Positions 1 through 64,000 of a stretch of DNA of 64,000 nt are shown here, one piece after another. The notes beneath the pieces are model-generated. The model was not told where the DNA came from. It ran no database searches and saw only the letters and a program-made list of their open reading frames with translations. Location of the stretch: assembly GCF_016433145.1 (NCBI RefSeq), contig NC_058133.1, positions 255,958,801 through 256,022,800 on the forward strand, in the 5' to 3' direction. Every line of letters begins with the position of its first letter. The stretch's first letter is position 1. The translations under genes and the position numbers were made by a program. This DNA is from Gracilinanus agilis. Taxonomy: Eukaryota.

Positions 1-2532
1 ACTCCAGCATGTAATTAAGAAGATCATCCACCATGATCAGGTGGGATTTATACCAGGAATGCAAGGATGGTTCAACATTAGGAAAACCATCCACATAATT
101 GACCATATCAACAGTCTAACAAACGAAAATCGAAAATCACGTGATTATCTCAATAGATGCTGAAAAAGCCTTTGACAAAATACAGCATCCATTCCTATTG
201 AAAACACTGAAAAGTATAGGAATAGAAGGACCTTTCCTAAAAATAATAAACAATATATACCTAAAACCATCAACAAGCATTATATGCAATGGGGATAAAT
301 TAGAAGCCTTCCCAATAAGATCAGGTGTGAAACAAGGATGCCCATTATCACCTCTATTATTCAACATAATACTAGAAACACTAGCAGTAGCAATTAGAGA
401 AGAAAAAGAAATTGAAGGTATCAAAATAGGCAAGGAGGAGTCTAAGCTATCACTCTTTGCAGAGGATATGATGGTATACTTAAAAAATCCTAGAGAATCA
501 ACTAAGAAGCTTGTAAAAATAATCAACAACTTTAGCAAAGTTGCAGGATACAAAATAAATGTACATAAATCATCAGCATTTCTATACATTTCCAACACAT
601 TAGAACAGCAAGAGGTCAAAGAGAAACACCATTTAAAATTACCCTAGACAATATAAAATACTTAGGAATCTATCTACCAAAACAAACACAGCAATTATAT
701 GAAAACAACTACAAAACACTTTCCAAACAAATAAAACTGGATCTAAGCAATTGGAAAGCCATTGGTTGCTCATGGGTAGGACGAGCTAACATAATAAAAA
801 TAACCATTCTACCCAAATTAATTTACCTATTTAGGGCCATACCTATCAAACTACCAAAAAACTTCTTTAATGAATTAGAAAAAACTATAACAAATTTCAT
901 TTGGAATAACAAAAGATCAAGAATATCAAGGGAAATAATGAAAAAAATGTGAAGGAAGGGGGCCTAGCAGTACTAGATATTAAGCTATACTATAAAGCAG
1001 CAGTCATCAAAACAATATGGTACTGGCTAAGAGACAGAGGGGAGGATCAGTCGAATAGACTTGGGGTTAATGACATCAGCAAGACAGTGTATGATAAACC
1101 CAAAGAGCCCAACTTTTGGGACATGAATCCCATTTGACTATTTGACAAAAACTGCTGGGAAATTTGGAAAACAATATGGGAGAGATTAGGTTTAGATCAA
1201 CATCTCACACCCTACACCAAGATAAATTCAGAATGGGTGAATGACTTGAATATAAAGAGGGAAACTATAAATAAGTTAAGTGAACACAGAATAGTATACT
1301 TATCAGATCTCTGGGAAAGGAAAGAATTTAAAACCAAGCAAGAGTTAGAGAAAATTACAAAATGTAAATTAAATGGTTTTGATTATATTAAACTAAAAAG
1401 CTTTTGTACAAACAAAAACAATGTAGTCAAAATCAGAAGGGAAACAACAAATTGGGAAAAAATCTTTATAACGAAAAACTCTTACAGGGGTCTAATTACT
1501 CAAAAATACAAGGAGTTAAATCAATTGTATAAAAAATCAAGCCATTCCCCAATTGATAAATGGGCAAGAGACATGATAGGCAATTTTCAGGTAAAGAAAT
1601 CAAAAGTATCAATAAGCACATGAGAAAGTGTTCTAAATCTCTAATAATTAGAGAAATGCAAATCAAAACAACTCTGAGGCATCACCTCACACCTAGCAGA
1701 TTGGCTAAAATGAGAGAAGGGGAGAGTAATGAATGCTGGAGGGGATGTGACAAAATTGGGACATTAATGCATTGCTGGTGGAGTTGTGAAATGTTACAAC
1801 TATTCTGGCTGGCAATTTGGAACTATGCTCAAAGGGCTATAAAAGAATGCCTGCCCTTTGATCCAGCTATACCATTGTTGGGGTTGTACCCCAAAGAGAT
1901 CATAGATAAACAGACTTATACGAAAATATTTATAGCTGCGCTTTTTGTGGTGGCAAAGAACTGGAAAAGGAGGGTATGTCCTTCAATTGGGGAATGGCTG
2001 AACAAACTGTGGTATATGCTGGTGATGGAATACTATTGTGCTCAAAGGAATAATAAACTGGAGGAGTTCCAGGTGAACTGGAAAGACCTCCAGGAACTGA
2101 TGCAGAGTGAAAGGAGCAGAGCCAGAAGAACACTGTACACAGAGACTGATATACTGTGGTAAAATCGAATGTAATGAACCTCTGTACCAGCAGCAATGCA
2201 AAGATCCAGGACATTTCTGAGGGATTTATGGTAAAGAATGCTACCCACACTCAGAGGAAGGACTGCAGGAGAGGAAACATATAAGAAAAACAACTGCTGG
2301 AACGCATGGGTTGGGGTGGACATGATTGAGGATGTGGACTCAAAACTACCACACCAATGCAACTAACAATTTGGAAATAGGTTTTGATCAAGGACACATG
2401 ATAAAACCAGTGGAAATGTGTGTCGGCCAAGGGTGGGGAGAATGCAGAGGGTGATGGGGAAAGTAGGAGCATGAATCATGTAACCATGTTAAAAATGAAT
2501 ATTAATAAATGTTTAAAATTTTAAAAAAAAAG
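1..2532 (+). mobile_element. LINE-1 3' portion (ORF2 RT and C-terminal region, 3' UTR, A-tail), frameshifted
   Basis: ORF-track peptides [39 protein letters not shown] and CWRGC..GTLMHCWW are typical L1 ORF2 motifs. AATAAA and an A-rich tail lie at ~2504-2532. The element continues past the left edge. Confidence 0.97.
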
Positions 2533-4241
2533 AAACTACTGCAAAGGCATTGGGTAATGAAAGGGAAGTCTGATGCTATAAAGATCAATATTCAGTAGGA
2601 ACCTGGAATATAAGTTCTATGAAGCAAGGTAAGCTAGATATGATCAAACAGGAGATGGGAAGATTAAATATCAACATCTTGAGTATAAAAGAACTTAAAT
2701 GGAGAGGAATGGGTGAATTTAATTTAAGTGATGATTACATATAGTACTGTGAGGAAGAATCCCTTACAAGAAATGAAGTAGCCCTCGTAGTTAATAAAAG
2801 GGCGAAAAAAGCAATCCTGGCATATGATCTCAAAAATGACAATGACAATTTGAATCTAAGGCAAACCAATATCAGTGATACAAATCTACATTCTAATCAC
2901 TAATGCCAGAGTTCAAAGTAGATAATTTCTATGAAAACTTACATCTTCTAGAAATAACACCCACAAAAGACATCACATCTATCATAGAGAATTGGAATGC
3001 TAAAGATTCAAAATATAAATGGTATAAATCTGTCCTTAGAGTACAAAATGAAACAAAGCAGAGATTAATAGAGTTTTGTCAAGATAACTCATTGGTCTTA
3101 GCAAATACTCTTTTTCAACAATCTAAAAGGCAACTTTACATACGGACATTAACAGACTGGATGAATCAAAAGCTGGAATTAAGGTCAGTGGGGAAAATGC
3201 CAACAATTTCAGATGTGCAGACAATACCATCCTGATGGCAGAAAGTGAAGAAGAATAAAAAAGCCTCTTGATGAGGGTCAGAGAGGAAAGTGTAAAAGCT
3301 GGCTTGAAATTTAACATAAAAAAAGCTAAGATCTTGGCAACTGCTCCCTTTACTTCCTGACTAATGCGGGTGGGGGGTGGGGGGGGGGGGAGTGGGGAAT
3401 GGAAGCAGTGTCAGATTTTATATTCTTGGGTTCAAAGATCACTGCAGACAATAACTATGGCCAAGATATTAAAAGATGCTTGCTTGGAAGGAAAGCTCTG
3501 ACAAATTTGAACAGCATACTAAAAAACAACAATATAACCTTACCAAAAAAAGATCTGTGTAGTCAAAGCTATGGTTTTTCCAGTAACACTGTATGACTTT
3601 GAGAGTTAGAATATAAGGAAACCTGAGCACTGCAGAATCTATACTTTTGAATTGTGGTGTTAGAGAAGACTTTTGAGAGTCCCTTGGATGGCAAGGAGAT
3701 CAAATAAGTCAATACCTTAAAAAATTAATTCAGACTATTCACTGAAAGGTCAAATACTGAAGAAGCTTATGCTTTTGGCTACCTAATGAAAAGACAGTAT
3801 TCCTTGGAATAGATAAATAAATAGAAATAAATAAATAAGCATTCATTTGGGATGTTGAAAAAGGTAGAATGCAAAAGAAGAAGGGGGTGGCAAAGGGTGA
3901 GATAGAGAATGCCATGGAAACATCAAATATGAATTTGGACAGACTTCAAAAGATAATGGAGGGCTGGGTGGTTCCGTGAACTGAGCCAGGCCTAGACATG
4001 GGAGATCCTAGGTTCAAACCTGGCCTCAAACACTTCCTAGCTGTGTGACCCTGGGCAAGTCACTTAACCCCCATTGCCTAGTGCTTACTGTTCTTCTGCC
4101 TTTGAACCAATACACAAAACCCTTACAGAAGGTAAGGGTGTTTGTTTTTTTTTTTTTAAAAGATAATGGAGGGCAGAATAACCTGGTGTGCTATGATCCA
4201 TGGGGTCACAGAGTCAGACATGACAATTGAGCAACAACAAC
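2533..4241 (+). mobile_element. RTE-clade (BovB-like) LINE, internally deleted
   Basis: 2581-2810 translates KDQYSVGTWNISSMKQGKLDMIKQEMGRLNINILSIKELKWRGMGEF, a BovB-type endonuclease. It jumps near 3140 to RT C-terminal sequence (EAVSDFIFLGSKITAD). The 3' end GGGGTCACAGAGTCAGACATGAC..CAACAACAA is a BovB-like tail. Confidence 0.9.
3961..4157 (+). mobile_element. SINE-1 (Monodelphis-type) inserted in the RTE
   Basis: tRNA-derived head and CORE-like body. AAAAGATAATGGAGGGC is repeated at 3948-3964 and 4158-4174 (TSD, partly overlapping the head). Confidence 0.9.
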
Positions 4242-4299
4242 AGAGAAATTGATCAGTAGTCTAGTGTTTGATAGACCTAAAGACCCTACTTATTAGAGC

Positions 4300-5180
4300 A
4301 AGTATTATTCACAACTTAAAAACTTTTCAGAAAAGTGGAAAGTAATTTGACAAAACTAGGTGTAAACCAACATCTCCCACCATATACCAAGAGAAACTCC
4401 AAGTGGGGACATGAATTAGACATAAACAAGTCATAAAGTAATTATAGGAGAAAGAAATTACCTATCAGAACTGTGGACGGGGGAAGTGTTCATGACTAAA
4501 TGGTATAAAAAGATCACAGAGGTAAAATGAGTAATTTGGACTAAAAAAAGTATTAAAAGGTTTTGCACAAACATAACCAATATAGGTTAAAATTAGAAGT
4601 GATGTAGGCAAATGGGGGAAAAATATTTGTAATAAATGTCCCTGATAAAGGTCACTTTTCTAAGATATATTGGGAATTACTTCAAATTTATGAAAATAAA
4701 GAGTCATTCTCCAATTGATAAACAGTCAAAGGATACCATCAGACATATCACAATCAAATAAAGAAATCCAAGCTATCAATACCTATGTGTAAACATATCC
4801 TAAATCACTAATAACTAGAGAAATGCACATTAAAACAACCTTAAGGTTCTACTTCATGTCCATCAGATTGGCAAAGGAGACAAAAACAATGTTGGTGATG
4901 CTATGAGAAAACAAGTATATTAATGTATTGTTGATGTGTTACTAACATGGTACTATAAACTGGTGTAGACACTCTGGAAATCAATTTAGAACTATAACCA
5001 AAAAAGTATTAAAATATGCATATCCTTTGGCCCAGTCATACAACTGTTAGATCTGTTCTCCAAAGATATCAAAGAAACAGAAAAAGAAACCATATGTGCA
5101 AAAATATTTATAAAAGCCTTTTCTGTGGTAGCATAGAAGTTGAAATAAAAGGAATGACTACCAACTAAGGAATAGCTAAA
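4300..5180 (+). mobile_element. old L1 ORF2 3' fragment
   Basis: Degraded similarity to the same ORF2 region as 1150-2050 (e.g. CATCTCCCACCATATACCAAG, CAATTGATAAA, CAAAAATATTTATA). Confidence 0.75.
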
Positions 5181-5184
5181 ATTA

Positions 5185-6075
5185 TCTCTGACCTTTAAAG
5201 TCCTATGTGACCTGGTCCTTCCCTACATTTCCATTCTTCTTATACTTTATAGCTTGCCTATGACCAAAATGGCATAAGGTTATCATTCTTGCCAATGCCT
5301 TTTTTCCCTATTCCTGTGATAGAGACTAGTCAGGAACACTTAATTTTCACCTTCACTGTCCTTCCTGAGGGATATCAATAGAAGAATTTATCACACCTAG
5401 CCCCTTCCTACCTTTCCAAGACTGGTTGTCCCTTAAGCCTGGAGCTCACTCCTTCTTCATCTCTGCTTCCTGGCTTCTCTCAATTCCTTCAAGCCTCAGC
5501 TAAAGTATCATTCTCTAGAACATGTTATCTTCAGTCCTTCTTAATCTTAGTATCTCCCCTCTGGATCTACCCCCAGTTTATCCTGTGTATGATTAAAATT
5601 AATATCCAGTAACTCCAAGTAGTATATTTTATAAGGATATTAATAATATTTTTATATTTTATAAAATTAATAATTGTATAAGTATATTAATAATCACTTG
5701 AAGTAGAAGAAATAAAAAGACAAAAGTAAAAACCTGAGTAAAGAAATAAAGAAAAGTTTTCCCAGCTGCATTCATGGGGAAAGAGAAAGGGGTAGGGTCA
5801 TGCACAAACTTTATCTCCAAAACGTCAAGACGTAACGTAAGAACAAAAGTAGAATGCTGGGATTTAGAGTTCTGGGGAGCAAATCCTAATTATACACTGT
5901 ATATATCATGTTCATACAATGTTCATACAAAACATTCCCACATGTTTTCTCACTAAGACTAACTTTAAGCTCCCAGAGAGCAGGGAATATTTTTTGTTTT
6001 TCTTTATATTCCTAGCACTTAGCACAATTCTAGACAAATAGTAGATGTTTAATAAATGCTAATTGACTAAATGAT
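5185..6075 (+). mobile_element. L2 3' fragments
   Basis: L2-type 3' end TAAGCTCCCAGAGAGCAGGGA..TAGCACTTAGCAC..TTAATAAATGCT at ~5965-6070, with pyrimidine-rich L2-like sequence upstream. Confidence 0.6.
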
Positions 6076-6619
6076 AACATGTGGGAAAGTTTAGTCTATA
6101 TATTCATGGGAAGAACCTTTCCTTGTTTATATGTCTGAGTAATTGCATTTTGCTTTGAACAAATGTATCTTCTGTCTGACAGGTAATAACCACATCAGTA
6201 GGGGCTTATAAACAGTGATTTAGAGTGAATGTTGACCCATAGAATGTCTCAGAAATGACTTACTTTTTTTTCTAGGGGCCCATATGTGAGAGGTGATACT
6301 CCACTTCTGCATACAGAAGGCACTGAGGCCCAGGGAGGCAAATTAACTGATACATAGGTAGATAACATATTAAGGTATGGTGAGTGTTTTTGCTCAGAAA
6401 GATTATGTATGTCCACATGGGCCTATCTAGACATAGCTTACAGGGAAGCAAGAATATGCATTTCTTTCCCCAGCCCTTCCCCAAGGGAGTTTTTAATTCC
6501 TTCCAGGAGGAGAAGGAGGAGGTTGGAGCCAGAGACTGGGGACTATTTTCCTAAAAGACAGGAGAGGTACTGAGCTAGAATTATGTCTATCCGCTTCCTT
6601 AAATATTATTAGCACAGGG

Positions 6620-6796
6620 CAGGGGTCAGCAACGTAGGGCTCTCGAGCCACAACTGGCTCTTTTGAGGGCCAGATATGGCTCTTTCTGCAAGAGCCATAA
6701 AGTCAATTTTTTTTCAGGCGCTGTTACAGGACAAAATTACATTTTAAAAAATGTGGCGTTTATGGCTTTCACAGCCAAAAAGGTTGCCGAGCCCTG
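6620..6796. mobile_element. hAT (Charlie-like) MITE
   Basis: Terminal inverted repeats CAGGGGTCAGCAAC and GTTGCCGAGCCCTG match 12/14. The flanking 8-mers GCACAGGG and GTATAGGG form a decayed 8-bp TSD. Confidence 0.8.
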
Positions 6797-6837
6797 GTAT
6801 AGGGGATGTGATTATCAAACTACAACTTGATAGCTAT

Positions 6838-7995
6838 TTTATTTATTTATTTAATTTAGAATATTTTACTTTGGTTACATGATTCATGTTCTTTCCCTTC
6901 TCTCCTCCCTCCCCTCTCCCATAGCCAACAAGCAATTCCACTGGGTTTTACATGTATCATTGATACATTTACATGTATCAAGACCTATTTCCTTATTATT
7001 AATGTTTGTAATAGAGTGATCATTTAGAGTCTACATCCCCAATCATATCCCCATCGAACCAGGTGATCAAGCAAATGTTTTTCTTTTTTTTAATTGAAAA
7101 ATTTTATTTAATTAATCAATATTTTTCCATGGTTACATGATTCATGTTCTTTCCCTCCCCTCCAAACCCCCCATAGCCAATGCACAATTCCACTGGGTTT
7201 TACATGTATCATTGATCAAGCCCTATTTCCATATTATTGATAATTGCACTAGAGTGATCATTTAGAGTCTACATCCCCAATCATATCCCCATCAATCAAC
7301 CCATGTGTTCAAGCAGTTGTGTTTCTTCTGTGTTTTTACTCCCACAGTTCTTTCTCTGGATGTGGATAACATTCTTTCTCATAAGTCCCTCAGAATTGTC
7401 CTAGATCATTGCATTGCCGCTAGTAGAGAAGTCCGTTATGTTCAATTGTACCACAGGTACCAGTCTCTGTGTACAATGGTCTCCTGGTTCTGCTCCTTTC
7501 ACTCTGCATCAGTTCCTGGAGTTTGTTCCAGTTCATTATTCCTTCGAGCACAATAGTATTCCATCACCAAAAGATACCACAATTTGTTCAGCTATTCCCC
7601 AATGGAAGGGCATCCCCTCATTTTCCAATTTTTTGCCATCACAAAGTGCAACTATAAATATTTTTGTAGAGGTCTTTTTCCTTATTATGTCTTTGGGGTA
7701 CAAACCCAGCAGTGGTATGGCTGGATCAAAGGGTATGCATTCTTTTAAAGCCCTTTGGGCATAATTCCAAATTGTCTTCCAGAATATTTAGATCAATTCA
7801 CAATCCACCAACAATGCATTAGTGTCCCAATTTTGCCATATGCCCTCCAACATTTATCACTTTCCTTTGCTGTCATATTAGCCAACCTGCTAGATGTGAG
7901 GTGGTACCTCAGAGTTGTTTTGACTTGCATTTCTCTAATTATGAAAGCTTTAGAACACCTTTTCATGTGCTTATTGATAGTTTTGATTTCTTTTT
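6838..7995 (-). mobile_element. two tandem antisense L1 3' ends (~6838-7085 and ~7086-7995)
   Basis: The same GGTTACATGATTCATGTTCTTTCCC..CAATTCCACTGGGTTTTACATG block occurs twice. The second copy extends into ORF2 (minus ORF MKRCSKAFIIREMQVKTTLRYHLT..CWRAYGKIGTLMHCWW). Confidence 0.9.
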
Positions 7996-8340
7996 GATAA
8001 CTATTTTTTAATGGGGAAGGAGTGCTTTCTATCCAGTGCTTGACTTTTCCCACCAGATGCCAGTTCCACAACAAACACACATAGCAAATAGTAAATACAC
8101 TCATTTATCCAAGTCAGTAGCAAAACAGAAATCATAAAATGTATACATAGGAGAATATTTATGTCCCATAGGGAGTGAGGTAACACAGCTCAACGAAGAG
8201 AGATAAAGTCCCAGTTTTCATTGGAAAGGAAATTTCCCAGAGTCTCTTGTATAGTAAACTGGGAATGGAATTGTTGGTTTCTTCCCAGAATTCTTTCTCT
8301 CTCTTCAGTCATGAAAAGAAAGGTTAAAATTGCACATCTT

Positions 8341-8538
8341 GGGGGCAGCTGGGTAACTCAGTGGATTTAGAGACAGGAGATCCTGGGTTCAAATGTGACC
8401 TCAGACACTTCCTAGCTGTGTGACCCTGGGCAAGTCACTTAACCCCCAATTTATTGCCCTTACCTCTCTTCTGCTTTGGAACCAATATAGAGTATTGATT
8501 CCAAGAGAGAAGGTAAAAGTTTGTTGTTGTTGTTTTTT
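8341..8538 (+). mobile_element. SINE-1
   Basis: Canonical head and body; TSD AATTGCACATCTT at 8328-8340 and 8539-8551. Confidence 0.92.
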
Positions 8539-9921
8539 AATTGCACATCTTCTCTTTCAAGGCTGGAAGTTAGAAGAATCCAGATCCTTTTTCTCTATTG
8601 GTCTCACCAACTGTGCAAGCTGGTCTCTCTCCTTGAAGAAGTAAAAGGAATGAAGGGGTATATATCTACTCCTAGTGTTATTAAGGACAATGAAATGTTC
8701 CTTAAAAGACTAAAAGATGTGTGAAACAAATAAGAGAAAGACATTGAAGAGGCATAGGGAAAACCTAACCCCCATCAGATTCCTGGGAGGAGGAAGAGAA
8801 GATGGATTACTGAACCACTGATCTAAGTAGAATAAAGTTCTTTCTGTAGAGTGGAGAACTACATCCTCTGAAGGAAGCAGCTTCCTATGTTTCAAAAAAA
8901 AGAATAGTGCTAGTGGTGGTAGTGGTAGTAATCAGAGAAAGAAAGGACAAATATTAGGGACTGTGACTCCTTGCTAAGATGTACTGAGATGACTTTTTGT
9001 TAAGGAGACCAAAAAGTAGAATTGTCAACTGGTCTTTCTTATGTATGTATCTGAGACATGATGAAAATCCTTTCAAAACTCTCTAAGTCTAATACTCACT
9101 ATGATTTCTGATAAATCATTTAAGGTAAAAGATATTACCTTAAGGGACCTTAAAATGAGAGAGAGTCTTTTTAATAGTCTATAGATTCATTTTATAGGTC
9201 CTTTAAGATTAACAGAGACAAAGAATTTTTAAAACCTTCTGACTTTATGGTTCAGTATCAAATGTGCATATCTACTGTTAAATGTGAATCTACTATCTGT
9301 ACTCTGAATGTATTTAGTTTAGGGAAAGTATTGTGTTTTAATGGCTGGATTGATAAAGGTGGAGAGAAATGTGAACACAAATTTGAATTGGGAATTTGTT
9401 CCTTCTTCTGAATTTGTTTAGGAAATATTTTTAAATTAAAAGATTTTAACTGACTTACCTCTTTACACTTGACCAGTATGGGATAAGTTCCAGCCCCACA
9501 GCAAAATGGAATGACAGACCAAATATATTCTGTAAATGAATCCAATATTTTCTCTTCACGTTGAAAATTAAAGGATGACTGAATCATGTTTTATTTACTG
9601 TTGGATGATGGCTTGGAAGATGTTATAATAATGTTTTATTTATTTATTTATTAAAAATTAAAAATTAAATTTTATTTTATTCTCAGTACTGAATTCCCTC
9701 CCTACCATTTTCCTTTTCTTCATTCATTAGAAAGACATGAAAAATAAACCTATTTAAATGTAAATAATCAAGCAAAACAAATTCCTTATTAGCCAAATCC
9801 AAAAAAGGATAGAAAGAATAAAAGAAAATATATTTCGATCCATACTGAGTCCATTAGCTCTCTCTCTCTCTCTGGAAGTAGAGAATTGGTTTTGTCATGA
9901 GCCCAATATGTTACATACATA

Positions 9922-10170
9922 ATGGCATTTAGGTGATACAGTGGCTGAACATACAGTCAGGATGGACGGAGTTCAGATTTGGCCAAACTTACTAGCTGTG
10001 CAACCATGGGCAAGTCATTCAATTTTTATTTGTCTCAGATTCCTCAACTGTAAAATGGGGGTGATAACAATAGTACCTACCTCCCTAGGTTGTTGTAAGA
10101 ATCAAGAGAGATAATTTTTGTAAAATTCCTGGCATAGAGTAGGTGCTATATAAATACTAATTATTATTCA
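9922..10170 (+). mobile_element. MIR/CORE SINE
   Basis: CORE motif CTCAGATTCCTCAACTGTAAAATGGGG..GTTGTTGTAAGAATCAA. Confidence 0.8.
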
Positions 10171-11079
10171 TTGAAATTATTGCTACTGCATGATGTTCCT
10201 TAATGTTTTTCTTTTATTTTTTCATTTTGGTTTTACTAATAGGAATCTTTATTTATGTTTCAATTTACATATGTTTCAATTCAGTTAGGCGGGTTGAAAA
10301 TATAATGGATGTAAACTAGGCTTCCATATAATTCTAAAAATATCATTGCTTCAGGAATTAAATTGTTTATCAATAGCACAATGGGTTGTGGACAGCATTT
10401 TCAGATTTCTACCTACATGCAATTTGATATTATTTTCCATCACTGCTTTCTGGATGTATCTACTATGGACTGTCAAATTATAAGAACATATAATAATTAG
10501 ACACTTACATGTAGAATCCAATAGAATCAATATAGGGAATAAATTAGGGAACCTTACAAAGGTTACCCTGAGCTGAACTGATCTAGGAGATGGTAGAGGA
10601 AAGCCATAGTGCCCCCCCCCCCCCCCCGCTTACTTCGCACTCATCTACCAATATATTTGTTGAACTGGTTTGCATCCAGGTAGTGAGACTATCAAGGGGA
10701 TTGACAAAGAGATGCTATTTCAAATTAATTGTGTGAACAAATTATATTTCACGGGCCAAGTAGAAAGCCTAATAGAATCCTTTTGACATGGACTAGGACA
10801 TGAAAAATACAATCCCCAAATAACTTGCAGACAATGATGGCATGGTAGGGGGAAGACCTTGGAATAGTGCATGGGTAGATAATGTTGGGATAAAGGATAA
10901 GACTAGGGAGGATGTAAATGATGGAAGCCAACTGACCAAGGACCTGGTTTTCACCATGGAGATTATGAAAGAACTTTTGCAGATCATGGAAATAACAGAC
11001 AATTTCATGTTATCAGCCACACAAAGTTGTCTGGGAAGGAATATATATTATATAGTTGTGTGTTAGCTAGTAACTGGAA

Positions 11080-12080
11080 CTTATGATTTGTTTTTCTCTG
11101 AGGCTTTCTATATAGATGTTTTAGAGTCATTCTCTTCTACATTTGTGTCTTGAGCTTTCCTGTCACCATAATAGCATTTTATGATAGAATTCTGTTTTTG
11201 TTTGATTAATCATCCTTCCAGCCTAGTTCACATGTGATATCAGATATAGGCTCTGTGGCACTTTTCCGGGGAAATTCAGCGGGGGTTCCTGCTGTGGTAT
11301 TGCTATCGAGTAACATGGGAAGACAACACATAAAAGAAAGCTAAAAGTTGGGGGTGGAGAAGAAGAAATCCCAAATTAGCACAACCAGATGGGAATTGAG
11401 ATGTATTGAGCCCTCTCTTTAATTGAAGATTTTGGAATTCCTGGATCTACCCTCCAGTCCGAAGAGCAGAGGGTAGAGATGAGGTGTGAATACAAGACTG
11501 ATTTGATTTTACAGGAAAATGAGGTTTCCCCAAAGATGAGATTCCTGGGGTTATGGTAGGGAAATCAGCTAACTCTCAAAGTAGAACAGTCCAGTGAGAA
11601 AAGAGATTGGAGACAGTCTGGGGGACTGTACGTTTTCTGCAATCCCAAAGTGGTTCAATCTAGAGCAGAGCCTCGATTGCTGACTCCCCAGTCTGAGCTC
11701 CATCAACTCCTGACCTGGGTTTCAGTTTGAGCAACAACAAAAAGCTGCTGGACTCAGCCCCTATCAGCCAAAGGGGTAGCAGGGCTGGTTGAAGGTAACA
11801 GAATCATAGGCTTCCCTTTGGTTTGAGATTCCTGTCCTAGTTATTTCTCTGCAGGCCCGGCTAAATGCTGGGACCGAGTCACAACTCTGCTCCTGGGGCT
11901 GAGGGATACCTATGCTACCGGCCCATTCTGAACCTGCTCCTTTCTTAGTATACCGCTCAGAGCTTTGGGACTGACTGAGGAACCTTACCAGCAGACTTCC
12001 TCCTGAGTCTGCTCTAGGCTTGTGACTCAGAACTGGGTAGCAAGTGCCAGAGCTGCAAACTGGCACCTGTTGCCATCTTA
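11080..12080 (-). mobile_element. L1 5' UTR / ORF1-start-like fragments, possibly interrupted by an LTR-like piece (~11235-11650)
   Basis: By-eye resemblance to antisense marsupial L1 5' region (GAGCTTTCCTGTCACCATAATAG..). Not verified. Confidence 0.4.
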
Positions 12081-13933
12081 GAGAATCAGAATGTCATTCT
12101 TTGGTATGATTGTGACACCTCCCTTTCCTCCAATTTTCAGCTTCTTACTGGGCATGTCAGTGTGCTCCAAGCCAGACTCCATCCCCAGTATCTGCAGAGC
12201 TTTCTATTTCCCTGTGCTTACTTGGGCTGGACAAATGACTGACCTTTATTGGCTTTTCCTGTCAGCATTCAGTTTGGTGCATTTTCTAGATCTATTTGGA
12301 GTTTTCTTTTTTTTTGGGGGGGGGGGAAGGGTGGTGGTGATGGCAGGAGCAGAGATCACACTGTACTGCTTCCTTCTACTCCACTATCTTGACTCCAACT
12401 CCCTTAAGCTTATGATTTATAAAGGGGGGGGAAGTAATTGTGATTATATCACAAATGAAAGGGGAATACCTCCCCCCTCCCCACAATCCCACTCTCCACG
12501 TGGGAAAGCAAAGGGATTAATTTTTTTTCTTATGTAAGTACTACTCCTCAGACAACACACAATTGGAGACTTTGAGTGAAAAATGGGATGGGGGATCCTG
12601 GGAAGAGTGGATCCTGGGTTATTTAACTTTCTATATTTGTCTTTGGGTTGGGAACTTGTAATACTTATAGCATCTTCTGTGTTTAGTGTACATAACAGTG
12701 AAAGCAATTGTAATGGTAGGTTTGGCTGTTAATGGGAAGAGGGACCATTCAAGTTCTGGTTTCTGGAACATACAAGGGACTCCCATAGGAGGCTCTGTAT
12801 TCAGGTTATGTGATTCCCAATCGATTGATCATATTAACTATAAAATGTGGAAGCATTGCATTGATCAAGGGATCTAGCTAGAGGGATTGTCCATAACCAC
12901 CAGATTTTTAAAGACATAAAGACAGTTAACATAACACAATAAGCCAGTGCCAATATTTTTCGCTAGCCTTCTTTATGTGAAAAACTAACATTGATTTTGT
13001 ATTTTATATTTGATTTCACTCCAAAATTAGTTCTATTCTGTAATTTTATTTTGTATTTTATTTAATAATCTAAGCCATTTTCTCTAAGTGAAGAAGCTCA
13101 GGAGTTAAAAAATTCAATCTTCCTCTCAAGTTAGATGCAAAAGTTTCATTTTTCCTATTGATCACTTTTAATTAAAGAAAAACTGAGCTAAGTTTAGAAA
13201 TTCAATGCTCTCATAAAATACTTTAATTCAAAGAGAATTGTTGTCCGAACACCACCAACAAATCACTTTATGCCAAGGAAACTTTTATCCCTCCTAATTT
13301 CGCTCCTGAAAAACTCCTGACATCTATGTACTGTCTTTGAAGATCTGCAAGCCGATCTGGTACATTTTCACAAAATACATCCTTGCTGAATTAAAATGGT
13401 CTCATTTCTTTTTAGGAGCCAGAGTCTGCTATCCCTAGTCAATTGTCAATGACCTCAAAATGCAGATGGGTCCTATAAATCAATAAAATATTCCTCTAAG
13501 ATAGAGAAGAGTGGTCATTAGCCCCACATGAGTGTTAGCCCAATTTTCTTAATATAACCAATCATGTTGTCCTCATGGCCATGATGCTGCCAACTCCATA
13601 ACTAATTGTATTATTTTCTCACCTAACCTGTTAGGAGCTGTGCCTCCTCTTCGAGGTTTTTTTGACCTTACTGAGGTAGCCATTTGACCTACTTTATTAA
13701 TAGATTTCATTACTTAATTTAAAATAACACGCTGCTAATAAATTATTATTATGGTTAGAGAAAATATGCCTCAATTTACCTTTGTTGAATTTCACTCATG
13801 ACACTTAGAAGGAAATAGGGAAGAATTCTAAGGATTCATTACTGTATTCTAGGGACTGAGTAGGGAGGGGAGAGAATTGGGCAAGAAAAGAGAAATAAAG
13901 AAAGAGAAATGATAGCAAAAAGAATCATAGTTA

Positions 13934-14136
13934 GTGGGCAGCTGGGTGGCTCAGTGGATTGAGAGCCAAGCCCACAGACGGGGAGGTCCTGGGTTCAAAT
14001 TTGGCCTCAGACACTTCCTACCTGTGTGACCCTGGACAAGTCACTTAAGCCCTATTTCCTTAGCCCTTACCATTCTTCTGCCTTAAAACCAATACACAAT
14101 ATTAATTCTAAGATGGAAGGTAATGGTTAAAAAAAA
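13934..14136 (+). mobile_element. SINE-1
   Basis: TSD AATCATAGTTA at 13923-13933 and 14137-14147. Confidence 0.92.
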
Positions 14137-14829
14137 AATCATAGTTAATTGAAGAGTTTGGGATTAAAGTTAATTAAGGGGGTTAGGATTAAAGGTTCAG
14201 GAATCTAGAGAGGGAAAAAATGAGGGCTTATACAAATAAATTGTTAGAATAAAATTTGTGCAAGTGTTAGACCTATGAAAAAACTTTATTATTTAATTAG
14301 TATTATCTCACACCTCAGCGGGTACAGAGAAGAGGCAAATAATCTGAAGCTGATCCAAGAAAGAAAATATATAAGCAAGTAGTATACACTGATTTTTTTT
14401 TTTAAGAATTCCTTGTATATGGACCAAGGATAGGGTGAAAGCTGTCTTTGAGAGCTATCGTTGACCTATAAGAATACTGTCAGCATCGCAGTCTAGTTGA
14501 TCATACCGTGGGACTTGCAGGATCAGAGGTATGGTTTGTGTGTATACCACGTGACACTGGGACTTTTGTAGTGGCGAGGTCCAAACTGGCTGAAAGCCAG
14601 TGTGATACCAAATCATCCCTCAACGAGATGCAATATTTGAATTGTCCACTAGGTGATGCTCTCCCTAAGCCACCAGGCCAAGAAGCTTAGGTCTCGCGAT
14701 GAAGTGCTACGGTATCGCCCTGGGGATATGACGGGACACGAAGCAGGTAAAAGTGTAGGCTGCTGTTCCCTTACTGTTGTGATGCTAGGTTTCTTGTGGT
14801 GGAATTCAGTAGTTTAAAACCCCAGCCAG

Positions 14830-15080
14830 GATGAAAAATACTGTGTACCTCCAGAGAAAGAACTGATGAACTCTTGAGTGCAGATTGAAACATTTTGGTT
14901 TTCATTTTATTTTTCTTGACTTCTTTTGGCTAATATCGAAATATATTTTGCTTGGCTTCATATATATAATGGGTATCATATTGCTTGCTTTCTCAATGGG
15001 TTGGGGAGAGCCTTAAGGTAAGGAGAGAATTTTGAACTCAAAATTTTAAGAATGTTAAAAATGAGTTAAAAATAAAATTA
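14830..15080 (+). mobile_element. old L1 3' UTR fragment
   Basis: GAGTGCAGATTGAAACA..GGGAGAGAATTTTGAACTCAAAATTTTA followed by an A-rich tail. Confidence 0.6.
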
Positions 15081-15769
15081 AAAAACCCATGCTGGATGGA
15101 TTCAGATTTAACTAGAGGATGACACATAACAGTGTAAAAATTTATCAAAATAATATCTGTGATATATGCAACTCCAGCCTCTAAGGGGGAGAGGTGTACA
15201 TCTAGGACCATTTCTCCAGGTCATGGAGGGGAATACAGGAAGGATTCTGTGAGGGAGATGGACCCCCCCACACTTTAGGCTCACCAATCCATCAGGATTT
15301 GTGATAGTTGACATTTTTAGGTACTGGGGGACCTTCTCTATTCCTCAGATTCTAGTCCTTGACTCCTTTCCAGAGTATAATCACCTCCATAATGCTGGCC
15401 TTGTGGTTCTTTTGAGTACCTGAAGTCATCTCTACTCAGCAACTCCAATCCCAAAGTCAGTTGTTACTCAGCCCAATGGTATTGACTTTCTGCTTCCCAT
15501 GCCCAGCAGGACAACCAGAAATTCTTTGCTTCAAGGACAAGGAATGGAAAAAGAGAACTCAAGACCTGTGTGCCCAAGTATAGGTCCCATCATTTCTCTG
15601 CTGTCTTATATGGCTTCATGCCTTTGGTGAGTACCTGCTCCCCAAAAGTCCTGATCAGTGAAAGGGTGTGGAGGCTATCAGAAATGTTCTTCTAGTTCTA
15701 GCTTTAAACTATCTTCATGTCCCTTTTCTAGGCACAGGGAAAAATTACAATAATTCAGAAAGATAAAGG

Positions 15770-17500
15770 GGGTATAGGAACAGGTTATATGGTATAGTTA
15801 AACAGACTGGAGCTATTTAAATGACCTAATCCCAAAAGTAGTCATTTACCATGTTAACTTGGAAGGAGGTTTTTTTATGGAGTTCCTCAAGGATCTGGCC
15901 TTATCAATAAATGATGAAGGCATATGTGAAGCGGACAAAGGCCCCACTGGTCTTTGAAAGTTTTTAAAAAGCATTTTTAAAGTGTCTTAGTCTGAAGCCT
16001 TTGGACTAATTGGAAAGAGAAACCCTTGTCTTTCTGTAGCTTAATTATCAACTTCAAAACAGTGTCCTGCTTCCTTCTTTCTAGATAAGCCCAGGAAAGA
16101 CTTTTCTCTTGAAGTAATGAGGGCAATGACCCTACAGGGACAGGAGTGGCCTCCTTCCCACTGCCCAGAAGGGATTTGAATAATGATCCATCTAAGAAAA
16201 AATATTTATTTGGTAACTTCGGGTCATTTGTGATTGGCTAGAGGAAAAGAACCTTTAAGGAAAATAATCTTAGAAATAGTTTAGAAAAATAAGTCTCCAA
16301 GATTAAATGACTTGTTCTCTATTGATAAAGCAAAATGTTAACTTTTACCTTACCCTTAATTGTGTGTGAAATTTTACTTGTTCCAGATTTCCATAAATCT
16401 TACTTCAAAAATGTCTTATGAGGGTCAATTGAATGGCTCAGTGGCTAGAGAACCAGGCCTAGAGATGGGAGGTTCTGGATTCAAATTTGGCCTCAGATAC
16501 TTCCTAGCTGTGTGACCCTCAGCATGTCACTTAACCCCAGTTGCCTAACACTTGCCACTCTTCTGCCTTGGAACCAGTATTTAGTATTGATTCCAAGATG
16601 GAAGGTAAGTGTTTGAAAAAAATGTCTTTGTGTTAGAGAGAAGTCCAAGAATATGAAGAGATTGCTAGCTTGAATGGTTTTCTCTTGAGTAGAACAAAAA
16701 TTATATTTAAAATAATGATAATTTACTAAAAATTCTGGTTCCGTATCTGCAACACAGAATAATATTAATATTTTTCTTTGACATAGAAAAGGCATGTCTG
16801 TCAAATTTGTCATAATTATGAAGTTAGGAGGTATATAATATGTTGACTGACAGCAATAGTACCCCCAAGAGATGTCAACAGGTTAGAATGATGAGCTAAA
16901 TATAAGCTGAAATTGAATAGAGATGTAAAGTATAAAGTTCTGCTTTAAATTTTAAAATTGTTTTTGAGAATGAACCTCTGAAATACTTTTAGAACAAAAT
17001 TTATTGGGGACAGAGGGAGAGATCTGTAAAGGAGTGGCTACCTCACACAAGTGTTTTTGAGGTTATATGAGGACATTGGCCTGATTGACCTCAAATGGAC
17101 AGGATATAGTCTCCAGAGGAAGGGCAGTTTCAGATGTGTATCAAGAGATAAAACAATCTAATTTGGAGCACCCAAAACACAAGCTTTGAATGGGCCCAAA
17201 ACAAAACCTGAGAGGATGCAAAACAAGAGCTGGGTGAGATCTAAGCAGATTTCATCCAGCTTCCCTAAAACATCTTTGAGGTCAGCCCAACCTCTATAGT
17301 AAGTTTTTTTGGTTCAGACAATTTTCTAGCCATAAAAACCTAGATTCAAAGAATATGAATAAATGATAAATAATAGTCCACAAAATCAACCTCACAAATA
17401 AAAGATGAAGATAGATAAAGAGCTGAAGAAGATCTCGGGATCACAGTGAACTGCAAGAGCAATACAAACACAATCTATTAACAGGTGGTGCACAAAACCC
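15770..17500 (+). mobile_element. L3/CR1 fragments (discontinuous)
   Basis: GGAGTTCCTCAAGGATC (GVPQG motif) at ~15879. Sequence at ~16875-16950 resembles the CR1 'RLE.WA..N.MKFN..KCKVL' region. Confidence 0.55.
16418..16617 (+). mobile_element. SINE-1
   Basis: TSD AAAAATGTCTT at 16407-16417 and 16618-16628. Confidence 0.9.
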
Positions 17501-18480
17501 CTCTACCTTGGTAAGTTCTGCAAGACTATCTTGGTAAAGATATTCCTAGAATATCTTTAAAAGAAAAAAAAAGAGTGGTTACATCCTGCAAAAGGAATCA
17601 GAATAGGATTTCACTGAAATTACTCTAATAACTAAGAGGGAACAGTATGGTACAATGAAAAAATACTAAATTTAGAATCAGACACCTTGGGGTCAAAAGG
17701 ACAGGATTCCTGGATGCCAGGTATAGTAGCTCCCATTCACACTTCAGTAGGTAGTTATTTTTATAGGGGCCATTCCTGCCGCCTCATGACAGACCAGTTG
17801 TAGTAGTCACTCCTTTTCTTTCAGTGCTGGAAACATGGCCTTACATAATTAATATTCATTCTGGTTACCCCATTCCCTTGTTTAACTTTCACCATTGAAG
17901 GCTTTAGGCAGAAATTGATTTTTTTCTGCAGAATGACAGGGAAGATTGTCCCTGCTCAAGTTATCATCTTCCCAGGTCATCCACTGTAAAACTGAGCCAA
18001 TAACTTGGCTTTGCTTGAATATTATCATATTTGTCTCATATTAGTAATAATTGAATATTAAACCTCATAGAAGGATATAATGGACTGTTCAAACAAAATT
18101 TGACTGCCTCATGGCCTCCACCTCTCTGAAAGAATAAGGTTTTTGTCCCACTAAAGGAGTTCCTCACTTGAACACTAGATGTTTTTATGACTTCTGCCCT
18201 TCAGATAAGAATATACCCATATCTCTCCTGAAACCTCCCATGGCTGCCCTTCTTCCTTCCCCTCTTGCTTAAGAACTTTGCCTTATTTTTACAGAAAAAA
18301 TTTAGGCTATTGCTGTGACCAACCTCTTCTCTCCTCTTCCTCATATCACTCATATACTTTCTGCCATTATCTCTTCCTTCACACACCTGTCTCACATGAT
18401 GAGGTGGACTTATTCCTTAACAAGGCTAATTTCTCTACCTGCTCAAATGATCCTATTCCATTTCTTTAAATTCCAACAGA

Positions 18481-18481
<1 letters not shown>

Positions 18482-18514
<33 letters not shown>
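18482..18514. repeat. (CA)n microsatellite
   Basis: About 16 uninterrupted CA units. Confidence 0.95.
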
Positions 18515-18516
<2 letters not shown>

Positions 18517-18559
18517 CCACACCCCTGCCATCCCCACTCTGTCACTTTTTTCTTAAAAA

Positions 18560-18757
18560 ACAAAAAACACCTTACCATGTTCTAGGATTGATACTAAGTA
18601 TGAGTTCTAAAGCAGAAGAGTGATACGGGCTAGGCAAATGGAGTTAAGTAACTTGCTCAGGATAACACAGCTAGGAAGTATCTGAGGTTAGATTTGCATC
18701 CAGGACCTTCCATCTCCAGGCCTAGCTCTCCATCCTCTAAACCACCTGGCTGCCCCT
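18560..18757 (-). mobile_element. SINE-1 antisense
   Basis: Reverse complement of the SINE-1 head and body. Confidence 0.88.
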
Positions 18758-18960
18758 CTGTCACTTATTTTCAGTCTCTCAATGTTTGCAGACTCATTCC
18801 CTACTGCCTCCAAATATACTGTCTCCCCCATCCTAAGACAACCTTCACTCTGTCCTTACATCCCTACTAGCTATGGTCCTGTACCCATCCTGCTCTTTGT
18901 GGCTAAACTTCCTAAGTTCACATCTATGATAGATGCCTCCATTTTCTCTCCTTTTACACT

Positions 18961-19133
18961 TTTTTTTTTTTGTTGTTTTGTTTTGTTTTTTTAAACCCTT
19001 GTACTTCGGTGTATTGTCTCATAGGTGGAAGATTGGTAAGGGTGGGCAATGGGGGTCAAGTGACTTGCCCAGGGTCACACAGCTGGGAAGTGGCTGAGGC
19101 CAGGTTTGAACCTAGGACCTCCTGTCTCTAGGC
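18961..19133 (-). mobile_element. 5'-truncated young SINE-1
   Basis: TSD CTCCTTTTACACT at 18948-18960 and 19134-19146. Nearly identical to the copy at 52588-52769. Confidence 0.92.
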
Positions 19134-20974
19134 CTCCTTTTACACTCTTCTTAACTCTTACAATATGGCTCCTAACCTTATTTCACTGAAATTGCACTCT
19201 CCAAAATTACCATCTCTTAGTTGCCAAATTCAATGACCTTTTATCTATCTTCATTCTCCTTGACCTCTTTGCAGCCTTTAATACTTGATCACCTTCTCCT
19301 CCATTATCTTTTCTCTCAAGATCTTTGAAGCACCACTCTCTTGCTACCTATCTGAATTCTCCTCAGTCTCCTTTGCTGGATATTCTTTTAACCTTCAATC
19401 TTGTGTCTCCAAATTCCCTTTCACTAATCTTGAATTGGATGTCCAGTAGACAAACTGAATTCAACATGCCCAAAATGGAACTCATCTTTTCCAATAAATT
19501 CTTCCTGCTGCCCAACTTCCCTGTTTCTGTTGAAGGCATGACCATCCTCCCAGTTCTTCAGGCTCACAACCTAGGAGTCATTCTAGACTCTTCACAAGCT
19601 TTCATCCCTCACATCCAGTCTGTTTCCAGAATTTCAATGTTGTCAGATTTCACTTTTGCAATGTTTCTTGAATATGCCACCTCTCTCCTGACCCAGCCAA
19701 TACCCTTATGCAGATTTTTATCACTTTACATCTGAATTATTGGATAGCCTATAGGTGGGTCTGCCTGCCTCAAGTTTCTCCCCACTCAAATCAGTTCTCC
19801 ATTCAGTTATTTTCCCAAAACACAAGCCTGACCATGTTATCCTCTTACTCAGTCAACTCATGGCTCCCTATTACCTCAAGGGTCAAATAAAAAATCTTCT
19901 GTTTGGCATTCAAAGCTCTTCATAACCTATTACTGTCCTACCCTCCATTCTTCTCATACTTTCCTCCTTTCTATGTTCTCTTTGGTCTAGTGAACCTGAT
20001 CTCCTAGCTCAGTGATGGTGAGTGAACCTTTTAGAGACTGTGTGCCATGCCTTGCCTCCTACCCCCACCCCCAGAGACCACATGCCATGCCCCACCCTTC
20101 CTCCAGAGCAAATGTCAAGCCCACCCTGCTAACTCCCTCTCCCCCACACCTTATCTCACATATGGGAAGGAGGAAGCTCTCCCATTGGGCTGCTGGGTAG
20201 TGGGACAGGTAATGTGAAAAAATGTCAGGTATGATGGAGAACAGGAAAGGAGTTGCTCCACTCGAATCCCTCTGCACTTTTACTAACAAACTTTGACAGG
20301 GGATGGCACATGTGCCCACAGAGAGCATTCTGCATGCCCTCTTTAGCATGTGTACCTTAGGTTCGCCATCATTGTCCTAGCTGTTCCATGAACAAAACTT
20401 TACCTTTCAGTTCTGGACCGTCTCCCATGCCTGGAATGTTCTCCCTCTTTATCTCAACCTTCTGGCTTCCAGTACAACCCAACTAAAATCCCATCTTCTA
20501 GAGGAAGCCTTTCCCAACACCTCTTAATTCTAGTGCTTTCCCCGTTGTTTCCTATTTTTTCCTGTATAATTGGTGTTGTATACATCTTTCCATGTTGTCT
20601 CCTCAAATAACTCATAAGCTCCCTGAAGGCAGGGACTGTCTTTTGCCTCTTTTTGTATCCCCAGAGCTTAGTGCCTGGCACATGGTAGGCATTTAATAAA
20701 CATTTATTGATTGATAGGAAATGAGGAGAAATGAGGAAGGAAATTGGAGAGAATTCCTGCTCACCTCTTTAAAACAAATTGAGAACCAATATACTCTGGC
20801 AACTGTAGCAGATGGGAGAACACCAAGACCCTTAAGGGATACCCACAAACAGGAGATTCAATGGCCCAACTAATCACCTTATGCTTATAGATTATGAAGT
20901 CTAGCATCCTTATTAGCCCCAAGGATCACAAGCCTTGGAAAAGTAATTGATCTAAACTGAATTGGAATGATCAT

Positions 20975-21210
20975 AGGTGGGGCCATAGTGCACACTGTGC
21001 TGGGCCTATGGGCAGAGAGAACTGAGTTTAAACCCAGCCTCAAGACGCTTACTAGTTATGTGACCCTTGGGCAAATCATTTAACCTAATTACCTGTTTCC
21101 TCATCTGTAAAACTGGGATCATAATAGCACTTTTCTCCTAGGATTGTTGCAAGGATCAAATGAAATATTTGTAAAAGTATAACACAGTACCCAACACATA
21201 GTAAATGTAT
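20975..21210 (+). mobile_element. MIR/CORE SINE
   Basis: CORE motif TTTCCTCATCTGTAAAACTGGGATCATAATAG. Confidence 0.8.
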
Positions 21211-21484
21211 GTAAGTGTATTATATCTCTGTTCAGAATAGAGAAATCTATTATCCATAAGAGCTAAAATGCTTCAAAAAAACCTAATTGGTTTGGGCTGA
21301 GCTGAACATTATTGTAATTTTGTAACCAAAAAAATTTTAGGGATTTGAAAGGAAATGGTAATAAACAATAGGTTGTCTACAGAAAAAGAATTGGACATAG
21401 AAGTCTCACAAAGCTTTTCATCCTGCATCCTTACATTCTTCAAACTTAGCAACTAAAAATATAAAAGGGGGAAAATCTTATTTT

Positions 21485-21610
21485 AGGGACATTTTTAAGC
21501 TGGAAAGTGTCCAGAGAAAGGTAACCAGAATGTTGAAGGGCCTTGAAATCAATGACAGAAATCAGGTTGTTTAGCTTGAAGACTCAAGCAGATATATGAT
21601 GGTTGTCTGA
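21485..21610 (+). mobile_element. L3/CR1 fragment
   Basis: AAGCTGGAAAGTGTCCAGAGAAAGGTAACCAGAATG reads KLESVQRKVTRM, a CR1 motif. Confidence 0.65.
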
Positions 21611-21699
21611 TTGAAAAAAGGATCAATAAGTTGATTTAAAAAAAAAGAATTATGTTCAAAGGGCTATAGACAAGAGCACTGATTTAATATTAATGGAGC

Positions 21700-21960
21700 T
21701 GCAAATTGGTCTAACCTTTCTAGAAACCTTTGAAATTATGTTAGGAAAAACAGTAACCTCATGCCCTCTGACTTAGCAATCTTAATGTTGAACATATCCC
21801 CCAAGAGGAAAAAGTCAGAAAGGCCCTATACACAAAGTATTTGTGGCAGCAGAAAACTGGAAACAAAGTAGTTGCCTATCCCCTAGGGAATGGCTGAGCA
21901 AATTGTGGCATGTGATTATAATGCTACTTATGCCATAAGAAATTTTGCAACTAAATTCAG
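21700..21960 (+). mobile_element. old L1 ORF2 3' fragment
   Basis: CTGGAAACAAAGTAGTTGCCTATC..GGAATGGCTGAGCAAATTGTGG. Confidence 0.65.
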
Positions 21961-22214
21961 TACTGATAAGAAAGGAAATTGTGGACTAGAAAAAAATCTT
22001 TGGATAAAATGTTGCTTATAAAGACTATGGTATACAAAATACACAAGAAATTTAACACTCTCAAACCAGACATCTGTGAATAATAAGGGGTCAAAGAATA
22101 TAAATAAGCAGTTCAGGTCACAGAAGAATTGGTTGTTACCAAATGAAAGATTTTTTTCAAATTACTAATAATGTGAAATGCAAAATAAAACAATACCTAG
22201 CATTTATATAGCTT

Positions 22215-22375
22215 AAAAAACCCTTATCTTTCGTCTTAGAATGCTCAGTATAGGTTCCAAGGAAGAGTGGTAAAGGCTAGGCAACTGGGATTAAGTGACT
22301 TGCCCAAGGTTACATAATTAGTATCTGATGTCACTTTTGAATCCAGAACCTCCCATCTCCAGACCTGGCTCTCTA
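22215..22375 (-). mobile_element. SINE-1 antisense (partial)
   Basis: Reverse complement of SINE-1 tail and body. Confidence 0.8.
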
Positions 22376-23309
22376 TTATAGGTCAGGTAGTATACGTTTG
22401 AAGCCCCAAAATATCGGATCCTGCCAAATTCCTTGGATGTGTTTGTTGTGCCTTGTCTTATATGCTGTATTTATACTGCAAAGAAAAATACTTGTAGATA
22501 CCTATCTATAAACTGGATATCACTCACTCACCAGTTCCAAGAGCTGAGAAGCTGGAAGGGCATAAGTCTCATAATAGTCCAGCAGATTTTAAAGTTGGGG
22601 AGCAATATTGAATCAGCTCCAGGGCTTGTCTTTTTTTTTTTCCATTTAAAGCAATCTGCACATTTATTCTTTATTAGTATCGACAGTTTTAGACACCACA
22701 AATGCTTCCCAAAAAACAACCCCCACAGTGATTGCACAATTCCACGTAATAGTGATTATGACTGATAGTACATGCCACTTTTTCAGTTTATCCATTATTT
22801 ACAGAAGTGTGCTTTAATAGCTTGATACCAACTTTATCCATTGCATTCAACCTGAGTTTTGTCTCTTAGTGTTGTCTTTAATTACATTCTATTAACCATT
22901 GTGTATTATTTTTTGTCTGCCTTCAAGTTACTTCTTCTAAGTTTAGCTTCTTAAGGGACCTAGGTTGCAAATGGTGAGAACTGAGGAGCTGGCATAGAGT
23001 GGTGGACTAGATGGAATATCTGACAGAAGACTCAGCTGGTTCAAGCAGGGTACGAACATTTCAGAAGGTCTCTGAAAGGATTGGACATGAAGGAAGCAAA
23101 TAACCATGAGACTTGATTTGTGGTTTCCAAGGATTTCAGACTAAAGCTGTCTCAGAAAAGGAAGGTGGAGGAACTATTCTTTCCCCATGTCCTTCAACTT
23201 GAGCCCCCTCCAGCTTACTCACAATGATTTGTCACGTAGGTTGAGTATAACTGTCAGGACTATGAATGATTTGGCAGGAGGAAAAGCACATTCACTCTCT
23301 GTTCCTGGA

Positions 23310-23705
23310 AAAACTTCAGGAGTATCACCAGCCCCCCAAAAGATCAAACTCTCTTCCCTTGCTTTTGAGGGCTTCCATGGTCTGGTGCCACCCTGCCTTT
23401 GAAGCCATTTCTCATACTCCATGATCTCTGCTTTAGCCTAGCCTATACCTTGCTCTATTTGTTAAGAGTTTCCTATTCTGAAATTGCCTTCTCTACCTTC
23501 CTGTTTTTTATCTCTCTAGAAGTGCAAAATGGGTTACTTCCAGATAAGGAAGAGAAAGGAGATATAATAACATTCAGGTGCAGTTACCTTATTTCTGTCC
23601 TAGACCACAAGCTCCAAGAGAACAGAAGCCATCCCTGATTTAGCTAGATCTGTACTAGTGCTTGGCACAAAACTCAGCAAATAACAGGCACTTAATATTT
23701 AATGA
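23310..23705 (+). mobile_element. L2 3' fragment
   Basis: L2-like terminus (ACAAGCTCCAAGAGAACAG..TGCTTGGCACA..AGGCACTTAATA). Confidence 0.55.
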
Positions 23706-26048
23706 AAAAAGACCAACTCACCTGGCTTCTCCTCACCTTACAAGTTGCTTTTCCTGCCTATGATCATTTATTTCACTTTTCCTGTGGCTTCCCTTTCTTC
23801 CTCAGCTTTACAGAGGACTGTGCAGCTCATGAGGAAAATAACCTTTGATTGATGGTGAAGCAAGCCATCTACCAGGAAAGACTGAGGTAGCATGCTATGG
23901 ATATGGGTTGAAGGAGTGGTTTTCAGATCTGGCCAATAGTTTTCCCCCTTTTTTTTGCTTAACTGTATTTTGTTATAAGGGAGTAGGGAGTCATTGGAAA
24001 GTAACAGTAATGTTAAGGTTTTTTTAATGCATTAATAAAACTTCTTAATGCCGAGTGATGATATGATTCCACCTTTGACCTTTTCAGTAAAGGAAAAGTA
24101 ACAGATGGGGAATTCAACACTGAAGAGGTCTTACAAAGAAAGGGCCTGTCTTTTGTTAACATTGGAGGTTGATCTTGTTTTTTGGGTGAATCATGACAAA
24201 ATTTCCAAGATAGCAGAAAATACAATATGATAACCCTTTCCTCTCAATCCCTTATTCTAGGTGGTTGTAAAGTAATATAGATGGGAAAACCACAAATCCA
24301 ACATGCCATTCCAAAGGCTTTCAGATTGTCTGTTATGTGAATGGACATGGAATATATCCAGGGAGCCTTGGCAAATAAATCATTAAATTGGACCTGAGTG
24401 CATTCTAGGATCAAAGCTATTATCATTCTTATCTAGGGTCACTAAGGAAATGAGATACCTTAGACTAGGGCTTCTGGCTCCAGAGAAATATGGGCCAGTG
24501 CCCTGGGTCTGATAAATTTTTGTCGAAAATCAGTTAGATCTATATCAAATTGCTTATCATCTCAGGAAGGAGATAGGAAAAGAGAATTTGGAATTCAAAA
24601 TTTGAAAAAAAAAAAAAAGAATGTTAAAAATGGTTTTTACATGTAATTGGAGGAAGATTTATTTTAAAAAATAATAATTGGGTTTAAAAAGCTTAAGTGT
24701 CCATTAGTCTAAGAGTAGGTAAATTGTTTTTAAAAATGCTAAAATATATTGTTAGATTATTTTTAGATGGTGTATTCTTTTCTCTCATAAATAAACCATA
24801 AAAAAACACATTCTTGAGGTCTATACTGTATAGAGATGGAGGACAAGTGGGAAATGGCTACTAGAACTGGGCATATACCTAGCAGAGAAAGGAAGAGGAG
24901 AAATTTGGACTTGGGTAATTTCTGAATATAAGGAGCCATTAACTCTTTACCCAGGAAGTTTAAAGAGTTTGGTACTTCAAGTTCAAGTTCAGGGAGATTA
25001 AAAAAATAGTGAAAGGCAAAAACTCTGGTGACTGATGTCAAAGTTCTCTAGAAAAGAACTGGTACCCTGGGAAGCTGACTATGGCCAATTAGGCCTAAGG
25101 CCCAGGGCTGGATCCCTCCCGACCCCCACCATCACACCCACACCCACCTCAGGCTCTATCACCCAACCTCAAGTCAAAACTAAGGCAGACAGAAATAGAT
25201 ATATGAGCAGGGGCCCCCTGCCAAAAGATGGCTTTCTTTCCCTTTCTGGCCTCTTTATGTCAGATAGCCATCAAAGATGAGGGTTTACCTATTGGGCTTT
25301 CAGAAATATTTTAGCAACAAAATTATTTCCTATTTATTGTCAACTTAAAGCATTTAAAATGTTTGACCTCACAGAGGGGACCATGTCCATTCACCCTCTC
25401 ACAGTAACACCTAATCATTTTGTACTTTTTAAGATCTGAAAGTACTTTATTTCTGCACTCAGAGAAAGTTCTAAGAAATGTGCAGGAACTGTGGGAGGAC
25501 AAACTCTTTTTCAATCTTAAAACTTGAGTGACTGAGGATGCAGCATTCTTATTGGTATCTGCCTAGATGGGCTCCTCAGAAGGAATCTAGCCTTCTACTT
25601 GAGTTGATCACCTAGGTAGGACACCTCTCTATCTCTGACCTCATCACAGGGACTAGGGAATGGTTTCCTTCACATGGACACATCCTGTGATAGATCTGTT
25701 AAGGCTTCTCCTGAACATGTTGTCCCTTCTCCACCTAGAAGAGATCTGGGTTTGGAGGTTTACTGTGTACTACACTGAGGAGCCTGGGATTACACCAGAT
25801 ATAACTGGCAGGAACTGTCCCCCTATGTCTGCTCTTTATTAACAAGACAGTAGGAGAAAAAAGGAGCAAAAGAGAAGGGAATAGGGACTTGGTGTATTAG
25901 GCCCTATTTCCAAAGGATTATCATTAACCAGTGCCCCTCAGGGAAGTGGGCTTTGGGTAAAGGTTAGGATGAGACCTCCAACTGCCAGGATAACAATTCG
26001 ATCTCAGCTTTAGTCCAGATGGGAAGGGGGCTAACAAAGCAGGTTATC

Positions 26049-26054
26049 TTTATT
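26049..26054 (-). terminator. candidate GNL1 polyadenylation signal (further candidates at 25835-25840 and ~25333-25338)
   Basis: AATAAA on the minus strand downstream of the stop codon. Which site is used is unknown. Confidence 0.45.
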
Positions 26055-26141
26055 CACAGTTGGGGACACGGAAAGGGGGTACCCCCAGATCAGTCCAAGA
26101 GCAAGGATGTTGGATAGGAAGGAGAAAAAAAGTTTGGAGAT

Positions 26142-29100
26142 TCAGCATTCATCCTCACCCAGTAGGGCAAAGGGGTTTGGCCCTGCCAGGTTTGAAGGCT
26201 GGGCAGGGATAGGGGTGTCTTCATCCCCCTCACCCTCCTCATCAGCATCTCGGTCCTCCTCTCCCTCCTCTTCCCCAGAACTGCTCAGCTCTTCTTCCTC
26301 ATCCTCATCCTCACCAGACAGTCCCACCCTCCCTTGCAACATCACCAGCTCCAAGGTTTCTGGATGAGACTCCCAGGAGGCTAAAGGGAATGGGGAGGAG
26401 ACAAAAAGAGGATGATGAGGGGTTAGAACTGGAGAGAAAAATGTTTGGATTCTTTAAAAGAAGAAAGGCTATGAATAGAAATATGCCTGAAAGGGGACAG
26501 AAGGCAGGAAGGAGGAGAAATTGGGGTGGAGAATAAGGTGCAACATATGAAGTAGACGAGTTTCTGAGGAAAGGAAGACACAGAAAGCCAGATACCTAGG
26601 TCCAATAGAGGAGAGAGGCAAAGATTGTCCATTTAGATGCTGTTGGTGAAGGAAGGCTGAGGATTTGGGTGGGAGGTAAACGGGGAGGAACAGATCCTAG
26701 GAACTGCAAGTCTGTTCCTTTTACCTCGCTGTTCAGTGTAGCCAGGTGGACGAAGACAAAGGCTGAGCCGTCCATCAGCAGCCAGCCGCAGGAGGCTATT
26801 GGCTGCTCTGTACACATCGTTCCTAGCTGCTTTGGCTGTCTTGTAACCACGCTTCTCAGCCCAGGCTACAGGAAAGGTAGAGGGATGGAGAGAGAAGAGG
26901 GTATGATTCAGTTAGTTACCCTGTAGCCTCAGAGGCCTTTCCAAAAGGATAAGCCCAGAACAAAAGAGACAAGTAGAGCACACTCAGAAGAACTAATATG
27001 ATGAAGGGTAATCAAAACCATGCCATATCAGGAACAGTAAAAGGAATTGGGAATATATATACCCCAAATAAGGAATGAGTTAGGGGAGCCGCAAGAGATA
27101 TCTTTGAAAAAACTGAGGAAATATCCTTTGGAAGATGAACTGAGCTTATCTGTATAGCTCTAGAAAGCAGAACACTTAAAACAAAAGGTGGGATATTTAC
27201 AGGGGTATATTCAATATCAGGTCAACAGAATTAAACAATTTAAGCTATCCAGCAATGGAACTGACTGGCTTGTGAGGCAATGATTTGTCACTTGAAATGT
27301 TTGAGCAGACACTAGGAAACCATGTTTCTGTAGAGATGAATTCATACTTCAGCTAAAGGCTGAACTAGATAACCTCTGAGACCTTCTAAATTCTAGGACT
27401 ATTATTTAAATTTTCTCTGAAATATTTAAAGTCAGAGAAGTGGTTGGCTGGGAGACACAAAGATGTCATGATGGAGGAGAAAAAGAGGAATCTTAAAGAA
27501 GGGGGGATAAGATAGGAGAGTGGACATAGAAACTGGCAAGGGGGTGACAGGAAAGAGGAGATAAGGACTGAGACCAATAGTAAGGAAATGGCAGGAAGAG
27601 TATAGGGTTATAGATTTATAGCTAGAAGAGTGCTTACAGGTCAAGTACAATACCTTCATTGAACAGATGATGAAACTGAGTCCAGAAAGATTAAATGATG
27701 TGCCTAGGATCATATAGCTACTAAGTGTGTGAGGTGGGATTTGAACCCATTTTTTTCTAACTCCAAGTATAATGCTCTATCTATTTTATCATGCTGCCTC
27801 TAAGAGTAGGAAGAAGGAAGGAAGGAAGGAAATGGTTACTGAGTGAGTGAAGAAACAATGAAGGGGAACAGGAATAGCATTATAAGGGTAGGCAGCCTAC
27901 AGAACCTACCTTCACAGATGTCCCACGCACACCAGGGGGGCTCATGCCCTGAGTCTTCAGCTTCAGGATGCCTCAGCCGAAGCAGCGCCTGGACAGGTAT
28001 TCGGGAAGCCAGGTATCCCACAGATGTGTAGGGCTCCTGGATCTGAGCAATGGGATAGATCCCAGCCAGGACCTTGGGAAAGACCCAGAGGATTAGTAAG
28101 ACTTGGCATCTTTTTGAACCTAGGCCCCATCTCTCACTCTTCTCAGGGAATTAGGGACCCAGATCCTTTAGTTCCCAGTTCATACCCTTTCTCCTTTAGC
28201 CTTTAACTTCTTCAGTGCCCCAGAAGCAGTTTAGCATACTCCCCTCACAGCACTCTTACCTTCCAATCCCCTTACCTGTAGCTGTCGGGGCAGCAAGGAA
28301 GGAAAGATAAGACCAGGGCAGTCACAGAGCCGAACAGTGGGTGTGAGGAAATATGTCTGAAAGTAACGGGTGTGGCCAGGAGTTCTGGAAACGCTCACTA
28401 CCTTCCGCCCTACAAGCCCATTGATCAAGGATGACTTTCCCACATTAGGAAAACCTGTGGGAAGGAGAGGACCAGTGAGACAATATAGTAGACAATGAGG
28501 AAGATAGAGAAAGGTGAGAGACAACCTGTGAAAGTTCCAAAAGAAATTTAATCAGAGAGAGGAAATTATCAAGTCACAGGTCAATCAGAGATAAAGATGA
28601 AAAAAATCATGCCAAAGACAGGCCGAGCATCTACCATTCCCAACCCACCCACTAAAATATCCAGAGTAACACAACTGTCTGGTCTTCCTTCTCTAAATAA
28701 CTATGGTGCATTCTTTGTCCTTTCTGACCTGAACAATCCCTTGGACCCCAAACCACCAATCCCAATAATTTACCTTGTCTTTTCACAATTTCAGAAAATC
28801 CTAGATGGCACTTTGAAGGTCGCTCACTTAGTTTAACCCTGCTCATTTTACAGATGAGGAAACAGAGTCCTAAAGAGAGGTGACTTAGCTAAGGTCACAG
28901 AACTACCCAATGGGCAAAGCCAGGAATAAAAAAAATGTTCAATGGGGCAGCTAGGTAGCTTAGTTGATTGGGAGCCAGGCCTAGAGATGCAAGTTCCTGG
29001 GTTCAAATCTAGTCTCAGACACTTTTTAGTTGAGTGACCCTGGGGAAGTCACTTAACCCCAACTTCTTAGCTCTTACCACTCTTCTGCCTTAGAACCAAT

Positions 29101-32100
29101 ACACAGTACTGAGTCCAAGATGGAAGGTAAGGGGTTTTGTTTTGTTTTGAAAGTTGATTCTACTCTATAACTGGGTCTAGCAGTTTTGGTCATACCCAGC
29201 ACTGCCCCAAGCAAACTGAAATAGACTCTTAGGGACTAGTAAGCCTTCATATTCTGCTATGAAGTCCCTAAATCCTAAAAATTGCCCCTCCTAACAATAA
29301 TGAAGAACACTGAGTTCCTACTTCCTCACCCACACAGCCAATGGTCACAACTCCATCCTTATATTGCTCCCGGGTTGGGCCAGTTGGTTCCAGAGCTACG
29401 TCTGTTTGCTGCTCCACCAGTACTGCTGAACCCTCTTCATCTTCTTCTTCATCCCCTGAGCCAGCCTCCCGGCTTGCTCCAGCTGCATCCCGGTCCATCT
29501 TTTCTCTCCAGCTGCTTAAATCCACTACCATAAGAGGAGATAGGGAAATTTTCAGATTTCCCAGGGGGAAAAAAAACAAAACAACTGCATTTATTTGCTT
29601 AGCTTTTTTGTCGGGTATAATAAGAAAGGCAGCATAGTATGGTAAACAAAGAAGTGACCTCAGAGTCAGGAAACTCTAGGTTCAGGTCCTGCCTCTGTAA
29701 CCCAAAGCAAACCACTGAACCTCACATTGCACCAGGCAACACTCTAAGACAAAATGATTTAAAGAACAGTTGCAGATCTGCATTGTTAGAGGGAGGCCCT
29801 TCACTAGAAATTCTCTACTAATAAAACCATAGATCCAGTCCAAAAGAAAAAAGAAACCAAAAGGATTTTGCTTGAGGAAAAAAGGTTCCACCTGTCCACA
29901 TATACCCTGGACAATGGAAGATCTGCCTTCAGTTTTGCCCTTGATTCTCCCACAATTGTCCTAATTGAGGGGCTGACTTCTGGTGGGAGGCAAGCGAAGA
30001 ACCCCATCCCTCTTCAGGCCTTCCTTCAAATATACACTCAGACCTTTTCCTGCAGTAATGGTCTCACAAGCCCTCAGCAACTGTTCTGGTCCCAGGGCAC
30101 GAGTCCAGACCCTTCCTTGCTTCCGACGCTTCTTCAAGACTGAGGATAGAAGGAGATAAGTGAAGGGACAATGAAGAGGCCAAATCCTATCCCTTCCTCC
30201 TGTTCTATCCCCATCATCCTTGAACTCTTATTTGCTACCTCCATTCCATAAAGCCTCTAGAACCTTGAATCTCCCAGAAGTCTCCATCTGTTCTCCCCTA
30301 TGTCCTTGTGTTATCCAAATTCGACTCACCAGTCTTTGGGTCCTGTGGGGTTTGGGGGTCTCGAGGGAAAGATGTAAAAAGAACAAGGTGGAGCCGGGGG
30401 TAGTGCAGACGAAAGTGATACTTCCAGGCTATGACGAGAGCTGGGGGAGCCAGGTCTACTTTGTTCAGCACTAGTATCAGTGACAGCCCCAGCTCCCCTG
30501 TCACATACTCATATAAGGCTGGGGGAAAGTTGATGACCTGTTGGGGAAGGGAGGGGAAGATATGAAGAAGTAGGAATGAGAGTAAGTTATCCAGGAACCT
30601 TTAATTCTTCTCTCCTTTAGCTACTAGGAATAGTCCTATAGGCTTCAACTTCTGTATTTGTGAGATAGTAGAGATCCAAATGAGTAAAATAAATCCAATT
30701 AACTCAGAGCAAAAGAATAGCTGAGAGAAGGTGTTCTGGGGAAGGTAAGGCTAGTTTCTCAGAGACATCAAGGAGTAAGAAAAAGGCATCTAGGAATATG
30801 AAAAGGCCAGGTAAACTGGATAAACAGCAGAGGTAGGGTGAAGAGTAGAATAGTTTTTGTTTCTTGTCAAAAGAGAAACCTACAAATAAGTCCCTACTTT
30901 TAAACCAGAAAGAAGTTACAAATGGAGAAGTGCCATTGTTTAATTCGAAGAAGTCTGAAAAATCAAGAGTAGAAGAAAAAGTGTTGGGAAAGTGGGAGAG
31001 GATGTGAACAGAGGGTCCCAAACAGTTACTTCTTAGCTGACCCCTTGAGAAGCACCTAAAGTTTTTCCACTCTCCAAAAACTACAAAAAGCAGTTGGACT
31101 GGCTGGGAAAGGAGCCATTAAGTAGAAAAAGAATAGATTCTTATCTTGTGGAGGTTGAAGAGAGAATCTTTTCCCTTTCTTGCCTCACCTCCCAACTCTT
31201 GCCTTTAATCTCCACCAACCCATTTTCCCATTTGCTTGGCTCTTCTCACTCACTGGATGCCGTATGTCTGTGATGAGGAGGACGATATCAGACATCTCTA
31301 GTACTCGCCACAACTGTCGCCAAGTCTAAGAGAAATTAGATGAGGAAAATCTGAGCCTTGTGCTACTAGTCACATATCAGTAACAACTTGTAACCACAAA
31401 CCAACAAACCCACAAAGGTCCATGTGTCACCTACCCTATTTCCCCTTCTTCTGGGAAAGTCCATTTCCACAAGTGGGTTCATATAATATTCTGCTCTTAT
31501 CTTACCTCCAGGTTGTGTTCAAAGTAGCTGAGCTGCTCAGAGGTGTAGGATCCATGGATCTTCCCCAGATACTCCTGGAAACTCTTTTCCTCTCTGGTCA
31601 TCAACTGTTCCCTGGACATCTCATAATTCCAAGGGGGACGACGGGGAAAATCTAGGTCTAGAAAAGCAAAAAGAAAGAAAAATAGAAATGTGAGGGCTCT
31701 CAGACCCAGATATCTCATGCCACTCTTTCCCACCTCCCATCTAATCCCTTGAGGATTAGACCAAGGGACCTGTATCTCATTCCTTACTTGAGCCTGGGCG
31801 GTAGATGTCCCCAATGTCAAGCTCCAGAGATTTCTCATTAACTGGTTTTAGCACTTGTTCTCGAGCAGCCCTCTTTTTTCGTTCCACCTCTTCCCGGGTC
31901 TCTCTTTCAAAGTGTAACCGGTACCTAGGGAAATGTTGACCCATGGTATTCAACTTAGTATACAGTATCTCCAAACCAGTATTTTCCAGATTCCCCTTAA
32001 AAATCACAAGCATGTTTTCTCTTTAGGGAACCAAGGTTATTAATTTTCTGCTTGCCTACAAAGTCTCCCTTGTTCTGCATGCCCCAACTCACTTTCAGGA

Positions 32101-32918
32101 TAACTGAGGAATCCAAGGACCTTCCTTAATTTTTTTTTTTACTCCAGTACATTTGAACTTTCTATTTCACATCCTTCCTCCTACACACTCCCCTCCATTA
32201 CCCTCAGGGCAAGTGAGTGGAAACCCCAAGTGCTAAGTTTTCTACCCTTACCTATTAGGATCATAGCGATGGCCAGAGCCGTGGTGGGTTGGCTGCTGGT
32301 TGAGCCGACGGATTTGCTGGGTCACAGATTCTCCATCAGAGGTGTCAGTCTGGTCCTCCCTCCGCTCCCGGCTCCCGCTGCGGCTGTTGGAGCTAGAGCG
32401 AAATCCATCCTGCAGCCCTGTGGCCAAGGGACATGACATCACCTGACGCCCAACTCTCATACACAGGCGCAGGCATCTGATTTGTCCAGCTCTCCCCTTC
32501 TAAACCAACTTCTATCCCCTACGGGGACCCAAATATTCTGCCTCTCTTCCCTTTATCTCCACACGCCAGAACTCTCTCAGCGCCTCCCAAGGAGGCAATC
32601 CCACTCCATGCGGGGGCCGTTCTTCTTCCAATTAAAGAAGTCCTCCTTCAGATGTGGATAGCTCTCTGTCCATTCCCTCCTCTTTCTGATGCGGGAGAGA
32701 TCAGTGGTTCTTCCTTCTCCTTTCGAAGAGAAACGGCTGACTCGGCCGGCCACCCTCCACCCCGGCTCCAGATGCAGAGTTCAGCCCTCTTTCCAGATGT
32801 GCGGGAGACTCAGGCCCCGCCCCCTCCTCTCCCTCCCGCACCTACCTCGCTTCCGCTCGCGCTTGTCCTGCAGCTGTTTCTTCTTCTGCTTCACGCTGAA
32901 AGGCTTCTTCCTCGGCAT
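26142..32918 (-). CDS. GNL1: Guanine nucleotide-binding protein-like 1 (circularly permuted GTPase), 606 aa
   Basis: Coding exons (minus): 32846-32918, 32252-32417, 31788-31924, 31506-31657, 31254-31325, 30330-30537, 30044-30139, 29330-29524, 28276-28454, 27910-28072, 26725-26865, 26142-26380. All introns are GT-AG; total 1821 nt, frame-consistent. The protein starts MPRKKPFSVKQKKKQLQ, has G4 NKVD, G1 GFPNVGKS and G3 DCPG, and ends LLGEDEC*, as in mammalian GNL1. Confidence 0.98.
26990..27395 (+). mobile_element. L3/CR1 3' end in GNL1 intron 10
   Basis: CR1-type 3' terminus (CTAGATAACCTCTGAGACCTTCTAAATTCTAGGA). Confidence 0.65.
27630..27800 (-). mobile_element. MIR fragment
   Basis: ACAGATGATGAAACTGAG.. 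is an antisense CORE. Confidence 0.7.
28790..28925 (-). mobile_element. MIR fragment
   Basis: CTCATTTTACAGATGAGGAAACAGAG is an antisense CORE. Confidence 0.7.
28944..29150 (+). mobile_element. SINE-1 in GNL1 intron 8
   Basis: Canonical head, body and tail. Confidence 0.9.
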
Positions 32919-34560
32919 GGCCCGGTCTGGCTCCCGTTGGTCTCCAGCCCTATCGGGGGTCCAGCCGCCGCCGCTTAGCCTCTACCTAAACCCCCCAGGC
33001 TGCCCCTGCCGCTTTGGGCCCGGGACCCTTGGGGGCGGGGCTCTGATATGACGTCACTCAGCGGGTCGGACCAAGTCTCGCCTCCTTAAGAAGTCGGGGG
33101 GGGGAGAGTGCGTTGTGGGTAGGAGAACACAGGGAGGACCACCGGTGTCCTTTGTGGGGAGGCCTCAGCCACTTCCTTCTGCGTAAAGTACAAGCGTGAG
33201 AAGTGAGACCGGGGGAAGTGCAGGGGCGGAGAGACGCGCGACGTGCCAGCCACACACCAGTCCCTCAGGAGTCCTGGGGAGGGATGGGGGCGGTACGGGG
33301 GGTGTGGAAGAGGGAGCCGCGCTGAGGCGCCGACCGACAGTACTGACTTCGTCACGGGCGATACCAATTCCCATTCGGAAGAAGGGGGTGAAGAAACCAT
33401 CCTTACCTTTCGTTCCTGGAGAGAATCTACCCAACTCACCTAGCGGAAGGGCCGGTGGGGTGAGTGGACTCTACCACTTGTGAGGTGAGGAAGAGCATAG
33501 GGTTAAACTAAATTGAACTAGAGGAGGAAGAAGGTTGATCATACCTGAAGGAAAGGGGAGGGGAGGGGGAGGGAGGAAAGGGTAATGAAGGACTAGGTTG
33601 CCCTGGAGATCCCTTCAGGGAAGGTCAGAGGTCATGCTCGGAAGAGCCGCGAGACTGTGCATCTAGTAAAAGTTAAAAAAAAAAAAAACAACTTAGGTGG
33701 AAATAAGCTAATAGAAGTAGAGTTTAAAAGGTTGTAATTGGGGGGCACTGGGGCTTAAATGGGCTAAGGATTCTTTGGGGGGAGGTCAGAGGTCATGAAG
33801 TTGGAAGCGGTGGCGTGGGCCGACTGCGGTTACCGAGGTTACCACGCTCCTTGCCTGCTCCTCCTCCTTTCTCCTCCCCCCCCCGAACGTTCTAGGCCGC
33901 GGTCCTCCCGACTCTATGATATGCTGAGAAGTGCTGTTTTTCTCTCTCTTTTTTTTCTTTAGGTGGGAGGTGTGTATGTGAGAGGGGGAAGGGGGGATAC
34001 TCATATTGGAACACTACAAGGAGGAAAGGCACGCGCCTGCGCACTCGCCGCTTCTGGATGGGTCTGTCGGAAGCGGAAATAACTGGATTCTCTCTCCCTC
34101 CATATACCGCCCCCTTCTCCCGCCGGCCGCGACTCTCCTCGCTGCAATTTCGCTGGCCGTGATGCCCAAGAGGGGGAAGCAGCGGCCACCGGACCCCGAG
34201 GAGAGTGGGGATGAGGAGAGTGGGAGCCCCGCTGGTAAGGGAGAGGTGCATGGACCTGAGGTGGGCCTGGAACAAGGGCACGAGACAAAACTCGCCAAGG
34301 CGTGGAGGGAGAAGGCGAGAACTGAACAAGATTAGTGAGGCCCGAAAGGGAAGGAGCCCACGTTGCGTCTTATTGTAGAGTCGCGCGAGGCAAGGCTAGG
34401 CAAGAAAGACGGTCTCTTTCCCTCTTTTAAGGGGGGGTAGGGAGAGCTAAAAATGTAAGAGCGCACATGCGCCTACTCCCCCACCCCCGTACTATGGCGC
34501 GCCCGGGAAGGGGAGGAAGGGCGGGGGCGGCGGATGCACGTGCTTTGGGGTAATTGAAGA
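32600..34560. promoter_or_regulatory. CpG island / head-to-head GNL1-PRR3 promoter
   Basis: High GC and CpG density. Sites: CRE TGACGTCA 33049-33056, GC box 33032-33040, NRF1-like GCGCCTGCGCA 34033-34043, tandem ETS CGGAAGCGGAAAT 34068-34080. The divergent ATGs are at 32918 (-) and 34162 (+). Confidence 0.88.
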
Positions 34561-37188
34561 GTTGTGAGTGAGTCTAATACCAGGTTCGTAAAGAGTGAAT
34601 GTGCTTGCCTCTGACGTAGACAAATAAAAGTGAATGGACTGGGCTGCGCTAGCCGCCACAACCCTTCCCCCATTGTCTGCCCAGATCAAGTATAAAAGAA
34701 AGTTTCATAGTTCAGAATTATGGGAACGAGAATATCGAGTAATGAGCATTGTAGGAGGAGTTAAGAGGTTCTCATCCCAGTTGTTGACTCTGCCTGCAAA
34801 TTTGGGCAAGTTAATTGGCCACATTTCACCTCCTTATGTAGTGTTCTGTGTGGAGGGTGGACTAAATGACCTCAGGCACTTTACATCTATGTAGATATAA
34901 AATGTATGAGGGGTGAATGCTAATTAGGGAAGAGTTAACCCTCGCCTCTGCTGGCTCACACCCTACCCTTCCTAGAGGGGGGAAAATCTTTTCTTAGGTT
35001 TGCCTCTTGTGTCACTTTGATGCCCCCCTCCCACCTCTTATCTTGTTCGAGGAAATTGTTCAATAACCCTATCAGTTTAAGCACGCTTACCGAAAAGGAC
35101 TTAACTGTCTGCTATTCTAAGGCCCCACTCACAATCCCAGGCACTGTCTAAACCAAAATCTCTTCCCTAGCTCGTACTCCCCCTTGTGTTTTGTATCCCC
35201 AGTGCTGTCACACAAACGGTATTTCATAAATTTTTGTTGATTAATTGATTGCAAGAAGAGATTAATACCGAGTGAGGAAAATACTTTATTTAAATATTTG
35301 AAGTCTCCAATTGCGTTTATTGTCAGTCTTAGAATTGAGTTAGCTTTTCCTTTGATTAATGAGATCTGTGCAGTTTGGTATGTTTGGACAAAAATATAGT
35401 TTTGTGGGGTTTTTTACAAAGTTCAAAATGTCAATTGTTTATTTCCTTTTTAATGACATATTTATTGGATATTTTTATGCAAAAAAAAAATCTCCAGGTT
35501 TAAGTTAATTTTGTCCAAACACACAATTCAGCCTGCCTACCTCTGGTTCCCAGTGACAATAGCGTGAATCAGAGTAACCACTGAGAATAAAGGACAATAA
35601 GAATCCTGGAACTGACACCTTTAACCGGGATGATAAATGTTAGCTCCAACTTAGTTCTCCCATCCCTTTGGCCTCTGGCTTCATAAAGGCGGGTGTTAGC
35701 TTGGAAAAAGGGTCTCCTTCCACTTTCTTATACTTGAGACCTTCAACTTCTGGGTTAGAGGACAATTACAGGTTTATCCATAGGCCTCTATTTGTTCTGT
35801 GGAGGAGCCTTTTTCTCCCATAGTACAGTTTTCCTATTTATTTCCTGGTGGTTTATTTTTCTTGTTATTTTCTAAGATGTCGATAACAGATTATGCTTTT
35901 TTTGATTCTTCTGAAGTATGATATATTTTGCTTTGATCTATCAATATGATATTCTGTACGTATTCATAGAAAGTAAGCACCTGAAGTGCAGACTTTTTCA
36001 TTTAGTCTTTGGTTCCCAAGACAGCACCTTGCCCATAGATAATAGTAGGTCCTTAAGGGCTTGCTGGATTGAAGAGTACTGGGAAAATCAGTCAAGTCTA
36101 GTGCTCCCAAAGGTTTCAGTCATTACTCTATGCTATTGAGTCCTGAGATGAAGAGCAAAAAGAATAGAGAATTCATAGAGGTCCTGAGCTTTTGTGTAAA
36201 CTGGACTTTACTAAGTGTGGTCCCATTTGCTTATCTATCTTTTTCCTGCTCTTAGGTCCACCCAGCCTCTTGGGCCCTCCTCCCATAGCCAATGGAAAGT
36301 TTGGTGGCCCTGATCCAGGTGAGTGAAAAGGGTCTCAAAAGCCATAAGCCTAGATTGATTCAAATGAACACATTAAGTGCCTATTACTGGCAAAGCACTC
36401 TGAAAGTTCCTATATAGGAAATAGCAGGTCTTGGGGGTTGGGGGAGGTATTGGCATGAAATTCAAGAAGGAAAATTATTTCTGACCAACCTGAGTATTTA
36501 GCTGACCAGAAACTATCTTTCTGTTTGTCTCTCTTTAGGCTTCCACAGAAGCCCTCAGGGCTTAAGGGGACCAGTGATTCCACCACTCCTCAGCCTCCCA
36601 CTCCCTTTTTGGGGAGGATGCCCAATGAGAGGGGGCCCAGGACCTAGGCCTCGACCATACCTACATAGCCGTTGGGCCTATGAGGATCCAGAACCTAGGT
36701 GGGGAACAGGCTATGGGGATCATGCCAGGAATGGTCCTCCCAATGGATGGAGAAACCTTGGAGGGGGCAGTAGCCACCATCCGTCTAAGAATATCCCCTG
36801 GCCCAAGAATGACCCTCAACTCAAGGATGGAGTCCAGGAAGGTGATAGAACAGGTTAATATCATCATTCCTCATATTTTATTCCTGCCAGTAGTATATAC
36901 TGTGTCCAGAAGACTATGACTACAAACCCTAGAATGCCCTTCTTCCTTCACTGTGAAGTTACCTCACTATAGCTCTCTTTATGCATATAGCCTTGGGGGA
37001 TTTCTTAATCCTAGAAGACAAGCAATCCCTGGAGTGTTTTCCTCCTAAAATCTTAAGCTGCCTCTCTCCCACTTGCTTCCACAGATAAATCCAATCGCCC
37101 TATCTGCAGACATTTTTCAAAGGGCCACTGCCGCTATGAAGATCTTTGTGCCTTCTACCACCCAGGGGTGAATGGACCTCCATTGTAA
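34162..37188 (+). CDS. PRR3: Proline-rich protein 3 with C-terminal CCCH zinc finger, ~180 aa
   Basis: Exons 34162-34234, 36256-36318, 36539-36841 (or alternative donor at 36853), 37085-37188. All GT-AG and frame-consistent. Contains [15 protein letters not shown] and ends [29 protein letters not shown] (C3H1 finger). Confidence 0.96.
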
Positions 37189-37404
37189 AACTGTGCCTTC
37201 CACGAGTCAGGCTCCAGTGGACCTTTTCTATCCTGGAAGCCCATTACCCTGTTGTTCTTTGTTGGCTTCTCAAAGGTGTTACTGCCCAATGCCTCCAGCC
37301 AAGGAAGGAGCCTGAGCCTGATCCTCTTTCCTCCCTACCTGAGGGTCTAGGAGGATAGGGGGTCGGGGAGAGGGAATGAGGAGAGTGGCAGAAGAGGTTT
37401 TTTA

Positions 37405-37625
37405 AAAAATAATGTTTTATTGATAACTTTTGGTTTTTACACCATTGTCACTTCCCAGTAACACTCTTCCCTCAACCCTGTCTTGTAACAAAGAAAATCA
37501 CTTACACAAACAAGTCATCAAATGGACCACATCTCACAGTGTATGCAGCATTCCACATCAGTAGTGGTCTGAAAGATTTTCCATTCGTTGATCTGCATCA
37601 TCTGTGTTTCCTCTATTAGAGGTGT
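37405..37625 (-). mobile_element. antisense L1 3' fragment in the PRR3 3' region
   Basis: TTTTATTGATAACTTTTGG..CTTGTAACAAAGAAAA, the same family as ~47990-48140. Confidence 0.55.
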
Positions 37626-38263
37626 AATGGGGGGAGAGGTTTTGATTTCAATGCTATATTCCTTTACTCTTCTTTCCCCTGATAAGTTGTAATGGAAACC
37701 CAATTGGTGCTGTTCACCCACAACTTTTCCCTTTCAAGTATTACTTGTGGTTCTTGTGAGACCTGTGGTTCTTGTGAGCCCCTGGATAGTTTTGAAAAAA
37801 GACACTATCTTGACTTTAGTCTTGTCTTTTTAGTGGTGTCCTCCAAGCCCCTTCCTCACCTTCAGCAATAGATCTGAGAAATTCCCTGTAGCAAGATACC
37901 TTGTGATTCACCCGATTTCCCCATCTCCCCAAGTCATTCTGAGTGTGAAATAATGGTCCTTTAACTTACTCCTAATTTCCCTTCCCTTCCTCTCCTTTCC
38001 CCATATCTTAATTGGATTCTGTGAATCTCCACCCAGTATAGATCTCTGGGCAATGAAATTCCCCTATCTCACTGGTTGGAGTTTAGATGATACTACTGCC
38101 TTTACTGTTTTCCTTACCTTTTTCCTGTGTAGGTTTTCTGTGAAAACAGATTTTAAGATGTATGAGTAGAGCCTGGAGAAAGATTAGGGGATGTGGGGAA
38201 ATGGAGGGACTGGAGCCATGACTGGTTGAAAAGTCTTTGTTTTAGCGCTTTTTTTTTTAAAGT

Positions 38264-38269
38264 AATAAA
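38264..38269 (+). terminator. candidate PRR3 polyadenylation signal
   Basis: AATAAA ~1.1 kb after the stop codon, followed by T-rich sequence. Confidence 0.5.
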
Positions 38270-39379
38270 CTCAAAAGAAACATTTTATTTAATCCTGGTA
38301 TTCCTGTAGTCTGTATATGAGGAACAGAGAGTATTCTAGTATAAGCTAAAATACACATTCCTCTTTGGCACTTAAAACCTTCTACTCTTGGCTCCAGCTT
38401 GTTTTTTAATGTTTTATTTCCCATTGCTTTTTATGCCCTCTTGTGTTTCCTACTCAACTGGCTTATTTGCTGTTGCCCAATACAGGACATTTCATTTCCT
38501 GCTTCTAAACCTTACCCTCATTACCTGAAATGTTCATCCACCTCACCATTGCCTCTCAGTATCCCCTAACTCTTAAAGGCTTAGTTCACATGCAACATCC
38601 TGCACAAATCTGATCTCCCTAGTTGCTGGACTCCATTCCAATACCTTTGTATATACTTCATATTTACCTATCTATATTCATGTTGTTTGTATCTTTCCCT
38701 TTCCCTATAGTAGAATGTAAGCTTAAGGGCAGAGATTTGTTTTTGTTCCAGTGTGTCCCTGTTGCTGAGTACAATGCCTTGCACATAAGCAGGCACTTAA
38801 TAAATTCTTGAATTGAGTTATATTGAATCGTTGAAGACAAGTCTGGTTCGATCACTTTGTTGGTGGTCTTTGGTCTTATGTGTTGTCCTGGATAAAATTA
38901 TACTCTGAAATCATGTACCCCTCTATTGATAACAAATTTTTACATTATCCGGAAGCTCCACAGAACTGCTGGGTCCTTGCTGTCTTGAGTCCAAAATTTC
39001 ATAGTCTCAGGTAGTGGGAGGTCGTTTAAGCCACCTTTCTCCACTTCCACCCCACTTCCCTTTTTCCAGAAGAGGAAACAGTCCCTGAGTGGCTAAATGA
39101 TGGCATTACCAGGTACCCACTATTCTTAGCGCAACTACCTAGGCTGTAAGGCTTCTCTCCCATGATTCCTGAAACACCCCTGCCTGGGACCAGCTGCTTC
39201 TCCAGTTCGGATTCTGTGATCCCTTGTGGCGGAAGGGATGCCCGCGGCAGAAACTTGATCTGAAATTGCATTTGTCCCCCCATTCCCCTTGGAAATGTTG
39301 CAACGACTTAGTCTTTATTAGTGGAAAGGCCCAGCTACAGCTCTCATGAGTCATATTCGAAGACTCTGCCCGGAGTTCT

Positions 39380-39900
39380 AAGTCTAGTAAAAGCTATGAG
39401 GACGCATGGATCCGGCCCCATCCTGCAGTCATTAATTCAAGAACCTCAATCTAGTCTGCTACAGGCCAGAGCGTGCGTGGGGGAAGCGGGAACGCGTCCG
39501 GGTCGCGTCGCCTGTACCCTATTGGATCTCGTATTACTTAGCCTTCCCCCAAGCCACCGGAAACGGAAGTAGAGCTAGCAGCACCCGGAATAGTCTTAAC
39601 TGCCGCCGCGATGCCGAAGGCGGGGAAGCAGCAGCAGCAGCAGCTACCGGAGCCGGAGTGGATTGGGGACCGAGAGAACTCCAGCCCTGCTGGTGAGAGA
39701 ACAAGACGGACCATTAGAGAGCGAGGCCAGGGGGAGCCTAGGGTCGCACGTGTCCGAGGGAGGAGAGATGGGGAAAGCAGGCGCGAGGTAAAATCCTAGT
39801 CTGACATCTGTCGGAGAGCGTGCGACCGGGGAAGACAGTGCGCGTGCGCGGGTTTAGAAGCTGGCCTGCTGAGAGAATGTGAAGAATCCTCGGACCCTGA
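39380..39900 (+). promoter_or_regulatory. ABCF1 CpG-island promoter
   Basis: CpG-rich; inverted CCAAT (ATTGG 39521-39525); tandem ETS/GABP site ACCGGAAACGGAAGT 39556-39570. Confidence 0.85.
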
Positions 39901-39982
39901 AAGTTTAGGGTGGAGTGAGCATAAGTATAGTGGAAGCAGGTAGTGGCATGGGTGAGATTTGGGAGGAGAGAATACACATAAA

Positions 39983-40036
<54 letters not shown>

Positions 40037-43000
40037 GAGGGTAGGGATGGGAAAAATGGGAAACTCTCCGGCTTTTCCTCGATACTCCCTAATGTGGACA
40101 CTATTCTCCTATGACTCAATTATCAGTAAACCTAAGAAGGACAGGATCTCGGTGTCCCTCTCTAGGCCCTACCAGAATTCTAGATCTTTTAAGCAAAAGA
40201 AACAGTGGCAACTCTTCTTGTACCCCAAAACCATAGTATGGTGTCTGGAACATTTGCTCTTTTCTGATCATGGGTAAATCACTTAACCTAAATGAGCCTC
40301 ATGGTCTGTAAAATAAGGCTTGTGGAGGGGAAGAAAGGAGATTAATGAACTAGATGGCATCTTAAAAGTCTGTTCCAGTTATATGTAGTTGTATATCTTA
40401 TTGCTCATAGAAGAAAAAGGGGGGGAAAGATCTAGTTGTAGTCCTGAGAGATGATGAGGGTAATGAAGGATCATGAGATTAGGTCAAATTGAAATAGACT
40501 CTCTCTTCAGAAATAAAATGGAGTTATCTGCCTATGTTGGGAAAGAGATCCAGGGATTGGGCTAGTTTCATTAAGGCCCAATTCTAAGAGGAAAATAGAC
40601 ATTTGCTGAGTTTGGAGCAAATTTGAACTTTTGGGGAATTTAAAGATTGAGAAATAAAGGTATTGCTTATTTTTCCCTCCAGATAAGGTTGTCAAGAAAG
40701 GAAAGAAGGACAAGAAGACCAAAAAGACGGTGAGAAAAGTAGGGACTAGGAGGAAACTTAGAGATGGTAAATGGGCAATTGACAGTCTATAAAAGTAAAT
40801 AACTAAATGTGAGGGTTGGGGGCAATATAAGAAGGAAAGCTGGCAGGGGTGGTGGGGAAGGGACATATCTCCTTTGGCTATAATTGTTTTCCATCACTAC
40901 CCCAAATTCCTCTCATTTCTTCTTATTTCCTAGTTCTTTGAAGAATTGGCTACTGAGGAGAAGCACACTGGGGAGGAGGAAGAGGAAGAGAAGATAGCCA
41001 AAGAAAAAGAACAGCAGCAGGTATTTTGTGATAAGATCTATAAAACCAAAGTATCCAAAGTCAGCTTACTATTGTTCATGTTGACAGACTGGAGTTGTGT
41101 GTGGGAAGGGTAGATGATGGATCTGGGTTTTATTTGGCTATTCCATTATGCCTTTAGCAGCAACAACAGCAGAAAAAAAAGCGAGAAAACCGGAAAGGGC
41201 GACGAAAGAAGGATGTTGATGATGATGACGGGGAAGAGAAGGAACTTATGGAAAGGCTCAAGAAGCTTTCTGTGCCAGCCAGTGATGAGGAAGATGAGGG
41301 TGAGTAAGCAGGAATCCTAAACAGAAATCTTCAGAAAGAATGAGATTGCAAGGGGGACCAGATTCCTTTTGGGAAGCTGCAAGGTTAAGCATCCTGTTTC
41401 TCTTTTTTACTTTACTTTCTCCCTGTCGTTTCAGTACCTGTCCCAGTACCCCGTGGTGGAAAGAAAGCTAAGGTGAGCAATCCTATGTGGCAGATGGATT
41501 TCTCAGGTCAGAGTTATGGATTTCATTTCTTCACTTATGCTCTTCTTTCTTTCCCTAGGGTGGTAATGTGTTCGCTGCCCTGATACAGGACCAAAGTGAG
41601 GAAGAAGAGGAGGAAGAACAGCCATTAAAACCTGCCAAACCAGAGAAAAATAGAATCAATAAGGTGGGTAGGAATATTCTCTATAGTCTAGAATTGTGCC
41701 TAATTAATGTTTACAAAATTATTGTTCCTCTTTTCATCAAGTATAATATTCTGACACCTTTTACCTTCATTGCCATATTTATTGCCTGTTTAGTCTTTGC
41801 ACTTATGAGTTCTTATTTGAGCCTGTTTTATATACATAGCCAAAATAATTCTTCAAATGTGATTTTTAATCCTGATTCAGGAGCTCCTTTTTTGTTCAGT
41901 AAAACTTAAGTTCATGGCAATCAAAAAAAAGCCCTTTCTCTACCAGGCTTCTGTCTTTTTTCCCTCATTTTTTCACTATTCCCAAAGCACAGCTCATCCA
42001 TCACAGTCGGTATCATCCCATAGCATCCATCTTTCATGTCTCTTTTCCCTATGTATTGTTGTTCTAATCTGTCATTTATAATCTGGTTAGTGTTGTTGTT
42101 GTAGTTGTAGTAGTAATAATAAAAAAGCCCTTACCTTCCATCTTGGAGTTAATGCTTTGTATTGGCTCCAAGGCAGAGGAGTGGTAAGGGCAATGGCGGG
42201 ATTAAGTGACTTGCACAGGGTCACATAACTAGGAAGTGTCTGAGGCCAGATTTGAACCTAGGACCTCCCATCTCTAGGCCTGGCTCTCAATCCACTGAGC
42301 CACCCAGCTGCCCCCTAATCTGGTTAGTTTTGAGCAAATCACTGCATCTCTCTTTGGACCTCAGCATCCTTCTCTGTAAAATGAGGAACTAGGTTACTTC
42401 TGAGATAACTCTCAGCTCAGAATTTGTGGTCTTGTGTTCCTCTATGTCCTAAAATCAGTATGCACCACCTTTTAGGACACATTTCCCCAAAGAAAGTTTT
42501 CCCTCATTATGCCAGATTAAGGCCAGATATCTGTGCTGACAAAGAGTTTGTACTTGTGTTTCCAGCATATTTGTATTTTTTCCTCATGCCTGAATTTCTG
42601 CCTAGTTTATCCATCCAGTCTTCAAAGTTCTGGATCAGAAGACTCTCCTAGTTTTTTATCTCTGTCTCATAGAGACTATACAACATCAGTGAGATGTTGT
42701 GTAGAAAGTGCTATGGAAATGTTAGTAGTCAGCTATTGTTTTTATTGATATTACTACAACATGTGGAGCTGTTTTTGCCATTCTCCTCAGGCTGTGTCCC
42801 AGGAGCAGCAGCCTGAGCAGAAGGTCAGAAAGGGGAAGGAAGAGAAGTCAAAAGGGAAAGTGAAGGTAAAGAAAATCTCTTGGGAATGTTAGGAAGAACA
42901 GCCATAGGAATTTCACCTGCTAAAACTACTATACTTTGCCAATCAGCCTCAGAATAAATTTGCTGCTCTGGATGATGAAGAGGAAGAAGAAGAAATAGCC

Positions 43001-46000
43001 AAAGAGAAGGAACTTTCCAAACAAGGGAAGGATAAACTCAAGAAAGTGGAACAGCAGGTATGGGGTTGAAGAGGCAGGTACTTCAAGAAAAGAATCAGGC
43101 ATGTCTGGTGAGGCTTGTGAAGGAGGATGAGGGGACTGGATCTCTGGGTTGACACAGATCATCATCTTGAGGGACAGAGGGACAGTGTGGCACAGGGTAG
43201 GTATTTAAAATCAGAACTGAAATTCAAAATCTTGTCTATTATCTACCACCTCTATTAAGATGAGCAATCATTTCTTCTTTCTAGGTCTCAGAGCCTTCAT
43301 AAGTAAAATGAGAATTTGACTTGATCTCTACTTTCTCTCTCTCTCTCTCTCTCTTTTTAAAACCCTTACCTTCTGTTTTGGAATCAATACTCTGTATTGG
43401 TTCCAAGGCATAAGAGTGGTAAGGACTAGGCAATCAGGATCAAGTGACTTGCCCAGGGTCACACTGCTAGGAAGTGTCTGAGATCAGATTTGAACCCAGG
43501 ACCTCCCATCTCTGGGCCTGGCTCTCAATCCACTGAGCTGCCCCCTCTAATATCTCTTGCAGTCCACAGTATATATGATTTGTGGGGTAATGAAGGCTCC
43601 CTAGTTCATTCATTTGTCTATCTACACTTTTTAAGTCTAATGTGCTATATGCTCACATGTTAGATACCAGATGTTAGATTATAGTCATTTTTTCATTTTT
43701 CATTCCTTTGTTCAAAAAATGTTAAGTTAAAAGATGAGGAAACCAAAGACAGCTTTGTAATATTCTATGGAATTTGAGATTCTAATCTAGTTGGTACCAG
43801 TTGTTTGCTTGAAGCCTCAAGGTCTAGCCTCTCCAATTTGGAGAAGCCTCTCCAAATTAACATTTATTTACTACTTCTTGTGAATGTTTTATCATCCAGC
43901 AAAATATAAGCTTCCTGATTTGTTTTGTCTCTGCCTTCCTTACACCATACACAGTGTCTTGGTTGTGCATATGGCCACTATTGAATTGAATTCCAACACA
44001 TAATTAATTGTGAAATAGTTCCAGAGAAAAGTACCAAATAACAAATTCCTTGGTCCTTGAGGGACCCAAAACTTTGGTTACTTATTGTTTATCCATTCTC
44101 ATAGGGCTCAGAGGAGGAAGGAGAAGGGGATGAAGAAGAAGAGGGTGAGGTCAAAGCAGATGATCCCTATGCTCACCTCAGCAAGAAGGAGAAAAAGAAG
44201 CTAAAAAAACAGGTGAATTGGGGAGCTTATGAGGGAGGAGGAACAGCATCTGGATTCCTGAGAGAAGAGGGATCAGATGCTTGGATTTCTAGGACTAATG
44301 GAAATTAGGAAGAAAAGAAACCTGAGGCTTTAAGGGACTATGTAGGGTCTAGCTGAAGGAAGAAATTATTTGGACCATGTGACCAGGGTTGTATGCCTGG
44401 GTATAGGAGGGTAGGATTGGATTATATCTAAATCCATTCTTTTTTTCTGTTTGTAGATGGAGTATGAAAGACAAGTAGCTACACTAAAGGCAGCCAATGC
44501 TGCTGAAAATGATTTCTCAGTGTCCCAGGCTGAAGTGTCTTCCCGCCAGGCCATGTTGGAGAATGCTTCTGACATCAAGGTGGGTGGGCCCTGAAGCAGA
44601 GTGGGGTGGGAAAAGAATTAATGGGTAGAAACAGTGCCATCTTGAGGAAAAGAGGTTTGGAATGAGTTGTATAATAGGGAAAGGAACATTTACCTTTTAG
44701 AGTAGGTTATTTCAGAGGGTATGGAATGTACAGGTTGACTTTGCCATTAAAAACAATGGGGAACTGAAATGGGAGAAAAGATTTTCACTCCATTTTAGTG
44801 ATGGGAGGTGTGGTACAGTCATCATAACATGACATGGTAGTGACTTATTTTCTCTCTTCTACTGTCCCTTATTCCCAGCTGGAGAAGTTTAGCATCTCAG
44901 CCCATGGCAAGGAGCTCTTCGTTAATGCAGACCTGTACATTGTGGCTGGCCGCCGCTATGGGCTAGTGGGGCCCAATGGGTGAGGAGAGGGAAGGGTCAT
45001 AGGTAGAGGGATTTGGGTCATAAATCCAATTCTGACTGCTCTTTCCCCTCAGTAAGGGCAAGACCACGCTGCTCAAACACATTGCCAATCGAGCTCTTAG
45101 CATCCCTCCTAATATAGATGTGTTGCTTTGTGAGCAAGGTAGGCATAAAGAGGGATTGGGGAGGGCAGGGAGGATGAAATAATTAGGAAGTGAGGTGGGT
45201 GGCTATATGAATGGTATGGGGAGATTGGCCTGATATAAGGGGGAGAGGAAGAGAAGAAAGACTTGATGGAATTTTGAAGGAGAAATGTAGGTGTATTGTA
45301 CTAAGGAAAGAGAAACCTGTGGAAAGAACTAGACAGAATTTGAAGGAAACTAAGAGATAAAGCGAGCCCTCTGGGAGGCCAGGTGCCTGAGCTCCAGTCC
45401 AAGAACCACAACCCTTTGCCCCATCACAGAAGTGGTAGCTGATGAGACCCCAGCTGTCCAGGCTGTGCTTCGTGCTGACACCAAGAGGCTGAAGCTGCTA
45501 GAAGAGGAGAAGAGGCTCCAGGGAAGGCTGGAGCAAGGAGATGATGCTGCAGCAGAGAAGCTTGAAAAGGTGAAGGACATACAGGGGACAAGACATAGGA
45601 GGACATTCAGGGACTTGCTTTTTATCAAACTGTGTTAATGAAAGAACAAGTGAGTGAAAAGTACTTACTGTATGTCAAGCACAGGGTGAGTTAGAAATAC
45701 AAAAGTTTGGGTTTGAGAAGCTACAGGGAAAGTGAGAAGAGTCAGTTGGCATGATGGGGAATGGGATAGGATGTGAAGCATGATCTAGAGTGGCCTAAGT
45801 ATAGAGTGGACACCATGTGGAAAGCAAAGTGAGTAAGCTGTTCAGGACTTAAGGATCATCATTATCCTTTTATCTTTCTTCCAGGTATATGAAGAACTTC
45901 GAGCTATGGGAGCTGCTGCAGCAGAGGCCAAAGCCCGGCGAATCCTTGCTGGTCTGGGCTTTGACCCCGAGATGCAGAATCGACCCACACAGAAGTTTTC

Positions 46001-49000
46001 AGGGGGCTGGCGTATGCGTGTCTCCCTAGCCAGGTAGAACTAATTCCACCAATCCCAAAGTGTCCTTTCCATGTTTTTTTGCTTTCCATTATTTCCGGGG
46101 GCCCATCCAGATGTGTAAAGAAAGAAATAATTCCTTTCCTACTCACTGCATATTGGCATAGTTGAGTACCTAAATTTTTCCTTATTCTGCTTTTAGTAGT
46201 ATTTTTGTATCTCAGCATCTTTAGCAGAAGGCAGGTAGGTGACTCAGTGGATAGAGCACCAGGCCTGGAGGCAGGAAAACTCTTCTTCCGGAGATCAAAT
46301 CTAGTACTAACTATGTGACCCCTGGCAAGTCATAACTGTTTGCCTCAGTTTCCTCATCTGTAAAATGAGCTGGAGAAGGAAATGGCAAACCACTCCAGTA
46401 TCTTTGCCAAGAAAACCCCAAATGGGGTCATAAAGAGTTGGACACAGCTGAAACACCTGGACAACTTTTTAGCAGAACACTGGAAGGTTAAGGCTTTAGG
46501 CAAATGTCCTAGACTTTTCCCATTCCCTAATTTTTCAAAGGAAAATGGAGCATCTCTTAGGTAGAAGGGCCCTTTAATCAGCAGGGGTTAAAAAGAGACC
46601 TGTTTCTTCCTTCCTTGTAATCTCTCCTCTACTCCATATTATAGGGCACTTTTCATGGAGCCTACACTACTGATGTTAGATGAGCCTACCAACCACCTGG
46701 ACCTCAATGCTGTCATTTGGCTCAACAAGTGGGTCATCTTCAAGCCTAGCCTTTCTATTTACATTCATCTTGGGATTCCTTTATTATGTCATATTGATTT
46801 ATCTTCCCTCTTTACTTCAGATCCCAGATATCTTTTCATTTTCCTTGACACCTTCCAAAAACAAACATCTTTCTATGACACCTCCAAATTTCACCCTTTC
46901 TGATTGATTTTATCTTCCTTTTAATCCTGTCTTTAATTTCAACATTGATGAACTTACCCACTTCCTTTTTTTTCCCCAAAGTTATCTTCAGGGCTGGCGG
47001 AAGACACTGCTCATTGTATCCCATGACCAGGGTTTCCTGGATGACGTTTGTACTGATATTATCCACCTGGATGCCCAGAGGCTCCATTACTATAGGGGCA
47101 ACTATAGTAAGTGGAGAATGATGAGGGCAAAGGGATTCTTCTTCACCTGGGATCTTCTAGCACACTAAAGGGGATGGAGAAGTGGGCAAGAGGGCATAAT
47201 GATAACCTAAACACTGCCAAGACGCACATTCTATCCCAAATTGGCAAGAGGGCAGCTGCTGATTCTTACCTTCTCTTCCTGTCTTAGTGACATTCAAAAA
47301 GATGTACCAGCAGAAGCAGAAAGAGCTTTTGAAGCAATATGAGAAGCAGGAAAAGAAGCTGAAAGAGCTTAAGGCTGGGGGCAAGTCCACCAAGCAGGCG
47401 GTGAGACACAGGGGCAGGGGCAGATGACACACAAGTCTTTGGCAACTAGCATGTTTTGTTGAGTAGCCCTGACTTGAGTTTTCCTTTAGGGAGTCAAGGC
47501 TTCTGTTGAGCACACCCTTTCAATTTTTCTCTAGGGTGGGATAAGGGAATTACGCCCAGAGGTCCTTGTAATCTGATACATGCAGATTGCATGATACCTA
47601 TGCTTCCATTTCCTACCTCCCCAGGAGAAGCAAACCAAGGAGGCCCTGACTAGGAAGCAGCAGAAATGCCGGCGGAAGAACCAGGATGAAGAGGCACAAG
47701 AGGCACCTGAGCTTTTAAAGCGACCAAAAGAATATATTGTGCGATTCACTTTCCCTGATCCTCCACCACTGAGCCCCCCTGTGCTAGGACTGCATGGTTA
47801 GTGGAGAGCCTATAAGGCAGGACTAGGATATATGCACACACAACCTTAAACTTATCCAACTGTCTCTACTCCCCACATCCTAGCCCTATTTCTTCCCTGT
47901 TACCATATTGTCTCCCTTCTTTCCTTCCCTCCCCTTCCCAGAACTGACAAGCAATTCAATCTGGATTATGCACATATTATCATGCAAAACATATTTCCTA
48001 GTGCTATTTTTACCCCTAATAGTTTATTTTTTGTTTTGCTTTATTTATGCTTTTGGTTTTTTTAAACACTACCCTACCAGTTACTTATCACCTCCCTTGA
48101 GAAGACTCTTTTCCTTGTAACAAAGAAAACAAGTTAAGCAAAACAGTTCTTGCTTAGGCCTTTTTCCTGCTCAATTTACTCCAAGATAAGGCTGAGATAT
48201 TTTTGTAGCCCAGGGAAATAGATGAAGAAGCCCAGGCTAACTTAACCATATTCCATTTCTTATCCTAGGTGTAACATTTGGCTATGAGGGACAGAAGCCA
48301 CTCTTCAAGAATCTGGACTTTGGAATTGACATGGACTCAAGGAGTGAGTTAGAGGGATAGGAGTAGCTAAGGGTTGTGGGGAATAGAAATGGGAAGCCAA
48401 AGAAAATTACTATAGGAATTTTCTTTTTTTTTTCCCCCCCTTTAAACTTGTCCTCCAGTATGCATTGTAGGCCCTAATGGTGTGGGGAAGAGTACGCTGC
48501 TGCTTCTGCTCACAGGAAAGCTGACTCCAGTAAGTTTGGGGATCCCATCTCCCACTGATTCTTCTCTATAAGCCTAGGTCTCTCTGCCTTCCATTTTTAG
48601 TATTTAAGGGGGAAAACTGAGGGAGAGGTATGACTTAATGTTTTATTAGTGTGTGAATTCTAGAATTTCCCCTTGAGAGAGACAAGTGAGGATGTTGAAA
48701 TTATAGTATAAAGGGGACCCTAGACCTTGACCACCTTTCCCTATATGAACAGAAATCTGTTCCCAGGAGTCTCTGTTAGTGGGTACACAGTTACTTAACC
48801 CCATATTCCTGCCCTCTCTTACCCAAGGAAGCTATACCAGTTGTAATTATTCCTCTTTCTAAACATAGATGTTCCTAGGAAACCTCTACTAATAGTATTA
48901 TTTGTTTAGGGCTAATTATCCCCTCCACCGGCACCATATCTCTAATGTCTTTCTTTTCCATCTCCCATGAGTCAGACTTGATAGCTTTTCCCTTGATAGT

Positions 49001-52000
49001 TCTACATATGTAACTCATTTGTTACTCCCTCCCTCCCCCACTCCCCAACAAAATGGCAAGAGTGCTGTGCACTTCTATCATCACAATTACTTGTATCTTG
49101 GGTATTGGCTGTTACCTTTCCCCTCTGGTCTCAGTATTCCCTAGGAGAATTCAACTAACTGGGGAGAGATAGCGCTCTCTAAACTGTGGGAAGTGCCTGG
49201 CCCTTTAATTTAAAGGCCATGATGGCCCTATTTCCATCTTTTTTAAAATTTTATACTTTTTTTTTAAATCATAAAAAATTTTCCACAAAAGTTTTCCCAA
49301 ACTTATATAATCTATATTATCTCCCTCCCTTCTTCACCTCCCCTCCCAGAGCTGATACACAATTCAACCTGGGTTATAGGTGCATTTTCATGCAAAACAT
49401 ATCCCTATTCATTTTTGTAAGTGAATAATCTTATAAAACCCAAACCCCAAAACATATACCCAAATAAACAAATGATAAATCGTATGTTTTCCTCTGCATT
49501 TATACTCTTAACAGTTCTGTCTCTGGAGGTGGATAGCGTTCTTTTTCATAAGTCCCTCGGAATTGTCCTGGATCATTGTGTTGCTGTTAGTAGCAAAGTC
49601 TTATAGTTCTAGTTCTGTTGCCTCTTCCTCCCGTTGTATTGTAGGAACTTGCTTCCTTTCAGAAGTAGTTGCTGTACCACACATAACCTATTCTTAGAAT
49701 ATATGGGGTATTCAATAATGATGATATATATTCTCCCAGTGCACTTATTGCTTGCCTTAAATAGGACTTGCAATAATTTGCTACCCTAAATATTTGTAAT
49801 CATAATAATTTGCTACCCTAGATATTTGTAATCATCCTATTTTCCAAGCTATTAGACTCAAACAAAACACGAAAGGATATAAGGCTTTATTTTTTAGGAT
49901 GTTTTTATTCATACTTTTCAGTTTTTCACTTCTCCATAATGGCCCCCAGAATCCTTCTCCCTCTCTGAGAGAGCTATCAGGGAAAGTTAGCCTAACTGAG
50001 CAAGACATGAAAAGGGCTGAAAATATGTATACCTCCCACTTTTGCAGAGGGGGATAGAGGGACGACTGTCTTCTCCAATCTCTTCTTTTTGAGCCATGCT
50101 TCTTTATCATTTTTTCAAACTTCACTTTTGATTTTGTGTATGTGTGGTTTTCTGTTTATATTGTTGTAGTCATCGTGTATATTGTTTTCTTGACTCTTCA
50201 CTCTACATCAAATCATACAGATCTTTCTTTCTATGCTTCTTTTAACAACATAGTAGTAATCCGGTATTCATGAACCACAGATTACTTAGCCATTCCACAA
50301 TCAATAGCATCTATTAATTAATTTGCAATCCTTTGCTTTTAGAAAAAATGCTGCTGTAAATATTTTGCTATGTAAGGAACTTTCTTATCAATAACTTCTG
50401 GAATATAAAGCCAATAATGGAATCTCTGAGTCAAGAAATAATGGACATTTTATTCACTTTATTTACATAATTCCAAATTACTTTCCAAATGGTTGTACAC
50501 AGTTCTGCCAGCAATGTACCAGTGTGCTTTCATAACAGTGACTAAATTCATCTTTGCTAATTTGAAGGGTATGAGGAGAAACTTTAGATTTATTCTGATT
50601 TACATTTATTATTTGTGATTTGGAGCATTCTTTCATATGGTTGTTAGTAATTGACAGTTCTTTTGAGAATGATTTGTGAATAGTCCTCGATTAACTATTG
50701 GAGAAATAGTTAACTTCAATGTGTATAATACTACTGAGCATAATATTCTGTTCTTTTGCTATTGATCAGGTTGTCCCTTTTACTGTAACCCTACTCTTTC
50801 TGAGCCATTAAGTCACATATCTCCTTTCCCTCTCTCCCAGCAATGTTCTTATTTTTTCTTTCTTTTTTTATTTAAAATTTTTATTTTTAAAAATTTTTCC
50901 ATGTTTACATAGTTCATTTTCTTTCCCTCCCCACTTTCCTCTCCACTCCTGGAGCCAACAAGGAATTCCACTGGGTCGTTACAAAAGTTATCACTTGATG
51001 CCTATTTTTGTATTATTCATTTTTGCTATAGAGTGATTTTTTTAAAACCTAAATCCCAATTCACATACCCATATATACATGTGATTAGTGATATCATATG
51101 TTTTTCTTTTGCATTTCTACTCCCATAGTTCTTTCTCTCAATGTGGTTAAGCCTTCTTTCACATAAGTCCTTCAGAACTGTCTTGGCTTGTTGCACAGTC
51201 CATTACATTGAATTGTTCCACACTGTTTTATTTTCTGTGTACAATGTTCTGATTCTGCTCATTTCACTCTGTATCAGTTCATTGAGGTTCTCTCAGTTCA
51301 CATTGAAATCCTCCAGATCATTCTTCCTTACAGCACAATAGTATCCATCACCATCAGATACCACAATTCGTTCAGCCATTCCCCAACTGAGAGACAACCC
51401 TTCATTTTCCAATTTTTTTCTACCACAAAGAGTGTGACTATGAATATTTTTATACAAGTATTTTTCTTTATTATCTCTTTGGGGTATAGTGTTATCCAGC
51501 AGTGTTCTTAGGTTAAAGACAGTTGGAGGTACACCTGGGCTCTTATCACCCCACCTCACCCCTCTACTTCTCTAGTCCCCCCTTAGCTTGTTCTCTTTCC
51601 CTTTTATTGCCTATTTATTCCCTATTTATTGCATGGGTACTAGGGTGCAATGGGGAGGGCTGCTCCATTTCCCCAACTGAAGACAATTTTTTGCATATCC
51701 CGCCACTCTGTCCAGCCACACGATGCCAATACTTCCTCCCTCCACTGTCTGGAGTAATTCAGGGGGTTTCAGGCAGCTTGAAAAGTTGCATTTTGGGCAT
51801 GTGATCTTGAAAACGTTTGCCAATGCAGCCATAGCACATCCCAATGGCAGAATACATGACAGGAAACAAATCACAACTTGGATAACCCATTACCTTGAAT
51901 TATATGAAAGATAAGAAAAAAAGTACTGAGAATGTTAGAAATATTTACAGATATTCTATCTATAACAATTTAGTGAGGAGAACTTAATGATGTTTAGGAG

Positions 52001-54414
52001 AAAAAAAATTGTAGACTATGAAAAAGTCAGGTTTGGATTCAAGACAATGAACAGTCTCATCTCCAGAGGACCTAAACTGAATTGCCCACTGACCAAGAGA
52101 AGTGGTGGTCTCAAGGGCCAGAATAGCCCCTATGTGGACTGTGCTTGTTGCTTATAAGGGAGTTTTTCCCCTTTTTTAATGGAAAGGAAAAATTCAGAGA
52201 GGTAGGAGAGCTAGCAATAGTGATAAGCCAAAAAAAAAAAAAATGCTACAGAAACTTTTTTTAATGAACAGAATGATGAAATGAAAAGAATTTTGAAAGG
52301 AAGCACTAAGACGCAAGACAGTTTTTGAAAGTTATATGTAGAATTTATTAGTAATATCTTTTTCTGGGGGCAGCCAGGTGGCTCAGTGAGTTGAGAGCTA
52401 GGTCTAGAGACAGGAGGTTCTAGGTTCAAATTTGGCCTGCTAGTTGTATGACCCTGGGCAAGTCACTTAACCACTCCATTGCCTAGTCCTTACTGTTCTT
52501 CTGCCTTGGAATCAATATACACTATAAGGTATAAGGTAAGGGTTTAAAAAAGTGATAATATCCTTTTCTAAAAAGCAAGTGAAATAGGGGCAGCTGGGTA
52601 GCTCAGTGGGGTGAGAGTCAGGCCTAGAGACAGGAGGTCCTAGGTTCAAACCCGACCTCAGCCACTTCCCAGCTGTGTGACCCTGGGCAAATCACTTGAC
52701 CCCCATTGCCCACCCTTACCAATCTTCCATCTATAAGACAATACACCGAAGTACAAGGGTTTAAAAAAAAAAAAGCAAGTGAAATAGACACTCATGTTTT
52801 TATATAGTCATTTTTGTAGTCTGCATAATATAGAGTGGCTCTTTGTTTTGTGATGTTTAAATTCATTAAAAAAAAATAAAAAGCAATTTTAAAAAATAAC
52901 TTATGTAGATAGAACCTGGTCTAGGACTTAGAATCTAGCTTTCAGCTCTCTTCCCAGCTTTAAGATCATGGCCAGGTCACATTTCCCTTCTCTGAGCCTC
53001 ACACATTCCTCTGAAAAATGAAGGTGTCAGACTAAATGTTATTTAAAGGCCCTTCTAGCTCTAAAATGTTATGATTGGTGACATGGATTAACCACAGCCT
53101 CCACATTTTTCTTTTGTGCTTATGAGAGAGAAGGAAAGGGAGAGGGTGAGAGAAAGAAAATGAAAGAAAATGGAGGGTTTGATCTTGAGTCTAGACCTGG
53201 TTGGAATTTGTTGCCTCCTGATTATTGAGCCTGTCTCTTTCCCCCTCCCCTATTACATTTCTTTTTTGCCAATCTCAGCCAGCTCTATTGTCTTACTTTT
53301 CTGCATTACCTTTGAGCATAAGTGGACTTTTGTGCTCCTTTCTCTTATTTATTCCTGGTGCACCTCTGGTATTTGTCTGCTTTGAGAACAGGATATATAA
53401 TTCTACCTTCTTGGTTATTACTTTCTTAATCTCCTCTTCTTTTCTGTGCAGACTCAAGGGGAGATGAGGAAGAACCATCGTCTGGTAAGCTCTAGAGAAT
53501 CTAGTATTGGGAGGGGAGCGAGGTGGACTGAATACTCTTTTTTTTCTGACTATCCTTTCTCCCTGTGGTAGAAAATTGGCTTCTTCAACCAGCAATATGC
53601 AGAGCAGCTGCGCATGGAAGAGACAGCCACTGAGTACCTTCAGCGGGGCTTCAACTTGCCTTACCAGGATGCCCGAAAGTGTCTGGGCCGATTTGGCCTG
53701 GAGAGCCATGCCCATACCATCCAGATCTGCAAACTCTCAGGTATGTCGTAGGGGCAAGGCTAAGGAGAATCTCATTTACACAATTCAGATACCTGGGAGA
53801 AACCAAATGTTTCAGCTGGCTGGCAGTTCTGGGAAGAATGAGGATTTTACCCTCTCTTTCTCCCATTTCCTCCTGCCCCAGGTGGACAGAAAGCTCGAGT
53901 AGTGTTTGCTGAGCTGGCCTGTCGTGAACCAGATGTCCTCATACTGGTAAGGCCACTAAAATTAAAGGGAAGGAGGTGGGAGAAGAAATGGATAGGTGTC
54001 TGGGCTACTAAACTGTGGGATCCTCCTGCTTCTTTCACAGGATGAACCAACCAACAACTTGGACATAGAGTCTATTGACGCTTTGGGAGAAGCTATCAAT
54101 GAATACAAGGGTGGTGAGTCAGTTTAGTACAGCCCAACTTTCCCATCCCTCCAGCATGTTCCCTTCTACGTCCTATTTCCCACAGGGATCCAAGTTCTCT
54201 CTTTTCTGCCTCATCCTGATTGATTTTTTTCCTCTCTTTTCCAAAAGCTGTAATTGTCGTCAGTCATGATGCTCGGCTAATCACAGAAACCAACTGCCAG
54301 CTTTGGGTGGTAGAAGAGCAGAGCGTCAGCCAGATTGATGGAGACTTCGAGGACTATAAGAGGGAGGTGCTGGAGGCCCTGGGTGAGGTCATGGTCAATC
54401 GACCTCGAGAGTGA
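39611..54414 (+). CDS. ABCF1: ATP-binding cassette sub-family F member 1 (ABC50), 846 aa
   Basis: Coding exons: 39611-39692, 40683-40729, 40934-41020, 41158-41299, 41435-41472, 41559-41663, 42791-42865, 42947-43057, 44105-44212, 44457-44579, 44879-44979, 45053-45138, 45430-45569, 45885-46033, 46645-46728, 46982-47106, 47288-47400, 47625-47796, 48269-48343, 48459-48529, 53452-53484, 53572-53740, 53882-53946, 54041-54113, 54248-54414. All GT-AG; 2541 nt in frame. NBD1: GPNGKGKT / FSGGW / [13 protein letters not shown]2: GPNGVGKS / LSGGQ / [10 protein letters not shown]. Ends VMVNRPRE*. Confidence 0.98.
39985..40034. repeat. (GT)25 microsatellite in ABCF1 intron 1
   Basis: 50 nt of uninterrupted GT. 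Confidence 0.97.
40255..40385 (+). mobile_element. MIR fragment
   Basis: ATCACTTAACC..GAGCCTC..CTGTAAAAT CORE-like sequence. Confidence 0.55.
42092..42315 (-). mobile_element. SINE-1 antisense in ABCF1 intron 6
   Basis: TSD TAATCTGGTTAGT at 42079-42091 and 42316-42328. Confidence 0.92.
43334..43545 (-). mobile_element. SINE-1 antisense with (CT)n tail
   Basis: Reverse complement of SINE-1; CT run at ~43334-43354. Confidence 0.88.
46228..46455 (+). mobile_element. MAR1-type CORE SINE with RTE/BovB-derived tail
   Basis: CORE followed by GGAGAAGGAAATGGCAAACCACTCCAGTATCTTTGCCAAGAAAACCCC..GGGGTCATAAAGAGTTGGACAC. Confidence 0.85.
49240..51500 (-). mobile_element. several antisense L1 3' fragments in ABCF1 intron 20
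   Basis: Repeated L1 3'-end blocks at ~49240-49620, ~49990-50760 and ~50860-51500, matching the 6838-7995 family. Confidence 0.8.
49772..49835. repeat. 32-bp tandem duplication
   Basis: AATAATTTGCTACCCTA(A/G)ATATTTGTAATCAT twice, with one mismatch. Confidence 0.9.
52365..52550 (+). mobile_element. SINE-1
   Basis: Canonical head, body and tail. Confidence 0.88.
52588..52769 (+). mobile_element. young SINE-1
   Basis: Perfect 18-bp TSD AAAAAGCAAGTGAAATAG at 52570-52587 and 52770-52787. Confidence 0.95.
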
Positions 54415-55171
54415 GGCTTTCCTCCTGCACACCATTCTAATTAGCCTATGTGGCCTGGAGGCCCCTTCTCTCTCCCCCCCTCACCCCCCCATCACCACCA
54501 TTACCACAACTTGCACAAAAGGGCTCATCATCAACCAGTGCAAGACCACTGAGACATCTGCAGGTGGGGCTTTGCCTGGTGTGCCAAGAAGACCATCACT
54601 GACACACAGATCAGATGGAAATACTGGGCTTTGGCTTTGATATCTTGCAGTGTAGGTGGAGAAACTATGGATACCACAATGAATGCATCATTGAACATTG
54701 ACAATATAGATAGTGGTTTATCTGATAGATCCTCCGATTTGAATAAGCTTTGTACCACCACTTCACCTGCTGCCTAGGTTACCCATCCAATGCAGTACAG
54801 GGGTTGTGCAGCGGAGCTTGAGCAGTTCTTCTCTGACTGGTCTCTGATGCTCTGCCCCTTCCAGTCACACCAGGATTTGGTCTAGTTGATATTCACAGTT
54901 TATAGGGACCCGAGTTATAGGCACAGAGCTTTGGGTCCCCCTGTCAGCACTACTTTTGAGGAGCAATCCTGTTTTATTCTTTTGGCCTGATTGGCACTGA
55001 GAGGCCCTGGGAACCTGACAGGAATCTCCAGCTGCATTCCAGTGGGGATCATGGTCTTTAGAGGGGATGGAGCCTGTTTGCTGCTGGTGTCCACGTTCTC
55101 TTTGTATTTGTGGATTGGGGGGCAGGGAAGGGATGCTGCTAAACTTTGTCCCTCTGTGTGCCAGGGGAGGG

Positions 55172-55177
55172 AATAAA
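55172..55177 (+). terminator. candidate ABCF1 polyadenylation signal
   Basis: AATAAA ~760 nt after the stop codon, with a downstream T/GT-rich element. Confidence 0.6.
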
Positions 55178-55559
55178 AGAGTGAATTGCCATCACCTGTC
55201 TTTATTTTAGGGGCTTTGGGCTTTGGAGAGGATTGCCATGATTGGCTATATGCTGCCCTCCTGTGGTCACAAGATAGAATGACCCAGATGTGAAATGATC
55301 ACTTCTGAGCCAATGTTTTATTCACCCTCTAGCATGTTCAGAGTATCAGAAGACAGGAAGAAATATATAACATACTCCTTGCCTTGGTCAAATGAATGAT
55401 TTATCTGGAAAGACAATCCACCAGATGAGTACCTGTATGCAAGACATTCTGCTTGAGAACAACATGAGAGATGAAATGGCATGAGAATGACAGTCAGATG
55501 AATGGCACCAGAGGGATAGCTATAGTAATACAGAAAAGAATTATGGGCTATAAATAGAA

Positions 55560-55740
55560 AGGCTTTGGATCTTAGGATCATCATGAGCTCTAAAGGGACC
55601 TTGGAGATCATCTAGGCTAAACCCCCTCGTTTTCTTCTTAAATAGACCCAGAGAAGTTAGGTGACTTGGGCAGAGTCAGATAGGTAGGATTAGAACACAG
55701 AGCCCCTTAATTTCAAGCAGTCTTGCCACTATGCCCCATG
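55560..55740 (-). mobile_element. MIR fragment
   Basis: CTAAAGGGACCTTGGAGATCATCTAG..GGTGACTTGGGCAGAGTCA, antisense MIR. Confidence 0.6.
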
Positions 55741-55899
55741 ATGTGAGTAGGTGGCCTTCAGAAGATGGGGGAAAATAATGAAGTCATTCCGTCTAGGAAT
55801 AATATCCTGAACAAAGGTGAAAAACTTCAAGATGTTTTAGAGAGAAAACTGAGAAAATTAATCTGACTAGGGTAAATTGTCATAAGAAAATATTGTCAT

Positions 55900-56570
55900 A
55901 TTGTCATAAGAAAATGCCAAGAGGAAAGATGTCTGGGGCCTGGCTAAAAAGAGTTTAGATGGTTTAGTTTGTAAGTAAGGAGGATTAGAGGGATAAGAAA
56001 TTTGAGTTAGGAATTGGTTAATCATGCATATAGTTATTTTAAGGGTCTAAAGCAGGATGGCTATAAAGAATGAAGAGGATGACCTCAATAATAGCAAATA
56101 TTTATGTAACACTTAAAGGTTTAACAAGTCTTTTATGTAATTTCATTTAACAAAGGATAGATGAGAGTTCAAATTAAGTCTGGGAATGATTGGAGATAGG
56201 GGCAAAATGCAAAGAGATCAGCAATTGCATAGTTTGGGGTGAAATGTGTTCTGTTATATACATGTTAATTTTGAGGTGATACTAAACAACAAAATGGAAA
56301 TATCTGAGAAGGAAAGTTGTGAACCTGGAGTGTTGAGGGCTGACGGCAGATTTAGGCATTATCTGCATAGAGAAGATAATTGAAGTCAGAGAATTAGATG
56401 CCTTCTCTAAATAAATGAAGAGCCAAGGACCCTGGAAACACTTAAATCAGGAAGCAGTAGAGGAGTCAGGAAAGGATAAGTTTGGTGAAGTTGGCTAAAC
56501 CTGGATTGTAGAAACGGAGACATCAAAGATACAGAGTTTTAAGAAGGAAATGAGTGATCATGTCAAATAC
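55900..56570 (-). mobile_element. antisense L2 fragments
   Basis: Purine-rich sequence typical of antisense L2 (GAGAAGATAATTGAAGTC..GAGCCAAGGACCCTGG). Confidence 0.55.
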
Positions 56571-56594
56571 TGAGAAGCAAGAACAAGGATTGAA

Positions 56595-56791
56595 GGGGCT
56601 GCTGGGTAGCTTGGTGTATTGAGAACTAGGCCTAGAGATGGAAGGTCCTAGGTCCAAATGTGACCTCAGACATTTCCCAGCTGTGTGACCCTGGGCAAGT
56701 CACTTGACCCCCATTGCCTAGCCCTTACCATTCTTCTGCCTTGGAGCCAATACACAGTATTGACTTCAAGACGGAAGGTAAGGGTTTAAAA
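56595..56791 (+). mobile_element. SINE-1
   Basis: Canonical head, body and tail. Confidence 0.9.
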
Positions 56792-56799
56792 GACTATAG

Positions 56800-57480
56800 C
56801 CACATATGAGCCAGTCTTTCAGCTTGTTGCTGGAAGGATGGAGGTCAGTGCTGGTCCAGTGGAGACTGCCTTCAAATTTGGCAAACTCATCTCCGTTAAA
56901 CTCGCCTCCTAGTCTGTATGTGTTGTCTACCGTATTTTTGGAACTCCCAAAGTTTGCCCCTGTCCCCTAGGAATTTGCCTTAAGGGAAGTCCCAGACTGA
57001 CCTCAGATCTGACTGAATAATAAACCCAAAGATCCCGGATTACTGGACTCATTTCCTGGTATCCATCGTAAAGCTAATCTCTTACTTCCCAGTCCTTTTT
57101 TCCCAAAAAGGTATTTAAGACCCCCCCAAATTCTATTACTCTTTGGAAAAATCATCTTTGGCAGCATGTTTTTCCTGAGACCCTGTTGCCAGTCCCAGAG
57201 CTTTGGCTCTCCGTGGTATCAAGGGCTTGACTCTGTGCAGCAGCCGAATCTTGAGTGCTGCCTCCTGTCCTGGCTAAAGACTTGTTTTAACTTAACATCT
57301 GATGGGATTGGCCCTCCCTATTTAAACTACTTTTTGGTCTGAGACTCCAGAAGTCGGACTTTCCCTCAGGGAGGAGGAGCTCTCATGCGACAAGGCCAAA
57401 CTTGGGGCTTTTCACCTTTAAACTAACTAAATTGGGGTCTTTCTAACTACTTGAGTGGGTCTGTGTTGTTCAAAGTTGAC
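56800..57480 (+). mobile_element. LTR-like element, copy A
   Basis: Shares ..AAGGGAA..GACTGAATAAT..CCC.. and the 3' block TTTCT(A/G)ACTACTTG(A/G)GT..TCTGTGTT..CA with the copy ending at 59068. Confidence 0.6.
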
Positions 57481-58302
57481 AGTGTCTATGTACCCTTCAT
57501 CTCCGTGAGGCTCATGGAATAAGGAATTCTCCGCTATAATCTCAGAGACAGAGATCCACGGCTATCCATTCCTGGATTGGACAACTCTAATTAGGCAGTT
57601 TTCCTTCTCTTAAAGCTAAATTTACCTCCATACTTTCCATCTATTGTTCCTGGTCCTGCTCTCTGGGGCAAAATGAACAAATGGAATGCCATTTCCACAG
57701 ACAGCCCTTTCTATATTTGGAAACATTCCACCCACCCCCAGCCTCTTACAGATTTGTCCCTTCCCTCCTAAAATAACTGGAATTGTTCATATTCCTGTGG
57801 CTAGTGATTGCTTTCTAGCCATGGGAATTCTAGAAGCCCCCAAACTTGTAGCCTAGTAAGATTCGAGGACCCCCAATTTCTGCGCCTGGTCGAAGTAAAG
57901 TCCAACTTCCGGAGTCTCAGACTAGACCAAAAAGCCAATCCCATCAGATGTTAAGTATTTCTTCAGTCTCAATGGTTTCTCCCCTTAGGCCAAAGTCCTT
58001 TGCTAAAGTGGCCCAGCCCTTTTGTGTCCATTGTAAAGCATCAGCCCCTCACTATTATTCCTGTCTGGAACCCCTCATTTTCCTTAGATACCATTGTAAA
58101 GCCAATCAACTATCCCTCCCAAGGAGCCAATACACAGAAGTCAAAGGTAGGATTTAAAAAAAAAAAAAAAAAAAGTTTGGTGCTGGGCTCTGAGCAAAGG
58201 GCCAAATTATTGGATTCATCCCTTTCCTGATTAAAAACTTGGTTTTTCTAAATATTTAATATTCTTTTTTTTAAGTTTAACATTTCTAAATGAGTGATTT
58301 TG

Positions 58303-58470
58303 GGGGCAGCTAGGTAGCATAGTAGAAAGAGCACCAGGCCTGGAGTCGGAAGGATCCGAGTTCAAATTTGATCCCAGACACTTCCTAGCTGTAGGACCCC
58401 GGGCTAGTCACCTGACTCCAATTGCTGCTCGTCTGTCTTAAAACTGATAGTAAGTTGGAAGGTTAAGAGT
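58303..58470 (+). mobile_element. older tRNA-derived SINE (SINE-1/MAR-like)
   Basis: GGGGCAGCTAGGTAGCATAGTAGAAAGAGCACCAGGCCTGGAGTC..GAGTTCAAAT. Confidence 0.8.
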
Positions 58471-58494
58471 TAAAAAAAAAATAAACCCTCCAGA

Positions 58495-59068
58495 AAATCT
58501 CTTACTCCCAAATCCCACACTTTATAATTAGGACTTGGAATCTAGAACTCCAAACTTGTAGCCTGGCAAGCTCTGAGGAACCCCAAGTTTTAGGACTAGC
58601 TGATAAGCTGGAGACCCCAAAGCTTGTCCTCCTTCCCTTCCACCCAGAAGGGAATCTCCAGCTAGCAGTATCAGACTGAATAATGGACCCTGAGGGAAAA
58701 GATGATCCCAGTTAGGTGGGGCTAAGCATATGCTAAGTACCCTTTTTGTCCAAGGTAGTCTACAGTATCCAGACTCTTTCCTAGGAAAGACCCCCCCTCC
58801 CCTCCTCCACCGACCAGGGCCGGGACCTTCCTTTAGTATCCTTTGTGGGCTGCCCCTTCCCTCACACCCTAGCCTCTGGCTGGGATTCCTAAGCGCAGTG
58901 GCACTGGGGGGGGGGGGGGTCCCCGGAGTCCAGGGTGTAGCCCCTGGCAAAGTTGTGGTGCCAGACTCTGGAGTAAAGGGCCAGATATGGCACTTATCCC
59001 TCTCCTGAGTAAACAGTGGTTTTTCTGACTACTTGGGTCGTTCTGTGTTCTTTCCCAATCCACAGAAC
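58495..59068 (+). mobile_element. LTR-like element, copy B
   Basis: Homologous blocks with 56940-57030, 57815-57880 and 60430-60640; ends ..CACAGAACA. Confidence 0.6.
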
Positions 59069-59361
59069 ACGGATTACCGTTTTGTTTCCGAAACCATCAT
59101 TTTTGAAAACAAAGGCGCTATCGCTGGAGTTTAGAGGTATAGCGCTAGAAGAGAGCCGGCTAGCAGAGCAGGATAAAGGATTTATGCCTTTTAGTGCAGC
59201 CTTTCCTGGAGGGCTCTACAGCTTTTTCTCCTGATATTTTCCAGTTAAGTCACAGAAGGTTAGCACCGGTAGTTTACAAAATGTTCTATACTCAAATAAT
59301 GAAAAAAAAAATGAAAAGAGATAGCGACTCTCAATCAAACGTGGTGCATCATAGCACTCAC

Positions 59362-59850
59362 TGTTATAGGGGTGCAAATATGGTGAACCTCTGGGTTCAG
59401 GAAGGAAACTTTTCTCAAGAATGAGAACTTAGCCTAAAAGTAAAAAAAGATTTATTAGTAATATAGGATTAATGGCCAGCAAGACAGCATGAGTGGAGCA
59501 ACCCTGAAGGTTGCCCTCCAAAGACACCCACGGCAGCTCGGGTGGAGGAACTATTGGGGTTGCTCCCCTGAGTGCCCCAGTTCAGGGATTTTTATATTCT
59601 TTACAATAGTATGGACGTGACTTCTTGCACTCAGGCATTGGGTGGGTGGGGGGTCTACCTGAGATCCTCCGGCTTAGGCTATCAAGGTGTGGCCACTCTT
59701 TGTCTATCTCTACCAAAAGGGTGTCCAAGGATTTTGGTCTTTGCCTCGGGAGTCACTAGGACCTGAAGGGGGAAGGGAATTTCCCTGTTCACAGCCTGCC
59801 TGAGTTAAGGGGTACAGGGTCCCTGCCATCTGTGCACAATGCCCGCGTCA
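59362..59850 (-). mobile_element. solo LTR (ERV1-like), antisense
   Basis: TG..CA termini and a 4-bp TSD TCAC (59358-59361, 59851-59854). Minus-strand AATAAA at ~59451-59456 and TATA-like AATATAAAAA at ~59589-59598. Confidence 0.8.
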
Positions 59851-60419
59851 TCACGGTTTAGCTCTGATATATGCACATGGACTTTAAAGGCCTCCAACCA
59901 TTGTGGTTGCTCTTGAGACACCAATTGGGTTATCAGAGTCCTTCCTAAACTGCGATGCCCCAAACTAAATAAAATAGACCTGCTGTGGCCTGCCAAGTCC
60001 TGGGACCCAACTTCTTATTCCTGGAAGTTAAGTCTTAACGTAATTGTAGATTGAGTCGAAGTCCCGGCTCACTGCCAGTCACACAGTCCATTCAGACCTC
60101 CAGATCTTTTTCGTCTACATTGGGTCTAACTAAACTTCCTTCCTACATTTGTGAGACTGCCTTTTCTAGAGCCCAAGTATGAGACTTTACATTTATCTCC
60201 ACTAAATACCACCTTAACAAATTCAGCCAAGTGGTCAGGAAATCTGGGGTCCTGGGCAAGGTTCTTATCGCAGTTAGCTTTCCTGCCCAGCTTTTGTTGT
60301 ACACAGATTGAATCAGCTTGTCTTCCAGGCCTTGATTCAAATCACTGATAAAAATGATCCACATCCCAGGGCTGAGCTAAGAGCACTGGAGCAATCTACC
60401 TCAGGCAAGGCAACACTAG

Positions 60420-60640
60420 GCCACAAGTTTGGGGTCTCTAGATTCCACGTGGACAGTCATTAGGGACTTGCCAGACTTGTGGCCTAGTGAGATCTGATGA
60501 ACCCCAAGTTTTAGGAATGGCTTGTAGGCTGGAGACCCCCAAAGTTTGTAATCTGTTCCCTGTTCCCATGAGAATCCACCCTGAAGGGAATCTCAGGCTA
60601 GCAGTGGCAGACTGAATAATGGACCCTAGGGTAAAAGATA
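60420..60640 (+). mobile_element. LTR-like element, copy D (partial)
   Basis: GAACCCCAAGTTTTAGGA..GCTGGAGACCCC..GAAGGGAATCTC..GCTAGCAGT..CAGACTGAATAATGGACCCT is shared with 58580-58700. Confidence 0.6.
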
Positions 60641-60643
60641 AGT

Positions 60644-60716
60644 GACTCTTTAACACAGTAGGCAGCACATCGATCTCATAAGCTGAAGGCCCTGAATTCG
60701 ATCCCTGAAAGCGGGA
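60644..60716 (+). pseudogene. decayed elongator tRNA-Met(CAT) pseudogene
   Basis: The 73 nt GACTCTTTAACACAGTAGGCAGCACATCGATCTCATAAGCTGAAGGCCCTGAATTCGATCCCTGAAAGCGGGA align colinearly with vertebrate tRNA-Met (CTCATAA loop, anticodon CAT at 60677-60679, TTCGA T-loop). Acceptor and T stems are broken and B-box G53 is changed to A. Confidence 0.8.
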
Positions 60717-61289
60717 TGTGGTACAATGGGAGAAGCTTCTAAGGCAAAAGAATCACTTAGCTTTTTTAGTCTGAAAAAGTCTACCTTATTTTGCTTCATC
60801 TTCCAATCCTCTATCAAATCAAAAGGTTTCATAGAGCTGGAGAGCCAGGCCTGGCCCCTGCCTCAGCTCCCATCATTAAAAGTTGCAACCTCAGATAAAC
60901 CCTGTTTCTCCTGAAGCCCCGAACAGTTTCTAACAGATTAACACAAATCTTGATGGAGCGTGGCATGGATATGGATGACTTTGGAAGACTGGCGCAGAGA
61001 AGGGATACCCCACAATTTTTGCCCCCTCACATTAAGTGGTGCGATTTAACTGGAGAACACATGAATAGAATGAAATAAAACAAGGAAGGTGTATTGGGGC
61101 CAGACTACGGAGGGCCTTAGAAGGACCAGAGGCCAGACAGGGAGCCCAGCTCTGGTCACTGCTCACAGAGGTGGTGGAAGCTGGTAGAATGCTTGAGACA
61201 AAGAATTCTGAGCGGCGGGAGATTCAGTCACAGAAAACGCAAAAAAAACAAAACAATATCAACTTTAAAACCTAAGGAAGCTAGATTTA

Positions 61290-62000
61290 GTTCTATAGGC
61301 AATGGGAAACCATTAAAAGGCTGGTTTGTTTTGTTTTTGGTGGGATGGGTAGAATTAGAGATGAAAGATCTGTCCCTAGGGAGGAATAATGTAAATAAAT
61401 ATGTAAATAAATAAAGGAGAGTAAAGAGGTGCCATTGTGAAGGACAGATAAGAATGGACGTTGTTGTGACTGACCAGGTCATTGGTACTGTGGGCCTCGA
61501 CTACAGTGGTGGCAGGAATAAAAAGGATGAGATTGGAAGGGTGTGCTTTGCAAAGAAGGCATACTTCCCCAAAATGGGGAAGGAAAAGATGCAGAGATGT
61601 TTGAGATCAGTATGATAGAGGATTTTTTTTTTTGGTTTAATAAGCAAGGTTATTGTTCCGACACCGATGATTTTGAAGTATGGGACCACAACTTCTATGG
61701 GGAGTACACTAAGGAATACAGAATGAAGAAGGGAAAAAAAATACAGTTTGAAGATTGCTGTATATCACTGAGGGACTCATTGAAGTTACCATAAATCTGG
61801 GGTGGACCAGGTCAGCATAGGGCCACAACTTTCTCCAGCAACATCCCAGCTTGGGAGGCAGTCATGAGGAGACTGCATGAGGAAGATGATTCAGAATTTT
61901 GGGCATTTGTATGCCCAATTCTAGGTATACAATTCTGGGAATGTCAATGGTCCAGGCTAAGCTGTTGGAGGGCTTAGGATATTAGACTAGACAATGATGA
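61290..62000 (-). mobile_element. antisense L2 fragments
   Basis: The reverse complement near 61750-61820 resembles the L2 'W..FKFM...L..AL' region. Confidence 0.45.
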
Positions 62001-62299
62001 GAGTCCAACCTATGCAGGTAGTCAAGTAGGCACAATGGGGCAAATGGGGAGGGTAAGGTGGGAAAGGCTGAATAATAGTGGATGGATCCGGGTGAGGATA
62101 AAATATGTGGGCAGAGGGGGGGAAAAGTTTTTGGTTTGGTATAGAGAACTCCATCTATATACCCAAAAGTTGTGGTCCCCCCCCTTTTTTTTTTAAAGCA
62201 TACCACTTCCTTTAATAACCTTAAATAATCCTTCAATATTTTCTAATGAATTTAGGAACTTTTGCAGGAGAGATCGAAAGGTAGGAGGAATAAGAGAAA

Positions 62300-62720
62300 A
62301 GCACATCAGAAAACTGATGAAAAAACCCAACTCTTTAAAAGTATAATATTCTCATCTATGAAAGGAAAAAAGGATTTATCCGTAGATATGAAAAAAGACT
62401 TTTGTGGTGGCACCAGGAAACTAAAGGGATGCCCATTTAGCAGGGGAACGATTGAACAAATTATACTATATTGTGCTTTAAGAAATGACTAAAAAGATGG
62501 TTTTAGAGAAACCTGGAAAGATCTGTGTAATCTGAGCAGGAGAGCAGATCCAAAATAATCAACATAATAGCATAAAAAGGAACTGGGACAGTGTGAAGAA
62601 CTCAGATTAATGCAGTGACCAACAACCAGGATCCCAGAAGATGACCAAGAACGCCAACTCCCTTCAGGAGCCTGAAATCTTGGATTCAACCTACAGAATG
62701 AAGATCATGGCTAATTATAC
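62300..62720 (+). mobile_element. old L1 3' fragment
   Basis: GGATGCCCATTTAGCAGGGGAACGATTGAACAAATTATA..CTGGAAAGATCTGTGTAA is the L1 ORF2 end. Confidence 0.65.
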
Positions 62721-63144
62721 TGCTGCATGAACAGAAAAAATTGGCTGGGGGAGGGGGGGGCTTGTTTTCATGGCTCTAATTCCCCTTCTCTCTACAGTTT
62801 CCTGCATAAACACTTTCCCCAATTCAAAAGTTCCATTGGCCTGATGCGCTGGGAAAAGGGGCCCTTCAGAACACATTGGGAAGAGCCAAGATGCTCTTTT
62901 CCAGATGCACTCACTCTTATTAGGGTCCCAGCTGTACATACTCATTTTTTTCCTTTACTACTTCAGTTATTCAAAGCAAGCAATTATATACATGCTTCAG
63001 CTGTTCCTCACACTAGTTTGTCAAGTTTGGCATTTTTCCAGAATGAGAAGACATTGAAATCCAGGACTGAGGAAAAAAAGGTGTCATTTCCTAACCTGTC
63101 ACCTATACCATGCAAAGTAATCAAGGCACACAAAGGGTTTTAAA

Positions 63145-64000
63145 TAAGCTTCTCTTTCCACTGTTTATTATTAATGTACAAAATATACAAAACAAAAAGA
63201 AAATAATCATCCTCAATCCATTGTGGCTCTAAACCTGGGGCCCTGCACAAAACCCGATCCATCCACTGCCGTTTTCACAGAAAACAACTGACGCTGGGAT
63301 GGGGCAAAGGAGAAAATTGGGAAAGGGCAGCAATACTGTCCAGGATCCACCTTGGAAAGGGCCAGGTGGGGATTTACAGAAGTGACTGATGGGGTTGGGC
63401 CTAGAGAGGCCTCACACTGATATGGTTTGGGGTAAGAGGGACTGGAGCTGAAAAACTCTCAAAAGGCAGTGCATGTAGTGTGACTATGTCAGACTTGGGA
63501 TCACTGACATATTGACAGAGTGGTCTTAAGAGTGTTTTACAGAACTCCCAGTTAGTAAAAGGGAAGGGAGGACTGACACCAGGGATCTCACCTATACCAG
63601 CTGAAAAAATATCGGGTTTAAAGAATACGGATGACTTTTGTCAAAAGGTATGAAGGACTGATAAAGCTGGTCTGGGTGCTCATACAAGGCTGCAGTGTCA
63701 TACTGTTAAAAAGGATTCAGAGTGCAAAGTACAGGTCCTGATGTGTATATTATATAGGAAGAGAAAGGAGGAAGGCAAAGCATAGTGTGTTGGATAATTC
63801 ACACCTAGCTCGGAGGGAACCTTCTTAGTGCAGTGAAATAAGAAGGCACCCCTTATTCACATCCCCACCCCCATAAGGAATGAATGAACCTGCTTGGTTA
63901 TAGGATGATTTCACAATAAGTGCAAAAGACACCATGTCAGGGGATTGTTCACATGGGTGACCAAAGATAGAAAGGGTCCATATCTTGCCTATCTTGGTTG
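63145..64000 (-). other. PPP1R10: probable 3' UTR of PPP1R10 (PNUTS); gene body lies beyond the window
   Basis: Minus-strand AATAAA at 63164-63169 within a non-repetitive block. The conserved gene order GNL1-PRR3-ABCF1-PPP1R10 predicts it here. No coding sequence is in the window, so the call rests on synteny and recalled similarity. Confidence 0.6.

Follow-up and report, generated by a model that had tools for sequence, protein, structure and literature searches.

Evidence for a chimeric origin of PRR3 from the neighbouring genes ABCF1 and PPP1R10

Introduction

PRR3 is a conserved human gene that belongs to the class I framework region of the MHC; its function is listed as unknown. In the 64-kb stretch of DNA from the opossum Gracilinanus agilis that was analysed here (the window), PRR3 lies in the same orientation as ABCF1 at a distance of 5.4 kb, and the first coding exons of the two genes resemble each other. 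This raises the question of how two adjacent genes came to have similar first exons and from which source PRR3 derived. The original prediction, made from the window alone, explained the likeness by a tandem duplication of promoter plus exon 1 and regarded the remaining parts of the two proteins as unrelated. A literature search on PRR3 in combination with ABCF1 and PPP1R10/PNUTS yielded gene lists and functional papers and no account of the gene's origin.

Results

Organisation and Transcription of the Locus

The features of the locus are compiled in Table 1. GNL1 and PRR3 are arranged head to head, with 1.24 kb between the GNL1 start and the ATG of PRR3, and ABCF1 is complete within the window. 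The product of PRR3 exon 1 matches the N-terminus annotated for the marsupial PRR3 proteins P0001-P0003. In RNA contigs of the same species all three PRR3 joints were found (34234/36256, 36318/36539 and 36853/37085), so that the four exons are spliced as predicted, and the joint 39692/40683 of ABCF1 is present as well; the first introns of both genes are of the GT..AG type. One RNA contig begins at 33992, which places the start of the PRR3 mRNA at this position or earlier, and in the 3' direction the PRR3 contigs extend to ~38779. The spliced frame is open over 184 residues and ends in a stop codon. Within the tenrec locus, ABCF1 exon 1 was located more than 10 kb beyond PRR3.

Table 1. Features of the GNL1-PRR3-ABCF1 locus; position 1 is the first nucleotide of the window.
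Feature	Position	Strand	Remarks
GNL1 coding start (ATG at 32918)	32844..32918	-	Translation MPRKKPFSVKQKKKQLQDKRERKRG, as in the GNL1 starts of tenrec (L002) and lizard (L001)
PRR3 promoter, tandem ETS-type motif CGGAAGCGGAAA	34068..34079	+	83-94 nt 5' of ATG
PRR3 coding exon 1, 73 nt, phase-1 donor	34162..34234	+	Probable copy of ABCF1 exon 1
PRR3 exon 2, 63 nt, phase 1-1	36256..36318	+	Homologue: third-from-last PPP1R10 exon
PRR3 exon 3, 315 nt, phase 1-1	36539..36853	+	Homologue: first part of second-from-last PPP1R10 exon
PRR3 exon 4, coding part, CCCH zinc finger and stop	37085..37188	+	Homologue: last coding PPP1R10 exon
PRR3 3' UTR, poly(A)-signal element AGTAATAAAC	38261..38270	+	1.07 kb past stop
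ABCF1 promoter, tandem ETS-type motif CGGAAACGGAAG	39558..39569	+	42-53 nt 5' of ATG
ABCF1 coding exon 1, 82 nt, phase-1 donor	39611..39692	+	Probable parent of PRR3 exon 1
ABCF1 remainder, exon 2 to stop (after ...MVNRPRE)	40683..54414	+	Exons agree with P0342 (Gracilinanus agilis ABCF1) at 96-100%

First-Exon Comparison between PRR3 and ABCF1

PRR3 exon 1 encodes 24 residues and ABCF1 exon 1 27 residues, each plus a split G, and in both cases GT follows. With one gap of three codons, 15 of 24 residues and 51 of 72 codon-aligned bases are identical, or 52 of 73 (~71%) if the last G is included; the number of residues is the one predicted, that of the bases had been given as 53 of 73. The phase-1 GT donors, confirmed by RNA and with the same context GCT G/GT in both exons, and the similar ATG contexts GGCCGTGATG (PRR3) and CGCCGCGATG (ABCF1) were found as described. 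ABCF1 exon 1 additionally contains a (CAG)5 run (39629-39643) which is confined to didelphid opossums.

Two first exons that are short, acidic and rich in GC and that both have an MPK start and an SP site might resemble each other by chance or convergence, the more so as only 24 codons can be aligned, codons for K, Q, E, G and P are common in first exons of CpG islands and the flanks are dissimilar: a blastn comparison of the 600-nt flanks with the window gave no base similarity more than ~6 nt 5' of the ATG and none in intron 1. Against this stand the scores of the exons themselves. For these 24 codons, which are GC-rich and partly of low complexity, the BLOSUM62 score was 68 compared to 23.9 +/- 4.9 in composition-matched shuffles, and none out of 20,000 shuffles equalled it in this significance test, which had been proposed along with the original prediction. 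The local nucleotide score of 23 (9.4 +/- 1.7 in shuffles) was equalled by 1 out of 20,000 dinucleotide shuffles and by 0 out of 20,000 codon shuffles. When each exon 1 with its 600-nt flanks was searched against the whole window by blastn, the other exon was the top match, apart from the self-match and a dinucleotide repeat, with 34156-34186 pairing with 39605-39635. Moreover, profile-profile alignment of 15 PRR3 and 16 ABCF1 exon-1 peptides with hhalign resulted in a probability of 85% (P = 6.2e-6), and exon length, phase and donor context agree between the genes. Together with the cross-species likeness described below, these results uphold the view that the two first exons are paralogous, going back to an old duplication, and did not become similar by chance.

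Adjacent genes in the same orientation could also have been made or kept alike by later non-reciprocal exchange between unrelated or long-diverged exons. Such a gene conversion would fit the proximity of the genes, the identical codons at 11 of the 15 identical residues and the presence of Gly5 and SPA in both marsupial PRR3 and marsupial ABCF1. The comparison across species does not agree with this expectation. Opossum PRR3 and bat ABCF1 exon 1, both 73 nt long, align without a gap and have 15 of 24 residues and 51 of 72 bases in common, as do the two opossum exons, and 10 of the 15 identical residues have identical codons; in this one pair compared, identity within the genome is thus no higher than identity between genomes. 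The likeness is of equal strength in marsupials and placentals, as well as across species. Gly5 is ancestral in ABCF1 (MPKAGKQ in lizard), SPA is widespread in placental ABCF1, and the lineage-specific states of placental PRR3 (K5, SPI) and ABCF1 (P5, SPT/SPA) are not common to the two genes. Recent conversion was rejected on these grounds, and we consider conversion as the cause of the likeness highly improbable.

Upstream of the coding exons, the pattern CGGAARCGGAAR occurs twice in 64 kb, namely in the promoters of PRR3 and ABCF1, where 0.02 matches were expected, for an ETS-type pattern that was picked after the alignment had been viewed and belongs to a kind of motif frequent in CpG-island promoters. 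The tandem ETS-type motif is kept in the PRR3 promoter of tenrec and the ABCF1 promoter of bat. A rare promoter motif common to both genes is a further point against chance. For the predicted duplication of the promoter along with exon 1 the support is modest: the tandem motif is shared, but base similarity ends ~6 nt before the ATG.

PRR3 Exons 2-4 Correspond to the 3' End of PPP1R10

From exon 2 on, ABCF1 is unrelated to PRR3, as predicted; what had been missed is that the remainder of PRR3 resembles another neighbour, PPP1R10, which encodes PNUTS. Since the 3' end of PPP1R10 was not found inside the 64-kb window and lies beyond position 64000, PPP1R10 of bat, lizard and gull was used for the comparison; in bat it is annotated downstream.

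Exons 2-4 of PRR3 pair one-to-one with the last three exons of PPP1R10. All boundaries are in phase 1, as is every PRR3 intron, and fall on the residues that align with the PPP1R10 boundaries of bat, lizard and gull. The most pronounced similarity was found for exon 4, in which 28 of 35 residues are identical to bat PPP1R10 (z = 30) and for which blastn aligned 121 nt with 76% identical bases, starting 21 nt inside the last intron. Other CCCH fingers, taken from the PDB, gave no more than 26 bits over 22 residues. Exon 3 is likewise significant (z = 8.1, 0 out of 5000 shuffles; blastn match at 36620-36661), with GPPNG in common, and exon 2, which has LLGPGPIANG in its PPP1R10 counterpart, is weakly significant if taken alone (z = 3.7, reached by 16 out of 5000 shuffles; blastn match at 36267-36295 against bat PPP1R10). 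The blastn matches between PRR3 and PPP1R10 are collinear, and the introns are of similar length, with 220 and 231 nt in PRR3 vs. 165 and 240 nt in PPP1R10. Even the poly(A) context ATTAGTAATAAA..GTGGAAA, ~1 kb past the stop, is common to PRR3 and the PPP1R10 genes of bat, lizard and gull. This exon-for-exon correspondence is a new finding of the present analysis.

A Pfam scan of the 184 residues of PRR3 detected zf-CCCH (PF00642) only and no ABC ATPase domain. Exon 4 scored 27.6 bits at a cut-off of 20.5, which P0001 and P0004 pass as well, and the Cys/Cys/Cys/His ligands are present. Between the first two Cys residues the marsupial PRR3 finger has C-x7-C, one residue short of the C-x8-C-x5-C-x3-H pattern of CCCH fingers. 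Among look-alikes in the ESM Atlas, PRR3 clusters and generic CCCH clusters were obtained and nothing else. Since PRR3 has only the 24-residue N-terminal exon in common with ABCF1 and no ABC ATPase domain, it is not an ABC-F protein. It is a partial paralogue of PPP1R10 and not its orthologue: the finger exon (28-29 of 35 residues identical), the C-terminal end, the phases and the poly(A) context are those of the PNUTS C-terminal region, whereas the N-terminal Med26/TFIIS-type domain (Pfam PF08711), the PP1-binding region and the His-rich GHRPHEGPGG repeats of PNUTS are missing, and the PRR3 finger has fixed changes of its own (H, ED, L).

As the rest of PRR3 was copied from the next neighbour, local copying is the expected source of exon 1 as well; taken together with the scores given above, this leaves chance or convergence highly improbable.

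Direction of Copying and Age of PRR3

The ABCF1 exon-1 pattern (MPK..K..W..D with a phase-1 donor) was detected in lizard, gull and a fish-like vertebrate, none of which has PRR3 nearby; the phase-1 donor itself is found from the fish-like vertebrate over gull and lizard to bat and opossum. In the lizard locus, GNL1 (-) and ABCF1 (+) stand head to head at a distance of 1.76 kb with no PRR3 in between, and PRR3-like sequence occurs nowhere in this locus but in PPP1R10 itself. No PRR3 was found in the one gull locus and no PRR3-like sequence in the one fish-like locus, and a word-indexed protein search, of a kind that could miss diverged orthologues, gave no PRR3 matches outside therians. The taxonomic range of PRR3 is thus defined by this search and by one lizard, one gull and one fish-like locus, with no monotreme, turtle, crocodile or amphibian among them. 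A search of the representative library with the C-terminal exon of ABCF1 returned mostly fragments, of which P0086 and P0093 were usable. The accessible portion of the gene-age supplement of PMC11960464 does not list PRR3.

Because lizard, gull and a fish-like vertebrate possess the exon with no PRR3 nearby, and PRR3 was found in therians only, the sequences indicate that copying proceeded from ABCF1 to PRR3, which settles a direction that had previously been left open. The gene could nevertheless be pre-mammalian and have been lost in sauropsids; its chimeric origin would be the same and merely the date earlier. Absence was checked in one lizard and one gull, diverged orthologues may escape a word-indexed search, and a zebrafish survey of 2005 has PRR3 merely as "not found" (PMC1309616), which all leave room for an older gene. 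Against it, PRR3 resembles its mammalian parents in details that are not seen in lizard, gull or fish: PPxPE and SPA in exon 1, which also occur in therian and not in sauropsid ABCF1, LLGPxPIANG in exon 2, which is nearer to bat than to lizard PPP1R10, and SNRP in exon 4. We therefore consider an older PRR3 improbable.

Discussion

Exon 1 of PRR3 matches ABCF1 and exons 2-4 match PPP1R10, which argues that PRR3 is a chimera in which parts of two adjacent housekeeping genes were joined at the DNA level; we put the probability of this reading at roughly 0.8. The simple tandem duplication originally proposed is not supported as such. PRR3 also holds a copy of the PPP1R10 3' end, and the event therefore goes beyond the gain of a new first exon and represents the birth of a chimeric gene. 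The parental intron positions and phases are kept, which points to a DNA copy and not to a retrocopy. The 5' end of ABCF1 would have supplied the core promoter with the tandem ETS-type motif, the ATG context and the 73-nt coding exon 1 with its phase-1 donor. Three exons, the stop codon and the poly(A) signal would have come from the PPP1R10 3' end, in a copy that begins with the third-from-last exon and extends past the poly(A) site. As all boundaries are in phase 1, splicing from the ABCF1 donor to the PPP1R10 acceptors maintains the reading frame. The predicted product of 184 residues would combine a 24-residue N-terminus of the ABCF1 type, a Pro/Gly-rich stretch and the C-terminal CCCH finger of the PNUTS type. 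Both parents have remained intact, and the birth of the gene would fall after the split of mammals and sauropsids and before that of marsupials and placentals. The likeness of the first exons, which was noted first, would be what has survived of the ABCF1 contribution.

Two rearrangements may be envisaged for such an origin. In gull the order is collinear, with PPP1R10 followed by ABCF1, whereas the parents converge in lizard and therians, an arrangement that requires either a further inversion or an inverted duplication. Either one tandem duplication took place in a gull-like collinear order and was followed by an inversion, or a complex inverted duplication occurred in a lizard-like order. 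A more specific version, which we regard as unlikely, has the gene arise in one step. A tandem duplication extending from PPP1R10 intron n-3 to ABCF1 intron 1 in the gull-like order, with later inversion, would have given a free-standing PNUTS tail under a housekeeping promoter of the ABCF1 type, and this tail would compete with PNUTS for the same RNAs or for the finger-modifying enzyme CARNMT1. If this were true, PRR3 would add a layer of control on PNUTS-PP1 that is new to marsupials and placentals and absent elsewhere in vertebrates.

With regard to function, PRR3 may act as an RNA-binding PNUTS tail that stands on its own. AU-rich RNA is bound by PRR3 in vitro (bioRxiv 10.1101/201996), and H180 of human PRR3 and H931 of human PPP1R10, both situated in the fingers, are methylated by CARNMT1 in human cells (PMC12275196). 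The entry "function unknown" would thereby turn into testable expectations, namely that PRR3 has RNA targets, and perhaps partners, in common with the C-terminal finger of PNUTS and is likewise methylated on histidine, but does not bind PP1. ABCF1 and PRR3 have MPKxxKQ, PPxPE, GDxE and SP in common, in addition to the 73-nt length (bat ABCF1), the phase-1 donor and the upstream tandem ETS-type motif, and a motif MPKxxKQ.. binding a shared partner had been proposed. The Trp of EW[IV]GD, which ABCF1 has kept from fish to mammals, is lost in PRR3, so that a common docking motif appears doubtful and the proposal is weakened; the shared peptide more probably reflects common descent. Placental PRR3 furthermore has a Gln/Pro-rich insertion after KQ, and ABCF1 a Lys-rich region and two ABC ATPase domains which PRR3 does not have.

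A gene composed of ABCF1 exon 1 and the PNUTS tail would explain the source of PRR3 and place its origin in the stem lineage of mammals. It would also represent a clean vertebrate case of in-frame phase-1 exon shuffling, in which promoter, start, stop and poly(A) signal were taken over in finished form. A comparable system is Sdic of Drosophila melanogaster, a chimera composed of duplicated parts of AnnX and Cdic, two genes that lie side by side. As proposed for PRR3, it was assembled at the DNA level from two neighbours, with the parents retained, one of them providing the 5' end and the other the body. Sdic is of recent origin, has been amplified in tandem and is testis-specific, and intron sequence was the source of part of its promoter and first exon. 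PRR3, in contrast, would date back at least to the separation of marsupials and placentals, occurs as a single copy and uses coding exon 1 of ABCF1 intact, together with a promoter motif of the housekeeping type from the same gene. According to a survey in Drosophila yakuba, chimeric genes also arise from tandem duplications across parts of two adjacent genes (PMC5460883). If the gull-like order is ancestral, a duplication of this type, from PPP1R10 intron n-3 to ABCF1 intron 1, would place promoter and exon 1 of ABCF1 in front of PPP1R10 exons n-2, n-1 and n, and PRR3 would differ from the yakuba chimeras in the inversion or inverted duplication that the convergent parents of lizard and therians additionally require.

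Genes and transcripts in the window

The source of the sequence is a didelphid opossum, and the ABCF1 exons in the window match ABCF1 of Gracilinanus agilis (P0342) to 96-100%. The ABCF1 gene is complete, and PRR3 encodes 184 residues with all introns in phase 1. All PRR3 junctions and the first ABCF1 junctions were confirmed by spliced RNA contigs of the same species with 100% identity. These contigs leave the sequence from 38780 to 39499 uncovered, and therefore PRR3 and ABCF1 represent separate transcription units. RNA contigs that extend to 38469-38779 pass the conserved AATAAA of PRR3, which was inherited from PPP1R10 (PNUTS), owing either to read-through or to the use of a second poly(A) site. 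The start of GNL1, MPRKKPFSVKQKKKQ, superficially resembles MPKRKKQ of PRR3, which is probably a coincidence of basic N-termini.

Coordinates of genes and sequence features in the window and at the comparison loci
Locus	Feature	Position	Strand	Remarks
Window	Dinucleotide microsatellites	18482-18526, 39972-40045		Top non-self blastn matches of the ABCF1 intron-1 flank
Window	GNL1, start of coding sequence	32844-32918	minus	ATG at 32918
Window	PRR3 mRNA	about 33992 to about 38779	plus	Extent by RNA contigs
Window	PRR3 coding exons 1 to 4	34162-34234, 36256-36318, 36539-36853, 37085-37188	plus	CCCH finger in 37085-37188
Window	PRR3 ATTAGTAATAAA..GTGGAAA	38261-38270	plus	Poly(A)-signal context
Window	PRR3 AATAAA	38264-38269	plus
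Window	ABCF1 exon 1	39611-39692	plus
Window	ABCF1 (CAG)5	39629-39643	plus	Encodes QQQQQ
Window	ABCF1 stop codon	54412-54414	plus
Bat (L003)	SINE-like repeats, about 200 nt	1500-8400, 26000-29200	both	Many copies
Gull (L004)	PPP1R10, ABCF1, GNL1	1-23783	all plus
Fish-like vertebrate (L005)	84-residue gene called inside ABCF1	18623-20454	opposite to ABCF1

The first exons of PRR3 and ABCF1

Within the opossum the first exons of PRR3 and ABCF1 are identical in 15 of 24 residues and, when aligned by codon, in 51 of 72 bases; the single three-codon gap is accounted for by the (CAG)5 run of ABCF1, and the phase-1 donor context ...GCT G|GT is the same at both 3' ends. With self matches and a microsatellite set aside, the two exons are reciprocal best matches in the 64-kb window. 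Comparison with composition-matched shuffles, which the original prediction had proposed as a check, was carried out: the nucleotide score was matched by 1 of 20,000 dinucleotide and none of 20,000 codon shuffles, and the protein score was reached by none of 20,000 (z about 9). A profile alignment of 15 PRR3 with 16 ABCF1 exon-1 peptides gave P = 6.2e-6. The layout and likeness of both first exons, as initially described from the sequence, are borne out. Both paralogues carry repeat expansions at one site directly after KQ, the CAG run in didelphid ABCF1 and a variable insertion, 8-13 residues long and rich in Gln/Pro, in placental PRR3 (PRR3 proteins P0004-P0065).

Besides exon 1, a copied promoter had been proposed. 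The tandem ETS-type motif CGGAARCGGAAR occurs just twice in the window, once upstream of each ATG, with 0.02 occurrences expected for a pattern which was, however, picked after viewing the alignment. It is kept in the promoters of tenrec PRR3 and bat ABCF1, which contain the identical 16-mer CCGGAAGCGGAAACAG. These motifs support a copy of the ABCF1 promoter, with the reservation that ETS-type sites are frequent in such promoters.

Exons 2 to 4 derive from PPP1R10

An unexpected outcome of the lizard search was that the last exon of PRR3 resembles the last exon of PPP1R10. For an exon-for-exon comparison the bat locus containing the PPP1R10 3' end was used. PRR3 exon 2 corresponds to the third exon from last of PPP1R10 (a 10-residue stretch versus LLGPGPIANG, z = 3.7), exon 3 to the start of the second from last (GxHxGPxGxxGPV.P.LL...FW...13 residues...GPPNG, z = 8.1) and exon 4, which holds the CCCH finger, to the last (28 of 35 residues, z = 30), with both proteins finishing in GPPL(P)-stop. 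The acceptors and donors, six in total, coincide residue for residue in the alignment with those of PPP1R10 in bat, lizard and gull, and always in phase 1. Base-level matches were found for all three exons in collinear order, the last one beginning 21 nt inside the intron, and the introns are of similar length, measuring 220 and 231 nt in PRR3 and 165 and 240 nt in bat PPP1R10. A further common feature of PRR3 (opossum, bat and tenrec) and PPP1R10 (bat, lizard and gull) lies about 1 kb past the stop codon, namely ATTAGTAATAAA..GTGGAAA as the context of the poly(A) signal. Other CCCH fingers are much less alike; in the PDB set they score at most 26 bits across 22 residues. Since the tail is already present in lizard and gull PPP1R10, and fish-like PPP1R10 has a weak zf-CCCH match, PPP1R10 was the donor.

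The marsupial PRR3 finger has C-x7-C, compared with C-x8-C in placental PRR3 and PPP1R10; although one residue shorter between the first two Cys, it still lies above the Pfam threshold. The "hypothetical protein" P0072 (JGI metagenome contig, 1812 nt) is a read-through of a mammalian PRR3 last exon and its upstream intron, probably DNA of the sampled host.

Donor of exon 1 and time of copying

A related first exon (MPK..K..W..D) was found in ABCF1 of placentals, marsupials, lizards, birds and one fish-like vertebrate, and it is closed by a phase-1 donor in all four loci with readable DNA. The PRR3 relatives retrieved with a full-length marsupial query in a word-indexed search all belong to marsupials or placentals. 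In 63 kb of the Sceloporus lizard locus PRR3-like sequence is confined to the PPP1R10 end, and PRR3 was not found at the one gull and the one fish-like locus. The original prediction had left the direction open; as these outgroup loci contain the ABCF1 exon and lack PRR3, ABCF1 was the donor.

Recent gene conversion, to which states common to marsupial PRR3 and ABCF1 might point, was rejected: Gly5 also occurs in lizard ABCF1 and SPA in many placental ABCF1. Opossum PRR3 and bat ABCF1 exon 1 (both 73 nt) align without gaps and show exactly the identities of the within-opossum pair, 15/24 residues and 51/72 bases. The share of identical codons is high across species too, which argues for codon bias and slow change rather than recent conversion. 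Judging from these sequences, the common marsupial states are ancestral and not the result of recent exchange. PPxPE and SPA are common to PRR3 exon 1 and therian ABCF1 and absent from sauropsid ABCF1; copying would therefore have taken place on the mammalian stem, prior to the marsupial/placental split. This interval runs from about 320 to about 160 million years ago.

Gene order and assembly of PRR3

Therians have the order GNL1(-) PRR3(+) ABCF1(+) PPP1R10(-) (gene tables; PMC4753418). The lizard shows the same order minus PRR3, with GNL1 and ABCF1 head to head and 1.76 kb between them. The gull order, PPP1R10(+) ABCF1(+) GNL1(+), implies that ABCF1 is inverted relative to that of lizard and therians, and at least one inversion of this small block has taken place within amniotes. 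In the fish-like vertebrate (GCA_006348945.1) the order is syntaxin(-), ABCF1(+), MRPS18B(-), PPP1R10(+).

ABCF1 contributed 24 codons with their ATG context and phase-1 donor, and probably also a promoter element. From PPP1R10 came three exons in phase 1 together with stop codon and poly(A) site, and the agreement of all phases allows in-frame splicing. From a gull-like order, PRR3 would arise directly if a single tandem duplication spanned PPP1R10 intron n-3 to ABCF1 intron 1, and the therian order would follow once the PRR3-ABCF1 block had been inverted. A lizard-like starting order would require an inverted duplication and two template switches. The SINE-like repeats of the bat locus sit between PRR3 and ABCF1 and past the PPP1R10 3' end, and have no relation to how PRR3 arose.

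Function and novelty

Published work shows that human PRR3 exists as a protein and that CARNMT1 fully methylates H180 of its finger; H931 of PPP1R10 is methylated likewise (PMC12275196). In vitro PRR3 binds AU-rich RNA motifs (bioRxiv 10.1101/201996). We infer that PRR3 is a small RNA-binding protein with the PNUTS tail, lacking the PP1-binding and Med26-type parts. Both first exons retain M, P, K3, K6, E, G, D and E. The invariant Trp of ABCF1 is replaced in all PRR3 sequences, and a common N-terminal motif for a shared partner, as suggested in the original prediction, is not supported.

No description of the origin of PRR3 was found in the literature searched, and joint mentions of PRR3 and PPP1R10 there are confined to gene lists, a CCCH-family survey without pairing and the CARNMT1 paper (PMC12275196); automatic paralogue lists of genome databases may already link the two. 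Chimeric gene birth from neighbouring genes is a known type of event, of which PRR3 thus represents a new and unusually clean example.
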